Shown in pieces: positions 1 through 64,000 of a DNA stretch of 64,000 nt. Below the pieces are notes generated by a model. The model worked only from the letters and a program-made list of their open reading frames with translations, was not told where the DNA came from and made no database searches. A program made the position numbers and the translations under genes. Source of the stretch: Novakomyces olei. Its lineage: Eukaryota. The stretch spans positions 1,612,001 through 1,676,000 of the forward strand of contig JADEYG010000002.1 of assembly GCA_016906335.1 (NCBI GenBank), written 5' to 3'. Each line of letters starts with the position of its first letter. Within the stretch, counting starts at the first letter, position 1.

Positions 1-1490
1 CCTAAATAAGCCAAGTATTCAAAAGTAGCCTTAAAATCGAGTAAAGCCATCATGCTCCACTGTGCAAGCCACCTGTAAATTGTTAGAAATTGGTATTTTA
101 AAGTAGGAATACCCATTATACGTCACGTAGCCGCTCTCATTTCGAACAGTGCATTCTGGAAACTGATAATGCCGCCAAAGCTGTGGCACACCAGGCGTAT
201 GCTGAAACAAAGCATCCAGTTCTGCAGAATTAAGTGCTCCATCGTTGTCACGATCAAACAAGTAAAAAAGGTCAACTAAAAAGCTGTAGCCTAAGGCACG
301 GATCTCGACACTCTGATTAGGCTTCACGTCCAGCGATGGATGCAAGAAAGCATCACTGAGACTTAGACTGTCAGTATAGTGGAAACTGCGTAAAATCTGC
401 CACGTTGTCTCCTGGCGCCCCTTTTCTGCATAGATCCGATTTAAAGCGATAAAACCTGCTTCTGATATGCCTTTGGACGATATATACGATGGATCAACGC
501 GTGCCACGGCTGATTTCACATCAGTCAGCTCAGCTGCTGGGAGAGACCGCCCGAAACAAGTGTCCTGAATTTGCTGCAGCTCATCGTCATTTAAATACCC
601 ATCTTTATTTTTGTCGCATAAAACTAGGATTAGAAAACAAAATAAAAACGTAGATAAATGAATAAATATGTTTACACATAAATCAAAGTAAACAAGTCTT
701 TTAAATAAATGTTTGTCGTACAGAATACACGTTCCAAGGCAGCAATTGCATCAGGTTTCAGGCATTGTTCCTTCGAGTCCCATAGTGGCGCGAGTGGGTG
801 GGTAACACTGCGTTTGCACAAGTATAATGCCTCATTAATATTTATATGTTCCTTTGCGCTACAATGAACACAGGCCTCAACCTCCTTGAATTCGTGCATT
901 ATGGGCAGCATTTCCTCATGCGTTTTCGAATGAAGGTCTGACTCAGAGCAGTTGTCGCATTTGTTCTCGCATAGTATTACCGGAACATTTACACCACATG
1001 ATCGAAACCAAGGCAGCCAGTAAAGGGAAACGCGCTCGCACGAATAGTTGTCTGCATAGACGAGACATATCACATTAGCCTTGCGTATCTCGCGAACCAG
1101 ACTATCGCGCTCCGAAGGGTCAGCTATAATTTAGAATTCGACCGTGGATATGGAAATGACGAAAATTAAGTAGGAATACAAAGAATGGCAAATCAAAAAA
1201 CCTCAAATAAACCCAAATTAAATAAAGTAAAAAGTGAAAGCCGAAATAAAAATTAGTCAGCCCTTACCTGACGTATCAACAATCACAGTATTGACAGTCT
1301 CGCCGGCCAAAGGATCAGCAGGAATCGATATAACGGGCACGACACGCTGAATGTTCTCCACAAAAGTAGCCTAATATTATCAGTTTCTTGCTTTTAAAAA
1401 AAACGCTATTATTACCTTGACAAAGCACGCAATCAGCGAAGACTTGCCCACACTATCGTCGCCACAGACGACGATGCGTACATCTGACAT
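1..1490 (-). CDS. GEM1: Mitochondrial Rho (Miro) GTPase, multi-exon, 3' end runs off the window
   Basis: ATG at 1490 gives [20 protein letters not shown] (P-loop). Later exons give [47 protein letters not shown], the EF-hand [10 protein letters not shown] and GYVTYNG. GT-AG introns separate the ORF pieces. Confidence 0.95.
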
Positions 1491-1989
1491 GACACACAAA
1501 TCTGTACCTTTACGGCTCACGAGCACATCGTGATTGGTGTGCCAAACGCTTTATACATGTGCCAAATGATTATTTATTTTATTTATTTTTGGCTGCAGTT
1601 TATTCGCAGACAACGAGTATCAGCAAAGCAAGTAATCGTACCTGCCTGATAATGTATGGCACTGTTAACCATAACCCTAGCTCGCGTATTTGGTGCGAGA
1701 GATTAGATCTAGACTTACCGGCCGATAAATTTGCGCTATATAAAAGATGTATTGGAAAAAGGTTGGAATAATATTCATATACAAGTAACGCTTTGTGCTG
1801 AGCACGCGATATGCTCTGATAGGAAACGACCACAATCCTGACAAATAGATTGGCGAATAAAACAAGTGGAAAAAAGAGGGAAAAGAGGGAAAAGAGGAAA
1901 AAAAGAAGAATTAAAAAAAGAATTAAAAAAAAAAAAATAAATCAAAATAAAAAGCATCCCATCTATAAGTGCTTAGCGCTAGCGTCACG

Positions 1990-4900
1990 ATGGCTGTTCA
2001 CGACGTATTCAGGGCGTGCAAGGCCCGTCAGCATGGCGACATTTCTGGTCCCGAGTACCTGACGCCATTGACGCTGGTCCAGCATGCCGGGTTTGCGTTG
2101 TCCGACTCGATCTACAGTTACACAGATGGAGAGTCACCAATTGATACAGATCTGCTTCGTTGGTCCAACGAGCAGCCGTCAGCCACAAAAGCTGTTCGGC
2201 AATTGCAGGCCAGATCAGGTGCCGGCAGTATTGTCCTCGGCGCCGGCTCCAAGTCTGCGACTTGCACAGTCTTTGCTACGACTCCCACATTGGCTCTAAT
2301 GCAGCCGGCGCTGAAAGAGCTTTGCCGTACAAAGCAGCCTGTCGCCCTGCACGTCTCCTCGCTCGAACAGTCTGGGCCGGAGCAAGGGTTTTCCAGCAAT
2401 TACGCAAGTGCTATTCGTGTTGCCCGCGACACGCAATTGGCCCTCGTGTCTTCCAAGTCTGCTTACGAGATTCAGCACATGGCTCTTTTCACACACGTTC
2501 TCTCAAAAGTGCTGCCGACGGCTCACATTTTCGATGGAGTAGACTTTGCGGCACAGATCTCGCGTGTCGTGGACCTGCTGGACGCTAATGCTCTTGCCCG
2601 GACCGCTGCCAAGATAACTGCCTCTGGATTTTTGCGTACAAAGTCCTCTCACGATGCGGATATCGCTGCCAGAATTCTGGCAGAGCTGAATGACGAACTG
2701 GGGACGGGATATGAGCTGTACGAGTACCAGGGCCCCGCTGATCCCGAGCGTATACTCGTTGTTTTCGGATCGGTTGAGGCCGTTTGTGCGGAAAGGGTGG
2801 CATCAAAGTTAGGAGTCGGTGTCCTGAACCTCCGTGTTCTTTTCCCGCTGTCGGAAAACCTGCTCTCGCACGCTATTCCCAAGTCAGTTAAGGAGGTACT
2901 CGTCCTGGGCCAGGTCAATGGCGAGGCCAGCACGGCCTCTCCATTGTACAATGAGGTTGTAGGTGCTCTTGTCCTCGCACGAAGGTACCACGGCCTTAAA
3001 GTTCACGATCTCCAGTACCGCACGGGCACACACTGGACACCTGATCTTTTAGCAGAGACCGTGAGCTCTGCCACCGGACATAGTGTGCCCTTGGCCACCA
3101 CAGTAGCAAATGGAGAAAAGACGCAAGAGCATGCCATCCAGTCGTTTGTCTTTTGGGACAGCGAAAAAAGTGCTACTTCCTCTACCAGTGAGGTACTAGC
3201 GGCCAAGTACGCGGCTGACTCAACTCTGTCTGTGGCCCTGCAGCAGCAGTATGATCACTATTCAGAAGCCGGAATTCTACGTGCCCAGCTGCTCGTTAGC
3301 CGTCGTGAGTTTAATCACCCTTACGCAGTGCGGGAAGCGTCTGCCATCGTTATCGGCGACCTCAAAGTTTTGCGAGCCTATGATGTCACTGCCGCCTTGG
3401 CTGAAGGCGGTGTTGCCATTCTGTACGGCAGTATTACTAATGCAGCGGAGCAGTTGCCTGCCCAGTTTTTGCAGGGTATTGTCGACAAAAGGGCAAGGCT
3501 TTACACTGTCGACGCCAGTCGTATTGCTCAAGTCGACCGGCACGATAGTGCAAACGGAATAGTATTGCAGCTGGCGACACTGACACTTAATGGTGTTTCA
3601 ACGCTCGGCCTTTTGGACCAAGTGTGCCGTCTCAACAGCGCGGACGGTGGAGATGGATCGGATATCCGGCCCGAAGTTTCACGTATACTAGAGCAGCTGG
3701 AAAAGGCGATTGAGCCTCTGTATTTGACCAAGGAGGGGCTGGATACAGCTGGGACTGATGGCGAGGATATTGATGAAAAGGAAAAGGAAAAGGAAAAAGT
3801 GGATGATAAGGACACAAAGGAGAATGATGATACTGGAGCAAGTTTGGAACCTGCTAAAGAGGCCAAAGAGAAGGGCGATAAAAGTGTTGCTGCGGAAAAG
3901 GCCGGCCATAACTCCGATCCCGCTTACACTCGTTTACCGACACTATTCAGAGGCAATTCGTTTACTGCTGTCGATGTGGCGGCAGAGATTGAAGAAGAAG
4001 ATCAGCGTGAGCTTGACCCCGTCAACGGCAACTGGACAAAGGCGGCCAAGCAGCTTCTTTTCAAGGAAGCCTTTGCTACCCAGCAAGTTGCTCGACCTGA
4101 TATTTCAACAAAGACCTTTGTCACGCGTATCCAGTCGAACAAGCGGCTGACTCCGCTCGAGTATAGTCGCAATATTTTCCATATCGAGTTCGACATAACC
4201 GGCACTGGCTTAAAGTATGAGATTGGTGAGGCATTGGGCGTGTACGGGCACAATAATTTGGCCATGGTACGCGAATTTATTGCCGAGTATGGAGGCCTGA
4301 ATGAGCAAGACGTGGTCCAAGTACCCTCCCTTCAGGATCCCTCTGTTTTGGAGACGCGTACGCTGCTACAAGCGCTGCAGCAAAACGTGGACCTGTTTGG
4401 CAAACCTCCGAAACGGTTCTACGAAGCGTTGGCAAAATTTGCGACCAGTGAGGCTCAAGAACTGCAGCTGCGTACTTTGGCAGGATCAGAAGGAGCTATG
4501 GAGTTTAAGCGCCGTAGTGACATTGATACGGTAACTTTTGCGGATTTACTACTAGAGTTTGACTCTTGCCGGCCGCCTGGAGCAGAGCTGTGTGCACTAT
4601 TGCCACCGGTTAAAAGACGAGAGTACTCTATCGCTTCCAGTCAAAAAGTTCATCCCAACAGTGTCCATTTACTCGTTGTTGTTGTGGACTGGAAAGATCC
4701 ACGGGGCCGGGATCGGTTTGGTCAATGTTCACATTTCTTGTCGCGATTGGATATTGGTGCAGAGGTTACTGTAAGTGTAAAGGCCTCGGTTATGCGCCTG
4801 CCTCCGCGCACAACGCAGCCTATTATTATGGCCGGACTGGGTACGGGTCTGGCGCCTTTCCGGGCCCTTGTTGAGGAACGAACGTGGCAAAAGAATCAAG

Positions 4901-5277
4901 GACACGAAATTGGGCCCGTAATACTGTACATGGGGTCCCGACACAAGCGGGAGGAGTACTTGTACGGAGAGGAATGGGAGGCTTATAAGGATGCTGGTAT
5001 TATTACTCTGCTGGGACAGGCGTTTTCCCGAGATCAGCCGCAAAAGATATACATTCAAGACGTTATGCGGTCCACTATAGATGAGATTGCTGATGCTTTT
5101 GCTGTCAAGGAGGGTTCGTTCTACCTCTGCGGGCCGACTTGGCCTGTTCCTGAAGTCACTGCAGTACTGGAAGAAGTGTTGCAGCTGGACGCAGACAAGA
5201 CTGGCGCAAAGATTGATACGCGCCGGCGTATAGAGGAGCTAAAGGAAGCCGGACGGTACGTTTTGGAAGTATACTAG
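1990..5277 (+). CDS. MET10: Sulfite reductase (NADPH) flavoprotein alpha subunit
   Basis: N-terminal PFOR-like domains. The C-terminal FAD/NADPH module has RREYSIASS, GQCSHFL, MAGLGTGLAPFR, AFSRDQPQKIYIQD, FYLCG and GRYVLEVY. The first in-frame ATG is at 1990. Confidence 0.95.
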   Translation: MAVHDVFRACKARQHGDISGPEYLTPLTLVQHAGFALSDSIYSYTDGESPIDTDLLRWSNEQPSATKAVRQLQARSGAGSIVLGAGSKSATCTVFATTPTLALMQPALKELCRTKQPVALHVSSLEQSGPEQGFSSNYASAIRVARDTQLALVSSKSAYEIQHMALFTHVLSKVLPTAHIFDGVDFAAQISRVVDLLDANALARTAAKITASGFLRTKSSHDADIAARILAELNDELGTGYELYEYQGPADPERILVVFGSVEAVCAERVASKLGVGVLNLRVLFPLSENLLSHAIPKSVKEVLVLGQVNGEASTASPLYNEVVGALVLARRYHGLKVHDLQYRTGTHWTPDLLAETVSSATGHSVPLATTVANGEKTQEHAIQSFVFWDSEKSATSSTSEVLAAKYAADSTLSVALQQQYDHYSEAGILRAQLLVSRREFNHPYAVREASAIVIGDLKVLRAYDVTAALAEGGVAILYGSITNAAEQLPAQFLQGIVDKRARLYTVDASRIAQVDRHDSANGIVLQLATLTLNGVSTLGLLDQVCRLNSADGGDGSDIRPEVSRILEQLEKAIEPLYLTKEGLDTAGTDGEDIDEKEKEKEKVDDKDTKENDDTGASLEPAKEAKEKGDKSVAAEKAGHNSDPAYTRLPTLFRGNSFTAVDVAAEIEEEDQRELDPVNGNWTKAAKQLLFKEAFATQQVARPDISTKTFVTRIQSNKRLTPLEYSRNIFHIEFDITGTGLKYEIGEALGVYGHNNLAMVREFIAEYGGLNEQDVVQVPSLQDPSVLETRTLLQALQQNVDLFGKPPKRFYEALAKFATSEAQELQLRTLAGSEGAMEFKRRSDIDTVTFADLLLEFDSCRPPGAELCALLPPVKRREYSIASSQKVHPNSVHLLVVVVDWKDPRGRDRFGQCSHFLSRLDIGAEVTVSVKASVMRLPPRTTQPIIMAGLGTGLAPFRALVEERTWQKNQGHEIGPVILYMGSRHKREEYLYGEEWEAYKDAGIITLLGQAFSRDQPQKIYIQDVMRSTIDEIADAFAVKEGSFYLCGPTWPVPEVTAVLEEVLQLDADKTGAKIDTRRRIEELKEAGRYVLEVY

Positions 5278-5585
5278 GCTTAAACAGGGCATTAGGTTTA
5301 ATAAAGTTTATATCTCGCAATTTTTCCAAGATTCGTGCAGTCTTGGTTAGTATCAATTACTCTTGATTGCCCACTGGATTGAAGCGTGCTTGGTTATGTG
5401 GAGGGTAATGTGTAGGGAAAATCGGATTGTAGATTGTAGATCTTGGACCATCATCATTAATTGATTATAAATGGCGGATAATTATATAAATTTCTACGTC
5501 AAGCGTCAATACTGCCTATGCGTGCATCCATTACTCCGTACGAGACTGCCATCTGAGGCGCGTTAAATTGTTTCGTAGCCACTCG

Positions 5586-5990
5586 CTAGTGCAGAACGCG
5601 TCTTGTCTCGTGTAATAGTTCTGTTTCCGTTGCAGCCTGTAGAATACAGAGCCCTGGAGCGTCGCCGATAATGCTTAGTAATTCAGACACGGCCAATTTG
5701 GACGCGTCTTGACGGCCAAAATCACTTTCAGCAGAGTCTGACAGTAGAGGCAGACTCTGTGAGAGCGCCTTTGCAGCCTCGTACCCTCCTTCGCCTGCGC
5801 GACTCGGCCGCGGAGGGGTTAAAGTATGTTCGGATCCACTGTCGGAGTCTGACTGCCACGGAACGCTGTTGGAAATCACATCGCACGAAAAGTTCTTTTT
5901 GGCCGTTTGGGACCTATGCGACTCGTCATTTTGTTTGCGTTTAAGTACTGGCGCGCGGTTCGTCACGTCTGACAGTGGACGCGTCGCCAT
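5586..5990 (-). CDS. Hypothetical protein (134 aa)
   Basis: ATG-initiated ORF with GC-richer coding-like composition between AT-rich flanks. No family recognised. Confidence 0.35.
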   Translation of the reverse strand: MATRPLSDVTNRAPVLKRKQNDESHRSQTAKKNFSCDVISNSVPWQSDSDSGSEHTLTPPRPSRAGEGGYEAAKALSQSLPLLSDSAESDFGRQDASKLAVSELLSIIGDAPGLCILQAATETELLHETRRVLH

Positions 5991-6000
5991 ACATCTCGTA

Positions 6001-6112
6001 TTATATTTATTTATATTTATTTATTTATATTTATTTATTTATTTATATTTATTTATTTATATTTATTTATTTATTTATTTATTTATATTTATTTATTTAT
6101 ATTTATTCATAT
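6001..6112. repeat. Imperfect (TATT)n/(TATTTA) microsatellite
   Basis: About 110 bp made almost entirely of TATT/TATA units. Confidence 0.9.
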
Positions 6113-6799
6113 TATTTGGCTAGACTACTCGCAGCAATATCATGTCACCCGACTAACCCTAACCGTGCATGAATATTTTTAATTAAATTTACTTTTTTTT
6201 TTTTTTTCAAAATATGCGAATGCTAGCCAAGCGTTTTAGGTTTGGCCATAATAATATCGACAATAACAAGCGACATTGATAGGTTTGCTCAATACTATAT
6301 TATATATACTATTGTCGCATAATAGAACTTAAACGAAAGGTTCTATTGCTTCTACCAGAAAATTCGATCAAAAAACAGACACAGCAACATTCTACAAGCA
6401 TTAATAGCAAACAATGTTCCATAAAACTATCATATTATATGATACTGAAAAAATCAATGTTTCTTTGTTTCTTAGCGAGGTACTATGCCTTGCCAGTGAT
6501 GTTCCTCGCCTTTCACGAAAGAGCACTAAGTGTTTATTTTGCGATATCATATTATATCGTCTGACAGCATCAGTCTATGTCCGCACCCTAATAGTTCCTT
6601 TGCTGTTCAAAGGTGCATTAGTGAGAAAGTCGATTCTGCTTTACGTGCCGCAGTGCTTTCTGGCCAGCGATAAATGCAACCACACTCACAGGCGCAGAAA
6701 ACATTAGAAGCTGAGGCAAGATGAGTAATCGCCAGTATAAGAAGAGAAGCCCTTCAATTGCAAACACAGACGAAATGAATAATGGAACGAAACTGGTGC

Positions 6800-7776
6800 T
6801 TTTGAAAGAGCCGAGCCCGCATCTTTGACGTTTGCTTCAAGAGAAAGCCACTAAGATTAGCTTCAATGTAACAGGGCACGAAACCATCGGTCCGTAGCCA
6901 TATGAAAGGCACCGAGGCCAAGGACAAAATGGAATAATAATCTTGAAAAAAAATATAGATTTTAATCGGTTTGAACGAACAAAAAATTTTAAAATTAAAA
7001 AACAAATAATCAAATAAAAAGATGTGCTGAAAGCATGCTTACCAAGCCGCCCAGAAACTGCAGTGCAATCAAATTAGCCCCGGCAAATACAGCGGACACA
7101 ATGCGATTGAGCATAGATAGAGAAGGCTGAAATAGAGGAGAAATCGTGGGTTTGGGTCCGTATTTCACGGGACTTGGTGCATGCGCAAACGGCCCAGATG
7201 GATCAATTGTAGGAGTAAAAGCGATAATTTCACGAGCAAAAAGTTCAGCATCTCCCGTCGAGGCTAGAGCTACCGAGACTGTCAGTGGGTGCTCTGCATG
7301 CAATTGTGGCAGCGGAAGTTCCGACATCACCTGTCGTTAGACCAGATTTAAAACTACAATGCCTTATCAAACGCAATTCATGACGTACAAAAGAAGTGCT
7401 AGCCTTCCCATCGAGCTTGAGGCTCAGGGCCAAAGTGCTCTGGAGCCGTTTGTCGCGGTCCTCACTAATAAGGAAAGCCTGATGAGGTCTTTCCGGCCCG
7501 GACTCGCTTCGTGCAGCCGTGAGACTGACAGTGATTATATCCGTCTGTGCCATATGCAGGTCGTCCAGTCGCGTGTCGGTGGACAGACTGCCCAGGGTCA
7601 GCAAGGCGAAGCGTCATTGCCCAAACTAAAACTTACCCAGACGCTTTTCGCGTCGATCCTTGGCCGTTTTAAATTGCTAATTTTCCATCAGTGAACGTCC
7701 GTTTGTCGGCGGCAATGGCCGTCTGCACCGCGCAAATCAGAGCAATGGGTGACAGAGCCAAATGCTGCAAAGCCAT
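6800..7776 (-). pseudogene. SWP1: Oligosaccharyltransferase subunit Swp1/ribophorin II-like gene, apparently disrupted
   Basis: Spliced model: ATG 7776 with signal peptide MALQHLALSPIALICAVQTAIAA, then FTDGKL; intron 7636-7588; exon with RPHQAFL...GKA; exon ~7330-7044 with PVKYGPKPTISPLF..IVSAVF and a TM helix. There is an in-frame TAA at 7671-7669, and the last exon has no coherent frame. The 3' end is approximate. Confidence 0.7.
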
Positions 7777-8035
7777 GCTGCCTGTGGCCTTTAGCTGATG
7801 ATTTATATGAAATATCGTTGAGCAATTCGAATGGGTACTAATATTATAATATAGGAATACTGAAATTTACAATATAATATAGTGAATACTCAATATTTAA
7901 CAAAATATTTCTAGTACCAAGCTATAACCCTAAAATGTAATAAATGTGCGTAAACGCGCTGTTCACAGTTTAGTCTTAAATTTATTTTATTTTATTTTAT
8001 TTTATTTTAATATTCCATTTCAACCCGTATGCATT

Positions 8036-9931
8036 ATGCTGGGAACTACGGGCAGCAGCGGTAGAGGCTCCTTCGGCAAGCAGGGCCATTCCTCTCGAGG
8101 CGGCGGCTATGTGATCTCACCTCACCGGTTTGCCCCTCGGTCTCATTCGTGGCTCGCTTCGCCGCCGGCGCGGATGGCCTTGGTTCTTTTTGCAGCGATC
8201 TCTATATTTCTCCTGAGTCGGCAGTTACTAGCATTGATCTTCCCGCTTATCGGGCATTCATTCGGCAGCGATTTAGCCGCGTACGATGACCCTACTGTTC
8301 CAAGCGTCCACCATTATGATTTGAATCAGGCGCAGGGAACTGCTCGTGGCTGGGAAAGAGGCGAACGTGTCCTGTTCCTCGTTCCTTTACGCGATGCTGC
8401 CGCTCATTTGCCCATGTTTTTCTCGCACATGCGCAACCTGACGTACCCGCACAACCTGGTGGATCTCGCGTTCCTCGTATCCGACTCCAAGGACGATACG
8501 GTGGGCCTGCTACACGCCTACGCGGAGAGGCTGCAGTCTGACCCTAACCCTAACATGCATTTTGCAGATATTGTTGTGCTGGAAAAGGACTTTGGTGCTG
8601 CCGTGGGACAAGGGTTTTCTGACCGGCACGGGTTTGCTGCGCAGGGCCCGCGGCGTAAACTGATGGCGCGTGCTCGCAATTGGCTGCTGACAGCGGCACT
8701 AAAGCCGTATCATTCTTGGGTTTATTGGAGAGACGCAGATGTGGAAATTGCTCCGGCTTCTATCCTGGAAGACCTGATGCAGCATGATCGCGATGTTATA
8801 GTGCCAAACGTTTGGCGGCCATTGCCAGACTGGCTCGGCGGAGAACAGCCGTACGACTTGAACTCTTGGCAGGAGTCTGAGACGGCTCTGCAATTGGCTC
8901 GGACTTTGGATGAAGATGCAGTAATCGTGGAAGGGTACGCCGAGTACGCCACTTGGCGCCCACATTTGGCTTACTTGCGCGACCCGTATGGCGACCCGAA
9001 CGATGCAATGGACCTGGATGGGATTGGAGGTGTTAGCATCCTCGCTAAAGCACACGTGTTCCGCGCAGGCGCGCATTTTCCTGCATTTTCGTTTGAAAAG
9101 CACGCTGAAACTGAAGGGTTTGGAAAGGTGAGTGCTGTTGTTGGATTGGGTTTGCATGCTTGGATTGTTTAACCGGGCCTCTAGTTTGTGTATACAGTTT
9201 TCTGTGTTGATTTAGTTTACATCTCTGATTCTGATCATCTTTTTGTTTTCTTTGCCGCTTTTTTATTTATTTATTCTTATTTTTATATTTTATTATATTA
9301 TATTATTTTATTTTATTTTATTTTATTCTTCTCTCTACCCCTCTTTTACTTTTCTCGAGCTGTACGTTTACTCTGTCAAACACCTCTAATGTATCAGATG
9401 TGTCGGCGAATGGGGTTCTCTGTCGTGGGCCTGCCTCACTATGTCGTCTGGCACTTGTACGAGCCGTCCGTGGACGATCTGAAATATATTGCAGAGCAGG
9501 AAGCCAAGAGGATAGAAGAAGAACGGGCGGACCAGAGCCGGGCCGCGCGAGAAATTGCAGGTAAAGTAGCACAATCCCAATGGGCTCAAGACAGGGAGCG
9601 GATTAGCCTATTGGAGACCAATCCAGAAGAGTTTGCGCGACAGGATAAAGCTCAGCAAAACCAGGTGGCCGATTTACAGTCGGGCGTGCAAGACGGAACT
9701 GCTGGTGGAGCTGCAAATAGTCCTAATAATGCCGGTGCCAAATCAGGCAAGGCACAGGGAGCCGGGCACAGTTCAGGAGATAGGTCTAGTAATAGCTGGG
9801 CTGGCAGTGATAAAGGACCTGTAGCCCGTGTGCCTTCAGAGCCTATTCAAAATGCTAACCCAGCTTTTAACCCGATAGATGATGCCCAAGAAGGGTCAGA
9901 ACCGGCCAACGAGGATCATGAAGGCCATTAG
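8036..9931 (+). CDS. ANP1: Golgi mannan polymerase subunit, Anp1/Van1/Mnn9 family (GT62)
   Basis: Type II TM anchor, then PLRDA, LTYPHNLVDLAFLVSDSKD, RRKLMARARNWLL, YWRDADVE and YDLNSW. Intron 9128-9397 joins ETEGFGK to MCRRMGFSVVGLPHYVVWHLYEPS. Confidence 0.9.
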
Positions 9932-10576
9932 CCGTATTCGTTGGAGCATTAGTTTACGGTTGTATTCCAAGCATCATGGAAGCTTCATTCTTTATTATTT
10001 GAAAGATACGTGAGCCGTATTCGATACCACTAATTGCAAAAGACATCATGAAATAGGACGCAAAATTGCGAAATTTTGGTACTGGGTCGGCTTCAACTTT
10101 ATCGATACACTTTGCTGTGCTTTACCATTGTTTCTAGATATTCGTACCAAGTGGGTGTTTTAATCGAGTTTTTTAAAATTTTCGTCTTCACACTAGGCTT
10201 TTCAAAGTGGATTTGATTGAACATTTGTAAAGAATAGATTTTTAGTGTGAGATTTAGTGTGACTATTTCCGCTGTATTTGCAAACGAGAAATCTATCATA
10301 ATTAGCACGCCTTGATAATGGCGATAATTTATAAACTGATGGCAATTAATATACTGATGTGTAGAATATTTTGATGGTAGTTAATTAAGCAGCTAACTAG
10401 TTGTTAAACTAACGATCTAATTAATACCAATTTTCCTAAATAATCAAACAGAATAAATAAACAAATGATTTGATAAGATTAAATATTATACGAAACAAAA
10501 AAATAAAATTAAAGGTTTTTTTTAGGCTGTCCCTTCCACTAATGATTTATATAATTAAACCAAAGAGCCATTACAT

Positions 10577-12576
10577 TTAATGCACACTCTTTGCCGATGA
10601 AATAGGAGTCTCTGTCAAATTCTGATCAGCAGGGAACGTCGACTCTGCCGGATACTTTTGACCAAAACTGGTCGGCGATTGAGCAGCAGCCACGGCAGAA
10701 GAATCACCCCCTTCTGGCTTCCAAAACTGACGGTCTCCATGGCAAGCACGAACCAACCAGCGGGGCAGAATGCCGCCCTTGGGTTTGAATGTCCAAATGT
10801 CTCTTTCGTCATAATTAATAGGAACAATACGTCCTCCGGAAACTTTCTGCAGGGCCCATGCAATACCGTTTATGATGATATAAGAGCAGATCCCTCCAAT
10901 AAGCCCATAGGCAATGGAAAAAGTGTAAGGCATGAGTGCAAGCGTCAAAAACGCAGGTACTGCATCCCCATAATACGACCAGTTTATGGCAGAAATAGCA
11001 CGTGTCATCATCGACCCGACGATAACGAGGGTACCTCCGGTGGCCCAAACGGGAATTGACGAAAATATAGGCGCAAAAAACAGGGAACAAAAGAAACAAA
11101 TCCCGATAGTAATAGCAGTCAAACCTGTTTTACCACCATCCTCAATACCGGATCCAGACTCGATGAACGCCGTAACGGGACTGCACCCGAAAATGCTGCT
11201 GAAACTAATAGCAAAAGCGTCTACTATATAGGCTGTAGCCGAACCCTCAAAGTCCTGAGTCTCCTCATCAACGAGACCCGAGTAGGCGGCCATAGCGTAA
11301 AGCGTCCCCGTCGTATCCAGCACATCAACGTACAAGAACGTTACCAGCGCGATCCAAAACTGGCCTGCACTAGCGTCCCAATCGAAGACGCTCAGTACTT
11401 TTTGTATAGGGTGAAAGTGCACAATAGTCTTGAAATAATCAAAGTTACTGTTTCCCACGGGAGTGTCCGGGAAAAGTGCCACCGGCGTCGATCTCGGCCA
11501 GGAGGAGATAGACACGAGGATTATACCCACTAAAAACGCGCCTCTGATCCGGTACATGAGCATTAAAACAATCAGGATGCCACCGACAAAGATTCCGAGC
11601 CATACTTTCCCACTCTGCAATATATGGGACATACATTCTCCCGTCTTAGGGTCCATATATTTGGAAGGGCAGCCTGCTAGACCCAGCAGGGTTGTCTTGT
11701 TAGAACCAATAACCCCAATGCCAGCATGAGTTTTCAAGCCAATAAGGGCAATGTAGAGTCCAATGCCTGCTCCAGTGGCGGCTTTAAGACTGGTCGGGAT
11801 TACACGCGCCAACCACTGCCGCATGCCAAGAATTGCCAGTAGAGCAAATATCATTCCCTCGATAAAGACAGCCGACAGTGCTTTCTCGTAAGAGACGGCA
11901 CCCGATCCGTGGAAGCCAACAACTTGGTAAGCGAAGTACGCATTCAAACCCATTCTGGATTAGGGTTAGTCAATTGAAGAAGACAGATATATACTTTAAG
12001 AATAAAAGAATGAATGAAGATTTTGAATGATAAAATATAAAGTTGAAGTTTTGAAATAAATAGGCAATGCACAATAGAATACAATTGCACGCTTACAAAA
12101 CTGACTGATCAAATTCTATCGATAAAAACATTCATAAAAACTGAAAACGAAAAAAAGAAAACACATATAAATCCATATACATACCCGGGACCGACACCAA
12201 GAGGCAAGTTGGCAAAAAGGCCCATAGTGAGCGACGAAAACCCGCACACGATCGCCGTAGACGTAACGAGATCACGTCGTACAATATTAACACAGGCCAA
12301 GTACTCCTTGTCAGCAGAGCAAAAAGGATCATCAGCTGTCGGCTGGCAAACGCAAGTTCCTCCAGTGTCAGAGATGATGGCCGAGTTCACTGCGAGGATG
12401 TACGCCATGGCAGCAAAAGTAGTCAGCCCAGCTCGAATTTCAGACGTGAATACAGAGCCATATCGCTGATACGGTCTCATAGAACGAGGTGCCTCGAGTC
12501 GGAACCAATTCCCAAACTTTGAATGCGCCACATTGTCATTCAGGCGGTCTATTGCATTCGTGATCTTGGACCCCAT
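10577..12576 (-). CDS. AzgA-family adenine/guanine/hypoxanthine permease
   Basis: EIRAGLTTFAAMAYILAVN, ANLPLGVGPG|MGLNAYFAY, DVLDTTGTL and SPVTAFIES.SGI.GG.TGLTA. One intron at ~11955-12184. Confidence 0.93.
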
Positions 12577-14246
12577 GATCGTTATTGCTCTGCTTTATTT
12601 TATTTAATATTTATTTGCTTATTTTGATTTGCACAACGTCGAAAGGAATGGCAAATATAAATAGTAAATATAAAGCAGTTATCGGGATCTGCGGACCAGC
12701 CCGAGTCTGTAACTGATTCCGGTGTAAACAACCTCCTCGGAAACCCCCTAAACCTTGTCGAGACAGCCTAAGAATACTCTAGCAGGAGTATTGAAAAGCT
12801 TTTTATATTAGAATAAAAACCAGCGATGTAAAGGAGAGCAAAGGAGTTTGTACACATAAATCCCCTACGCATTAAAACTAGCAGAAGCCAGCCATGCGAA
12901 AAAAAGACAAGTCGCGTCATTTGGCACATGGCGTCTTTTTAGCTAGCAAAAAGCAAACAGTGCTAAACTAAGTACGAAGCTTTGTTATATCAAATAAAAA
13001 GCCGGCGTCAGTTCCAAGCGTAACATGAAAAGGGCCCTTGTTGCACCAAACGTTTGCCAAAAAGCACTGTTTCACGTTTAGCGGCAAATGACCGAATCTG
13101 GTATAGATTGCTCAGGACAGCGCTAGCGCATGAGCAAATTAAGTGAAAATCTAACAAAACGAGCCAGCCAGATTCTACATAATTGGCTCAATGCCATTAT
13201 CTGCTTTTATTTTCATTTTAACCGAGACAAATGAAACTTTAGCCGTGCGAAGAACTCTTCCTGCCATTTCCCTCGAATTTCGCGGGTTTGAGCCTTTTGA
13301 TTGTTTCAATTGATGTTTCAGTTCATCTGGCTTTAGCGTAATCAACCTTTGAAAATTACGAAACTGCACTAAATAACACGAGATAATCTGACCAGAGTTT
13401 TCAAAGAAAACAAGAAATTCGAGAGCCAATTAGGGCCATACTAGTGAAACAGTAGCGGTCATGATAAAATGAGAATTAAATAATTATATTTTAGTCCTAT
13501 ATAATTTGGCATTAAGTAAATTAGCAGCGGGATTATTTATACTGCTCATGTAAAGACGTTTTTATAGAGAAAAAGGTTGAGTAAAGACAGTATGGTATTC
13601 TCTAGTCTACTTCATTTTTCATCATAATACCGGCCTGTTTGTTTGCCTTTGGTGAAGCGCCATAAGACTAATTCTTATTTACACTAACGCGAAAATTGCA
13701 CACAGTTCTTTCCCAATTTTTTTTTAGCAGAGGCAAAGACGTACCTTGTTTCTTGACCTATTTCTACTTTTACTGAATAATAATCGGCCAAGAACGAAGC
13801 ACAAATATAAGCCCTCAATAAGAAGGTAACTTACTAGAATTCAATTAATGAAATTCGCCAATGAGGCCAGACTAATAAATGATTCTCGCTAGCCCGAATC
13901 AGTTTCGCGAGCAGTACTTGAAAAAAAAAATTCGTTGTTTGCATCAAGTACGCGCAAATGTACACAATCCGGAAATTTAAAGATTGAAACCAATGTGAAA
14001 AATTGATGCCTGGACCGTTTTAAGAACAGCTGGAAAATTGAGGACAAGTATGAAGCAAACGTAAAGCAAATCCCACCAGGGAGCGAAATATAACATATAA
14101 GAAAACAAAACATTAATCAGCGAAGAAAACGCAAGAGAAAAACCAAACCCATTATTATATATATATCCTAAAATAAAAGCATTAGGAAGAACAAAACTGT
14201 TCTCGCAGGCAATAAAAGCAATATCCACGCATTTCAAGGATTGTTT

Positions 14247-15853
14247 TCATGAGCGCGTCTCTACGACCGTGTCAAAAGCTGGCGGAAGATCGAAATACGA
14301 CGGGGCAGCTCGAGGCCCAAAAAGCTCATTATAAGCAGGTGTCGGAATTAGCGTCATTTCGTCTGGAGAATCTTCTGATGCTGGTGGATTTTGTCCAGAC
14401 TGTCGTCTCTCCATGGTAAAAGCAACTGCAGTAGGATCGGTGCGCGGTTGGCGGTGAGTTAAGGATGTTTGATAATCCGGAAGCTCTTCTGTGGGCAGAA
14501 TCAGGTCAGCTGGGACCTCAAGCTTGAGTAGGCCAACGTCAAAGTGCAGGTTGATAACGACAGAGTACCTACGAATTATATGGCACCTTTGGATAGCCGG
14601 TGAGATGCCAAATCGGTCTGCACAAAGGGATAGAGGCAAAGACAAATTGCCGTGCAATTCGGTTTCAGACAATTTATTCCAGCTTAATACCTTTGAGTTA
14701 AAAGCAAATCTTTGCATCGCTGTACTATCCCCATAGACAGAGGGTATTATTTCGTTCTCCAAACGGTTCCAGCCAAACACTGTGCGCGCACAAAGTTTGA
14801 AGGTTACGTAGCGCAGATCAGGAACTACAGCAGAAGCGTTTGTACTGGCTCCCGGAGAAGAAGCAGAGCCGGTTGAAGGTGAGGGGGGCTGATTGGGAAA
14901 GTACCAGTGAAACCCGATAGGATACTGCTTCACAGTCTCCTCATTTGCATGAAAATGAATAGGCTGTGCTTCAGCCGAAAGAGTTCCACACTTGATCATT
15001 TTGACAAACCCTTGGCGGAAAGACTTTGTTGCTACTACGGGCCGATCTTCTACTGGGCTCCCGTTCGAACGTAGAACAATGGGCTCACAAGCTTCCTCTG
15101 TTTCCCCTCCGGAAAACTCAAAGACGAGTCGTAGACGGTAGCGGATATTGACATAGCTCGCATCCGGCACCAGCTTTTCCGTAGCTTTTTGCTCTGGGCT
15201 GTTGCTGGCTACATTGGCTCCGTTTCTACTATTTTCTCGCACCAAACCAGCAGCATTGCTGTTTGTTTGCTGTGAAAATCCCATAGAAGATGGGAGCAGC
15301 GTATGCTCAACTCGTAAAGGCGTACATTTGCAAACTGCCGTATTTTCACCAGGGATTTGTATGGAGAATGCGTGTTCAAAGGGCGGCTGAGCGCAGTCTA
15401 CTTGGGTCGGCTCAAAATTGCTGAGTCGGTGTAAGCGCCGAACAATGAACGACGTCTTTTCTGCCAAAACCCGCATAGGCGCATTTGCAGCGGAAGACGT
15501 GACGTATTCAATACCTCGATCGTTAGTAAGGATTTAAAATTAAATTAACAAAACTCGTATACGAAAGTGCCGCTGGCTGTGCAGCAAAAGGCTCCTTGCA
15601 CTGTCCGGCAAAGGCAAAAAAAGCTTGTCATAAAGTAAACAAATAAAAAAAATACTATCGTACCTTCAAACCAGAGCTTTACAGAGGTTAAAGTACGGGA
15701 CTTTGCCTTTGCACGAGGCCGGTAGCGTGCGACTCCGTGTATATATTCTCCCGGGCGGTAAGTCTGCTGTGGCTGTACGATCTCGATGCTGATTCCTTCT
15801 GTAGGCGCTTCCTTTCGCGCTGAAAAGCGCCGTGTTATATTCCGTAAAGGCAT
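14247..15853 (-). CDS. Arrestin/Bul1-like ubiquitin-ligase adaptor
   Basis: N-terminal IEI..YRPGEYIHG..WFEG arrestin-N strands, LLPSS..IRYRL, IIRRYSV and LKLEVP. C-terminal PY-like motifs (LPDY, PAY, PSY). One intron at ~15663-15515. Confidence 0.65.
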
Positions 15854-16723
15854 AGAGGCAAGCTTAGTCGCAGAGCACGATAAGTGCTAGTTCAGACGCC
15901 GTATGAATGATCTGATTTAGTCTAGCCTCACGCTTATCGGCCATTATGCTAGCGACATTGGTGACATAAATGTGAAAATTGCTCCCTGCGAGATTAATCC
16001 ACCAACGTTACTTGGTAATGCGCGTAAAATGGCGATTGTAAAAGATTTATATTATATCCATCGCTTGTGCGTTTGCTCTAGTGTACGTATTTTATAGTCA
16101 TAGTGTACATCTGATCTGTAGTCCTTAGATATAAGCGGGAAAACAGTAAGTCCAATAAGTATACAGCACAAGCGTGGAATAAGTAAATCTCTGGTAGGTT
16201 AGAATAAACCAATGCAAGATTATCTCCGACAATCACTTATGTCCATCGGCGTTGAGCAACAGTTATACCACGAAAAGTGGGGCCGCATAGTCTGAAGGAT
16301 ACAATTACATTGTACTCACGCGTGTGAAAGGCATATGAATCGATCAGTCGTGCCGAATGCATTTCGTCTATACGAATTCAGTCGCCAATCAAGATTTGAA
16401 AATGATACTAGGAATAGTGTTACACAACCTTGCGGTTTTCGTGTTATTTTCGGATATTCTGGCGTACCTTAATATTTCATGGATTTATCTCTAATGATTC
16501 TTTATAATTAGCAAAACGCTGGATCTTGAATGTGTTTTAAACATTGTATTTGTAATGAAATGGCATACTGTAAAGTTTTCCAACTTTATGAGCTCTTTTT
16601 GCCATGATAAATTGCAATAACGCGAAATTCGTCCTGAGCCATAATTTTTTTACATAACGATTTTTTAATATTATTTTCCGGCAAAAGCAAAAACAAAAAC
16701 ATTCAACGATCAAGTTTCATATT

Positions 16724-17830
16724 TTAGAAATAAGGTGCCTCTGCCTGTGGCGTAATACGTGCAATCAGACGGCTACCATGCTGGGCCGGATCGTAATCCA
16801 ATACGGCCGAATGAGCAGTGACGCGGTTGTCCCATACAATGACAGTGCGTGGCTTCCAACGCAATCGCACTTGAGCATCATTTACTTTAGCAATATGATC
16901 GTACAAAAAGTTGAGAATTGTATCGCTCTCCGGTCTTTTCAACCCTAAAATGCTGCGAGTAAATTGGGGGTTTACGAATAGTGCCTTTTCGCCAGTGGCC
17001 GGATGCCTACGTACAACTGGGTGGACTGACGTAATTGGCTCACGTCGAACATGGCCATCACGCAATCTGGCATTATTCGCCTGTTCATGAGCAGAGTGTA
17101 CAGCCTTTAAGTTCTCTAGAATAGCTTGAAACTGTGGTGAAAGACGTTTGTAAGCCTCCACCTGGTTCACGAACAGTGTGTCAGCACCCACAGAGGGAAC
17201 ATCCAGTCCCAACAAAAAAGTGGTTCCGGGCGGCTGTTTTTCGTAAGTGACATCAGAATGCCAGCTGGTGGAGTTAATCTGATCCGTGTAATAGCTGTCC
17301 CAAGTTTTGTCGCGAGTGGAGCGATGTACCAAGTGCAATTCTGGAATTCCATGAGGATGGCCGGACGTGGGATGAACATGTAAACGACCGAAATGGCGGC
17401 CAAACTCGAGCCATTGCTCAGGGCTTAAATCCAAGAAATCCTGGTCGCGGAAAGCTACTACCTTGCGCTGAGCCACGTAAAGCGCCAGCTCATTCAGGCC
17501 TTTGGGCGATAGTTGGCTCAATTGCACGTTTGATACTTCAGTGCCGATGCTAGGAGTCAAATGTGAAATTTCCGCATTATTCAATAATTCTTTCAGCTCC
17601 GGGTCAGCATGTGTGCCCGGGTCGACGTGCTGAAATGGAGTCAAGGCCTCGTAATGTAACGAACGGTCCCAAGTGGGCAGGTAATGTGGATACTTTGATT
17701 CAAGAACGTCTTGCTCATCGTATCCCTGCCCATAAAGCAGGTCTGTGCCCAAACTGACAGCGTTTAGCTTTTCTTTGGCTGTCTCCAAGTCCAATGTCGT
17801 AGCCGGTATTGTAGTAGTAGTAGTCGGCAT
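16724..17830 (-). CDS. TauD/Jlp1-family 2-oxoglutarate-dependent sulfonate dioxygenase
   Basis: LTPSIGTEV, VVAFRDQ, WHSDVTYE (HxD), HPVVRRHPATGEKALFVN and WDNRVTAH. Confidence 0.93.
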   Translation of the reverse strand: MPTTTTTIPATTLDLETAKEKLNAVSLGTDLLYGQGYDEQDVLESKYPHYLPTWDRSLHYEALTPFQHVDPGTHADPELKELLNNAEISHLTPSIGTEVSNVQLSQLSPKGLNELALYVAQRKVVAFRDQDFLDLSPEQWLEFGRHFGRLHVHPTSGHPHGIPELHLVHRSTRDKTWDSYYTDQINSTSWHSDVTYEKQPPGTTFLLGLDVPSVGADTLFVNQVEAYKRLSPQFQAILENLKAVHSAHEQANNARLRDGHVRREPITSVHPVVRRHPATGEKALFVNPQFTRSILGLKRPESDTILNFLYDHIAKVNDAQVRLRWKPRTVIVWDNRVTAHSAVLDYDPAQHGSRLIARITPQAEAPYF

Positions 17831-18982
17831 TTTTGAATAATTATTTTTCCCTTTTCATGTCGGCGCGGTAATTCTGATGCGCTGCTGGCCTTTATAAGGA
17901 CTCGGCCTCTGTATGAGCGACAATCACGCAAAGATTCAGAATCGCTTGAGCATTACCTATTCGGGCACGTATGATGAGTGGAGAAACGCCATTTCTTTAT
18001 GCGTTTCTCATACACTATTCTTGTGTGGGCGCTGCTCGTCGGCTGTTGCCCGTCGATTGCTTGGTATTACACTTTTATTACATAATATTACAATTAATCA
18101 CACAATTAAATTACGAAATGTTTAGCTAAAAATTATCTGCGTTTACTTGCCAGCTTCTAAGCATATTGCTTGATGATCGTCGGTATAGGGGTCAGTAGAG
18201 AGGAAGAGCTCTTTGCTGATGGGTTTTCAAAATTCGCTTCCAAGCTTGGCACCGGCTTAAAAGCTGCGGAAGCACTTTGGAACGAGGCTTTGACAGTTTT
18301 GCAATGTGGTTTAAATATATTCTATGGGAACGTATACTATGATCCCCACCATATTAATTTGTGATTAGGCTATTAGCAGCGGTACGTATATAAGTAATCG
18401 GCCGTTTGATCGTCCTTTTTGCTAGAGTTGTAAGAGACTTTGGCATTGTAACTGACTTTTACGAAACTTAACTAGCACTTGTCAGCTAAATTGTAGATAC
18501 TGTAAGCTTTCATTACCCTCTTTTCATGGCCCAGAATTTTGATTGTGGTATTCTGGAATACAAACAGAATAGGAAGCTTTTGAATGAAATTGTTCTAATC
18601 TCAGAAAAATTAAGAAATACATATACTCAAAATGTTTATCTGTCGTTGTGGTACCTTGGAACGGAGATATATTTCATGATTTTCAGAACGCAATAAAGAT
18701 TTTCGATTCGATCTTATGCGATTAGCTTTTCGTTGCTATCTACAATTGTGGCCATTTAACAGTCATATACAATAGATTGAAATATGTAAAAGTGTCAAGT
18801 GAATTTAGTACCGCAATACCCAGAAACGTGTTAAATGTTTAAAACACTTGCACGCTTATCGTGCTGTATGAGGATATGATTACGTGCGTAATGCACGTGC
18901 GTGGGATAATATAGCGGGAAAGCTCGACATAAAATGCCATACTGTATTTTGTTCTTTCTGTCCGGCAAGCGACACTTGAGCC

Positions 18983-20712
18983 ATGGCTGTTAAAGAGGAT
19001 AAGCGTCTCAAAGTAATTATAGCAGGCGCCGGAATAAGCGGGCTTGCCATGGCGATTGCCCTTCAGCGTGTTCCAAATTTACCTCGCCTCGATTTTGAGT
19101 TGTATGAACAGGCACCGGAACTATTGGAAATAGGGGCCAGTATTGCGCTCAGTCCTAATGTATAAACAATTTTGCAAAGACTTTACTAATTATTAGGGCA
19201 TGCGCACCCTGGAAAAATTGGGTGTGGATAACGCACTATCAGATGAAGTAGGATTCCGCGGTCCTACCGGTATTCCGCAGATCCTGAGGTACGGCATACT
19301 CTCAATTAAAATTGTGCTCAGCAATTTATTCTAGTTTAGCATGTGGACTCTGATTATCTTAGATGTCTAACATATTATATTTTTGTTATGTGTGTATAAA
19401 CTGTACTTATCAAGTCTAGGCATTGGAAAACAAACCAAGTTGTTTCCGTGGATACGCATGTTCGGGTGCCTGATCCACGCCATCATACCACAAGGTTCCA
19501 CCGTGGTCTTTTGCACGCTGCATTACTGGAACATGTTCCCCGCGAATCGATACATTTGTGTAAAAAGACAAAATCTGCAGAAGCGGATGAGGACGGTGTA
19601 ACGCTTTATTTCGAAGACGGTACTCATGTCAGAGGCGATTTTTTGATTGGTGCGGACGGAATTAATTCAGTAAGTAGAACCAAAAAATAGATTGCGTCTC
19701 TGACAAAATCATAGGAAGTGCGAGAGTCGTTTCTCCGAGATTATAAATTGAGGTTTACCGGCAAAGTCCTAATGCGTGCCACATTTGACGCGGACTTGAT
19801 TGAGGGAAAAATTCCAGATCTCCCTGCTGACTCGTCCCATTGGGTAAGCTGACTCTATGTGCGATTTGCATTATTTATTTATTGAACATCCTTTTTAGTA
19901 TGAGGTTTTTATTAAATTTGTTCTCCACTTTAAAAAAGACCTTATTTTCCCAATTGAAAAACTGCCAATTAACTAATATACTATTAGTGGGGCCCCAAAG
20001 ACACATTTTTTGCTTCGTGTCCTCCTCAAATATGTTATAATGCTAAAAGGTGGAAGGCAAAAACCAGTATACAGTAGTCGGCGCGTACGAGAATGGAAGA
20101 AGCGCAGAGGAACTAGAGCGAAGTGTAAAATGGGACCAAGTAGGAAACGTAAAGTTTCTTCGTGAAAAATACAAGGTAAATTTAGTGCCGGAGATTAGAC
20201 TCTTCTTAAATTTTCTAAATTCATAGAACTGGAACCCGGTAGTGAGGAAGCTTACGGAGATGACACCTTATTCGCGTCTGTATCCGAATTATGCCGGTGA
20301 TTCTCTTTCTACATGGGTACTAAATTCACGTGTTACACTTATCGGAGATGCTGCGCACACTCATGGCGGGGCCTTTGCTGCTGGTGGATCACTTGCTCTC
20401 GACGATGCCTATGCACTTGCCCTAGCGCTCAAGCACGTGTTTGCTTCCGACAACCGATACACGTCCAAAAACTTAAAGAAAGCCATTGAATTGTATGACA
20501 AAACTAGAAGACCGCACACTGCTTGTCTGCTTGATATTGTCCATAATCAACTTTCCCGACCAGCGACGGAATATGCTGGTGCAGAAGACGAAGATGAAGC
20601 CCTTATCGCACGCATGAGAGGTCGGCCCGCTACAGAATGGCTGTCAGAGCATGATGTTGAAGGTAATTTTGATAAAGTCATAAAAGAAGAGGCCTCAGTT
20701 GGCTGGTATTAA
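18983..20712 (+). CDS. FAD-dependent monooxygenase (salicylate hydroxylase-like), intron-rich; one splice donor is doubtful
   Basis: IAGAGISGL Rossmann motif, EIGASIALSPN|GMRTL, IGADGINS (DG motif) and LIGDAAH (GD motif). The exons join through GT-AG introns except near 20019-20056. Confidence 0.85.
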
Positions 20713-23198
20713 GCCGCTGAATCAGAAAACGGAGCGAAACGTAGTCGCTCATACTCTGCTACACGATTAGTCCTCAACGGCAACGTGAGACATCACTGTT
20801 ATTGACTGATAGAGACTAGCATTAGAATAAAATGTATTATTATTATTAGTATTAGAATTTAGCATTAGGAAACACCATTAATGGTGTACAAGGCTTGAAT
20901 CGGTTTTCCTCTGTTATCTGTTAGTAAACAAGCTATAATACTGCTTTGACTTTGCCATATATCCGCAAGGTGACGTGCAAAAACTGCTCTACGCTTTGGT
21001 CTAAACATCCCTGCTCATCTATGCGACGCATTTACTAGTTGTCAGTCGAACTAGGTACTGTTTGCCAAAACATAAAGTTGACCAATAAGCTTTTGAATCT
21101 TTTGTCAATGAACTGCTTTGTATCATTTATTCATGAAATATAAAAAGAGAATCTTTGATGGCCGAATATGTCTAATTACAGACAATGAATTAAAAACGAC
21201 GACAATTTAATAATTTCATGACCCTATCCCATAGAAGTTTAAAACAAATATTGCAGTAATACGTCTGATAAAGTGGGGCAACGCTACAAAGATAATTGGC
21301 AGCTTGATCTCCATGTTTTGGAATCGAACAATGGCTTTCGTCGAGACCGGCCGAGAATTTTGGTTTGGGTTATGCCCCTTCAAGCTGATTAGCCATGGAC
21401 CAAAAGAGTAAAAATGCCCATCTGGCGATCAAGCATATGCCGGCACCTTCAGAACCGCCTAGATAAATTTATTCAATAAAATTATTGTTCTCCCAGGCCG
21501 TGCGAAAAGGCTCTAAAATTCAACTCCATACAGTATTACTTAATTAGTAAAGGAATCCCAAATGTTTCAACCCATCTAGTTACTAGAGAAATTCTATTTA
21601 TGTTTGAAGCTTTAAAATCACTGGCACATTGTCGATAAAACCTCCACGTAAAATCGTAGCATCATTAAGCGACGATAGCCAAATATTGCTATCGTCTGTA
21701 TCGAGGCGGCTGTACGGAGCCTGTTAGTTGGCGTCTTCATACACCACATGGGATAGAAGGGTTTTAAACGTAAATTGTATGTCCATTTTGACTCAGTCAA
21801 TGAGCGCCGTCAGCGTTCAGCAGCTGGATACAATCTAGCTATTGAAAGCCTTTTACGATTCTTTATCATGCCAGTTGGGACCGTGAGAAGCATTATTCAG
21901 GATGTTTTGATAGGACAGCAGATAGCGTGGGGTAGAGTAGAATAACGTATGCAATAAATCTATTATTAATAAGAGCGTTTTCGAAGGTGCGGATAGAGCA
22001 GACACAAAATATATCCGATTACATTAAGTAGGCCTGACATAATTAGAATTGATGAGTCAAATGATATTTCGGCCTAATTATATAGATTACTGTAAAGCAT
22101 TAAGATACCCGGCATTCATGAAGATGACTGCCGAAACCATAACCTTTCAAATCCAGGCCCTTGAATTGATCCAAAGTTGGGTGAAGTTAGTAAGGGTATC
22201 TGTCATGTCTAAAAATGGATTCTGGGATAACAGCACGAGCTCAGTGTTGTTTTATTTCTAACTCGCCAAACGTTGTAATAATTTAGCTCTATCGACATCA
22301 ACACGTGTCTACGCGAATTCGTGCATTCTCTGTCGAAAAATAATAAACATTACTTGATATTTTCCCCGCGCACACCTAGCCGACATGGCTATAATGTTCT
22401 ATCCATGTTCTATCACATTATTATAAATCTTTTGCTATTACCGTGTATTTTCCGAGCTTCGACCCACTTACCCTTTTCGTAGACCTCCCATATTTTAGTA
22501 ATGCACCCCAAGTAGCCGATATCCTCTATTGTTCAAGATAAGCTTACTGGCACCCTTTAGCACTAGACAGAGATCAAGGCAACCCCAGATTTTTGACATC
22601 CAGCTGCTAAACTGTGGAGTCTTGGCCCTTTTTCAAATATATCAATAAAAGGCTTGAAGACCAGCATTGGGATATTTTTTTAGCATAAAATTGTATTTAA
22701 TTTATATTATACGCCTGTCAGTTAAAAACCGTAAATTTAAATCTAATTTTTTTAGAAAAGATAGAAGAAAAACGCGTCTTTGGCGCGTAAAAGGTTTTAG
22801 GGGCCGTCACTAGAGACATTTCAGCCTCCTCTTCCTGATGGTGCTTACCCCACAACAAATATTCAAATTTGCAGATCTGGGAGGCAATTCTATCTAGGGT
22901 TTTCTATCTGCCATTAGTAAAAATAAACATTGATCGTAAGGGCTACCCGATTAGGCCGCCCACCTGCGGCGTTTCGCCCACTCACCCCAAATTCTTCCAC
23001 ACCCTTCGGAAGATCCGTTTCGGTATGTATTTGAAATCATTTCTTGCCCCGCTTTAATTATTGTGGTTGTACATATGGGATGCTGATAACTATAAAGAAC
23101 GTGCCGATAGCCATGCTCGACCAACAAATTTGAGCACGCGAATAACAGTCAGTCAATTTACACAATATTAAAGGCTTGAGATCCTTTCTACCGTCAAA

Positions 23199-25101
23199 AT
23201 GGTCAGGTGGTATACACTTTCTATTGCCCTTTTTACCGGCATCGGTACACTGCTTTATGTAAGTCGAGAACTAGAGCTTTCGTGGCACCAGGAACTAACA
23301 ATATTTATAGGGCTTCGATACCGGAATTGCTACAACAAGTATGGAACCCATTATACCTTTACAAGACTTTGCATTCTAACTCAATTTTAGCTATTGCCCA
23401 TGAAAGTTGGATCGAGTACATGGGCCATCCATCTCATGGAGTTACCGGAGCTGTACGTCTGCAATATGTTTCTCTTTATTTTTACTAATAGATCAAAGGT
23501 CGTTGCGGTTTACGTTGCGGGTGAAGCCGTTGGAGCTTTGTTGCAAACTGCTATTGGCGACAAGCTTGGACGCAAAAGGTTCCTTCAGCTTATGTGTGCT
23601 ATCGTCACTGTCGGTACCGTTATCCAAACTGCGTCTGTGAATATTGGCATGTTTTTGGCTGGTCGTGTCATCGCCGGTATTGCTGTTGGGTAAGAGACTT
23701 TTGGTAGAAGAATTTCGCCCAACTAACAAACCTTTATAGCGGTATGGTGGGAACAGTGCCCGTTTACCTGAGCGAAATTTCTGCTCCACAGGACCGTGGT
23801 CTTCTTGGAGGTATTTCTGGCATCGGAATCTCGTGCGGTACCATGTTGTCTAACTGGGTCGGTTTTGCCTGCCAATTTATCAATTATGGACAAGCCCAGT
23901 GGAGAGTTCCACTTGCCTTGCAAATTCACTGGGGAATTATCCTCTTTATCGGTCTCGCCACTTTCCTTCCAAACTCTCCCCGACAATTGATCCGGCAAGG
24001 AAAGGTCGATGGCGCTCGTATTGAGTTTATCAAAGTCCGACGCGATCTGCAGGCACACGAAGTTCATCAGGAATTCGATCTTATGCGAGCACAAATTGAA
24101 TATGAGCAAAAGCGCGAAGTCAAGTCTTACAAGGAAGTCTTCAGACTCTTCCGCTACCGTGCTCTTGTTTCTATTGCCGTACAAACCATGACATCTCTCA
24201 CCGGCGTGAACGTTATTCAATACTACCAGAGTAAGCTACCAAGTATTTTGATAAGAGCTTGACTAATTGCCTTTTTAGCTATCCTTTACCGCTCCTTGGG
24301 CGTAAATCACAACATTGTTCTTGCTCTTGCTGGTGTTTATGGTACGGTCGCTTTCATTTCCAACGTCATTACGAACCGATTCCTCACTGACCAATGGGGT
24401 CGCCGAAAGTATGCATATTCTATTTGCAGGTTCTCTGTTCTAACCTTCCTTTCAGGATGATACTCACTGGACTTACCAGTGTTATTTTGATCGAGATTTA
24501 TACTTCAGTGATGCAGAAGGAGTTTCAGCACTCTGACAACAAAATAGGAAAGGGATTCGCTGTACTTGGAATCTACTTATTCGCCGTGTTTTACTGTGAG
24601 TGGAATAATGTTATTGTTCCCCTATACTAACAAATGTAGATGGTCTTATCAACAGTACTACTTGGATTTATGGAGCTGAAGTTCTGCCAATTGCTCTCCG
24701 AAGCAAAGTTATGGGATTGGCTTCCGCTGCGCATTTTATTGTGAACGTTGCAAGTAAGCAGAAATAATACTATTGTCAGATGTCTAACTTTGCACAGTTA
24801 CCGAGGCTGGCCCAGTTGCTTTTGCTACGATTGAACAAAACTACTATTACGTATTTGTTGCATGCACAACGTTCTTCCTCGTTATTGCCTACTTTTACTT
24901 TCCGTAAGTGCAAACATGATTGATTTTGTTTTTTAAACTGACCGTTTTAGTGAAACCAAACAACGGACACTGGAAGAAATTGCCGCCTCCTTTGGTGATA
25001 AGGTTGTCGAGCGTAATGAGGAGGATATTGCAACGGAAGGAGCTGTGCTCAATGAGAAATCCGACGCTGCACACGTAGAGTACGCAACTTCAGCAGCTTG
25101 A
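23199..25101 (+). CDS. MFS sugar-porter family transporter, many short introns
   Basis: GFDTGIA, GDKLGRK, AGRVIAG, VPVYLSEIS..RG, PNSPRQL, TGVNVIQYY, WIYGAEVLP..RSK and ETKQRTLEEI. Stop TGA ends at 25101. Confidence 0.92.
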
Positions 25102-26227
25102 TTTGTCCAAAAAAGGTTCATTTATGTTTAGCGCACTTTGTCCTCATTGTTTCATTTGGTCAGTTTTGCCATATTATCGGAAATTAAATTTAGCTCATAC
25201 TGGTTAATAATGTGTATTTTACTTTATTTGTATAACAAGAGCAATAAATTCAACTTTTGATCTCACGGTTAAACAATCTTTAGCGGTGGCAAGCTCGCAA
25301 TGACTGTTGCGTCAATAGATCTTATGCTGCTGTATTATCGTGACAACTGAATCAATTTTAAGCAATTCCTGAATCTTATGAATTAAAAAGTGAGTCTAAA
25401 CCACAAAGAGTTGTGATTTATTGATATTCGGAATAAAAGTGCCAAACAATTAGTCTTACAAAGAAGCAAATTTTGTGGAATAAGGCAGCAACAGTAGAGC
25501 ATAAATATAAAATAATGAGGAAAATCCATAAGGGTGGACCATCAGAAATGAAGGCCTGCCAATAATTAGTCTTGTAGTGAGAAGAATTGTTATTAACAAA
25601 AAAAAATGACAACTTTAAAATGTTGCATTCGACAGTCTGCGATAAGGGCCAGCTGACTATCACGGAAATTTGTGATAAAGTCAGTTTAAAGTGAGAAAAA
25701 AGTCTAAAATTTAAACTACTTTAATTGATTCATAACGGATAACGCTAGCCGGAAACGCAAAAACGAAACTCATCACTATCAAGGGCAGAATTTTTAGGCT
25801 TTTGATGTCCCGCGGGTATAAAGCAAGCGGGCCAGTCAGCGAAACACGCTGGACCGAACTTTGAAAAATTATGGAAAATCACCGATGCCCATTAGGCACA
25901 GCCGATCCTTAGCATACAATATTTCGCAATAATTGTGCATGCTGATCTAATTTCCGTAGAAATTCAAAATTAACAAGCATGTAAAAGTAAAATTAAGGGA
26001 CATAATTATGGCAGAAAATTGTATAATATTTCGAGACGACCCACAATACAGCCCACGCATGTACTAATCATAGTCAAACGTGGGTATGCTTCGGCTTAGA
26101 CTTTGGAGGGCTAAATTAAAACAGGGTTGCCGAAACGATGAGCGAATCGTCGTGCGGTAAGCCAAAAAGGCATAAATGTATAAATACGCGCTCTTTAAAA
26201 TTTTAAAAATTCGAACTTTCATTACTC

Positions 26228-28623
26228 ATGCCTGAAATTGATTTGATTTCACAAGGCCAGGCCTATGGCCTCCTTATTGGCCTTTCTGTGCTTTTCTGCG
26301 TGGCTATACTGATCGCTATTAAGGCGCAACGTGCCTACTTATCAGAGGACTCTGGTACATCAGAGATGTTCATGGTGGCAAACCGGTCTGTCGGGTTAGG
26401 TCTCACTGCTTCTGCAGTGTTTAGCAGTTGGATGTATAACAAAATTAAAATTTCTCTTGCTAATCTTTAAAAGGTGGATTAATGAGACAGTACTTGCATC
26501 GGCAATGTGCTATCGCTATGGTCTAGCAGTTCCTTTGGTACGATTAAAGATTGCTAATCAATATGTTTTATTTATAATTAATCCTTGCTTGGCACTAACC
26601 TTTCCAGTGGTGGGGTTCCGGTCTGTGTTTTCAAATCGCTTTAATGGCCGCCCTTGGAGTCCAGGCAAAAATACGTGTTCCTTATGCGCATACGTCACTT
26701 GAGATTATCCGAATGCGCTATGGATGGATTGGACACTCAGTTTTTATTTTGCTCAATATCACAAATAATGTGTTTGGCTGCGCTTCAATGATTCTTACAG
26801 GCTCTCAATTAATTCACGGTGTATCTGGGATGAACTTTGTCGCCGCCACTATTCTTATTCCTCTCGGAGGTGAGCATAAGCTTTTACGTTCAATTATCAC
26901 TAATTTCAGTCGTGTTATATACCGCTGTAGGAGGGCTGAAAGCTACGTTCCTTACGGACTTTTTGCACACAACTGTTGCTCTTATTTTGATTATATATTT
27001 CACAATCAAAGTTTTGACACACTCTGCCGTGGGAGGACTCGGAGGTCTTTATGACAAAGTAGCTGCTACCGCCAGCGAAAATATTATTCCCGGGAACTTT
27101 CAAGGTTCGCTTTTGACCATGAAATCAAAAGACGCAATCATTTGGGGACTCATCTTGAAATTTGGTAACTTGGCGCTTGTAGTCATGGTATGCTATTGAT
27201 TTGTTTTTTGAATTTTTGTTTTGCTTTCTATTGTCCTAATCAAGTAATTATATATTTGCTACTGATTACTATACGTGTTCTCTGGTGATAGCCATTTTAT
27301 TTATCACTATTTTTTCTTGATAGTAAGGTCTAACGACAGGACACTGCCTTTTGGCAAAAATCATTTGCCAGCGAAGTAGATGGCACAGTGCCGGCGTATG
27401 ATTTGGCAGCGGTTGCTGTATTTGGCATCCCCTGGGGACTAGGCACGGTTATCGGGCTGACAGCTAGGGCCCTGCATAATACACCAATCTTCCCCACATA
27501 TCCCGCGGCAATAACGGCTAAACAAATCAGTGAGGGAATGATCATGCCATATGTCGTAAAGGCGCTTATTGGAACAACAGGGATTTGCGCATTTTTCGTT
27601 TTGATGTTTATGGCTTTGACGAGCACAATATCCTCTTCAATGATTGCTGTTAGCAGCATTTTGTCGTACGATCTCTATAAAACGTATATAAATCCAAAGG
27701 CAACGGACAAAATTCTTGTACACGTGAGCCATATAACGGTTGTTTTTCATGCAATTTTTATCACTGGGATCTCAATCGCAATGAATTATGGCGGAGCTAA
27801 TATGACGTGGATCGGGTATTTTCGCCCTATTCTATCTTGTCCCGGAATCATCCCACTCGGCCTTACACTATTTTGGTCTGGACAAACCCGACTGGCAGCA
27901 ATTTCGTCGCCCATTTTAGGGTTCTTCACTGGTCTCGGGATATGGTTGGGTACCGCTAAAGCTTTATATGGCACTATAAACATGACAACTACAGGCGCCG
28001 GTCTGCCTGCGTTATATGGAGCAATTGGCTCCTTTTTCTCTCCAGCAATTTATTCTGTAGTAATATCCCTCTACAACCCTTACCAGTTTGACTGGCGGGA
28101 ATTTTTGCGTATTGAGCTTGCCGAGGAAGCCAAAATTGAGGAATCTGTTCAAGTAAATTCACAGAAAAATAGCAATAACGAGGATCAAATTGAATCTGCA
28201 GCAAGAGCCGAACATGTTGTCGAGGAAGATTATAAGGATCAATCTCAACAAGAAAAGCCAATTCCTATTTCAGAGTTATCAATTTCCGATCGCTCAAGCC
28301 TTGATAATATCCAGCATCCGTTCAACTTGGTAACACTTAAAAAGCTGCACCGCTGGTCAGTGATTGCCTGGATTATTTTTGCCATTCTTGTTCTTATAAC
28401 CTTCATCCTCTGGCCCATGCCATTGTATCGGAATTATATTTTCACAAAGTCTTTCTTCTCTGGCTGGGTTACGGTTGCTATTATATGGCAATTTTTTGCC
28501 TTTTTCGCGGTTGTGATTTACCCTCTCTATGACGGAGCTTCGGAGATTGAAAAGGGGGCTAGAGGAACGTTCAATTCAACCGTGAATTTTTTCAAGAGAA
28601 ACAAATCCGCAAATAAATATTAG
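26228..28623 (+). CDS. Urea/polyamine active transporter (SSS family, Dur3-like), multi-exon
   Basis: SEMFMVANRSVGLGLTASAVFSSWMW, PYAHTSLEI, YTAVGGLKATFLTDFLHT, DTAFWQKSFA and the C-terminal LWPMPLY..YIF.K.FF.GW. Confidence 0.93.
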
Positions 28624-29064
28624 ACGGTCTTAATAGAGATGGAGGATTGAAAATGCTGTACAATATTTAGTCTAGTCAAAAATATATCGAGGCATTTAAG
28701 TCCTCTTGTTTTAGTCAATCAGGAAATATTTCTGTCATTTTTCTTTAAGTCAACCTTGAAATCTCACCAAATGTTGAACAACTCTCAAATAATGCATTTT
28801 TCATTGCCTGCTATAGCAATTCTAGATCTCTCAAATCTTTTCTAATAATATTTATTCATTGAAGTCTGCTGTAACTGCCTGATCGATGTGAAAATAAACA
28901 AATGATTAAATGAACAAAAAACGATTAGAACGCATAAACATGTCTAAACTATCAATCTGTTTTATACTCCTAGACTGCAAATTATGTATATTTGTCCCAT
29001 CGCTATTCACATGAACTTAACCCTAAACGCAGGCTTAGGGAAGTTCCGTCCATCCGACCACCGG

Positions 29065-30962
<1,898 letters not shown>

Positions 30963-32065
30963 TTAAGTAATATTACTTGATGCCGTGATTATGGCCATCA
31001 TTTACGCTATTAATTAAATGGTAAAGATGGATGAAGAATGACACAGATTCGCGTGGCCTTTAAAAGCGGCCATTAGAAGCAAACAATGACTGTCAGAGAC
31101 GATGGGATGTCACGAAAAAAATGAGAGTAGCAGATATTGCTTGCTGGCAAGGCTTCGTTGAAGAGGCGGAGAGTACAATAGAAAATCTACAGCGACTAGG
31201 CGGGTCACCAGTAACGGTGAGAGCGAATCAGTTTTACCGTGAGGCGCCTTTAAACAGACAGCTCCTTTTAAAGTAGACTTGGACAAAATGAATATAGCTA
31301 TTGATCAGTAAAGAACAGCCTGAATAATTTGAGCTTGTAAACACATCATTTTTCAAACATTTTCTCAAAAGACGTTTCTCCAGTCGACTTTAGGTCTGTC
31401 CGACTGTCCAACGAGTTTCAGAGATTGAACCGAATCGCTACTTGATCGAGTTTATTTTCCGCAGCATGTATATTAAAAAATAAAAAAAAGTAAATTTACT
31501 AGACAGGAATAGTGGCGGATCTCTGCCTCGGATTTTGTTTTTTTTTGAATTGCATTCGGAAAAGCAGTCTAGGACGGATTCAATTAGATATTGTACGGCA
31601 AATAGAAATTTTTATTCGAATAACAACTGATTTCGGTCTTTAACTAGACCTGACCAAAATTCGTGATTTATTGCGAGACCGTACCAAGGTCCGTAATGCA
31701 ACCTTTTGAAAGTTACTGATGTCGAACGAATGTCTGGGACGATCTGCTCTGGTCAAAATGGCTCACCTTGACCTGAAAACCTCATTATATGCGAATGAAG
31801 CTGCCTCGCTATGGAGTCCCCTCATCATTGACGGAAAGCAGCGCAAGCAAGACGTATCGCGGCCTGTAAAGTTCTAACCTGAAAATATTTTGCGTCTCTG
31901 CGTTCTGCCTTTACCGAATCATAAAGGCAGTGGAGGCTAAAATGACTAAAACTGCCACACTTGAACATGCAGGTAGAACTATTACCAGGCTCCTTGTCAA
32001 GAAACTCTATTAAATTCTCTTGGCATAGCAAACGGCATTATCCGAGACTTCTTGAAGCATCTCGT

Positions 32066-32839
32066 TCATTGTAAATTCAGCATGTACTCATGGTACCAAA
32101 TCTTCATGGCCGAGAGAGCAGCGGCAACTTCAAACGCTTCACCAAAAATGCCTGCAAGGGCACTCCCTTGAAATTCAAATTTGAAAACTTTAGACAGGCT
32201 TCTGCTCATATTCCAAGCCCATATAGCAACAACCTCGCCATGACTGTTTTCCGGAGCGCCAACAGGGCCAAGCCGGACCAGGCAGCCTCCAGAACCGCAC
32301 GAGCCCCCTGAAAGCTGCTTAATATTACCCCTTCGACTTGGCCGCCACTCGAATCGCTCTAGACCAAACTCTTTCCCGTTACCGACTTGTACGGTAAAAA
32401 TATAGGTTGGCCTTTTCATAAATCCGCTGCCCTTACACAGCAGATCTACCTGTGTTGTCTCCGCAGTATTCCCTGTAATCGAAGGCAGTATCAAAACGTA
32501 ATTGTCTTTAAAGCTCAGTCTGCTCTTGGGACGAATCCCACCGAGCATCGGGGCATTGCCATCCATCCCATCCAGGAGAACCACTTCAGGCGTTTTTGTC
32601 AGGCCAGTGTTGAACCGTACACCGTGCGAGGGCGCATCGGCCGCTGGACCGATAAAAGAATGAATCAAGTGCATATAAAGATTAAATGCCGGCGGCAACT
32701 TTTGCAGTTGCGACGACCCGAAACCGACGCTGCCGCCGGTAGTCGCTCCGGCAGAAGAGACGGGTATACTGTACGATGGGCCCGGCACATACTGCTCCGT
32801 GACGGGTAGAGCTGTGTACGGTGGGGGTTGGTCGGTCAT
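32066..32839 (-). CDS. Fungal hypothetical protein with an N-terminal PPPY motif
   Basis: Intronless 257-aa ORF with an upstream TATA-like TATATATA. It contains a FEWRxS segment of a kind I associate with uncharacterised filamentous-fungal proteins. Confidence 0.7.
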   Translation of the reverse strand: MTDQPPPYTALPVTEQYVPGPSYSIPVSSAGATTGGSVGFGSSQLQKLPPAFNLYMHLIHSFIGPAADAPSHGVRFNTGLTKTPEVVLLDGMDGNAPMLGGIRPKSRLSFKDNYVLILPSITGNTAETTQVDLLCKGSGFMKRPTYIFTVQVGNGKEFGLERFEWRPSRRGNIKQLSGGSCGSGGCLVRLGPVGAPENSHGEVVAIWAWNMSRSLSKVFKFEFQGSALAGIFGEAFEVAAALSAMKIWYHEYMLNLQ

Positions 32840-32909
32840 GTGTACGGATCGCTCAGCCTGCGCTCTACTTTTTTCCCAGCGAATTGGCCGTATATATAGA
32901 TCGGCCTGT

Positions 32910-32966
32910 AAGCACTTTTGAGTAAAGCACTTTGGTCAAGGCACTTTAATCAAAGCACATTGATCA
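32910..32966. repeat. Four tandem ~14-bp units (AAGCACTTTGRTCA-like)
   Basis: aagcacttttgagta / aagcactttggtca / aggcactttaatca / aagcacattgatca. Confidence 0.8.
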
Positions 32967-33880
32967 CGAATTATATCTGCGTTTATATATATAATGCTAG
33001 CGACGTGTTTGCGGGGAAGATATACGACTTTTTGCCCGATATCGTTAAATTCATGTCATTTACTACAAAGAAATTACATAAAAATTAAACAATACATATA
33101 GATAAGAATGAAAAAAAGAAGGGGCGTTTCGTGTCGTTTGTTTGATAAGAAATAGCGAAAAGTTTAATTATAACGAAAAAGGTGACGCAGACGATGAATA
33201 TTTTAGCAAGAGCGCTCGAGCGGTTTATAAGCTATAGCCCATAAGATTTGAGGCCTGTACAAGTGTACACAGTTTTCCGTGAAATAAAATCTACAAAGGG
33301 CACCGGAAAGGATTGAGGCAGATAGACAGTACATAGTCATAATGAGTTTGGTAATTCCGCATTTTAATTATACAATTCTTCGTACTTTATGAAATGCTTT
33401 ACTTTTAATTGGACTAATAATATTTGCAAGAATGACAGATTCACGGTAAATCGTAAGTATTATGCGGATATCCGACTAATTTAGGTTTAGGGTTTAGCGC
33501 GGCTATGCTACGTAATGGTTCTTGTATGAATACGAGTGGCAGCTGTTTCTGAGTCTAACTGAATAAGAATATATTCTTTGCTCGTAAACGATCTTAATTA
33601 TGTGCAAAGTTGGGCATTTTATATTCAAGCCTACCATTGCAAGGATCCCACTATCACAGCCCAGCCTTTTTCAAATAAATGGTAGCCCGCGCTTTAGCGC
33701 TTACTGCGAAGATAATTATAAATGAAAGACTTAAATAATTGTGGAAGCCAGTTGAAATTTGAAAATATCGGTTTTTTTTCAACTACAATGATTGTTATCG
33801 ACACAAATCTTTTGAGTCTATATACGAATGTGACTCACAAGAAAATCACAAGATAAGTATAGTAAAGGCGGGAGACAAAA

Positions 33881-34942
33881 TTACAGCTCGATACCAAATA
33901 CTTTGGCAGCGTTTCCTGCCAAAATGCTGGGAAAACCCACCTTTGCGATCGCATCCGTGTTCCAGCTGACACTCTCCCAGATTGCGTCTCTATTGCCATC
34001 AAGCGGCGGAAAAAAAGGGCAATCTGTCCCAAACATTACTCTATCTGCACCCACAAAGTTTACAGTCTCAGCTAAAGACTCGGGCGAATAGATTACGGCG
34101 TCGTAATAGAACCGTTTCAAATATTCCGACGGTTTATGCTTGAGTCGATTGCGAATAGAATAATCGTGCAACATGCACGAGTCAAGGCGCCCAGCAAGAA
34201 ACGGTAAAGCTCCACCCGAATGAGCAATAAGAAATTTGAGCTCAGGAAACTCGTCAAATACCCCACACAGAATTAGCCGCATAACGGCAATTGTGGTCTC
34301 AAAAGGAAACCCAAGGGCAAGAGGCATAACGTGCCCATTGGGCAGGGCTCCAAACGGCTCTTTCCCACTAATTCCATAGTGCGGATGAAGAAACCCAACC
34401 ATTCCGTACTCGGCCAGCTTTGACCAAACAGGCTTTAACGTGGGATCGTCCAGTCCAGCTCCTCTCCCACGAGAGCCCAAGATGTACCCTTTTAGTTCTG
34501 GCAGTGATTTTATATGTTCGATTTCCAAAAGCACGTCCTGTGTTCGACAGTGGAGTGGCAAAACACCAAACCCGGAAAGTTTTCCCGGATTTTCTCGGCA
34601 AATCTGAGCCAGATCTTGGTTCAATTGCCGTGCCAGATTTGCCGCCTCCTCAGGCTCCAGCCAATCAAGCCAAGGATTAGCCAAACTTAGTACACTGTGG
34701 TCAATCCCATGACGCTCCATCCACTGCAATCGCCAGCCTATGTCATAGTACTCCTCTCCCATCGGCCGACCTTTTGCCGTAGACTCGGCCCGGTCTTCGT
34801 TGGGCAAAATTATCAAACGGAACTTCCCTTTATCATCCTGTTCTATACGTGGAACGTCTTTGCGCTGCCTCATATACTCGACCAAGCGTGGGAGATACAC
34901 GTGTGTATGCACATCAATAAGTTTGTGACCGCCTACCGCCAT
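33881..34942 (-). CDS. Uracil-5-carboxylate (iso-orotate) decarboxylase, amidohydrolase_2 family
   Basis: DVHTHVY, GRP, SLANPWLD, G.GLDDP.L, FLHPHYG, GHVMPLALGFPFETTIAV, AHSGGALPFLAGRL.SC..HD, DAVIYS and MFGTDCPFFPP all match the motif set of fungal IDCases. Confidence 0.85.
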   Translation of the reverse strand: MAVGGHKLIDVHTHVYLPRLVEYMRQRKDVPRIEQDDKGKFRLIILPNEDRAESTAKGRPMGEEYYDIGWRLQWMERHGIDHSVLSLANPWLDWLEPEEAANLARQLNQDLAQICRENPGKLSGFGVLPLHCRTQDVLLEIEHIKSLPELKGYILGSRGRGAGLDDPTLKPVWSKLAEYGMVGFLHPHYGISGKEPFGALPNGHVMPLALGFPFETTIAVMRLILCGVFDEFPELKFLIAHSGGALPFLAGRLDSCMLHDYSIRNRLKHKPSEYLKRFYYDAVIYSPESLAETVNFVGADRVMFGTDCPFFPPLDGNRDAIWESVSWNTDAIAKVGFPSILAGNAAKVFGIEL

Positions 34943-35034
34943 GGCTGGCCAGCTTTCTAGTTCTAAGCATTGCCAGCACTGCTATTTACTGTCTTTTAAA
35001 CACAGCTTATCAGCACTTCGGAGCTTTCCATACA

Positions 35035-35046
35035 GGTCACGTGACC
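35035..35046. promoter_or_regulatory. Perfect palindrome GGTCACGTGACC (extended E-box, Cbf1/USF-type bHLH site) in a divergent promoter
   Basis: 12-bp palindrome between the starts of the decarboxylase (34942) and the TF (35214). Confidence 0.5.
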
Positions 35047-35213
35047 GGAGCCTAGGCCAAAGTTCAAGTAACATGTATTATCCCCCACGCAGTGCCAAGT
35101 TTAGTAATGTTGCATGCAAATCTACTTGTGATTATCTGCTTCTATCAGCGCCCTGGACTAAGGTTTGTCGTGAATATCGACGCAGGCGCTGAAGCGAGAT
35201 CGAGTGCTTTTGT

Positions 35214-37198
35214 ATGGCGTCCAACGGCCTACAGACGGACAATAGAGGCCCAAAGAAAATTACGCGGATCCGGTTTGGTAAGACTGATGAAAAAATAATT
35301 AGACTAGAGTCCAACTCTATGGCAATTGCCAATTACCATGCTGATCAGCAATTAAGCTTGCGATAACTGCCGACGACGAAAAATCCGATGCGACGGGACG
35401 AAACCATGCACAAACTGCTTCAAGTACGATCGAGGTAGAGTTGATGTTATCTCACTTTTTTTGTTCTTTAATTCTTTTTTTTTTGTTACAAAAGTTGACC
35501 TAATTAGAGTGCGTTTATTCGACACTTTTACAATTGAACGACCTGGGCGGCGATAGCCGGTTGTCGGTAGCCCTCAAGTATATTGAGGCCAGTCTAAACA
35601 GCTCAAAGTATAGTTCATTATACAGGAATACTAGTGCTTGCTCAGATTTACGGTTCGTTTGCTCATTGCATCAGTACGCCGACGAATTTGTCCACAAGCA
35701 AATTTATCCGGAAAAGGCGGAGTTTTCTATTGATGATAATGCCTTTCTCCCTCCGCGAAGCGTTGCCTCTCATTTGATTGATCTTATATACGAGCAAAAT
35801 AGTGTATATATGCAATTTTTCCATAAACCGAGTCTGATGTCCGCGTTAGACGCTGTGTATGGGCATATTGATCAAACACTTAGTGTTGCTTCTCTGCTGG
35901 GACACGCACAACTCGCTGTCATTTTACCCGTATATCTCCTTTTCTTCTCAATCGGCAGTCAGTATGCAAAAGAATTATACCAAGGATCAGAGAGGCAAAC
36001 GTACGCGTGCGATGAGCAGCAGTATTTGCACTTGGCTCGGCATATTTTATCCGCCCTGGCCAGAGCAGTGTCTTCTCCGTCCGCTATCTGGCTATTACAG
36101 GGTTACACTATGCTTGTATTTTACAACGTCGTATTTTCTGATTATGAGAAAGCCTCTGAAACTATTTCAGTGGCAGTACAGGCTGTTTATAAGATGGGAA
36201 TTCAGCGTCAAGAATCAACAAGCGGCTTGACTTTACTAGAGGCAGAAACGAGCAAAAGAGTTCTATGGTCCCTGTACTTTTTCGACCGCTACGTGCATTC
36301 ATCGCTTGGAGTACCTTTTGCTCTGCAAGATTATGCAATTACCCAGTCTCTGCCATTGAATATGGACGATCAGGATTTCGTTCAATATCAAAGCAACGCA
36401 TCAGCGACAGAGCATCGACCCTCCAGGCAGCTTGCTTTTAACGCTCTCGTAGTGCTCTACCGAATCGTTGGTGAAGTTTGTGAATATTATGCCACACACG
36501 ATCCCTATATGGAACAAAATCTCGAAGAGATGAGCGAAATAGCTGCTAAAGCCGAGTATTTTCAACATCGCTTGAAGCTCTGGCAGTCTCAAGAGCTGCC
36601 TATGCACATAAAGTATCCACTGCACGATCTACGGTACAATCGGCAGGCCTTTATGCTCCATCTTTCTTACTTGTGGGCGCATGTAATGCTGCTACGGCCG
36701 TTTTTTGCAAGGAGTCTACTAGGCAAACAGAGCATGCAATCTATTAACGCACTAGCGCAGTCATGTCTGAGGTATACTGAGCAGCTGATAAAAATAGCCG
36801 ACGAGCTACAATACTATCGCAAGATCCATTGCGGATATTTTATGAGCCTGAACGGCTTAAAGACGGGTTTATGGGTTGCTGTTTTTTCGTTGCAGGAAAG
36901 ATTTGATACTGAGCTGCGGCAAATAGTACAAAGAGGCCTTGAGATTTTAGAGCACATGTCGGCGCACAGTGTACCTGCTCGGCAAGCATTGGAAAGCTTG
37001 TTGTCTTATTTAAAGAGATTGGAAGTCAAGCGAGAACGAAAGGCTGCAGCGGGCAATACATGCACGATAAGTTTGCCGCCTATGCGACGAACACGATCAT
37101 ATTCCGCGTTAGAAGGTGGTACGTCCGTCTCAGAAATTGAAATTGATAGCTGTATACTAAAGCCCTTTCGGTGGGAGTTGAACTTGAACGATAAATGA
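35214..37198 (+). CDS. Zn(II)2Cys6 transcription factor
   Basis: Spliced N-terminus MASNG..RIRF|ACDNCRRRKIRCDGTKPCTNCFKYDR|ECVY (introns ~35278-35357 and ~35435-35507). The middle homology region includes KRVLWSLYFFDR..SLGVP. Confidence 0.92.
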
Positions 37199-37362
37199 AA
37201 TTGATGCAACCTTAATATTGGCTTTTCGATGAATAGATAATTGTATATATCAAAATAAAAGCGTTTACTGATGCACGTATACTATTCTTCCGGAACTAGT
37301 GTAATCTGGTACAGGACGGAAACCTCAATTTTTCAAATTATGATTAAACTATCGGCGGAAAC

Positions 37363-38358
37363 TTATGCAGTGGCTGCAGTCAAAGCTGGAGGCAATGACA
37401 CTTGTTTCTTCTCAGAGCGGTGGCCGAAAGCAAGAAGCGTCCTTTTATCAATGTACTCGCGCGCTGTCTGCTCGGCATACTTTTTCCTGCTTCCCTGGAT
37501 GACAGCACCACTACGTGCCTGGTTAAAGTAGGCCATGCTCATTCGCCGCTTCTGATTTTGTCCCGGTCGGGGTGCTCGTACCCGGTGGAAATTGCTTTTA
37601 AATCGGTCGTCGCTCCACGCCATCATCATGTCGCCGATGTTTACTACAATTCGGCCTGTGGTAGCGGGCACGGGTGTCCATTCGCCGTTTAGCTCAAAGG
37701 AATCATGAGCTTTTCGGCCGGGACAGACTTCGAGTCCCTCTTCGCCGGTGCGCTGAAAGAGCAGTGTAAGCACTCCGTAATCAGCGTGAGTAGCTGCCCG
37801 CCAGTAGTTGGGTGGAAGATCAGATCCCGTAATATCTGGATAGTTTAGTAGACGAAGACGGGACAAGGAATCGCTGTGGCCCAGATCGTGTTCGCGCACC
37901 ATATACTCCGCGTCACCAAACAAGGCCTCTGAAAAGATGCCGATTATCTTCATTGACAGATTGTGTGCCTTGATGTTAAAGTCACGCGTCTGTTCACGAA
38001 ACCCATCGACAGTGGGCCAGGTAGAGTCGCTCGTTTGGAACTGCAGATTAATAGTCTCCTTGTAGTCTGGGAATTCGACATGCGCACGTTTCTCAGACTG
38101 CTTCTCCCAGCCGCGATTAAACTCTCTCGTGTGGCGACACTCGGCTTTTTCTTCGTCCGTCAAGTCGAAAAAGCGTTTAGACATTGCGAACTGTTTCTCT
38201 ATATCCTCCAGCGTCGGAGACTCTTGATCGCAAAGTGTGAAAAATCCCACATTTTCAGCCGCATCGACCACTTGTTTCGCAATCTCTTCGCGTCTGTTTT
38301 CAAAGTCCCGCAGACTGATCAATGGCACGATTGTCTCCTTGTTCTCCATTGCGGCCAA
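37363..38358 (-). CDS. 2OG-Fe(II) dioxygenase (IPNS/DIOX_N family)
   Basis: VPLISL, VGFFTL, NRGW, LRLLNYP, HADYG (HxD), VVNIGD, FHRV and RMS (RxS). Confidence 0.92.
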   Translation of the reverse strand: MAAMENKETIVPLISLRDFENRREEIAKQVVDAAENVGFFTLCDQESPTLEDIEKQFAMSKRFFDLTDEEKAECRHTREFNRGWEKQSEKRAHVEFPDYKETINLQFQTSDSTWPTVDGFREQTRDFNIKAHNLSMKIIGIFSEALFGDAEYMVREHDLGHSDSLSRLRLLNYPDITGSDLPPNYWRAATHADYGVLTLLFQRTGEEGLEVCPGRKAHDSFELNGEWTPVPATTGRIVVNIGDMMMAWSDDRFKSNFHRVRAPRPGQNQKRRMSMAYFNQARSGAVIQGSRKKYAEQTAREYIDKRTLLAFGHRSEKKQVSLPPALTAATA

Positions 38359-38951
38359 TTTGTTTACAGAAGGTAAAGCCAGTTAGTTACTTTGGCCATT
38401 TGTGTTTAGCCCATTGCTTTATAAACTTTCTTATCTTATCGGATTCAGACCGTTACGACAAAAGCAGCAAGCAATAGACGCTAAACGGAGCGGTCCGTGG
38501 TTTTATAGGGCATTCAAGAATTATACTTGAAATTTGTTACAAGTCGGTTTGCACAGGTAAAGGTTCTAGGTCATTGTTATGGATGATTGTACTGACCCTA
38601 AAGTTACTCAACGTAACTTTTTAATAATTTTTTAGTGTCCCTAACGCCAACTGCTGTATTCTATTCGTCACGAAGCGTTGCAGAATGTATAAAGACTTTA
38701 CAATGTTAAATCTGTTACTTTAGTGTATTGTTCGAACCTTGTAGCTCCGACTCCCTACTACTTTATTAGAATAAACCAAACATGTGTACTTGTTACATGA
38801 AATAACCTGTAAACTGTGAAGTGCTATTGTGAAGTGCTACTGTGAAGCCCATATTGAAAGTGGGCAGAAAATGTGACAAAGTACTGGCGATTGCTACATA
38901 TACATACTCGGCACTTGTTACGGGAGACACTCGATATCGGATCGTTGCGCA

Positions 38952-41199
38952 ATGGAGTATTCTCGTCCAAACCGCCGAAGACCGCGCAATTCTGCGTAAG
39001 TTCTACAAGCGGCACCATTGTTTCGTACCTATCAATTTTGTCGCAATGACTGATCTGACAAAAGGCGTCCAACAGTTGTGATCGCTGCCATTCATTGAAG
39101 ATCAAGTGCTCCGGCGAGTACCCGTGTCGCGCTTGCCAAGCTTCTAAACGCCGCACCGTCTGCAAATTCACGGCCCAGAATGCACGAGATAAAAAGATTG
39201 TAGTTTCACAAGGGTGAGCAAACCTGCGGATTGGATTTTACGAGGCTAACAATCAGCCTTATATTTGATTTGCAGGACGAAATTAAACGACTTCGAGATG
39301 GACAGCGTCTAAATTCAGCGGGCGCTTTTGCTAAACCTCCACAGCACGAGCAATCTGCGACACAACTACGCCAAAGCAAGAGCGAGCAAGGCCCGTCTAA
39401 TCATTTGTCTGAAGCAGTGGACGACACATTTACCCTAAACTCTGTATTCATGGGCGGCTCCACCTGTACAGCGTTTGAAGAACAGCTTTTGCACTGCGTT
39501 GATCCCGATAATATACTGAAGCAAAGTCCTATCGAGCAAGCATATTTCACTCACCCGTCTTTAACCAGAGCAATCGAGTCCAAAATTGAATTACCGAATC
39601 GTGTTCAGGCCAATCTTTTAGTAAAGCGAGCTTTACAGTTTATTGGCACAGACTATCATCTATTGATGAAACGGTCGTTTTTCAAACGGCTTGACAGAGC
39701 GTATGACAAGCGCTACGCAGTCGATTCCGTTTGGTTATGCAGTGTCTTTGCTCTCCTCGCCTTGGGCGAATTATACTCGAATTGCGGCAGCAGTTTTGGA
39801 GGTCAAAATGTGCCAGGCACAGATTATTTCCTCAAGGCTGTATCATTACTCCAAGACGGCTATGAGGAAGCATCGATAGACCATATACAAGCTTTGCTAC
39901 TTCTTGTAAGTTATTCCCTAAACAACGCAGTTTTCTGATGAAGCAGTCATTTTATGCCAACACTCTGGGCCGATTAAGGGCTTCCTACATTTATTGTGGT
40001 ATAGCCATGCGAATGGCTATTAGCCTCGGACTTCACAAGTGTCAGCGGTGTCGCGCAGAATTGTCCCCCGTTGATCGGGAAAATAGACGACGAGTATGGT
40101 GGACTGTTTATCTACTTGATCGTCTGTCAGTTTCTAGGCTAGGATACCCGATAACAATTAGTGACGATGACATAGAAACAGAGATGCCTTCGCTGAATAA
40201 TCTTACGGTCGAGGAAAAAGGGGAGTTTTCCGCTCCTGCTCATTTATGTGCTAAAATTCAACTCGGTCGCATTACTGGGCAAATAGGTAAACTAGTATAT
40301 ACATATTGTGTTTCTAATATAATGTTATTTCTAACTCTGATCTAGTCAGTGTGATCTATGCCCGTCCAAAAGGACAAAAGGCACAAGAAGGAGCCTTTGT
40401 TAATCGAGTCCACCAGATATTCAGCAGTCTTCGTAGATGGGATGAGTGTTTGCCAGAACAGCTCAAGGCACTTTCTGAAGGCTCTCCTCGGCATATATTT
40501 AGTCTGCGACTGCACTACAACGACTGCATTATCCAGACAACCCGGCCAATTTTGTTGCTAGTGTTTAGACAAAGACTCAGATCCGGAGAATCAACTTTTA
40601 GCAATAATGCTTCATCCATGATGACGACTTTGGCGGAAAGCTGCGTACAGGCGGCTTCTACCTCAAATTCGATCATGTCAAAGCTCTTTGTTGAAGGAAC
40701 ACTTGCAATTTTTGGCTACTTTGACGCCCATTATCTGTTCTCTTCTACGCTTGTACTTATTATTTCTGCTGTAATGAAGCCAGACTCTGCGTTATCGGAT
40801 TCCATCCTTGTTGCTTTTAATTTGTTAAGATCAATGGCAAAACAAGGCAATTTTCCGGCTGAGGTATATTTTGAGCGGCTGCAGCGCGTGCGGTCTGCAA
40901 TAGAGAGCTTGAGGCCAGCATTGACAGTAGAGATTGGAAGTAGTTCGACAGTAGGGCTAAACGAGGCGGAAATGCGCAGTAACAACAGTATTGATACGGA
41001 AGAGCAAGGATGTTTATTTAATTCAGTGGGTATTGAGGACGTGTCCGAGAGCAGGAGCAATTATGGATGCGATACGCTTAAGAATCCGTACATCCAAATT
41101 TTTCTAGATCAATTGGTTGAAGACACTGCTACTTGCCAGGGAGCTACTGACATTTTGCATGGACTGGAAGACGGGCCAGCTAGTTGTTTAGACAGATAG
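38952..41199 (+). CDS. Zn(II)2Cys6 transcription factor, multi-exon
   Basis: MEYSRPNRRRPRNS|ACDRCHSLKIKCSGEYPCRACQ..VC (intron 38996-39075), then AMRMAISLGLH and ENRRRVWWTVYLLDR..LGYP. Confidence 0.92.
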
Positions 41200-41933
41200 C
41201 AAACACAGTAAATCAATTTTATAATGAGATGCCGGTCTCAAACAAACAATATAAAATTCGCCTTGTGCCATATCGTTTGGTCGGATCACGCTGGACTCTG
41301 CGCTGACAGACCACTAGATATCGCCGTTCCTTTACTTATAATATCCCACTCATCCCACGCATGAGATGGGTTTCAATTTTTGACACACGGGTCCGGCCTG
41401 GTAGTTTCTCGACCTCGTCGGCAAGTCTCCAATTGTGAAAAGCAGTCGTTGATGAGGATGTGCTTTCACGATTTTAAATGTATATTCAAGTCGCTTTGGC
41501 GACTAGTAATATATAAATCCTGTGCCAATCTAGAAAGCAATTTGCTTTAGAGACGAACAAAAATTATTCTCCATTTAATTTTAGACAATCAGAAAACTTT
41601 TAGCCAAGTCCTACGGATATTAGGGGTCAATTTGTCTAGTCTAAAGCTTAGATACGACCAACCCCGCTTCAGTTTTGCAAGATCGGCTTCTATGACTTAT
41701 AACCGAGCACTATATTGCTTATCACTACTATATGGAGATATTCTAATAAAATAGATCGGTTTACTCCGTTGTTAACCGACCCAATTCTCGGGTAACAGTT
41801 AAAAGCCGGTAATAAGGCTTATCGCTCGAGAGTGTGTGACAGTATGAAGATGATGTGCATTTCTTTAGACTTCCCGTCGATACATATATAAAGCTGCGTT
41901 GGGTCAATCTTTGGCAGCAGCGAACAGCGCATA

Positions 41934-44900
41934 ATGACTTTGGCTGGTATTCGAGTGGCGATTGACAGAGGTGGCACCTTTACAGATGCGTGGGCTCAGG
42001 TGCCCGGTCGAAAAAGTGATATAGTCCTGAAGGTCCTTTCCGAATGCCCAGATGAATATCCAGATGCGCCTACAGAGTGTATTAGACAGATTCTCGAGAT
42101 CGCCACAGGAACCATAGTTCCGCGCGGCTCTCCACTCGACATTTCATCTATCGAGTCTATTCGAATGGGGACGACGGTAGCGACAAATGCTTTGCTGGAG
42201 CGTAAAGGTGAGCATGTTGCGCTTTTGATAACAAAGGGATTCCGTGATGCTCTTAAAATTGGCAATCAAGCACGGCCAAATTTGTTTGACTTATCGGTAC
42301 AGCGATTGAGCAAACTCTATGAAACTGTTGTGGAGATTGATGAACGCGTTACAGTTGAAGGATTTGCTGAAGATCCGTACCCTGAATCCATTGATCTGGA
42401 TTTGGATCCGGATCTCTATCTTGGTTTGACTGGAGAGGCCATTCGAGTGCTTAAACGCCCTGACTATGAGGTGGTGGAAAAGGACTTACAACATCTTTGG
42501 GCGCTCGGATATCGAAGCGTTGCTATTGCTCTCCTGCATTCATACAATTTCCAGGAACACGAGTTGAAAGTTGCCGAGATCGCACGGAAGCTCGGATTTC
42601 GGGTTTCGGCTTCTTCTGAGCTTCAGGCAATGGCTAAAATTGTCCCGAGAAGCCAATCGGCTGTTGCAGACGCTTATCTCTCTCCGGTTACGGACAAGTA
42701 CCTTGAAAGCTTCCGGAACGGTTTCAAGGGAGAACTACGGGACGAGAATGCAAAAAAGCTTTTCATGAATCAATCAGATGGTGGGCTGATAACGTTTAAT
42801 AAATTCACAGGGCTTCGTGGAGTATTGAGTGGTCCTGCCGGAGGAGTGGTCGGTTTGTCGAAAACGTGTTTTAGTGCGGAAAAAAGAGTGCCAGTTCTTG
42901 GGTTTGACAGTAAGAAGACTTAGCTTCGTTTGAAATTTCTACTTTAGATTTGAATTTATTTATCCCATATTTTTCAAATGGTGTTTTTGTGGTTGACGTA
43001 CCCATATAAGCATGAAACGATTAATTGAATAATAATGTTAGGATCTTATCACACCTGCTAACATCAATCAGTGGGCGGCACAAGTACGGACGTTGCCAGA
43101 TTCTCTGGCAGCCTAGAGCATATCTTTGAAAGCACAATTGCGCAGGTGACAATCCAAACTCCTCAGCTTAATATCAATACAGTCGCGGCTGGCGGAGGCT
43201 CTATTTTGTACTGGGAAAATGGCATGTTTAAAGTTGGTCCACAGAGTGCTGGGGCCAATCCTGGACCTGCATGTTATGGCCGCAATGGCCCGCTCACGAT
43301 TACGGACGCCAATCTGTTTCTAGGCCGTATTGTGCCCGACCTTTTCCCACGGCATCTTGCGGTTGATGTAGTCCGGGCCAAATTTAAAGCTCTAACAGAA
43401 ACGATCAATTCTGAGAAGGCAGGAAAACAAATGTTAACGCCAGAGCAAGTAGCAGCCGGGTTCATTGCTATTGCAAACGCAACAATGACCCGGCCAATAA
43501 GAACGCTTAGTGAGGGTCGTGGATTCGAAACAGCCGCACATAATCTCGGCTGCTTTGGTGGAGCTGGTGGACAGCACGCAGTTGCAATCGCGCGAGATCT
43601 TGGAATCAAGACGGCAATTATCCCAAAATACTCGAGCATTCTATCAGCATTTGGTATGGCCTTGGCTGACGTAGTAGTGGAAAACCAAGAACCGGTAGCT
43701 TACGTCTACAACAGCGAATCTTTGCCAAGCTTAAAGATACGCCTGGACAAACTGCGGGCTAGCGGTGTCAAGGGGCTAACTGAGCAAGGATTTAATGCAG
43801 AGCAAATCGTACATGAGGATTATCTCAACATGCGCTATCAAGGCAGTGATACAGCATTAATGATTAAGCTTGAAAAAGATAATGAAAATGGCAAAGAACA
43901 TATAAAAGAATCAGAATCAGCTAATTCCAAAAACTACGCAGACTTTGCTCAAGCCTTTGTGGCGCGACACCAACAAGAGTTTGGGTTCACACAATCTAGG
44001 GATATTCTTGTCGATGATGTGCGTATCCGTAGTATCGGGAAAGGACTGCAGTTGCAATTAGCTGATCCATTTTTAGAGTTGGAAACTGCCCCACACTTGA
44101 CCAAAAATCCAGATGCGACTCGCAAAGTATACTTTGCCGATGAGGGCTGGGTGGAAACTGCACTTTACTATTTGGAATCCTGTTTGGCTGGGACACGTAT
44201 CTCCGGCCCGGCTATTATAATTGACAAGACCCAAACGATTATAGTTGATCCTTCGAGCTCAGCGACCGTCTGCTCACAGCACGTAATTTTGGACGTTCAT
44301 TCCCCACCAAAGCCCGCTTTGCCCATTGACAAGCCCGATCCGATTCAACTGGGCGTCTTTGGGCACCGTTTTATGAGTGTTGCTGAGCAAATGGGCCGAA
44401 CACTGCAGAAGACGTCAATCTCTGTCAATATTAAGGAGAGACTTGATTATTCTTGTGCTGTTTTTTCCGCCGATGGTGGGTTAGTTGCAAATGCTCCGCA
44501 TATTCCAGGACATCTTGGATCGATGAGCTATGCGATCGCCTGGCAGGCCAGGCATTACAAGCCGGGGGAGCTCGAGCCGGGTGACGTAATTCTCAGCAAT
44601 CATCCAAGTGCAGGCGGAACTCACCTGCCGGATCTAACCGTAATAACTCCTGTTTTTGATCATGAAACGAACCCAACAAGGATCTTATTTTTCATGGCTA
44701 ACCGGGGTCATCACGCTGATATTGGCGGAATTGCACCAGGGTCCATGCCTCCCAATTCGACGGAGCTCTGGCAGGAAGGCGCGGCAGTTGAATCGTTCAA
44801 AATCGTAAAAAAGGGCGTCTTTGATGAGAATGGGCTGTATGAAGTGCTTTATACAATCCCTTCACGTTACCCAGGCTGCAGTGGAACTCGGACTCTACGG

Positions 44901-46184
44901 GATAATGTTGCTGATTTAAAAGCTGCTATTGCCTCAAACAATAAGGGTATTCAGCTGATATCTAGTCTTGTCAAGGAGTACACTTGGCCTGTTGTCGAGT
45001 TTTATATGATGGCGATACAGGAAAACGCGGCCCAGTCGGTGCGCGAGCTTCTAAAGGTCTTTTCTCATCGTTTTGATGGACAAGATCTCGAAGCTATCGA
45101 CTACATGGACGATGGAAGCCTTCTCGCTCTTCGAATCACAATAGATAGCAAGAGTGGCGAAGCCATATTTGACTTTTCTGGAACAGGACCAGAACAGTTT
45201 GGTAATCTCAACTGTCCACCGGCAATAATGTACTCTGGAATCATGGTAGGTCTGCTAGTGTCTTTTTATGCCAAAAGAATCATCAACTGTTTTTTTTTAA
45301 TTACTCTATTGCATCCAATTATTTTCTATGACCCGCTAATAAATCATCAGTACTGTCTACGTTCAATGATTTCGACCGACATCCCTTTGAATCAAGGCTG
45401 TCTTAAACCGATAAAGATTGTTTGCCCAGAAAATAGTATACTTTCGCCGTCTCTGAAAGCTGCAACTGTTGGATCGAATGTTGAAACATCACAGAGGATT
45501 GTGGATTTAATTTTCAAGGCTTTCCGTGCGGCAGCGGCGTCGCAAGGTACCTGCAACAATTTGACTTTTGGCTGTGGAGGACTCGACCCCGAAACGGGCA
45601 AGGAGATTAAAGGCTTTGGATATTATGAGACTATAGCCGGAGGATCTGGCGCTGGCGCAGACTGGGACGGTGAAAGTGGTGTTCATACGCATATCACGAA
45701 TACCAGAATGTCAGATCCAGAGATTTTTGAGAAACGGTACCCCGTAATTCTTCATGAATTTTCGATTCGAAAAGCGAGCGGGGGCAGAGGGCTTCATTGT
45801 GGAGGAGACGGCTGTATTCGGGACATTGAGTTCCGTAGACCGGTCCAAGTGTCAATTCTCTCAGAGCGACGAGTCATTGCGCCTTACGGAATGGCCGGGG
45901 GAGATGAAGGAATGAGGGGAATAAATCTTTGGGTCAGAAACTATGAGGATGGGACTACCAGAACAATCAACTTGGGCGGGAAGGCTACGACACCCATGCA
46001 AGCTGGCGACCGTATAGTCGTCAAAACACCTGGCGGCGGAGGGTATGGGATTGATCCCTCCAAGCCGGTGAAGAACGAAGTGTTTGGAGCTTTCCGTATA
46101 CATGATAAACTGAACCCTGCACAAACGCATTTTCGGGCAGGGGGAAGTGTTGCCAAACAAAACGCTCTAGCGGTCAGCAATTAA
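41934..46184 (+). CDS. OXP1: ATP-dependent 5-oxoprolinase (hydantoinase A+B fusion)
   Basis: IDRGGTFTD, MGTTVATNALLER, LSGPAGG, FD|MGGTSTDV, TVAAGGGS, NIKERLDYSCA, GTHLPD, YETIAGG and TPGGGGYG. Introns at 42910-43071 and 45246-45350. Confidence 0.95.
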
Positions 46185-47094
46185 AAAGGGTTTCCTGTTG
46201 GTAATAAACAGTCGAGAATCTTAAGCTTTCAATCTCAGCAAATCAAACTCATTTTATTTGAATTATGGTTTTAGACGAGCTTTGGGGCTTTAATTCTCGT
46301 GAAAGCCTTCTAGGCTACAGGAGTTTGTGCGGAAAAGGACGTAATTGTCAACTTTGGAACCATTAGGACGTTTTTTACAACCGAAAGTGTGACCAAGAGG
46401 CTGTGCTCAGCCAATGAAAACTATTCTTTGGACCAATTTGCCTAAAAACTCGATTGAATACAAAAACGACATTCTTGAAATTTAAATGATATATAAAAGG
46501 CATACGAAGTCGTGGATCAAAGCGCTATTATTCCTGGAATATAATGGAGATACATGCGCTTTGCGCAATACCGTTAGACAGAAAATAATATATAAATTTA
46601 GCAGATGTACCGTAAAAGCTACACAGCTATTGTATGAATATCAGATGAAAATGCTACACACACTTTGTGCGTTGACTTTATGGAATAATAGGCTTCAAAA
46701 TTTATTTTCGTTTTTATTAAAAATCATTACCTGCCTCTAAACAAGATATATTTGTTGACTGGACCTTCTACTCAACTCAAAAGACTGGAAGCAAATAAAT
46801 CTCAATGTTGTTGACGTGTGATGCAACAATTTACCAAATGAAGTATTTGATGATCTATGACAAAGCACAAGGACTGGATTAGCAGTGGCCCATCACGATA
46901 CACAAAATAAACGAGTGAGTTCGAGAACAGCATATTAGCTAGCGAGTTCAATAAGAAGAATTGAACGTGTTCATGTAAAACTATAAGAGCTTAAACAAAA
47001 AAGTTAACGTTTTATAGATAGCGAGGAAGCAAAGTTTAAAAAAGCCAATTTGTTTATTGTAATCATCAGCATAATATTGTCTGTACGAAGTATA

Positions 47095-48087
47095 CTATGC
47101 GACACGGTTCGACGTCTCACCCGTTTCCAGGTAGCTAATAACATTTTTCACCGTATCCGCCTCGCTAGAGTACAATGTCCGTTCTGTGAAAGCAGCGTAA
47201 TGAGGATGCATAGTAACTTTGGGACTGCTGAGGATGCGAGGATTGATTACTGGCTCGTGCTCAAACACGTCCAGTCCCGCAAAGGCAACGATTCCCTCAT
47301 CAATGGCATCTGCCAATGCACATTCGTCAACGAGACCACCTCGACCAGCATTTACAAAACGCACGCCCCTCTTCATTTTTTGAAACATTTTCCTATCGCA
47401 CATATGATGCGTTTCCGGCGTCAATGGACACTGCAATGCAACTACATCGCAGCTGCTCACGAGATCGTCCAAGTCTGTGTAGGTCGCCCCGATCTCTGTT
47501 TCCTCCGCTACGCTGAGCTGGCGGCGATTGTAGTATTTAATCTTCATACCAAACGCGGACCCCATTTGCTTTGCCACAATTTTGCCAATATTTCCCATGC
47601 CCACAATGCCAAGGGTGGAGCCCTGCGGATCTTTCCTCAGGTCTAAACCTTCGCGCCAGCCACCGTTGCGCATAACAATCTCGGCCTCCGAAGTGCCACG
47701 GAGCGTAGCCAGTACGAGGAAACTAACAAAAGTGGCAGTTGATTCTGCCGGTGCAAAGGGTGTATTTGCCAATTGCACGCCATTCGCCTTGTGCCACTTG
47801 GAATCGAAATCGTCATAGCCAGCACCAGCACTAGCCACCATCTTGAGGCCGGGCATAAGGCAGCCGAGAAACTCTCCATCGAGCGGGTGGAAACGAGTGA
47901 CCCCGAAAAGAATTATAAGCGCCTCGTACGGCCCATTGGCCTCGTACTGCGTCCGCATAGCCTCCATCATCTCGCTGCGCGTGCCCTTGTGCTCGAGACA
48001 GTCTAAATGTGCCAACTGCTGTAGGTGCTTGACTTCCGCTTCAGCCAGCGTGGGAGGGCGAAGCGCTAGTACCTTGCGGACCGTCAT
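47095..48087 (-). CDS. D-isomer-specific 2-hydroxyacid dehydrogenase (glyoxylate reductase-like)
   Basis: GAGYD, ANTP, GIVGMGNIG, YYNRR, CPLTPET, VNAGRG, GLDVFEHEP and HPH. Confidence 0.93.
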   Translation of the reverse strand: MTVRKVLALRPPTLAEAEVKHLQQLAHLDCLEHKGTRSEMMEAMRTQYEANGPYEALIILFGVTRFHPLDGEFLGCLMPGLKMVASAGAGYDDFDSKWHKANGVQLANTPFAPAESTATFVSFLVLATLRGTSEAEIVMRNGGWREGLDLRKDPQGSTLGIVGMGNIGKIVAKQMGSAFGMKIKYYNRRQLSVAEETEIGATYTDLDDLVSSCDVVALQCPLTPETHHMCDRKMFQKMKRGVRFVNAGRGGLVDECALADAIDEGIVAFAGLDVFEHEPVINPRILSSPKVTMHPHYAAFTERTLYSSEADTVKNVISYLETGETSNRVA

Positions 48088-48449
48088 TTTGACAGTGGTT
48101 CTCCTACGGCTGAGTTTGCCCCAATAGACGTACTGCTCTCAGTGTTATTGAGCCGCTTTTGCTGGTTATGCTCGAGTAGATCTTTACAAGTCTTAATCAA
48201 ATCTCTGTTTGACCTTAAACGATCGTGTACATTTATTTATCTCTGTCGGCTCCCACGCAAGCAATCAGGCGAGGCGCAAAATAGTTACTTAAAAAGGGGC
48301 ATCGGAGTTTAACCGCACATCATGTGCCTTAAATATAGCGGGATCAGCACGTAGCATGGCTGGCGTGTAATTTGATTTGATAAAGTTAGATGCGTAAACA
48401 GAGATAAAGTAGGACTGGCATCGCCTGCTGTTTGTTTATTCAATGCTTT

Positions 48450-48463
48450 GCGGATCATTACCG
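48450..48463 (+). promoter_or_regulatory. CGG-N7-CCG putative Zn2Cys6 site
   Basis: GCGG-ATCATTA-CCG, ~365 bp upstream of the dehydrogenase start. Confidence 0.55.
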
Positions 48464-49404
48464 GTGTATTATCAAAAACTTTAGGACATGGCAATAAAAA
48501 AAGAAAAAGAAAACAAAAAGACAATAATTTCTGGACTACATGGGAATCAGTCCATGAAGAAATGTAAAGTCTTCTATTCTTGCTTGCTGAATAGCTGAAT
48601 CAAAGGATGCCCAAGGCTAAGAGTTTAGAAGTATATTTAAGTAATAAGCAGTTCATTGTTTCGCAAAACATTTATTAATGCCTTAGAACTGCAATTACAA
48701 ATTTAAACCAGCTTTACAGCACTGCAATTGTGATGAAAGTCTATCCGAAACTCTAACCCAGTAATAAAATGGTTCCTAAAATAAAGTTGATAGGTGAATT
48801 ATTAGCATGCAGAAGCAGATGCAGGACGATATATGTAATCAGTTTTCAATTTAAAATCTCTTTATTTTGCCTCTCTCTCCCATTGGTTTTGGTTTAAACC
48901 AATTCCAAAAACAGTTTAGTCTATTGACCTGTTGCAATCGCTTAAAAAATGCATGTTTCTTGTTAATCGTGTGACAGAAAATTTAGAATCTGCTTTGAAT
49001 TGCAGTAACTTTATTTGATTATGTTTATTTGCTCCAGAGCTATTTTTTTGCTCTTAAAAGAGGCATTTCAAACAGCTTCATCCAGCTGATTTATTTTTTA
49101 CAATATTATTTGTAAATTTGGCGAAATCAAGGCAAACTCAGAGCTGCAGGAAGACATACACTACATTATTAATGAATAATTTTATTAAAATATTTGAGTA
49201 ACTATAATATTGATTAAACAATTACCGTAGGCTTATCAATTTTTGCCAGGTAGATTGAAGTAGGGACCAGGCGTCAGAGTTTATGTGTGAGCTGCTTCCT
49301 TTTCACGAAAGACCAAATTTCCTGATCAGTTTTGATTCAAATTTGATCAACTCTGCTCTTCTAAGCTGAATCGTTTCTAACTTATAAATATTTATGCAGT
49401 GAAT

Positions 49405-51274
49405 TTAACCCGCTAGGTAGCCACGAATTCTAACGTACCATGGCTCAGTAACGCGTTTCTCTAGCCACTGAATCTGAGCCATAGTAAGGGGTCGACGGCC
49501 TGTATAAATGTCCATTTTGTCATAAGTACGAAAGTTTTGTCGATACACTAGCTTGTGACAAGCATACACAAACAAGAAAATTGGAACACCGAGGTACTGG
49601 CGGAAAAAGGCGTTTGCGCTTGGGGAGCCAGTCAACGGCCACCCGCTTATAATTCCGGTTCCAATCAGCATGAGAAAACTGCCAATTCCCGTTACTATAG
49701 TACTAACGGGATAGAGACTGCGATAGGACCATTTTTCGGTCAGCACAGGATCCTTTTGTACCTTTAAAGCTTTCCGGAAACGATAGTGACTCAAGCCAAG
49801 CGATATCCAGCCTATGAAGAAAACTGTACTCGACATTGAAGAAAACCAAACAAAAACGGTGGCGCCTCCAGCAGAGCAGTTTATGTACGACCAAAGGATG
49901 CTTAACAGGGCTGAGATAATAAGAGAGTTACGCGGTCTCCCACGGCTATCGAGCTTTGCAAACCACTGCGGAAACATATGTGAGCGAGCCATGCCGGCCA
50001 TGAGACGGCTGCAGATATACACACCCTCAGAACCAGTGGTCACTGTGCAAAGAAGAATTGTTGCGTTGATTATATGGTCCCAAACCGGGATTCCAGCGTG
50101 TTTAAAAGCAATGACAAACGGAGATTGACTTGAAGAACTTCCACCAAGCAGATCGGGAGAATTTGCAGCTGTATATTTAGTAATTTTGCTAACAATTTAT
50201 AGTTTAGAATTTTAGAATTCAACTTTTTAGTCAGTACTTACGAACAAGAACAGTAATCATGATGACGCCGAGTATAAAAATAAAAATTAAACGCGCAAAC
50301 ATGCTTTTTGCTGCACGTGGAAGGCTTTTCCGGACAAAATTGGACTCTTCCGACATTATAGCAAGAATCAACTGATCACCGGTAGACCAAACAGCTTGTG
50401 AAAATGTTTGGCAAAATCCACGAAACCCATTTATGAAAGCCGGATGGCCAATCCAATTTTCACCACCAACTGCGTGACCATGTGGACCTGCTCCCGCAGC
50501 AACCGCGATGCAAGCAATTAATAGCGCAAATACGAAGAGGACCTTCCATAGCGACGTGAAAAATTCGTATTCTCCAAACCATTCGTTGGGCAATAAATGG
50601 ACAGAAAACATAAGTATCAAAAAAATAGTCACTGTCTGTCAACAAAGGCAAGGAACATATATTCTTCTTACTCCAGGCCGCAAGTGGCACACTAGAGGTC
50701 CAGTAGTCTATTGTGATGGCAAAGGCAGAACTTTCAGCCCCAACCACTGTGCTCCAAGCTAAGATTTCACAGAAGCCTGATATTAGCAAAGATGGTATAC
50801 GACTTTATGGAAGAACAACAAGGACAGCAAAGTAGCATTAGCTTACCAATAGCAAAGCCCCAACTAGGATCAATAAAACGATGAGAATAGTCAATAAAGC
50901 CGCCAACCACAGGCAGTACGCATCCCATTTCGGCGATCAAATCTAAGGAGCATAGAACCACGGCCATCACACACATGTAACCAATAATCATGTTTGCTGG
51001 TCCGCCCAAATGCAATGCTCGGCCCGTCGAAATAAAGTATCCACTTCCCAAATGGCCACCCAGGGCTACCATTGAAGTATGGCGTGCCTTGAAGCCTTGA
51101 CGGTAGGCATTTTTTGGGGCTTCCCAGTTCTCTAATGTAATTTCAACGACATGGTCTGAAGTTAATAGATGCTCCTTAAAATGTCTTTTTACCCTCAGTT
51201 TCAGAAGTTTTTCCAGGGCTTAAGGCTTTGCCTTCTCCCTTCTCTTGAACAATTTTCGAGTCTGAGCTGTCCAT
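49405..51274 (-). CDS. Amino-acid permease (APC/YAT family), multi-exon
   Basis: ARHTSMVALGGHLGSGYFI, AEM..LPV.GGF..Y..RFIDPS.GFAIG, FGEYEF, SSPFVIAF..AGI, SRLM..MA..P..FAKLDSRGRP and FFRQYLG. ATG at 51274. Confidence 0.92.
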
Positions 51275-51746
51275 GCTTATGTCCTGATAATGACTAATTT
51301 TTTGCATAATTTATATAAGAAGACATCCCACGTACGCGCCTTATCTTTATCACAGCCAGACATGAACCCATTACTTATAAGTGGTAAAATGCCGAAATTG
51401 CCAAGGAAGATTAACTATTGCTGAGCATGAAACCATCACTGGAAATTCGCCCCGAGGGAAAATTTACCGTTAGGCTTAGCCTTGTCTTTAGCAGGGCAAA
51501 TTAAAATTACCAGAATTATGGTCTCAGCTTTTTAAGCACTTATCCGGAAAGGCGAGCATGAACACTCGTGGTAGAGAGAGGTTTTTATTTTGCCATGCAG
51601 AAAGTACTTGTGAACAAAGCAAAACCCTGTAATAAGTCGAGCCCAATTAAAGGTGTAGGCTATTTCAGTCAAGCCTTTGCGCATTTTTACATTAGACGCG
51701 TTCTTATGCAAATTTCACGGAAGTCGTACTTTTACTAAAATTGCTA

Positions 51747-53684
51747 TCAAATTTCAAATAGCTGACTAAACTGGGCTGCATTAGCCAAAAAAAGATCCAT
51801 CGTTGATTCGTCAAATTCGGGAGATTCTTCAGCAGAAAAGCTCTGGGAGGTTTTGTGGTCATTCATTGTTCTTCTTTTGATCTTGTTTAAAGACATTTGA
51901 CTTAACTCTTCGAATGTCTTCAGTACCCTATTAGCCCTTGGCCATCGCTCCGACATGGCTATTAGAACATGCTTGCATGCTCCGATGTTCTCAAAAACGT
52001 CAAAGAGAGTATATGTCTCGGGTTCTATGCAAACACAGTAGCATACTGTAACGCCGGCAACAAAAACAGCATGCAAAGACTGGCAGTTTACGTGGAGTAT
52101 GCCGCTCATATGCAAAGCCTTGTACATTTTACAGGATTCTGCAGCAGACAATGCACAATGTGCAAAAGCCTTCTTCTCACTAGTATTGCTGACAAGCGCC
52201 GGCCTGTACAAAAGAATGACTGTATTATGATATTCCAGATCAAACCAGTATTTGAAGGCGTATACGCTAGTGATATCCTCAAAAGAAGGCAGTCCTGACT
52301 TCCAGGTATCAAGCTTCTCCATGAAAATAGACTGTAAGCTTTGGCATGTCTCAGTGTCGAGGCAATGACATACTCGGTACAACGCAGAGATAATCTCGCT
52401 TTGGATCTGGCGCAACCTGATAATATGAAGAAACGACGTTGTGAATTTTACAAGAGGGTCTGTTAGCTTTCGTTCTGAGTACAAATGTAGGCAGCTCATG
52501 ACCACGTTATCAGGCAGAGCGTACACGTCCAAATCAAGAGGCAACTTGGCGTCGATATCATTTTCTGATATGCAAAAAGGTCGTCCCGTGCTTATTGCTA
52601 CTGATCTGTCGAGACAGTACGCAGACCAGAAAATGCACCGTCGGTGCTGCGCGTGTCGAATCGGCATATCATCTGACTCTGAAACATGCCGATGCAGAGC
52701 TGTCTCTATACAGAGCCGCATAGCTATGCCAGAAAGTTCCCACGCAGAAGTTCCCACCTGTGTACTAAGGCAGTACGTGGCTAACAAAAGCACAGCTTGC
52801 ACGCGCACAAGATTACCTTGGAGCAATGTCTCATTTAAATTTTGTAGTGCCACCGACAGATAGTAGTCTGCCTCAGCGTTACTAGTTTTCGCAGCGTCAT
52901 GCTCCTCCTGACGCCCAATAGCACAAATCATAAATGTGAAGAATAGTGCTACTGCACTGCTGGCGCAGTCGCCAATAGCAACTTGCACGATGTACCGGTC
53001 CACCTCAACGAGGTGCAGGAACGGGAACCGTCTGTGGAAAGTCTTCAGGTAGACGTCAAAGTAGTGCCGTATCAGCTCAAGGCTGGGCACTTTTGTATCC
53101 CACCAAGAAGCAGAAAGCTCTTGCTCAGAGCCTGAGCCGATACAAAAAGTCGCGTCTTCTGCCTCACCGGGCGTTGCAATATACTTTCGCAGGCTTTGGG
53201 CCAGTATAATACCGGACGACGACCCAACGTAGTATCGCTCCTTACTTGAATCTAAGCAGAGCCAAGCAATGTCGGAAGTGACGGAATTGATACCGGAATC
53301 CAGCACTTGAGACGCTTGCTTCCGCTGCTGTGCCGCAGCTGCATTAGCCGCTACAAGGCCAGAGCCAGACGATTCCTCGAAAACGCCATCGTCATCGTCA
53401 AGATGGTCCCCGGCAGCCTCGGGGTAGACTGAGCGTACAAGGCTTTCTAGATAAGCCACCCGGCTTTCCAAGTGCTCCGTATACTGCCGTGGCACATCAC
53501 GGCCAAGAAGCTTGTCCTGATAAAAACAGGGCACCCCTGAGTGTAAACATCTTTTGCACGTTGGCAAGGTTCCATCACACCGACGCTTAGTCTTTCTGCA
53601 TCTGGAACAGGCAATATGGCCGGCCTGCCGTCCAATTCTAGCGCCGCTTTCTTTGCCCTCCGCAAAGCGCTTATCGCTGGACAT
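51747..53684 (-). CDS. Zn(II)2Cys6 transcription factor, Ppr1/UaY-like
   Basis: ACSRCRKTKRRCDGTLPTCKRC....VPC, the linker GRDVPRQY..HLESRVAYLE, YVGSSSG, AMRLCIE.ALH and RRCIFWSAYCLDR..GRP. Confidence 0.93.
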   Translation of the reverse strand: MSSDKRFAEGKESGARIGRQAGHIACSRCRKTKRRCDGTLPTCKRCLHSGVPCFYQDKLLGRDVPRQYTEHLESRVAYLESLVRSVYPEAAGDHLDDDDGVFEESSGSGLVAANAAAAQQRKQASQVLDSGINSVTSDIAWLCLDSSKERYYVGSSSGIILAQSLRKYIATPGEAEDATFCIGSGSEQELSASWWDTKVPSLELIRHYFDVYLKTFHRRFPFLHLVEVDRYIVQVAIGDCASSAVALFFTFMICAIGRQEEHDAAKTSNAEADYYLSVALQNLNETLLQGNLVRVQAVLLLATYCLSTQVGTSAWELSGIAMRLCIETALHRHVSESDDMPIRHAQHRRCIFWSAYCLDRSVAISTGRPFCISENDIDAKLPLDLDVYALPDNVVMSCLHLYSERKLTDPLVKFTTSFLHIIRLRQIQSEIISALYRVCHCLDTETCQSLQSIFMEKLDTWKSGLPSFEDITSVYAFKYWFDLEYHNTVILLYRPALVSNTSEKKAFAHCALSAAESCKMYKALHMSGILHVNCQSLHAVFVAGVTVCYCVCIEPETYTLFDVFENIGACKHVLIAMSERWPRANRVLKTFEELSQMSLNKIKRRTMNDHKTSQSFSAEESPEFDESTMDLFLANAAQFSQLFEI

Positions 53685-54620
53685 TTAGAGATGACTTTTG
53701 ATACAGGCGCTCGACAGAAAAAGATAGCCGTTCATAGTAATATTTATGTTACTATTTTTTGGAAAAATAGTAAAATTCCAAAACAGGATATGTACGAAAC
53801 TCGCGTGAAAGATGCGGGCGAAACGAAATTATACAGTACTTTTGACAAACAATTTTGCGCTTGAGAGTTTTCCGGTCTAAAGCGAGTCAATTGCCTTTGT
53901 GCACAAGCTGTTTGAATATTTTTTTATTTTCAAGGATTATTTCTCTAAACAACCTACACTCGAGACGTGCAAGACAAACGTTTCTTTAATGTCCAAAGTG
54001 CTATTATTATAAGCCTGCATTTGGGATTTAATCTTCTTTGCGCCAAAACAGCAATCAAAGGTAGAAGAGGCTTACGTGCCATACTCATTGCGTCTGCAAC
54101 TAGAAATAGCAAAGTAGAGCGAAAAACATGATATACAATGGCATATATATGAAATATAGACAGGAAATAAAACATGGCTAAACAGATGAACACTAATTCA
54201 TATTTACCTGCTGCTTATTTGCGAGCTCCAGCTCTCGACAACTAGGCTTGTTTCTCTTACTGTCTGGTAAACTAAAAATCTATTTATGCTAGCGCTTTAA
54301 TACGTGCCGCAAGCGGCGTACCTCATGGTAAAACTCAAATCTGGTCTACTCAACGGCAGATCGAGAAATCTAAAGAAAAATTGCAACGACACATGATCAG
54401 TTTTGTTGACCATTTTGACATAATCTTCTTCTTTTATGCCAAGTAACACATACGCAAACTCATGAACTATAGCTTTTGTCAAACAATAAGCATTTGTGAA
54501 TTAGGTAAATCCTGAAGATAGCAAACTGCGGCAAGAAGTCGAGCCATGCTCAAATGAAAAGATAATCGACAAGCAAAGGACAACGCTATTCAGCATTGAA
54601 GCAGGCTTCAACTTAATATT

Positions 54621-55472
54621 TTAAAGCAAAATTTCCCCCTTTGTGTCGTATACCATCTGTTCAAAATGCGGCTGAAACTGTGTATGCAGGCAAACAGAGC
54701 CTCCGTGGCGCGCCGTGAAACCAGCAAATTCATCGTCAATAATTGATTTCTTCAAACCATTTGCAGCAGCGGCTTCAACTTTGAGCTGCGTTTCGCAGCA
54801 TCTTTCAATGCAATTATATAAAAATGCAGCCTCTTCGACCGTATGACCTACCGTTAAGAGACCGTGGTTCTGAAGAAACAATACGCTTTTGTCTGCTAAA
54901 GCTTTTGCGATTGAATCACTTTCCTCCGCACTAAGAACAACACCTGTAAACTTGAAAATTGCCTGCCGGTTGTAAGCGTAGCAAGCATCTTGGCTCAGCA
55001 TTTCGAGCGGGAGCCCAAAAGTTGACCAAGCTCGACCATTTGGAGAATGGCAATGGCATGCTGCGTTGACATCGGGACGAGCTCTGTGAACAGCCGCGTG
55101 AATAAGAAACCCAGACTTGTTGACTTTTGCCGTACAAGTCTTATCGACCAAATTACCTTCCTCATCAACTAAAACCATATCTGAGGCCCTTAAAACCCCA
55201 AATGGTCGCGCGTACGGATTTATCCAAAAATGGTGTGGGTTCACGGGGTCCCGCAACGAAATATGACCTGAACAGCCTTCACTAAACCCTAGCTTATCCC
55301 ACAATCTGAAAGCAGCCGCCATTTTTTCCTTTTGGTCTTTGCGTGCTTCAAAGGGATTAGAAAAGATTTTTATTTGGTGAAGCTCTTCTGTCGGACTAGG
55401 GTTTTTGGTCGCCGCCTCAATAGTACGAGTCTTCAGAGCCGGCTTGGCTTCAATCGTAACCGTATTGCTCAT
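54621..55472 (-). CDS. Class II aldolase/adducin-family protein
   Basis: EG.SGHISLRDP, FWINP, GFLIHAAVHRARPDV.AACHCHS and LQNHGLLTVG.TVEEA (Zn-binding His). The probable ATG is at 55472. Confidence 0.92.
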   Translation of the reverse strand: MSNTVTIEAKPALKTRTIEAATKNPSPTEELHQIKIFSNPFEARKDQKEKMAAAFRLWDKLGFSEGCSGHISLRDPVNPHHFWINPYARPFGVLRASDMVLVDEEGNLVDKTCTAKVNKSGFLIHAAVHRARPDVNAACHCHSPNGRAWSTFGLPLEMLSQDACYAYNRQAIFKFTGVVLSAEESDSIAKALADKSVLFLQNHGLLTVGHTVEEAAFLYNCIERCCETQLKVEAAAANGLKKSIIDDEFAGFTARHGGSVCLHTQFQPHFEQMVYDTKGEILL

Positions 55473-55696
55473 TCTTTGTTTATTTCTTCTCTGCGACTCG
55501 ATCACCAGCAAATCAACAAGGCTGCAAGATTTTGCAAAAACTAGATCTTGACCGTTAACCAGACGACAATTGGACTATATTGATTCTCAGATCCAATGTC
55601 TTATCGCGCACATATATATATCTATATAAATACTTGAGCACGGATCGATAAATCATATGTTTAATCGTTCATCTCACATCCATACATAATTTTTAT

Positions 55697-55750
55697 GCGG
55701 GATAACCGCGCAGGAAATGATAGACAAATACGTCTGCGGGATATCACCGC
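55697..55750 (+). promoter_or_regulatory. Two CGG/CCG inverted sites in the aldolase-cupin divergent promoter
   Basis: GCGG-GATAA-CCGC (N5, 55698-55708) and GCGG-GATATCA-CCGC (N7, 55737-55749). Confidence 0.6.
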
Positions 55751-55890
55751 AAACGCGCCACAAATAAATTGATAATAATATTAAAAGTAAAGATAAATTG
55801 TAGAAAGGAAGCATAATAAAACTAAAAAAAAAAATTAAAACTCAAATAACACTCGAGCAAAGGGTAGTTTGCACGCATTTTAGCTGAATC

Positions 55891-56241
55891 ATGGAGCATC
55901 TGCATAATTGCCTTGCTCGTCCAATTAAAGGAACATCATATTTGGCTGCTGCTGACATGAAATTTAAGCTAATTAAGCCCGGGTATTGGAGTGCAGGACT
56001 GATGGAGGATAGCCCGAACTTTAAATCTATGCTCATGAAAATTGAGCCTGGAGCTCAGGGCGAAAGGCACTGGCACGCTGGGTTATACGAACATATTTAT
56101 GTTCTGGATGGTGAATTTTCAGACACAGAGAACAAATACAAAAAGGGAGACTATGTCGTTCGTGAACCAGGCTACCCACACCAAACTAAATCGGCGGAAG
56201 GCGCAACAATACTAGTTGTCCTCACTTCGGGACCGTTATAA
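55891..56241 (+). CDS. Small ChrR-like cupin protein
   Basis: Cupin motifs IEPGA....HWH.GLYEHIYVLDG and GDYVVREPG.PH. Confidence 0.85.
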   Translation: MEHLHNCLARPIKGTSYLAAADMKFKLIKPGYWSAGLMEDSPNFKSMLMKIEPGAQGERHWHAGLYEHIYVLDGEFSDTENKYKKGDYVVREPGYPHQTKSAEGATILVVLTSGPL

Positions 56242-57162
56242 TTTCTCAACTCGGGAAATATGAAGGCGCTCCTCGGTTTACCAATAACAATATCGCGTGG
56301 GATTCTGGAGTTTCATAATCTATACCTATTTCGCATAGCATAAACTATACTCGGATAGAAATAGAACAATTCGCTGCAGTATTAATCAATTCACATTCGC
56401 ATTCCAAAAAGAAGTCCACGCCCAGGAGCCACTCAATTCGTCAGACTGAGAGTGTTAGATAGCACCTGATTAATGACTCGTGCTGTACCATTGCTTATCG
56501 CATCCAAATCATGATCTCCAGTTGCTATATCAGGCTTTGACGCCTATTATGCCAGTTTGGGCGCCCGCTTTAGCCGCCTCCCACGCAAGATATCAGCTAA
56601 AAACAATATCACACTAAAAACCCTAGGGTGAAAAGTATGAAGATAACGCACAAGTGCACCACAAATGCTTCATATTACTTCATAATTCTTGATACCAGCA
56701 GGCTCTCACAAGCTAAATGAGCGTGAAATCTAACGACTGGTTAATTCTTCGAATTGTATCAATGCTAGAAATTCTGAACACTGTTTCAAATTCAACAATT
56801 ACGCACGTACAAATGCAAATATGCTCTACGATGTTGGATTTGGCCTTATCCTTGATAGGGGAGTCGTTTTTGTTAAGAGGTTTGGTAGGCGATATCTGCC
56901 CCCAGTGCGTGCTTGATCTCGCTCGTTGGCAGCAAGACCACGACTACACAGTGTGGTTGTGAAATTCTGTTACCGCGTCGTATTCAATAAAGCAAAAAGT
57001 TGCACTATAAAGAAAAGCATACATACAAGTTTATAATTAATTGTCGCTAGTATGATAAAAACAATTCCTATTGCCGTCTAAATTTAAAACCAATCTAACG
57101 TTAACATAACGATACTTGGCCAATTTGAGACCATCTAAACTGCAATAAAGCTATATAGGGAA

Positions 57163-57927
57163 CTATGCCTGTGAAATCTGGCTTCGAGGCAACTTGCGTA
57201 ATTCTGCGTTTACGTCCGGACCATAGCGGACACGGGTCAGACCACTGTAAAAAAATTCAGCCAGCGTGTTCGCGTCAAACACAGGCAAGCCAGTTGCGTC
57301 CTGAATAGCCAAAGCATACGGTGGCAATTGCGTGCATTCGAGAAGAATAGCACCAATGTTTCCATGCTCACGAATTAGAGTGTTGGCCAGGCCTACAAGC
57401 TCTTTAGCTCCCTCTTCATAGTCAATGGGGCCAGAGTCTTTAATTTGAGTTGAAATTGCACCTCCATAGGGGACTCCAATGACTGGCGTACTCGGATCTC
57501 CGTGGACGGCATCAAAGTGCACCTTTGAAAGAGATTCTGCACGATAAGTAATAATGCCCACTTGCTTACTGCGTGGGATAAAAGTCCTGATGAGCGGTAG
57601 TTGCTGTAAACTGCTTGTTATGACGGGAACAGATAGTGCGTCTGCCAAATATGGCTGAATCTGTGCCAAAAATCCACATGATGTATAAATTCCGATGCAT
57701 CCGTCCTTCTCCACCATTTCTTTTGCAAGAGCGACAAATTCGTTAACAAATTCTTGATCAAACTTATTTGGGTTAACCACCGCTTTAACAGATGCATTCT
57801 TTAATGCTCTTGTGACAATAGGGAAGTCGAACGTAGCCTGAGTCCCAGTATCACCAGGGATTCTATGAATGTTGATGTTCAACGTGATTATGCCTAATGG
57901 GCCAGACGCAAAACCCGCGCGAGTCAT
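57163..57927 (-). CDS. Asp/Glu/hydantoin racemase-superfamily protein
   Basis: LGII, RIPGD.G...TF.FP, both catalytic-type Cys motifs (TSCGF and LECTQL), PVITSSL and TGLPVFD. Confidence 0.85.
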   Translation of the reverse strand: MTRAGFASGPLGIITLNINIHRIPGDTGTQATFDFPIVTRALKNASVKAVVNPNKFDQEFVNEFVALAKEMVEKDGCIGIYTSCGFLAQIQPYLADALSVPVITSSLQQLPLIRTFIPRSKQVGIITYRAESLSKVHFDAVHGDPSTPVIGVPYGGAISTQIKDSGPIDYEEGAKELVGLANTLIREHGNIGAILLECTQLPPYALAIQDATGLPVFDANTLAEFFYSGLTRVRYGPDVNAELRKLPRSQISQA

Positions 57928-58111
57928 AAGGGATTGTTATATTTGACTTTTATGGCGTGCAAAAGCTGAATGCCGAAAAACCACTTGTCAGGGCAACCAA
58001 AGTTTCGATTTAAACGACACTGGCTCTATTGAGGCAGCAATTAAGCCCACATTTATATGATATAAAACTATGCCAAGCAGGCGTTTTATCGCAATTCTTA
58101 TCATCACGAAT

Positions 58112-58125
58112 GCGGCGAATCACCG
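58112..58125 (+). promoter_or_regulatory. CGG-N7-CCG putative Zn2Cys6 site
   Basis: GCGG-CGAATCA-CCG, ~186 bp upstream of the racemase-like gene, next to TTTATC/CTTATC GATA sites. Confidence 0.55.
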
Positions 58126-58677
58126 AATTCTCAGTGTGTGTGATAACAGTATAATGGGGTAGGAATTATTATTATGCTACATGAATATCGTAACAGAAAC
58201 GGAAATAAATTTATGTACCATGAATATATTGAGGACTTATCGTATAACGGATAGTTCTGAGGAAAATGTCTTCTGAAAAAGCTCTGACGGAAATGCTTTT
58301 AATGAAAACATTTTGGTTTGTCGGATCTCGTAAAAAAATTACTCAATGCCGTGATTTTTTCGTCATCATTGTTGATCGGACTCTGTCCCGATGTTCATCT
58401 ATATCTATTATCAGAAATCTGTCCCCAATGCTACTTGTAGTTTTATGGCTATGTCCTTGAGGTGCAGCACATGATCTCCAAACATTATATCCGCTGACGT
58501 TGTAATTATTCTGTCAGCGCACAGATGCCGCTAAGTCGTAAAAATCAGACAAAAGATGTATGATGGGATTCACAAAGTGGAAAGCTATATTGCGAATTCC
58601 ACACTTTTTTAGCAAAAATGCTTGTTATTCTACGAACCACAAATACTTTAACGTTGCTAATTCGAACTGTATATCGG

Positions 58678-60108
58678 CTAAAGTCGAGATGGTATTTCAT
58701 TTAACACTTTTTCTCTTGGCTGATTGTGCAAAATGCGACTGGTAGAAAGAGGCTCCCCAATTTTGTTTTTGACTTTTTCTGCCTGCGTGTAGGATCGCCA
58801 CTTGTATTTTTTTGTGAAAATTGTCTCCTTTCCCTCCAGCACATCAACAACATGCCGACCAACCAGTGGGAAAAAAGAAAAGCCCCGACCGGAGTCGCCG
58901 GTAGCCACAAGTAGACCATGAAAATTCGGAACCCAGTCGATAAGAAATTCATCGTCCATAGAGTCTGCATACCAGCAAAGTCGTGTTTTGACAAGCTTCA
59001 CATCCGGCGAACAAAGCTCCGGCAGATTATCACGTAAAAAATTGTGGATGTAAGAAAGGCTTTTATCAGGAATCTCTTTGATGGCGGGAACAGTAGATTG
59101 TGTACACGGCGTCGACACCAAGTTACCGTTACTTCCGTTTTGTGGGTTGAGCCATTTTATCCCCTTGTACCCAATTTTGACACGGCCGTCTTTTGTACGA
59201 GGGAATCCATAAAGTGCACCAGTTTCGCCTTCCCGGTAGCGATAAGTAAAGGGCGGGAAGTTGTCTGAGCTGAACCGATTCCAAAGATCTCTTCGTGATT
59301 TGGGGAGCTGGAAAATGCAAACTGAGCCACCAGTTGCTTCCACACACTCATTCATGCTCACAACAGATGGCGTCCAGGCCCCCAGGCAACAAATAATGGT
59401 TGATGCCTGATGGCACTGGCCATCAGCTGTCCGGATGCCCACTATTTGACGACGGCCGCGACTATCGGAAGCGGCATCAAACAAAAACTCCGCGAATTCT
59501 CCCCTTTTAGAACCCATAATTGTACGTGCTCCGCCCTTGCGGACGAGATACAGGGCAAATGTGCAAGAATCGCTTGCCATTGAGACGCCGCCCGACAAAT
59601 CTAGCAATCCATTTTGTGGGAAATTGCGCTTTCGGCGAGTTAGTGGATCCGTTTTCATTGGGTTAATGCCGTCTGCCAAAGCACGGCTAAGGTCATCCTT
59701 GCTGGAAAGATCGTATACGTTTGAGCGTTTGTGGGACAAAATATCCAAATCTTCGGGGGGCAGATCTTTGTCGCTGATAATGGCCGTTCCACACTCAACC
59801 AAAAGCTTTGTATCCTGCGTCAGAGGCGACGGTAGGTCATGATATTTAGGAATGTCGCTATTCCACTTTCTCCAAGCGTTCAAACACTGCATACCAAAGT
59901 CGCGATAGATTTCTTGTGTCTGACTTTCAGCACGGAAAAGCTTATTATAGTCGCTTGAGGCACTATCTGCACCCTTGTCAAAATCATAATGGTCGAATCG
60001 ATCAAAGATCGTAACGTTCTTGTAGCCACGCTCGATCAAATGCAATGCTGTACTAAGCCCAAACACGCCGGCTCCAAGAATAATGATAGACGTATCTTTA
60101 CCCTCCAT
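58678..60108 (-). CDS. FAD-dependent amine oxidase (sarcosine/pipecolate/fructosyl-amine oxidase family)
   Basis: ILGAGVFGLSTA, SASSDYNKLFR, GAWTP, LYGFP, RLCWYAD (flavinylation Cys) and FLIDW..LLVATG.SG.GF.F. The probable ATG is at 60108. Confidence 0.9.
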   Translation of the reverse strand: MEGKDTSIIILGAGVFGLSTALHLIERGYKNVTIFDRFDHYDFDKGADSASSDYNKLFRAESQTQEIYRDFGMQCLNAWRKWNSDIPKYHDLPSPLTQDTKLLVECGTAIISDKDLPPEDLDILSHKRSNVYDLSSKDDLSRALADGINPMKTDPLTRRKRNFPQNGLLDLSGGVSMASDSCTFALYLVRKGGARTIMGSKRGEFAEFLFDAASDSRGRRQIVGIRTADGQCHQASTIICCLGAWTPSVVSMNECVEATGGSVCIFQLPKSRRDLWNRFSSDNFPPFTYRYREGETGALYGFPRTKDGRVKIGYKGIKWLNPQNGSNGNLVSTPCTQSTVPAIKEIPDKSLSYIHNFLRDNLPELCSPDVKLVKTRLCWYADSMDDEFLIDWVPNFHGLLVATGDSGRGFSFFPLVGRHVVDVLEGKETIFTKKYKWRSYTQAEKVKNKIGEPLSTSRILHNQPREKVLNEIPSRL

Positions 60109-60284
60109 AAGGAAGAATTTATCCGAGCGCACGCCTTCTAAAGTCGATGTAAACTGTTTGTCTTGACAAGCATGAAGTCGTACATCTTTTTATAATGGTT
60201 AGAATATAATGCTAAAATACAAATGCTTACAAGTTTAGACTACATATCTTATCGGAGATTTTGTGTGTTGCGTGGGCCATTTGC

Positions 60285-60299
60285 GCGGGATAATACCGC
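60285..60299 (+). promoter_or_regulatory. CGG-N7-CCG putative Zn2Cys6 site
   Basis: GCGG-GATAATA-CCGC, ~178 bp upstream of the oxidase start. Confidence 0.6.
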
Positions 60300-60599
60300 A
60301 ATTTGTATGTGGCGAAATTAACCACTTAGCAATACAGCTGCTATGTATACGTTAAACTTATTAAATTATAAATTTAGATATTTATGAAACACAGTTATAT
60401 TTTTCAATTTGTGCACAAGAATTCTATCCGTTAAAATGCTATTTAAATGCGTATGCTTATGCTATAATTTATGCTTTTCTCTTCTTTCCATCTTTTCCGT
60501 CGCCTCCTGAACCTTGACTGGGAGAAAGCTCGAGCTTCGCAATGCTCTCCTTAATGATGTTTCCCATTTCGTCGTATAGGTCTTCTCCTTTTCCCTCAA

Positions 60600-61050
60600 G
60601 ATATGTAGAAAGCACGTATAACACTTTCTCAAAACGAGAGCCAAATTACGAATATGTCTAGTCGGAGCTATCGCCACGAGCATATCGGTCAAACACAATT
60701 CCGTAAACTATTCCAATGCCTTCCCAGAATTGCGAGACATTGGCCCGTGTTTATATTCAATGTAGGTATTCTGTCGTCAGCTCCGTTTATACAAATATCA
60801 CCGGCGACATTGAGGCACTTTATACTTCCTCCGTGACCTGGTCTGAGTTTACGGCTCCCGGCGACTGTTCAGATTCCAGACGCGGAGTCCACCTTGCTAG
60901 GAGCTCGGAATAGCCATAATTTAATCCTTCATATTGACTCAAAGCACTTGGGATGTAAGTGCATACATCACATGGCGGCTGTTTCCTGTATCAAGGTTCC
61001 AGGCACCAATGTTTTGCCTCGCGCTATGCGCATAAGAATCGGGTATGAGA
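60600..61050 (-). pseudogene. Degenerate Cdc4/Fbw7-like WD40-repeat pseudogene
   Basis: Minus-strand translation: IGAWNLDTGNSRHVMYALTSQVL*VNMKD*IMAIPSS*QGGLRVWNL, GHGGSIKCLNVAGDICINGADD, NINTGQCLAILG, IVYGIVFD. These are WD40 repeats with stops and frameshifts. Confidence 0.75.
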
Positions 61051-61480
61051 TAAAAGTTGCCTTCCTGGTCTGAGCATCATGAATCAGCCAGTCCACCTGA
61101 TCAGTGGCAGGTCAAAACGATGGACGGATGCCGGCACTCGAAAGCAACCCGCTCTTACATCGTTTCTTTCGTCTAAAGCCTAATTCCAGCTAAAACGCCA
61201 TTCCAACAAATAATGCTGTATCAGTCACGACTTCCCCTCACTGTCGACATATTTATTGCCACCTATCGTCGCCATGTCACCGCCACTGCCACAGCCATCT
61301 CTATATTACTCCAGCGCTCATACAGTCCCTTCGCCACTGGTACTGCCAGGCGACGGAGTTGGAATCGCCAGCAGTAACTGGAATTGTGGAGGCAGGGACT
61401 CCGTCAAAATATATTACTTGATTTCTGTCCGTTCAATACGCGAGGCTCTTGATTGCACATGATGGGTTGTTTCGCTATTG

Positions 61481-61520
61481 GTGAATTAATGGAATCAATA
61501 GTGAATTAATGGAATCAAAA
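61481..61520. repeat. 20-bp direct tandem duplication
   Basis: gtgaattaatggaatcaata followed by gtgaattaatggaatcaaaa. Confidence 0.85.
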
Positions 61521-61642
61521 TAAAAACGCCAACAATATGCTAAACAATGCAATTTAAATATGCCCAATAATATGCCATAACTATGCCAGACTTTAAAGCC
61601 TGGATGAAAATGAAAGGGTATTATATATCATTGGCCCCCGGC

Positions 61643-64000
61643 CTACTTGACCCTTCTTGCCTTTTTCTTCGGGACTCCCTGGCCTTCATGAATTTCTTCG
61701 TCCTCCTGACCATCCTGATCCCCATGGTCTCTACGGTTTCCATATTCTCTCTGGACTTTATTGCTGCCATAGGCTTCGTGGCCCTTCTGGCTCCCTCGCT
61801 CTCGTAACCTCAGTGACCTAAGTGACCTCCGTGGCCCCTCTGGCTTCCCTGCCTCCTGGCCTCTCTGACTGACCGGATTGACCTGGCCTCCCTGGAGTTC
61901 ACCGCCTCCTTGGGCCCCCTGTCGTTGCAGATTTTCCAGCCGCTCCACTTCGGTGCTCAATATATTGAGAATTTTGTCATACAATTCTTCACCTTGTTCG
62001 ATACGTACGCCTCTTGAATCTTTCATGAACAATGCAATGCGAAGCTTTTCCATGCATCCCATCAAAGGCTTATGGTCATTAGTGAAATTTTCCGACATTT
62101 CGCGCCTAAAAATAACGGGATTATCAACGATTTTTGATTTATACGCCGAGACCTTTGACATACTGGCATAGTCCCAATCGTCATACGGAGAATTCCGATT
62201 AATAGTCTGTCCATTTCGAAAATAGTGAGTAAAAATCCAGTAAGCCACCCAAAAGTGCGACTCAATGTCATGCATCATGGTATGATCTTCTCCGTCTAGT
62301 AAAGGTATCGCCATAAACGGCCTCGTGCCTGTTCTCTCCATCGCGCCTGACAGACCAGCTTGGCTGATCCTGATCGCAAACTCAAGATCAATAAGAAATG
62401 CCCGCCGAGACCCTGGATTTTCAGACCCCTCATTCATCATCAAGTTCCCGATCGAAATGTCCCGGTGCAGAATATCATTCTTCACAAGCGACCGGTGGCC
62501 CTCAAGACATCCCATTATCCCTTTCAGTAGCTCTATGTGTGAACTTGCCTTGTACAATGGCTTCCCGTAGTCCAACACAACGACTCGTCGATGGACTCGG
62601 TTTTTGATTTTCGCATCCAAAGAATCAATCTGCTTTGCTGGCGACGACTCTCCGGACCTCTCCTCCGCATTCTCCTCTATATTCCATAATGGAGATTTCG
62701 CTGACCGAGTACTGCTTCGCCGCATGTCAAGTGCTGAAGTGCCCGATCCGGTCGATCCTCTCGACCATCTTGCTCCAAGATCCGGAATTGCCTTTTTTAG
62801 AGCTCCGGTCATGTCTAATCCATTCCGCACATTGCTCATAAGATCGTCTTCCTTGCCATCAATGTGAACCACCTCATGGTGATAATATCGCGAAATATTC
62901 TCGACACCACGAGTACCCGCTAGCTTAAGCAGCTCCCCTTCTTCCCTTCGCTCCGGCTCCTGCCACGAGTCTTTGATCACTCTGACTGCGCTCTTATCCC
63001 CTTCTCGGTGCGCCAGCCATACCGTCGTGCCTCTGCACGCAATTCCGCTCGAAGTCTTCAACACTTTGTCAATTATAAGTCGCTCACGCGTCCGCCCTCG
63101 TTTAATATCGATATATCTATCTTCCTCTCTACTGACAATTGTCGGATCGTAACCCAACTCTTTCTCTCCCATCGTAAGGAAAAACAGCATCACGTAGACT
63201 ATCAGGCCTGTTGCTTTGTTAATGTCGAATGCTTTTGATGCTATCGCCCCACATCGATCATATTTCCACACCCTCATCGACGAGTCGCAAAGCGTAAATC
63301 CCAAAACATATCGACGGTTATCCTGCGCTCGAAATATTTCCTTTATATACTTTGCAAGGCCAAGCCATGCTTGTGCAGGGCTATCGGCCTTACGACTGCT
63401 TTTTAGCTCTCCCACAACCAAGACGTTGTTCCATTGTTTATCAGCATTTCGCTTTATGAAGAAAATGTCAGGTTTGCGTGCGAACTTTCCAGGGAGAGGT
63501 TTATTCGCCGCAGACATTGTAGTTCGCCGCACCTCTGTGCCTTTAATTCGCTTGTAAATGTTGCTTATTTGCGTTACAAAACTCTTGAGCCAATCTAGCA
63601 CCGCTGCCTCCTTCGCTGATTTAGGCCAATTCTTCAATTTACCGTTTTTGAAGAGTAAGTTTTCTTGGTTTGCCTCTTTTACCACTCTCGCCGATAGTTT
63701 ATTGAGCGATTTTTTCCGAGTGGACAAAATATCCTCCACCTCAAAGTTGATATAGAAAAATTTAAGTTCAGCTTTGATTTGCTCTTCGACCTCTATTAAT
63801 CGTTCGCTAGAATTGTACGCAATAGAATTAATATTGAGTGGCGTCCCAGGAGCTTGTTTTGGTGGCTCTTCCTTCGTTTGGCTTTGAGCTTGCCTTAATC
63901 GCTCGACCTTCCTTTGGCTTTCCGCTACAACATCGTTCAGTTTCTCCCAAATCTCTAAGTCGTTATCATGTTTAAATGCAGCCGTCAGGACTGGGGCAAT
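61643..64000 (-). CDS. FunK1-family fungal protein kinase (Pkinase_fungal), 5' end beyond the window
   Basis: RKPDI, VVGELK, RRYVLGFTLC, CRGTTVW, VIKDSW, ILHRDISIGNLM, LIDLE, RTGTRPFMA and HDIESHFW. The frame stays open from 63739 to 64000. Confidence 0.93.
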   Translation of the reverse strand: MAPVLTAAFKHDNDLEIWEKLNDVVAESQRKVERLRQAQSQTKEEPPKQAPGTPLNINSIAYNSSERLIEVEEQIKAELKFFYINFEVEDILSTRKKSLNKLSARVVKEANQENLLFKNGKLKNWPKSAKEAAVLDWLKSFVTQISNIYKRIKGTEVRRTTMSAANKPLPGKFARKPDIFFIKRNADKQWNNVLVVGELKSSRKADSPAQAWLGLAKYIKEIFRAQDNRRYVLGFTLCDSSMRVWKYDRCGAIASKAFDINKATGLIVYVMLFFLTMGEKELGYDPTIVSREEDRYIDIKRGRTRERLIIDKVLKTSSGIACRGTTVWLAHREGDKSAVRVIKDSWQEPERREEGELLKLAGTRGVENISRYYHHEVVHIDGKEDDLMSNVRNGLDMTGALKKAIPDLGARWSRGSTGSGTSALDMRRSSTRSAKSPLWNIEENAEERSGESSPAKQIDSLDAKIKNRVHRRVVVLDYGKPLYKASSHIELLKGIMGCLEGHRSLVKNDILHRDISIGNLMMNEGSENPGSRRAFLIDLEFAIRISQAGLSGAMERTGTRPFMAIPLLDGEDHTMMHDIESHFWVAYWIFTHYFRNGQTINRNSPYDDWDYASMSKVSAYKSKIVDNPVIFRREMSENFTNDHKPLMGCMEKLRIALFMKDSRGVRIEQGEELYDKILNILSTEVERLENLQRQGAQGGGELQGGQVNPVSQRGQEAGKPEGPRRSLRSLRLRERGSQKGHEAYGSNKVQREYGNRRDHGDQDGQEDEEIHEGQGVPKKKARRVK

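What the first reader, a model, noticed from the sequence alone, without database searches (positions are those of the whole stretch)
47095..60299. Candidate undescribed, co-regulated amino/imino-acid catabolic gene cluster
Seen: seven contiguous genes, namely a D-2-hydroxyacid dehydrogenase, an amino-acid permease, a Zn2Cys6 factor, a class II aldolase, a cupin, a two-Cys racemase-like protein and a sarcosine/pipecolate-type flavin oxidase. They share a promoter motif (next finding) and carry GATA sites. Known: transporter + regulator + enzymes is the layout of fungal catabolic clusters such as prn, GAL and DAL, but I know of no described cluster with this combination. Inference: uptake, then racemisation/epimerisation, oxidative C-N cleavage, aldol cleavage or decarboxylation, and reduction of a 2-oxoacid such as glyoxylate. 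This would fit use of a hydroxylated cyclic imino acid (hydroxyproline or hydroxypipecolate type) or an N-substituted amino acid as a nitrogen source. The substrate is speculative.
Basis: partly seen in the sequence, partly recalled or inferred. Interest (0 to 1): 0.85.

Follow-up and report, generated by a model that had tools for sequence, protein, structure and literature searches.

The report
Conserved fungal amino-acid breakdown gene cluster
Seven neighbouring fungal genes, five of which also sit together in other fungi, look like an undescribed pathway for breaking down an unusual amino acid, possibly one derived from lysine.

Summary
The seven genes are real and lie at the stated coordinates (Pfam). 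Five form a conserved core: the Zn2Cys6 factor, the two-Cys racemase-like protein, the FAD oxidase, the D-2-hydroxyacid dehydrogenase and the class II aldolase-fold protein. All five lie within about 10 kb, in varying order, on 5 of 16 fungal-type metagenome loci, which are 4 distinct sequences. The permease and the cupin are found in none of the 16.

- The "aldolase" is closest to TqaM and NovR, which are O2-dependent oxidative decarboxylases of (R)-2-hydroxy acids.
- The "racemase" belongs to the uncharacterised PRK07475 subfamily, the nearest relative of algal Alma1 DMSP lyases.
- Three distinct sister clusters also carry HglS, the 2-oxoadipate to D-2-hydroxyglutarate enzyme. The window has none.

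A CGG-N7-CCG site lies 150-370 bp upstream of five of the seven genes, which is suggestive only. GATA sites are at chance level.

Best reading: a catabolic route from amino or imino acid to 2-oxo acid, to (R)-2-hydroxy acid, then oxidative decarboxylation. The substrate is plausibly from the lysine family. I found no description in print. No expression data were available.

The parts
47095..48087 (-). D-isomer-specific 2-hydroxyacid dehydrogenase, 330 aa, single exon
   Evidence: Pfam 2-Hacid_dh_C E 3e-54 and 2-Hacid_dh E 2e-15. The best solved relative is a fungal glyoxylate reductase, 3wnv, E 1.7e-51; D-mandelate dehydrogenase scores 8e-35. No NCBIfam equivalog reaches its cut-off. Homologues lie divergently next to the racemase-like gene in L082, L086, L090, L092 and L093/L094.
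49405..51307 (-). Amino-acid permease (APC/AAP family) with several introns; the 5' end is approximate
   Evidence: Pfam AA_permease on three ORF pieces covering profile positions 1-84, 116-251 and 253-467. The missing stretch and a candidate first exon were seen by eye. The Atlas gives only generic 'amino acid permease' clusters. No homologue is present in any of the 16 related loci.
51747..53684 (-). Zn2Cys6 transcription factor, 645 aa
   Evidence: Pfam Zn_clus E 8e-10 and Fungal_trans E 7e-28. The CX2CX6CX6CX2CX6C spacing can be read from the translation. Homologues (26-40% identity, up to E 1e-66) lie next to racemase-like homologues in L082, L084, L086, L090, L092 and L093/L094.
54621..55472 (-). 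Class II aldolase-fold protein of the TqaM/NovR type, 283 aa
   Evidence: Pfam Aldolase_II E 4e-47. NCBIfam NF004855 scores 277.7 bits, over its cut-off of 255. PDB best hits are TqaM 9m09 at 1e-63, 9n43 at 3e-58, 4xxf at 9e-54 and NovR at 4e-43. The CHCHS and NHG histidines align with TqaM. Homologues are present in L082, L086, L090, L091, L092 and L093/L094.
55891..56241 (+). Small single-domain metal-binding cupin, 116 aa, divergent from the aldolase-like gene
   Evidence: Pfam Cupin_7 E 2e-13 and Cupin_2 E 1e-10. The G-x5-HxH-x4-E-x6-G and PG-x2-H motifs can be read from the translation. The best PDB matches cover only the metal-motif stretch of oxalate decarboxylase-type bicupins, E 2e-10. 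It is absent from the 16 related loci even at E 10.
57163..57927 (-). [quoted passage not shown]
   Evidence: Pfam Asp_Glu_race 35.9 bits. NCBIfam NF005679 scores 226.7 bits against a cut-off of 231. No PDB sequence hit at E 1. The AlphaFold model has pLDDT 93.9, and Foldseek finds Glu racemase, arylmalonate decarboxylase and hydantoin racemase at TM 0.5-0.67 and 13-20% identity. C84 and C198 are invariant. The best database relative is 43% identical.
58678..60108 (-). FAD oxidase of the sarcosine/pipecolate/fructosyl-amine oxidase group, 476 aa, C-terminal -SRL
   Evidence: Pfam DAO E 3e-24. PDB best hits are fructosyl amine oxidases at 1.6e-29, then monomeric sarcosine oxidase and N-methyltryptophan oxidase. 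Database homologues are at most 42% identical, and sources name them sarcosine, L-pipecolate or L-saccharopine oxidase. The C-terminus is SRL; sister-cluster orthologues end in AKL, AKL, ARL and PSL.
48303..48315 (+). CGG-N7-CCG site (CGGAGTTTAACCG), 216 bp upstream of the HADH ATG
48451..48463 (+). CGG-N7-CCG site (CGGATCATTACCG), 364 bp upstream of the HADH ATG
55737..55749 (+). CGG-N7-CCG site (CGGGATATCACCG) in the bidirectional promoter, 265 bp from the aldolase-like ATG and 142 bp from the cupin ATG
58113..58125 (+). CGG-N7-CCG site (CGGCGAATCACCG), 186 bp upstream of the racemase-like ATG
60286..60298 (+). CGG-N7-CCG site (CGGGATAATACCG), 178 bp upstream of the oxidase ATG

Best explanation
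This is a real, evolutionarily conserved fungal metabolic gene cluster, most likely catabolic.

The conserved core has five genes:
- a pathway-specific Zn2Cys6 factor;
- a two-Cys PRK07475/Alma-type enzyme;
- a peroxisomal (PTS1) FAD amine oxidase;
- a D-2-hydroxyacid dehydrogenase;
- a TqaM-type Fe(II)/O2 enzyme with the class II aldolase fold.

In this genome an amino-acid permease and a small metal cupin have joined the core.

Proposed mechanism (all steps inferred, none assayed):
1. The permease imports an unusual amino or imino acid.
2. The two-Cys enzyme abstracts the alpha-proton to invert the configuration for the oxidase.
3. The oxidase produces an imine, and from it a 2-oxo acid, with H2O2 released in the peroxisome.
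4. The dehydrogenase reduces the 2-oxo acid to the (R)-2-hydroxy acid.
5. The TqaM-like enzyme removes C1 by O2-dependent oxidative decarboxylation, giving the acid one carbon shorter.

The Zn2Cys6 factor probably drives the enzyme genes through CGG-N7-CCG sites. Sister clusters carry HglS, which is specific for 2-oxoadipate. The substrate is therefore most plausibly a lysine-family C6 compound such as 2-aminoadipate, pipecolate or a derivative.

My sub-confidences are: cluster real and conserved 0.9; catabolic 0.7; the 2-oxo to (R)-2-hydroxy to decarboxylation chain 0.4; lysine-family substrate 0.3.
For: Shown:
- Family assignments for all seven genes.
- All five core genes lie within about 10 kb, in three different orders, on L082, L086, L092 and L093/L094. 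L090 has four of the five, L091 (1.8 kb) has racemase-like plus aldolase-like, and L084 has TF plus racemase-like.
- The HADH and racemase-like genes form a divergent pair in all five distinct multi-gene instances.
- Oxidase orthologues end in a PTS1-like tripeptide in 4 of 5 cases.
- The aldolase-fold protein aligns with TqaM at E 1e-63 and keeps the metal histidines. TqaM oxidatively decarboxylates (2R)-2-hydroxy acids using one O2 (review passages).
- HGLS (PF07063, E 1e-141 to 1e-148) is present in L082, L092, L093/L094 and L096. The L092 copy aligns with P. putida HglS at 4e-117 and keeps His70 and Arg74.
- A class III aminotransferase lies beside the L090 cluster. P. chrysogenum catabolises lysine to 2-aminoadipate through an omega-aminotransferase (reference titles and passages).
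- In bacteria, PRK07475 homologues have a DAO-family gene within about 3 kb in 7 of 20 loci examined. This repeats the racemase-like plus DAO pairing.
- CGG-N7-CCG sites lie 142-364 bp upstream of five genes.
Against: - No expression data exist, so co-induction is untested.
- The window itself has no HglS (0 tblastn hits). The lysine-family link is therefore borrowed from relatives whose proteins are only 35-59% identical to the window's.
- The oxidase's solved relatives act on secondary amines such as sarcosine, fructosyl amines and N-methyl-Trp. That does not fit a primary amine such as 2-aminoadipate.
- PRK07475 proteins have no known activity, and racemisation is only one option.
- TqaM and NovR are biosynthetic enzymes, and another close solved relative (4xxf) is deposited as a fuculose-1-phosphate aldolase.
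- The motif is absent from the permease and TF promoters. It is not conserved in sister loci and is only marginal after multiple-test correction.
- L087, an 8.8 kb locus in the Pezizomycotina clade, has the racemase-like gene without any partner.
- None of the 80 best bacterial loci holds the aldolase-like, oxidase or cupin homologue at E 1e-5, and 1 of 80 holds an HADH.
- Bacterial contexts of the aldolase-like family are heterogeneous. A 2-oxoacid reductase is adjacent in only 2 of 17.
Confidence: 0.45

Rival explanations
1. A hydroxylated cyclic imino acid (hydroxyproline or hydroxypipecolate type) is epimerised and oxidised, then cleaved by a true aldolase to glyoxylate plus a keto acid. 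Glyoxylate is reduced by the D-2-HADH.
For: The racemase-like plus DAO-type pairing mirrors the bacterial hydroxyproline epimerase and D-hydroxyproline dehydrogenase pair (recalled knowledge), and it recurs in 7 of 20 bacterial loci. One bacterial locus, L015, also has an ornithine cyclodeaminase/mu-crystallin gene. The HADH's best solved relative is a fungal glyoxylate reductase at 1.7e-51. The oxidase family includes pipecolate and proline oxidases.
Against: The nearest solved relatives of the aldolase-fold protein are oxidative decarboxylases, not aldolases acting on 4-hydroxy-2-oxo acids. HglS in sister clusters indicates a 2-oxoadipate intermediate, which hydroxyproline breakdown does not produce. 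No deaminase or semialdehyde dehydrogenase is in the cluster.
Confidence: 0.12
2. A small biosynthetic cluster that makes a non-proteinogenic amino or carboxylic acid, as TqaM does for 2-aminoisobutyrate, rather than a catabolic one.
For: Both functionally characterised close relatives of the aldolase-fold protein, TqaM and NovR, work in natural-product biosynthesis. GATA (nitrogen-regulation) sites are not enriched. A 2OG oxygenase with the same CGG-N6-ACCG site lies 9 kb away.
Against: There is no NRPS, PKS, terpene synthase or other scaffold gene in the window or in the sister loci. Several features are typical of catabolism: an uptake-type amino-acid permease, a peroxisomal H2O2-forming oxidase and HglS in sister clusters. 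Racemase-like homologues occur in yeasts such as Wickerhamomyces, Pichia and Ogataea, which as I recall carry few secondary-metabolite clusters.
Confidence: 0.13
3. Catabolism of a sulfonium or other onium compound, for example S-methylmethionine. The route would run through the 2-oxo acid and the (R)-2-hydroxy acid to DMSP. The Alma-like enzyme and/or the cupin would then act as lyases, not as a racemase.
For: PRK07475 is the subfamily closest to Alma1 DMSP lyases, and the window protein has the ECTQ motif used to define them. An Ascomycota-rich Atlas cluster near it is auto-named DMSP lyase. Small cupins are DMSP lyases in bacteria and fungi, for example DddF. Reduction of a 2-oxo acid to a D-2-hydroxy acid followed by O2-dependent decarboxylation are steps of algal DMSP synthesis (recalled). 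Bacterial PRK07475 genes sit among genes that look like osmolyte catabolism: MttB, DMGDH-like and GMC/aldehyde dehydrogenase.
Against: The first Alma motif is not met: SCGF instead of DCGF or NCGF. Bacterial PRK07475 proteins are reported to lack DMSP lyase activity (passage). The cupin shows no match to any DMSP-lyase cupin in the PDB search down to E 0.1, and it is absent from sister clusters. HglS in sister clusters does not fit this route.
Confidence: 0.07
4. Chance neighbourhood of unrelated accessory-metabolism genes in a gene-dense, subtelomere-like region.
For: The right half of the window is full of unrelated catabolic and transport genes: sulfatase, TauD, several permeases and three further Zn2Cys6-type genes. 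The permease and cupin are not conserved partners.
Against: The five-gene linkage recurs on four distinct contigs with rearranged order. That is not expected for unrelated genes.
Confidence: 0.04

Closest known systems
Pseudomonas putida D-lysine/pipecolate pathway: pipecolate oxidase AmaA, 2-oxoadipate, HglS, D-2-hydroxyglutarate, 2-oxoglutarate
   Same: Both have a DAO-family amine oxidase of the sarcosine/pipecolate type and an enzyme acting on a D-2-hydroxy acid. In the sister fungal clusters there is also a true HglS orthologue that keeps Arg74 (paper passages).
   Different: The window has no HglS. The fungal D-2-hydroxy acid enzyme is an NAD(P)-type D-2-HADH, whereas the bacterial D-2-HG dehydrogenase is FAD/FeS-dependent (recalled). 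The fungal cluster adds a PRK07475 enzyme and a TqaM-like enzyme, which have no counterpart in the bacterial route. The genes are clustered with a Zn2Cys6 factor.
TqaM (tryptoquialanine/2-aminoisobutyrate pathway) and NovR/CloR (aminocoumarin pathway)
   Same: The same class II aldolase fold and the same three-His metal site, with E 1e-63 and 4e-43. The proposed chemistry is also the same: O2-dependent oxidative decarboxylation of an (R)-2-hydroxy acid.
   Different: Those enzymes sit in secondary-metabolite clusters and receive their 2-hydroxy acid from an aziridine-opening hydrolase or make it themselves. Here the partner is a D-2-HADH and the context looks catabolic. The activity of the window protein is untested.
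Alma1 DMSP lyase family and the bacterial PRK07475 subfamily
   Same: The Asp/Glu/hydantoin racemase fold, two canonical cysteines and an ECTQ second motif. NF005679/PRK07475 is the best NCBIfam model.
   Different: The first motif is SCGF, not DCGF or NCGF. The score is just under the NF005679 cut-off (226.7 against 231). No DMSP-related genes are nearby. PRK07475 itself has no assigned function.
Fungal catabolic clusters with an in-cluster Zn2Cys6 factor and a permease (prn proline, DAL allantoin, hxn nicotinate)
   Same: The architecture is the same: transporter, pathway-specific Zn2Cys6 regulator and enzymes, with divergent promoters and candidate CGG-type binding sites.
   Different: The enzyme families are entirely different. 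None of those clusters, as I recall them, contains a PRK07475 enzyme, a TqaM-like enzyme or HglS. Induction has not been shown here.
Bacterial hydroxyproline pathway (HypE epimerase plus HypO D-hydroxyproline dehydrogenase), recalled
   Same: The same logic of a 2-epimerase followed by a DAO-family enzyme acting on the D-imino acid. The same pairing is seen next to bacterial PRK07475 genes in 7 of 20 loci.
   Different: HypE has the proline-racemase fold, not the Asp/Glu-racemase fold. The downstream deaminase and semialdehyde dehydrogenase are absent here.

Membership tests
D-isomer-specific 2-hydroxyacid dehydrogenase | Catalytic and NAD-binding domains (PF00389, PF02826) | tested here: met
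   Both domains score over their cut-offs, 57.3 and 183.5 bits. There are 35 PDB relatives at E below 1e-30.
D-isomer-specific 2-hydroxyacid dehydrogenase | Assignment to one substrate class (glyoxylate reductase, PGDH and so on) | tested here: inconclusive
   All 22 NCBIfam equivalogs score far below their cut-offs. The best is 181.8 bits against 454.
TqaM/NovR-type non-heme Fe oxidative decarboxylase (class II aldolase fold) | Class II aldolase fold with a three-His metal site | tested here: met
   PF00596 E 4e-47. CHCHS and NHG align with the same residues of TqaM and NovR. The metal ligation by three histidines is taken from review passages.
TqaM/NovR-type non-heme Fe oxidative decarboxylase (class II aldolase fold) | O2-dependent decarboxylation of an (R)-2-hydroxy acid | not testable with these tools
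   This needs an enzyme assay. The sequence is equally close to 4xxf, which is deposited as a fuculose-1-phosphate aldolase.
Asp/Glu/hydantoin racemase superfamily | Two-domain fold with one catalytic Cys at the end of a strand in each domain | tested here: met
   PF01177 scores 35.9 bits against 31. The model has pLDDT 93.9. Foldseek probability is 1.00 to Glu racemase, arylmalonate decarboxylase and hydantoin racemase. C84 and C198 are invariant.
PRK07475 (NF005679) subfamily | Score over the curated cut-off of 231 bits | tested here: inconclusive
   The score is 226.7 bits over profile positions 14-243 of 246, just under the cut-off. The window protein groups with fungal homologues as sister to the bacterial members.
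Alma1-type DMSP lyase | DCGF or NCGF around the first Cys | tested here: not met
   The window and fungal homologues have SCGF. The criterion comes from a passage in PMC10349084.
Alma1-type DMSP lyase | ECTE or ECTQ around the second Cys | tested here: met
   LLECTQLPP.
Sarcosine/pipecolate/fructosyl-amine oxidase group of the DAO family | DAO fold, with best similarity to members of this group | tested here: met
   PF01266 E 3e-24. The PDB search gave 34 hits, all from this group, the best at 1.6e-29.
Sarcosine/pipecolate/fructosyl-amine oxidase group of the DAO family | Substrate (secondary or primary amine) | not testable with these tools
   The best named relatives are only about 25-42% identical. 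No NCBIfam equivalog reaches its cut-off.
Fungal catabolic gene cluster | In-cluster pathway regulator and transporter | tested here: met
   Zn_clus plus Fungal_trans, and AA_permease. Sister clusters have the TF and an MFS transporter.
Fungal catabolic gene cluster | Linkage conserved in other genomes | tested here: met
   This holds for five of the seven genes. All five are on 5 of 16 loci (4 distinct) and four of the five are on L090. The permease and cupin are on 0 of 16.
Fungal catabolic gene cluster | Co-induction by the substrate | not testable with these tools
   No genome or RNA data are held for this organism.
HglS-dependent lysine/2-oxoadipate catabolism | An HglS (PF07063) gene in the cluster | tested here: not met
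   tblastn with two fungal HGLS proteins gave 0 hits in the window. HglS is present in L082, L092, L093/L094 and L096.

The most novel reading that the evidence does not exclude
The conserved core may encode a previously unrecognised catabolic chain-shortening route that needs neither CoA nor thiamine. The route runs from amino acid to 2-oxo acid to (R)-2-hydroxy acid, and then to the acid one carbon shorter through a TqaM-type Fe(II)/O2 enzyme.

In the HglS-bearing sister clusters, two successive iron oxygenases would take 2-oxoadipate to D-2-hydroxyglutarate and on to succinate. This would supply the missing lower part of fungal lysine/2-aminoadipate catabolism. It would also give the first physiological role to the PRK07475 relatives of Alma1, as a 2-aminoadipate or pipecolate racemase.
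Probability: 0.2. Interest if true: 0.8.

Novelty: new variant of a known kind. Interest (0 to 1): 0.6.

Why it matters
- **Fungal lysine catabolism.** The steps beyond 2-aminoadipate are genetically uncharacterised. The HglS paper says that almost no fungal lysine catabolic pathway is fully characterised and that the role of fungal HglS is untested (passages). A conserved cluster that joins HglS to four other enzymes and a dedicated regulator gives a concrete, testable candidate.
- **TqaM-type enzymes.** So far these oxidative decarboxylases are known only from natural-product biosynthesis. This cluster would place one in primary catabolism.
- **The PRK07475 family.** It would give a handle on the closest relatives of the algal DMSP lyase, which have no known function in bacteria or fungi.
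- **Annotation.** The 'fuculose-phosphate aldolase' and 'Asp/Glu racemase' labels on these fungal genes are probably misleading.

Tried and rejected
- **Whole genome.** None is held for this window, so I could not look for HglS or paralogues elsewhere in the genome.
- **Expression.** No RNA holder is listed for the stretch. I did not use read laying, because the runs on offer were DNA contigs only.
- **Earlier findings of this scan.** Nothing by place, sequence or words.
- **Bacterial synteny with window proteins.** Of 80 loci, 0 hold the aldolase-like, oxidase, cupin, permease, oxoprolinase, 2OG oxygenase or amidohydrolase, and 1 holds an HADH. The cluster as such is therefore not bacterial.
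- **Bacterial context of the aldolase-like family.** NF004855 was over its cut-off in 14 of 401 Pseudomonadota genomes, at 17 places. I scanned 89 neighbouring ORFs and the contexts are heterogeneous. The only 2-oxoacid reductase neighbours are L123 (HADH domain in the same ORF) and L127 (ApbA plus FMN_dh).
- **Motif conservation.** CGG-N7-CCG is not concentrated in the promoters of sister loci.
- **Unbiased k-mer scan.** AGCATAA occurs in 5 of 6 promoters, but the flanks show no similarity. I judged this AT-rich chance.
- **Oxoprolinase/hydantoinase gene (41892-46184).** I considered it as an eighth member, a possible lactamase for 6-oxopipecolate. It is absent from all 16 related loci and has no motif site in its promoter, so I left it out.
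- **Cupin as a DddF/DddK-type DMSP lyase.** No such entry appears in the PDB search down to E 0.1.
- **Permease subfamily.** The Atlas gave only generic names.
- **Papers I could not use.** The primary TqaM paper is not held. A search for PDB codes 9N43/9N45 found nothing relevant.
- **Recalled yeast lysine pathway.** This is the N6-acetyllysine route through a 2-oxo and a 2-hydroxy intermediate to 5-acetamidovalerate (Rothstein, 1960s). I could not verify it. The searches returned only metabolomics lists or unrelated papers, so it stays a recollection.
- **Locus-tag adjacency in named genomes.** Four other species that appear in two hit lists with sequentially numbered locus tags have tags that are far apart. 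These are Exophiala oligosperma and Penicillium alfredii, Colletotrichum karsti and Aspergillus nanangensis.

Full report
**Observation**

Stop-to-stop ORFs and Pfam confirm the seven genes at the stated places:
- a D-2-hydroxyacid dehydrogenase (HADH), 47095-48087, - strand;
- an intron-split amino-acid permease, about 49405-51307, - strand (Pfam pieces cover profile positions 1-84, 116-251 and 253-467);
- a Zn2Cys6 factor, 51747-53684, - strand;
- a class II aldolase-fold protein, 54621-55472, - strand;
- a 116-aa cupin, 55891-56241, + strand, divergent from the aldolase-like gene;
- an Asp/Glu-racemase-like protein, 57163-57927, - strand;
- a DAO-family oxidase, 58678-60108, - strand.

The window is fungal: it has introns, Zn2Cys6 and Fungal_trans domains and a Pkinase_fungal gene at 61643-64000.

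**Surroundings**

Directly upstream lies a fused hydantoinase/oxoprolinase gene (41892-46184, +). Further left are two more Fungal_trans genes, a 2OG-Fe(II) oxygenase, an Amidohydro_2 gene, a sulfatase, transporters and a TauD dioxygenase. At the far left are housekeeping genes. The cluster therefore sits in a region rich in accessory metabolism, and neighbourhood alone proves little.

**The proteins**

*Oxidase.* Its best solved relatives are fructosyl-amine oxidases (1.6e-29), then monomeric sarcosine oxidase and N-methyltryptophan oxidase. Database homologues reach only 42% identity, and their sources name them sarcosine, pipecolate or saccharopine oxidase. It ends in -SRL, a peroxisomal PTS1.

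*Aldolase-fold protein.* It passes the NCBIfam NF004855 cut-off (277.7 against 255 bits). It is closest to TqaM (1e-63), to an unnamed fungal class II aldolase-fold protein 9n43 (3e-58), to 4xxf (9e-54, deposited as a fuculose-1-phosphate aldolase) and to NovR (4e-43). The histidines of the metal site are kept. According to passages of a 2026 review (PMC13351049), TqaM is a non-heme iron enzyme. It binds the carboxylate and the 2-hydroxyl of a strictly (2R)-2-hydroxy acid on the metal, uses one O2 and removes C1 as CO2. I could not read the primary paper.

*HADH.* It is closest to a fungal glyoxylate reductase (3wnv, 1.7e-51), but it reaches no NCBIfam equivalog cut-off.

*Cupin.* It has the complete two-motif metal site. 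It resembles solved proteins only over that motif.

*Racemase-like protein.* It has no PDB relative by sequence. Its AlphaFold model (pLDDT 93.9) matches glutamate racemase, arylmalonate decarboxylase and hydantoin and allantoin racemases at TM 0.5-0.67 with 13-20% identity. Its only NCBIfam match is NF005679/PRK07475, 'hypothetical protein' (226.7 bits, cut-off 231). Two cysteines, in SCGF and ECTQ, are invariant in 56 homologues.

Passages of PMC10349084 state that PRK07475 is the bacterial subfamily closest to the algal DMSP lyase Alma1 and that it lacks that activity. They also state that Alma homologues are defined by DCGF/NCGF and ECTE/ECTQ. The window protein meets the second criterion and not the first. 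The Atlas places it beside PF01177 clusters, one of them Ascomycota-rich and automatically named DMSP lyase. I treat that only as a lead.

**Conservation of the cluster**

A fungal-only alignment of racemase-like homologues (A2) retrieved 16 metagenome loci. I ran tblastn with the window's proteins at E 1e-5. The results were:
- Racemase-like, oxidase, HADH, aldolase-like and Zn2Cys6 homologues all lie within about 10 kb on L082, L086, L092, L093 and L094. L093 and L094 are identical in the racemase-like row of the tree, so these are four distinct instances.
- L090 has four of the five, plus a different DAO gene and a class III aminotransferase.
- L091 (1.8 kb) has racemase-like plus aldolase-like.
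- L084 (GC 38%, next to Wickerhamomyces in the tree) has TF plus racemase-like plus two MFS genes.

Gene order differs between instances, but HADH and the racemase-like gene are always a divergent pair. Identities to the window are 33-45% for HADH, 33-45% for the racemase-like protein (39% in the single-HSP L082 match), 35-37% for the full-length oxidase HSPs, 37-65% for the main aldolase-like HSPs (as low as 29% in L086) and 23-47% for the TF.

The remaining loci are either short or fall in the bacterial part of the tree (L085, L088, L089). The exception is L087 (8.8 kb, Pezizomycotina clade), where the racemase-like gene has no partner. That is a counter-example.

Neither the permease, the cupin nor the oxoprolinase has a homologue on any of the 16 loci, even at E 10. 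Instead, L082, L092 and L093/L094 carry a Sugar_tr-type MFS and an HGLS gene (PF07063, E 1e-141 to 1e-148). L096 (3.6 kb) has racemase-like plus HGLS.

The L092 HGLS aligns with P. putida hydroxyglutarate synthase 6w1g at 4e-117. It keeps the ERHGAIR stretch that, by my count along the alignment, holds His70 and Arg74. Arg74 is the residue the HglS paper names as setting 2-oxoadipate specificity. The window has no HGLS.

Oxidase orthologues end in AKL, AKL, ARL and PSL.

In a tree of 47 rows, the window's protein is the deepest branch of a 100/100 clade. That clade holds all the fungal rows, plus two GC-rich metagenome rows (L081, L083) that may be bacterial, and it lies outside both the yeast and the Pezizomycotina subclades. 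L091 and L096 were dropped from the tree for short coverage.

One named genome gives a hint of the same linkage. In Phialemonium thermophilum, the aldolase-like VTK73DRAFT_10040 and the racemase-like VTK73DRAFT_10042 lie on contigs of equal length.

**Bacteria**

The 80 best bacterial loci with a PRK07475 homologue hold none of the window's other proteins at E 1e-5, except one HADH. I ran Pfam on 78 neighbouring ORFs from 20 of those 80 loci, chosen for full flanks. A DAO-family gene lies within about 3 kb in 7 of the 20: L010, L013, L021, L029, L036, L049 and L080. The same neighbourhoods hold MttB methyltransferases, DMGDH-like fusions, an ornithine cyclodeaminase-family gene, a creatinase/prolidase-type M24 gene, TRAP and ABC transporters and GntR regulators. 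The pairing of this enzyme with a DAO-type flavoenzyme is therefore older than the fungal cluster.

For the aldolase-like family, I examined 17 places in 14 of 401 Pseudomonadota genomes. The contexts are mixed. One has an HADH domain in the same ORF (L123). One has a ketopantoate-reductase-type and an FMN 2-hydroxyacid dehydrogenase next door (L127).

**Regulation**

Of 48 CGG/CCG patterns tested, only CGG-N7-CCG occurs in three or more cluster promoters. Five of its 11 sites in the window lie there (p 0.0017 uncorrected). All five read CGG-N6-ACCG on the + strand and lie 142-364 bp from the ATGs of HADH, aldolase-like, cupin, racemase-like and oxidase.

The window holds 7 such sites against 3.3 expected, and 3 of 100 shuffles reach 7. 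One of the two others lies about 90 bp upstream of the 2OG oxygenase at 38440. The permease and TF promoters have none, and sister loci show no such concentration. This is suggestive evidence for a regulon of the enzyme genes and no more than that.

HGATAR sites are at the level of composition-matched shuffles.

**Mechanism**

The invariant pairing of a D-2-HADH with a TqaM-type enzyme suggests that the dehydrogenase makes the (R)-2-hydroxy acid that the iron enzyme then decarboxylates oxidatively. The oxidase would supply the 2-oxo acid from an amino or imino acid. The two-Cys enzyme would adjust the alpha-configuration.

In the sister clusters, HglS makes (R)-2-hydroxyglutarate from 2-oxoadipate. 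That is again an (R)-2-hydroxy acid, and it could be oxidised by the HADH or decarboxylated to succinate by the TqaM-like enzyme. This points to 2-aminoadipate, pipecolate or lysine derivatives as the substrate.

Two further observations fit. L090 has a class III aminotransferase. P. chrysogenum is known to catabolise lysine to 2-aminoadipate by an omega-aminotransferase and to possess a pipecolate oxidase (reference titles and passages in PMC8954384).

All steps are inferred. The main weakness is that the oxidase's relatives prefer secondary amines, so a primary amine such as 2-aminoadipate is a poor fit. The window also lacks HglS, so its version (permease plus cupin) may handle a related but different compound.

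**Comparison and novelty**

The architecture is that of known fungal catabolic clusters, but the enzyme set is not one I could find described. Several searches returned no such cluster:
- HglS with fungi;
- DUF1338, lysine catabolism and the oxidase names;
- the combination of enzyme names;
- aminoadipate, pipecolate and catabolic gene cluster;
- TqaM;
- Alma1.

The HglS paper states that fungal lysine catabolism is largely uncharacterised. These searches cover open-access papers and preprints only. I rate the finding as a new variant of a known kind.

**Caveats**

- The metagenome contigs are unnamed and could contain assembly errors.
- Orthology is inferred from 35-59% identities, without whole genomes.
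- No RNA data exist.
- Several pathway analogies are recalled, not verified here: hydroxyproline catabolism, DMSP biosynthesis and the yeast N6-acetyllysine route.

Noticed in passing
window 41892-46184 (+): A fused hydantoinase A/B (oxoprolinase-type) gene of about 1380 aa with one intron lies immediately beside the cluster, with its 3' end facing the HADH. The best NCBIfam models are the caprolactamase subunits, far below their cut-offs. It might open a lactam such as 5-oxoproline or 6-oxopipecolate, but it is absent from all 16 related loci.
   Followed up: partly
window 37363-38382 (-) and site 38440-38452: A 2OG-Fe(II) oxygenase (DIOX_N plus 2OG-FeII_Oxy) carries the same CGG-N6-ACCG site about 90 bp upstream of its ATG. 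It lies between two further Fungal_trans regulator genes (35504-37198 and 39204-41199). It may belong to the same regulon.
   Followed up: partly
window 10577-34981: A run of scavenging-type genes: a xanthine/uracil permease, a TauD-family dioxygenase, FAD monooxygenase fragments, an MFS sugar-type transporter, an SSF transporter, a sulfatase and an Amidohydro_2 gene. This suggests an accessory-metabolism region.
   Followed up: no
L010, L013, L021, L029, L036, L049, L080 (bacterial loci): Bacterial PRK07475 genes sit next to DAO-family flavoenzymes in 7 of 20 loci examined. They often lie among genes that look like methylated-amine or osmolyte catabolism (MttB, DMGDH-like fusions, GMC oxidoreductase plus aldehyde dehydrogenase, creatinase-type M24). 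This family has no assigned function.
   Followed up: partly
L123:5020-6807 (+): In one proteobacterial genome a single open frame carries both a D-2-HADH NAD-binding domain and the NF004855-type aldolase-fold domain, with a glyoxalase/VOC gene next to it. It is either a fusion or two abutting genes. Either way it echoes the fungal pairing.
   Followed up: no
L081, L083 (metagenome loci, GC 67%): Two GC-rich, probably bacterial sequences branch inside the otherwise fungal clade of the racemase-like tree, just above the window's protein. This may bear on a horizontal origin of the fungal genes.
   Followed up: no
window 61643-64000 (-): A Pkinase_fungal (FunK1-type) kinase gene runs off the end of the window just beyond the oxidase promoter.
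   Followed up: no

Follow-up and report, generated by a model that had tools for sequence, protein, structure and literature searches.

A shared CGG-N7-CCG element in the promoters of five clustered fungal enzyme genes

We identified a palindrome-like word of 13 to 16 letters, built from inverted CGG triplets, in the four promoters that serve five clustered enzyme genes. Across the window, the whole 64-kb stretch of DNA that was analysed, the pattern CGG-N7-CCG occurs 11 times, and five copies fall within the 5′ regions of these five genes, a placement that is non-random, with one naive control not significant. The best reading of the motif is that the five enzyme genes are co-regulated and probably switched on together. 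Our favoured interpretation, held at about even confidence, is that the copies are upstream activating sites of a zinc-cluster dimer, probably the Zn2Cys6 factor encoded within the cluster. Each zinc module of such a dimeric activator would read one CGG triplet, with a short coiled coil setting the distance between the two modules, and the sites would tie four promoters and five enzymes (a dehydrogenase, a TqaM/NovR-like aldolase-fold protein, a cupin, a racemase-family protein and an FAD amine oxidase) to a pathway that probably degrades an imported amino-acid-like nitrogen compound. The proposed binder is the factor encoded mid-cluster (51747-53684), which would be activated by the pathway substrate and, because its own promoter lacks a site, is proposed to be made constitutively.

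Positions and sequence of the shared element

Two of the five sites lie in the promoter of a D-isomer-specific 2-hydroxyacid dehydrogenase gene (47095..48087, minus strand, 330 aa): site 1 (48303..48315, minus-strand reading tgCGGTTAAACTCCGa) is 216 bp and site 2 (48451..48463, plus strand, tgCGGATCATTACCGg) 364 bp upstream of the ATG. Site 3 (55737..55749, plus strand, tgCGGGATATCACCGc) occupies a 418-bp divergent promoter common to a class II aldolase/adducin-fold gene (54621..55472, minus strand, 283 aa) and a small cupin gene (55891..56241, plus strand, 116 aa, Cupin_7/Cupin_2), at a distance of 265 bp from the start codon of the aldolase-like gene and 142 bp from that of the cupin gene. 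Site 4 (58113..58125, plus strand, tgCGGCGAATCACCGa) is 186 bp upstream of the ATG of an Asp/Glu/hydantoin-racemase-family gene (57163..57927, minus strand, 254 aa, NCBIfam PRK07475), and site 5 (60286..60298, plus strand, cgCGGGATAATACCGc) is 178 bp upstream of the ATG of an FAD-dependent amine oxidase gene of the DAO family (58678..60108, minus strand, 476 aa). No enzyme gene in the interval 47095-60108 is without a site, and the distances to the ATG range from 142 to 364 bp. Site 5 also sits 8 bp inside position 60306, the boundary at which multi-copy DNA takes over from the single-copy contig of run X1. An earlier, sequence-only reading had listed four GCGG-containing sites, and all four are real (GCGGATCATTACCG at 48450-48463, GCGGGATATCACCG at 55736-55749, GCGGCGAATCACCG at 58112-58125 and GCGGGATAATACCG at 60285-60298), but it missed the fifth exact copy at 48303-48315; its estimate of 140-365 bp to the start codons agrees with measured distances of 364, 265, 142, 186 and 178 bp, and the promoters it described as AT-rich have a G+C content of 34-40%.

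The four 5′ regions, 1,918 bp in total, hold all five cluster copies of CGG-N7-CCG, and with all 11 window copies mapped none falls in coding DNA of the cluster. Seven inverted CGG pairs lie within 500 bp of start codons, five with N7 spacing, one with N8 (58377) and one with N5. The N5 pair, also described previously (CGGGATAACCG at 55698), spans 55698..55708 on the plus strand (tgCGGGATAACCGcgca), begins 39 bp before site 3, scores 13.1 bits and has TGCGGGATA and CCGC in common with sites 3 and 5; this pair may represent a copy that is weak or has decayed.

The five sites yield the consensus TGCGG-NNN-A-W-Y-A-CCG, in which CGG, CCG and the spacing of exactly seven letters are invariant. All five are inverted repeats and none is a direct CCG-N7-CCG repeat; outside the triplets, G at -1 and A at the spacer centre occur in 5/5 sites and T at -2 in 4/5. 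With inverted triplets, a fixed spacer and promoter placement, the element would be of a known kind, the inverted-CGG upstream activating site of the Gal4/Ppr1/Put3 type. It is also asymmetric, with TG before one CGG only and spacer letters 4-7 in one orientation in all four sites listed earlier. The "same orientation" previously ascribed to those four sites stands when judged by the NNNAWYA spacer and the G at -1, but the copies at 55737 and 60286 read GCGG on both strands; on the minus strand, site 1 matches the extended consensus.

The asymmetry allows an improbable alternative, in which one zinc module sits on TGCGG and linker or arm contacts reach A-W-Y-A, as in Pho7 or Hap1, so that the distal CCG would be auxiliary and N7 would not be a true dimer spacing. 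The flanking TG, the co-oriented spacer and an N5 variant that retains TGCGGGATA and not the spacing are consistent with this arrangement, and conserved letters beside or between the triplets (here A-W-Y-A and the 5′ TG) are a likeness to both proteins. Pho7, as described in a passage of PMC6265462, occupies a single CGG as a monomer, with the site TCG(G/C)(A/T)xxTTxAA and a footprint of 14 bp, whereas both inverted triplets are retained here at exactly N7 in every site; Hap1, in a passage of PMC10954478, uses direct repeats. Two further points count against this alternative: predicted heptads directly follow the linker of the embedded factor, as in dimeric family members, and the spacer conservation that would support asymmetric contacts is statistically weak, coming from five sites.

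Placement against chance

We give little credence to the reading that four AT-rich promoters share this word by coincidence and that it has no regulatory role. The number of copies in the window is itself unremarkable, with 11 CGG-N7-CCG against 6.8 expected and 11 reached in 7 of 100 shuffles, which is compatible with coincidence; their distribution is less so, as five of the eight non-coding copies fall in 8.2% of the non-coding DNA (binomial test, P=1.7e-4). We compared the four promoters with dinucleotide shuffles, using a CGG-dyad class chosen beforehand (three orientations, N0-N15), and 0 of 5,000 shuffles produced a CGG/CCG dyad in all four, the maximum being three of four in 33 shuffles. 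A naive test over all trinucleotide dyads that reach 4/4 promoters and are rare in the background was not significant, with 329 of 1,000 control sets yielding an equal result, and a raw Poisson dyad score was not distinctive, low-complexity controls matching it. Both results leave room for chance, as does a background drawn for all motif statistics from one 64-kb window. An unbiased weighted 16-mer seed search recovered GCGGGATATCACCGCA as the best common word with a score of 79.4, and none of 120 control sets, each built from non-coding tiles of this window, reached that value (maximum 76.0, median 70.4). The match extends past the six CGG/CCG letters to the G at -1, the T at -2 and the central A, and all enzyme genes of the interval carry a site at a distance typical of activating sites, both of which argue against coincidence. 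In a matrix scan the five sites score 20-24 bits and the next best match anywhere 13.9. Similarity between promoters stops at 17-21 nt, and the shared word is therefore not a product of promoter duplication.

The cluster, its pathway and its regulator

The enzyme genes surround an amino-acid permease gene (49405..51273, minus strand, several exons, with the ATG at 51273 read from sequence) and the Zn2Cys6 factor gene (51747..53684, minus strand, 645 aa). The matrix scan found no convincing site for the permease gene: a degenerate TGGTAAAATGCCG noted earlier is present at 51382-51394, 109 bp upstream, but falls below 7.3 bits, is absent from the 30 best matrix matches and is unsupported as a site. 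The 5′ region of the factor gene (53685-54620) has no site either, and the lack of the motif at two in-cluster genes counts against the favoured interpretation. The wider proposal of a regulon of this factor fared well as regards a real motif, confined to the 5′ regions of enzyme genes and marking a co-regulated set; the link to the factor is one of position, and suggests it as the probable binder.

Functional links among the enzymes come from related loci. The aldolase-fold protein has as closest solved relatives TqaM (E 1e-63) and the decarboxylase NovR; the racemase-family protein has cysteines C84 and C198 invariant across 25 sequences; and the FAD oxidase is closest among solved structures to fructosyl amine oxidase (E 1.6e-29), with homologues named by their sources as sarcosine, pipecolate or saccharopine oxidase. 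On four bacterial contigs (L001, L010, L027 and L076) neighbouring genes encode a D-2-hydroxyacid dehydrogenase, a DAO-family FAD oxidase and a racemase-family homologue, and on the two contigs of sufficient reach, L001 and L010, the trio lies behind a branched-chain-type ABC importer. From these bacterial operons we infer that the cluster enzymes form one pathway. A 5-oxoprolinase/hydantoinase gene (41934..46184, plus strand) adjoins the cluster and has no N7 site; bacterial neighbourhoods suggest that it too may belong to the pathway.

The embedded factor contains a Zn_clus domain (residues 25-59, E 8e-10) and a Fungal_trans domain (210-462, E 7e-28) and is at most 29% identical overall to any database protein. 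Its best solved relative is Ppr1 (1pyi, E 1.8e-13), with which it aligns without gaps over query residues 23-84, covering the zinc cluster, the linker and the start of the coil. The two have the linker motif G-[RK]-D-V-P-R-x-Y in common, and in the factor predicted heptads read from the sequence (L72/V76/L79/V83/V86) come right after this Ppr1-like linker. Linker length is identical in 13 of 16 aligned relatives, and the DNA-binding domain is also colinear with proteins labelled "positive regulator of purine utilization".

Spacing and the identity of the binder

According to a passage of PMC10954478, the CGG pairs recognised by zinc-cluster proteins can be inverted, direct or everted, and the proteins bind them as coiled-coil dimers; a passage of PMC4245848 states that the linker sets the length between triplets. 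The present element resembles the targets of Ppr1 of S. cerevisiae, which acts at URA genes, and of UaY of A. nidulans in its inverted CGG triplets, its AT-rich spacer and its presence in promoters that serve a small set of metabolic genes. Ppr1 sites reportedly have N6 spacing (attributed to Marmorstein & Harrison 1994), as UaY sites are said to have (attributed to Suarez et al. 1995); the candidate sites here are one letter longer, at N7, and carry TG-CGG on one side, in contrast to the symmetric TCGG...CCGA of those factors. None of the 13 CGG-N6-CCG sites of the window lies in the cluster (46185-61642). The earlier caveat that the factor has a linker of Ppr1 length is borne out by the gapless 1pyi alignment and this absence of N6.

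These observations bring in a second zinc-cluster protein as a less probable but substantial alternative: the N7 elements would be functional and would co-regulate the five genes, and the binder would be one of the two further Zn2Cys6 factors encoded in the window (35356-37198 and 39059-41199), a factor from another locus, or a heterodimer. In that case the embedded factor would have retained an N6 preference of the Ppr1 type, exercised at sites like TCGG-TTTACT-CCGT in front of the oxoprolinase gene, where a single CGG-N6-CCG (41757..41768, plus strand, aTCGGTTTACTCCGt) lies 177 bp upstream of the ATG at 41934. The gapless alignment with Ppr1, linker motif included, and a linker length constant in relatives that include the purine-utilization-labelled ones are in keeping with this alternative; Gal4, however, aligns equally gaplessly to the same stretch and binds at N11, so that linker length alone cannot decide spacing. 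With 13 such sites in 64 kb, the N6 site at 41757 does not exceed what chance would give. L004, a yeast contig and the sole one of 80 with a match to the fungal-type factor, encodes a full-length homologue (28% identity, E 3e-65) divergently adjacent to a racemase-family homologue, an arrangement that favours a link between this factor and the pathway. Around the homologue lie two N6 sites, one of them reading TCGG-N6-CCGA, and no N7 site, again as expected if factors of this type prefer N6; but such a pair is unusual to a modest degree, as 6 of 200 shuffles also yield two, and may be bound by a Ppr1-type regulator of the yeast itself. As for the two other factor genes of the window, they adjoin different enzyme genes, and the extended motif is missing from their promoters, whereas the embedded factor gene is the sole regulator gene between motif-bearing promoters.

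If the embedded factor is the binder, as we favour, a factor colinear with Ppr1 and UaY, whose specificity is reported to be stable across yeasts, would have moved its half-site spacing to N7 with linker length unchanged and would also have gained the asymmetric TGCGG...AWYA-CCG, a scenario we advance tentatively. The likeness to other systems is partial. As at GAL1-GAL10, inverted CGG pairs lie between divergent genes, here in the aldolase/cupin promoter, and the predicted binder would likewise be a pathway-specific zinc-cluster dimer; unlike Gal4, the regulator is clustered with its presumed targets, and the linker sequences of the two are unrelated. AcuK/AcuM of Aspergillus and Talaromyces, a heterodimeric factor pair that controls gluconeogenesis, have the same 7-bp spacer between CGG-type triplets, in direct repeats there and in inverted repeats of a local cluster here. 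The string CCGN7CCG occurs in PMC11373862 and PMC12719309, and the N11 spacing of Gal4 is given in a passage of PMC10954478.

The motif offers a concrete and inexpensive way into a fungal pathway that is uncharacterised and comprises a regulator, a permease and five enzymes; three of the enzyme types are grouped in bacteria as well. Should the embedded factor bind these sites, the combination of N7 spacing with a Ppr1-like linker would be a useful exception to the rule by which linkers fix spacing; and if the spacing shift is true, it would be a natural re-specification that makes the zinc-cluster "linker code" directly testable through a few linker residues. Otherwise, the element would be an ordinary cluster-specific promoter element, in an arrangement that is ordinary save for a spacing one letter longer than that used by relatives of the neighbouring regulator.

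A CGG-N7-CCG element in the promoters of the enzyme cluster

We assigned the genes in and beside the 46185-61642 cluster with Pfam and NCBIfam. The minus strand encodes a D-2-hydroxyacid dehydrogenase (47095-48087), an amino-acid permease with introns (49405-51273, ATG taken from the sequence), a Zn2Cys6 transcription factor embedded among the enzymes (51747-53684), a class II aldolase-fold protein (54621-55472), an Asp/Glu/hydantoin-racemase-family protein (57163-57927) and a DAO-family FAD oxidase (58678-60108), and the plus strand encodes a small cupin (55891-56241) and, to the left of the cluster, a 5-oxoprolinase (41934-46184). All four GCGG-N7-CCG promoter sites of an earlier sequence-only reading were recovered, at 48450, 55736, 58112 and 60285, together with a fifth exact CGG-N7-CCG missing from that list, at 48303, which shares its promoter with the copy placed there at 48451. 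The sites lie 216 and 364 bp from the start codon of the 2-hydroxyacid dehydrogenase gene, 186 bp from that of the racemase-like gene and 178 bp from that of the FAD oxidase gene, and one site is shared by the divergent aldolase-like and cupin genes at 265 and 142 bp from their start codons. The window holds 11 copies of CGG-N7-CCG in total; the 5 in the cluster are all 5′ intergenic, and an exact search of the window found none in coding DNA of the cluster.

Once 48303 is taken from the minus strand, all five sites fit the alignment (T)GCGG-NNN-A-W-Y-A-CCG, in which 5/5 have G at −1 and A at the spacer centre, and 4/5 have T at −2 and an A as the seventh spacer letter. Since flank and spacer letters are conserved on the aligned orientation, the site is asymmetric. 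The four listed sites do share one orientation as claimed, although those placed at 55737 and 60286 read GCGG on the opposite strand too. Asymmetric recognition of TGCGG plus spacer letters, of the Pho7/Hap1 kind (PMC6265462), would suit the conserved flank, but we consider it improbable. The N5 variant proposed at 55698 is present in the sequence, and TGCGGGATA...CCGCA is common to elements at 55696, 55735 and 60284 (family D2). The degenerate TGGTAAAATGCCG noted at 51382 before the permease exists as well but was rejected as a site by a matrix scan, which returned no convincing N7 site before the permease, the factor's own gene or the oxoprolinase gene. A CGG-N7-CCG at 38440, in a promoter between a 2OG-oxygenase gene and a second factor gene, was likewise set aside, being without the flank and spacer consensus. 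Similarity between promoters ends at 17-21 nt, so the promoters are neither duplicates nor carriers of a common mobile element, ruling out both as origins of the shared word.

Against a background consisting of the single 64-kb window, it is the placement of the sites that is remarkable and non-random, not their window-wide number, which is unremarkable (11 versus 6.8 expected, with at least 11 in 7/100 shuffles). The four 5′ regions span 1,918 bp, or 8.2% of non-coding DNA, yet contain 5 of the 8 non-coding copies (binomial P = 1.7e-4). In 5000 dinucleotide-keeping shuffles of the four promoters, scored for 48 CGG/CCG dyad types (inverted, everted and direct, N0-N15), no shuffle carried any dyad type in 4/4 promoters and 33 carried one in 3/4. 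An unbiased weighted seed search returned GCGGGATATCACCGCA as the best common 16-mer, at a score of 79.4; 120 control sets, each made of four non-coding tiles taken from this window, topped out at 76.0 with 70.4 as their median. In a scan with a matrix derived from the five sites, these reach 20-24 bits and the rest of the 64 kb stays at 13.9 bits or less; the top matches outside the cluster, at 13080-13095 (13.1 bits) and 20342-20357 (13.9 bits), fall far below the five sites. Two controls were contrary: the top dyad, GCG-N8-CCG, had a raw Poisson score of 1e-9 to 2e-9, a statistic we dropped because control tiles with low-complexity runs score alike, and an all-trinucleotide-dyad test requiring 4/4 sequences was not significant, being equalled by 329/1000 control sets. 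The case for the motif is therefore the CGG class fixed beforehand combined with the extended match, not the six letters alone. Coincidence, which would accord with the window-wide count and these two controls and from which the placement and class tests point away, is in our judgement a very unlikely source of the shared motif.

We also compared four sequencing runs with the window. Runs X1 and X2 had 0 differing letters over the listed pieces and, being identical to the window, are uninformative for footprinting or comparison, while X3 and X4 covered scraps of the window only. The X1 single-copy contig ends at 60306, 8 bp past the FAD-oxidase site; X1 depth over 60306-62000 is 2-5x the single-copy level, and 60098-60306 occurs in X1 a second time in diverged form (209 bp, 22 letters different, 17 gaps). 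The depth jump and second copy indicate that the oxidase promoter abuts or belongs to repeated DNA, which includes a fungal-type protein kinase gene from 61643 onward.

Cluster enzymes and their gene orders in metagenomic contigs

TqaM and NovR are class II aldolase-fold enzymes whose reaction is an oxidative decarboxylation and not that of an aldolase. The structures nearest to the 54621-55472 protein are TqaM (E 1e-63) and the decarboxylase NovR, so by sequence comparison its 'aldolase' annotation is probably misleading. Fructosyl amine oxidases are the nearest solved structures to the FAD oxidase (E 1.6e-29), and a sequence search found no relative of the racemase-family protein among solved structures. 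In database searches the factor reaches no more than 29% identity, the FAD oxidase 42% and the racemase-family protein 45%; sampling of the organism's lineage in the protein collection seems poor, or else the cluster seems to diverge fast. No conserved fungal version of the cluster was found among these database matches (at most 29-45% identity). In one species, a homologue of the racemase and one of the oxidase each lie on a contig of 1,160,136 bp, an equality of length that is no proof of adjacency.

Scanning metagenomes with an alignment of racemase-family homologues (A1) yielded 80 loci, of which only L004 matches the fungal-type factor; the longer annotated loci bear bacterial transporters and regulators. 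Four contigs (L001, L010, L027 and L076) share the gene order DAO-type FAD oxidase, racemase-family protein, D-2-hydroxyacid dehydrogenase, preceded in L001 and L010 by a branched-chain (Liv-type) ABC importer. An oxoprolinase homologue lies nearby in four contigs (L009, L062, L065 and L073), and an aldolase homologue is adjacent in one (L047). These bacterial gene orders indicate that three of the enzyme types that bear the motif in the fungus recur together as a module acting on an imported amino-acid-like compound. We infer that the substrate may be of secondary-amine or D-amino-acid type and would be oxidised to a 2-oxo acid before further processing. The racemase-family protein of the bacterial trio belongs to NCBIfam PRK07475, named 'hypothetical protein'; the trio looks like an uncharacterised catabolic operon and could give this protein a function.

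The embedded factor and the spacing of its candidate sites

Among all solved chains, Ppr1 (1pyi, E 1.8e-13) is the best match to the first 100 residues of the embedded factor. The caveat in the sequence-only reading that the factor appears to have a linker of Ppr1 length was borne out by a gapless alignment that begins at the first cysteine, spans the linker (CFYQDKLLGRDVPRQY versus CVSLDPATGKDVPRSY) and enters the coil; heptad positions after the linker fall at L72, V76, L79, V83 and V86. Linker length is equal in 13 of 16 aligned relatives, including some named at source 'positive regulator of purine utilization'. A homodimer fold test with two copies of residues 18-100, folded without the alignment, scored 0.28 against a mark of 0.32, which speaks neither for nor against dimerisation. 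Ppr1 and UaY sites have N6 spacing, and the cluster contains none of the window's 13 CGG-N6-CCG copies; the start of the oxoprolinase gene is preceded at 177 bp by an N6 site, aTCGGTTTACTCCGt, an occurrence within chance. According to PMC4245848, the linker specifies the distance between triplets. Gal4 (N11) is also gapless over the same stretch of the factor, so linker length alone is not decisive for spacing.

A distant relative is found on L004, an intron-poor, yeast-like contig of 38% G+C that has a factor homologue of 740 aa (28% identical along its full length, E 3e-65) with equal linker length. In the segment 5365-13568 this gene and a racemase-family gene stand side by side in divergent orientation, with two MFS transporter genes next in line, an order that supports a lasting link between the embedded-factor family and the racemase-family gene. 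L004 has no CGG-N7-CCG and two CGG-N6-CCG, at 11448 and 11826 (the second TCGG-N6-CCGA), both in the promoter between the MFS genes, a count reached in 6/200 shuffles; the neighbourhood thus shows the expected N6 and not N7. The factor-racemase intergenic region of L004 has no inverted CGG pair. CCCGATAAG words are repeated there, and GATAAG is a nitrogen-regulation GATA word. The segment looks like an allantoin/purine-type nitrogen module, which fits the report that C. albicans Ppr1 controls allantoin breakdown (PMC5588923).

Another zinc-cluster protein or a heterodimer could bind N7 while the embedded factor keeps N6. The L004 sites, the missing N6 sites in the cluster and the presence of two further Zn2Cys6 genes within 20 kb (35356-37198 and 39059-41199) speak for this arrangement, which we regard as possible but rather doubtful. 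The further genes neighbour an Amidohydro_2 gene (33881-34981), a 2OG-Fe(II) oxygenase gene (37363-38382) and the oxoprolinase gene, in what reads as a string of small regulator-plus-enzyme modules. With about even confidence, we read the five elements as candidate sites of activation by a zinc-cluster dimer, the likeliest binder being the embedded factor. Such a dimer would drive the five enzyme genes jointly from four promoters. At the aldolase and cupin genes one of the candidate sites lies between the two divergent core promoters, in GAL1-10 fashion. Since the factor's own promoter is without a site, the factor would be produced constitutively and its activity switched by an inducer.

The inverted N7 element, spelled CGGN7CCG, CGG-N7-CCG, CGGNNNNNNNCCG or 'CGG N7 CCG', was not found in the literature, where bracketed spellings are unsearchable, and this silence is weak evidence of novelty. 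For triplets spaced or separated by seven, the literature yielded nothing beyond a review on AcuK/AcuM, whose CCG-N7-CCG is the nearest N7 case but a direct repeat. An inverted-CGG element specific to a cluster beside a Zn2Cys6 gene is a well-known arrangement; the residual interest here is that a Ppr1-type linker and N7 sites do not match.
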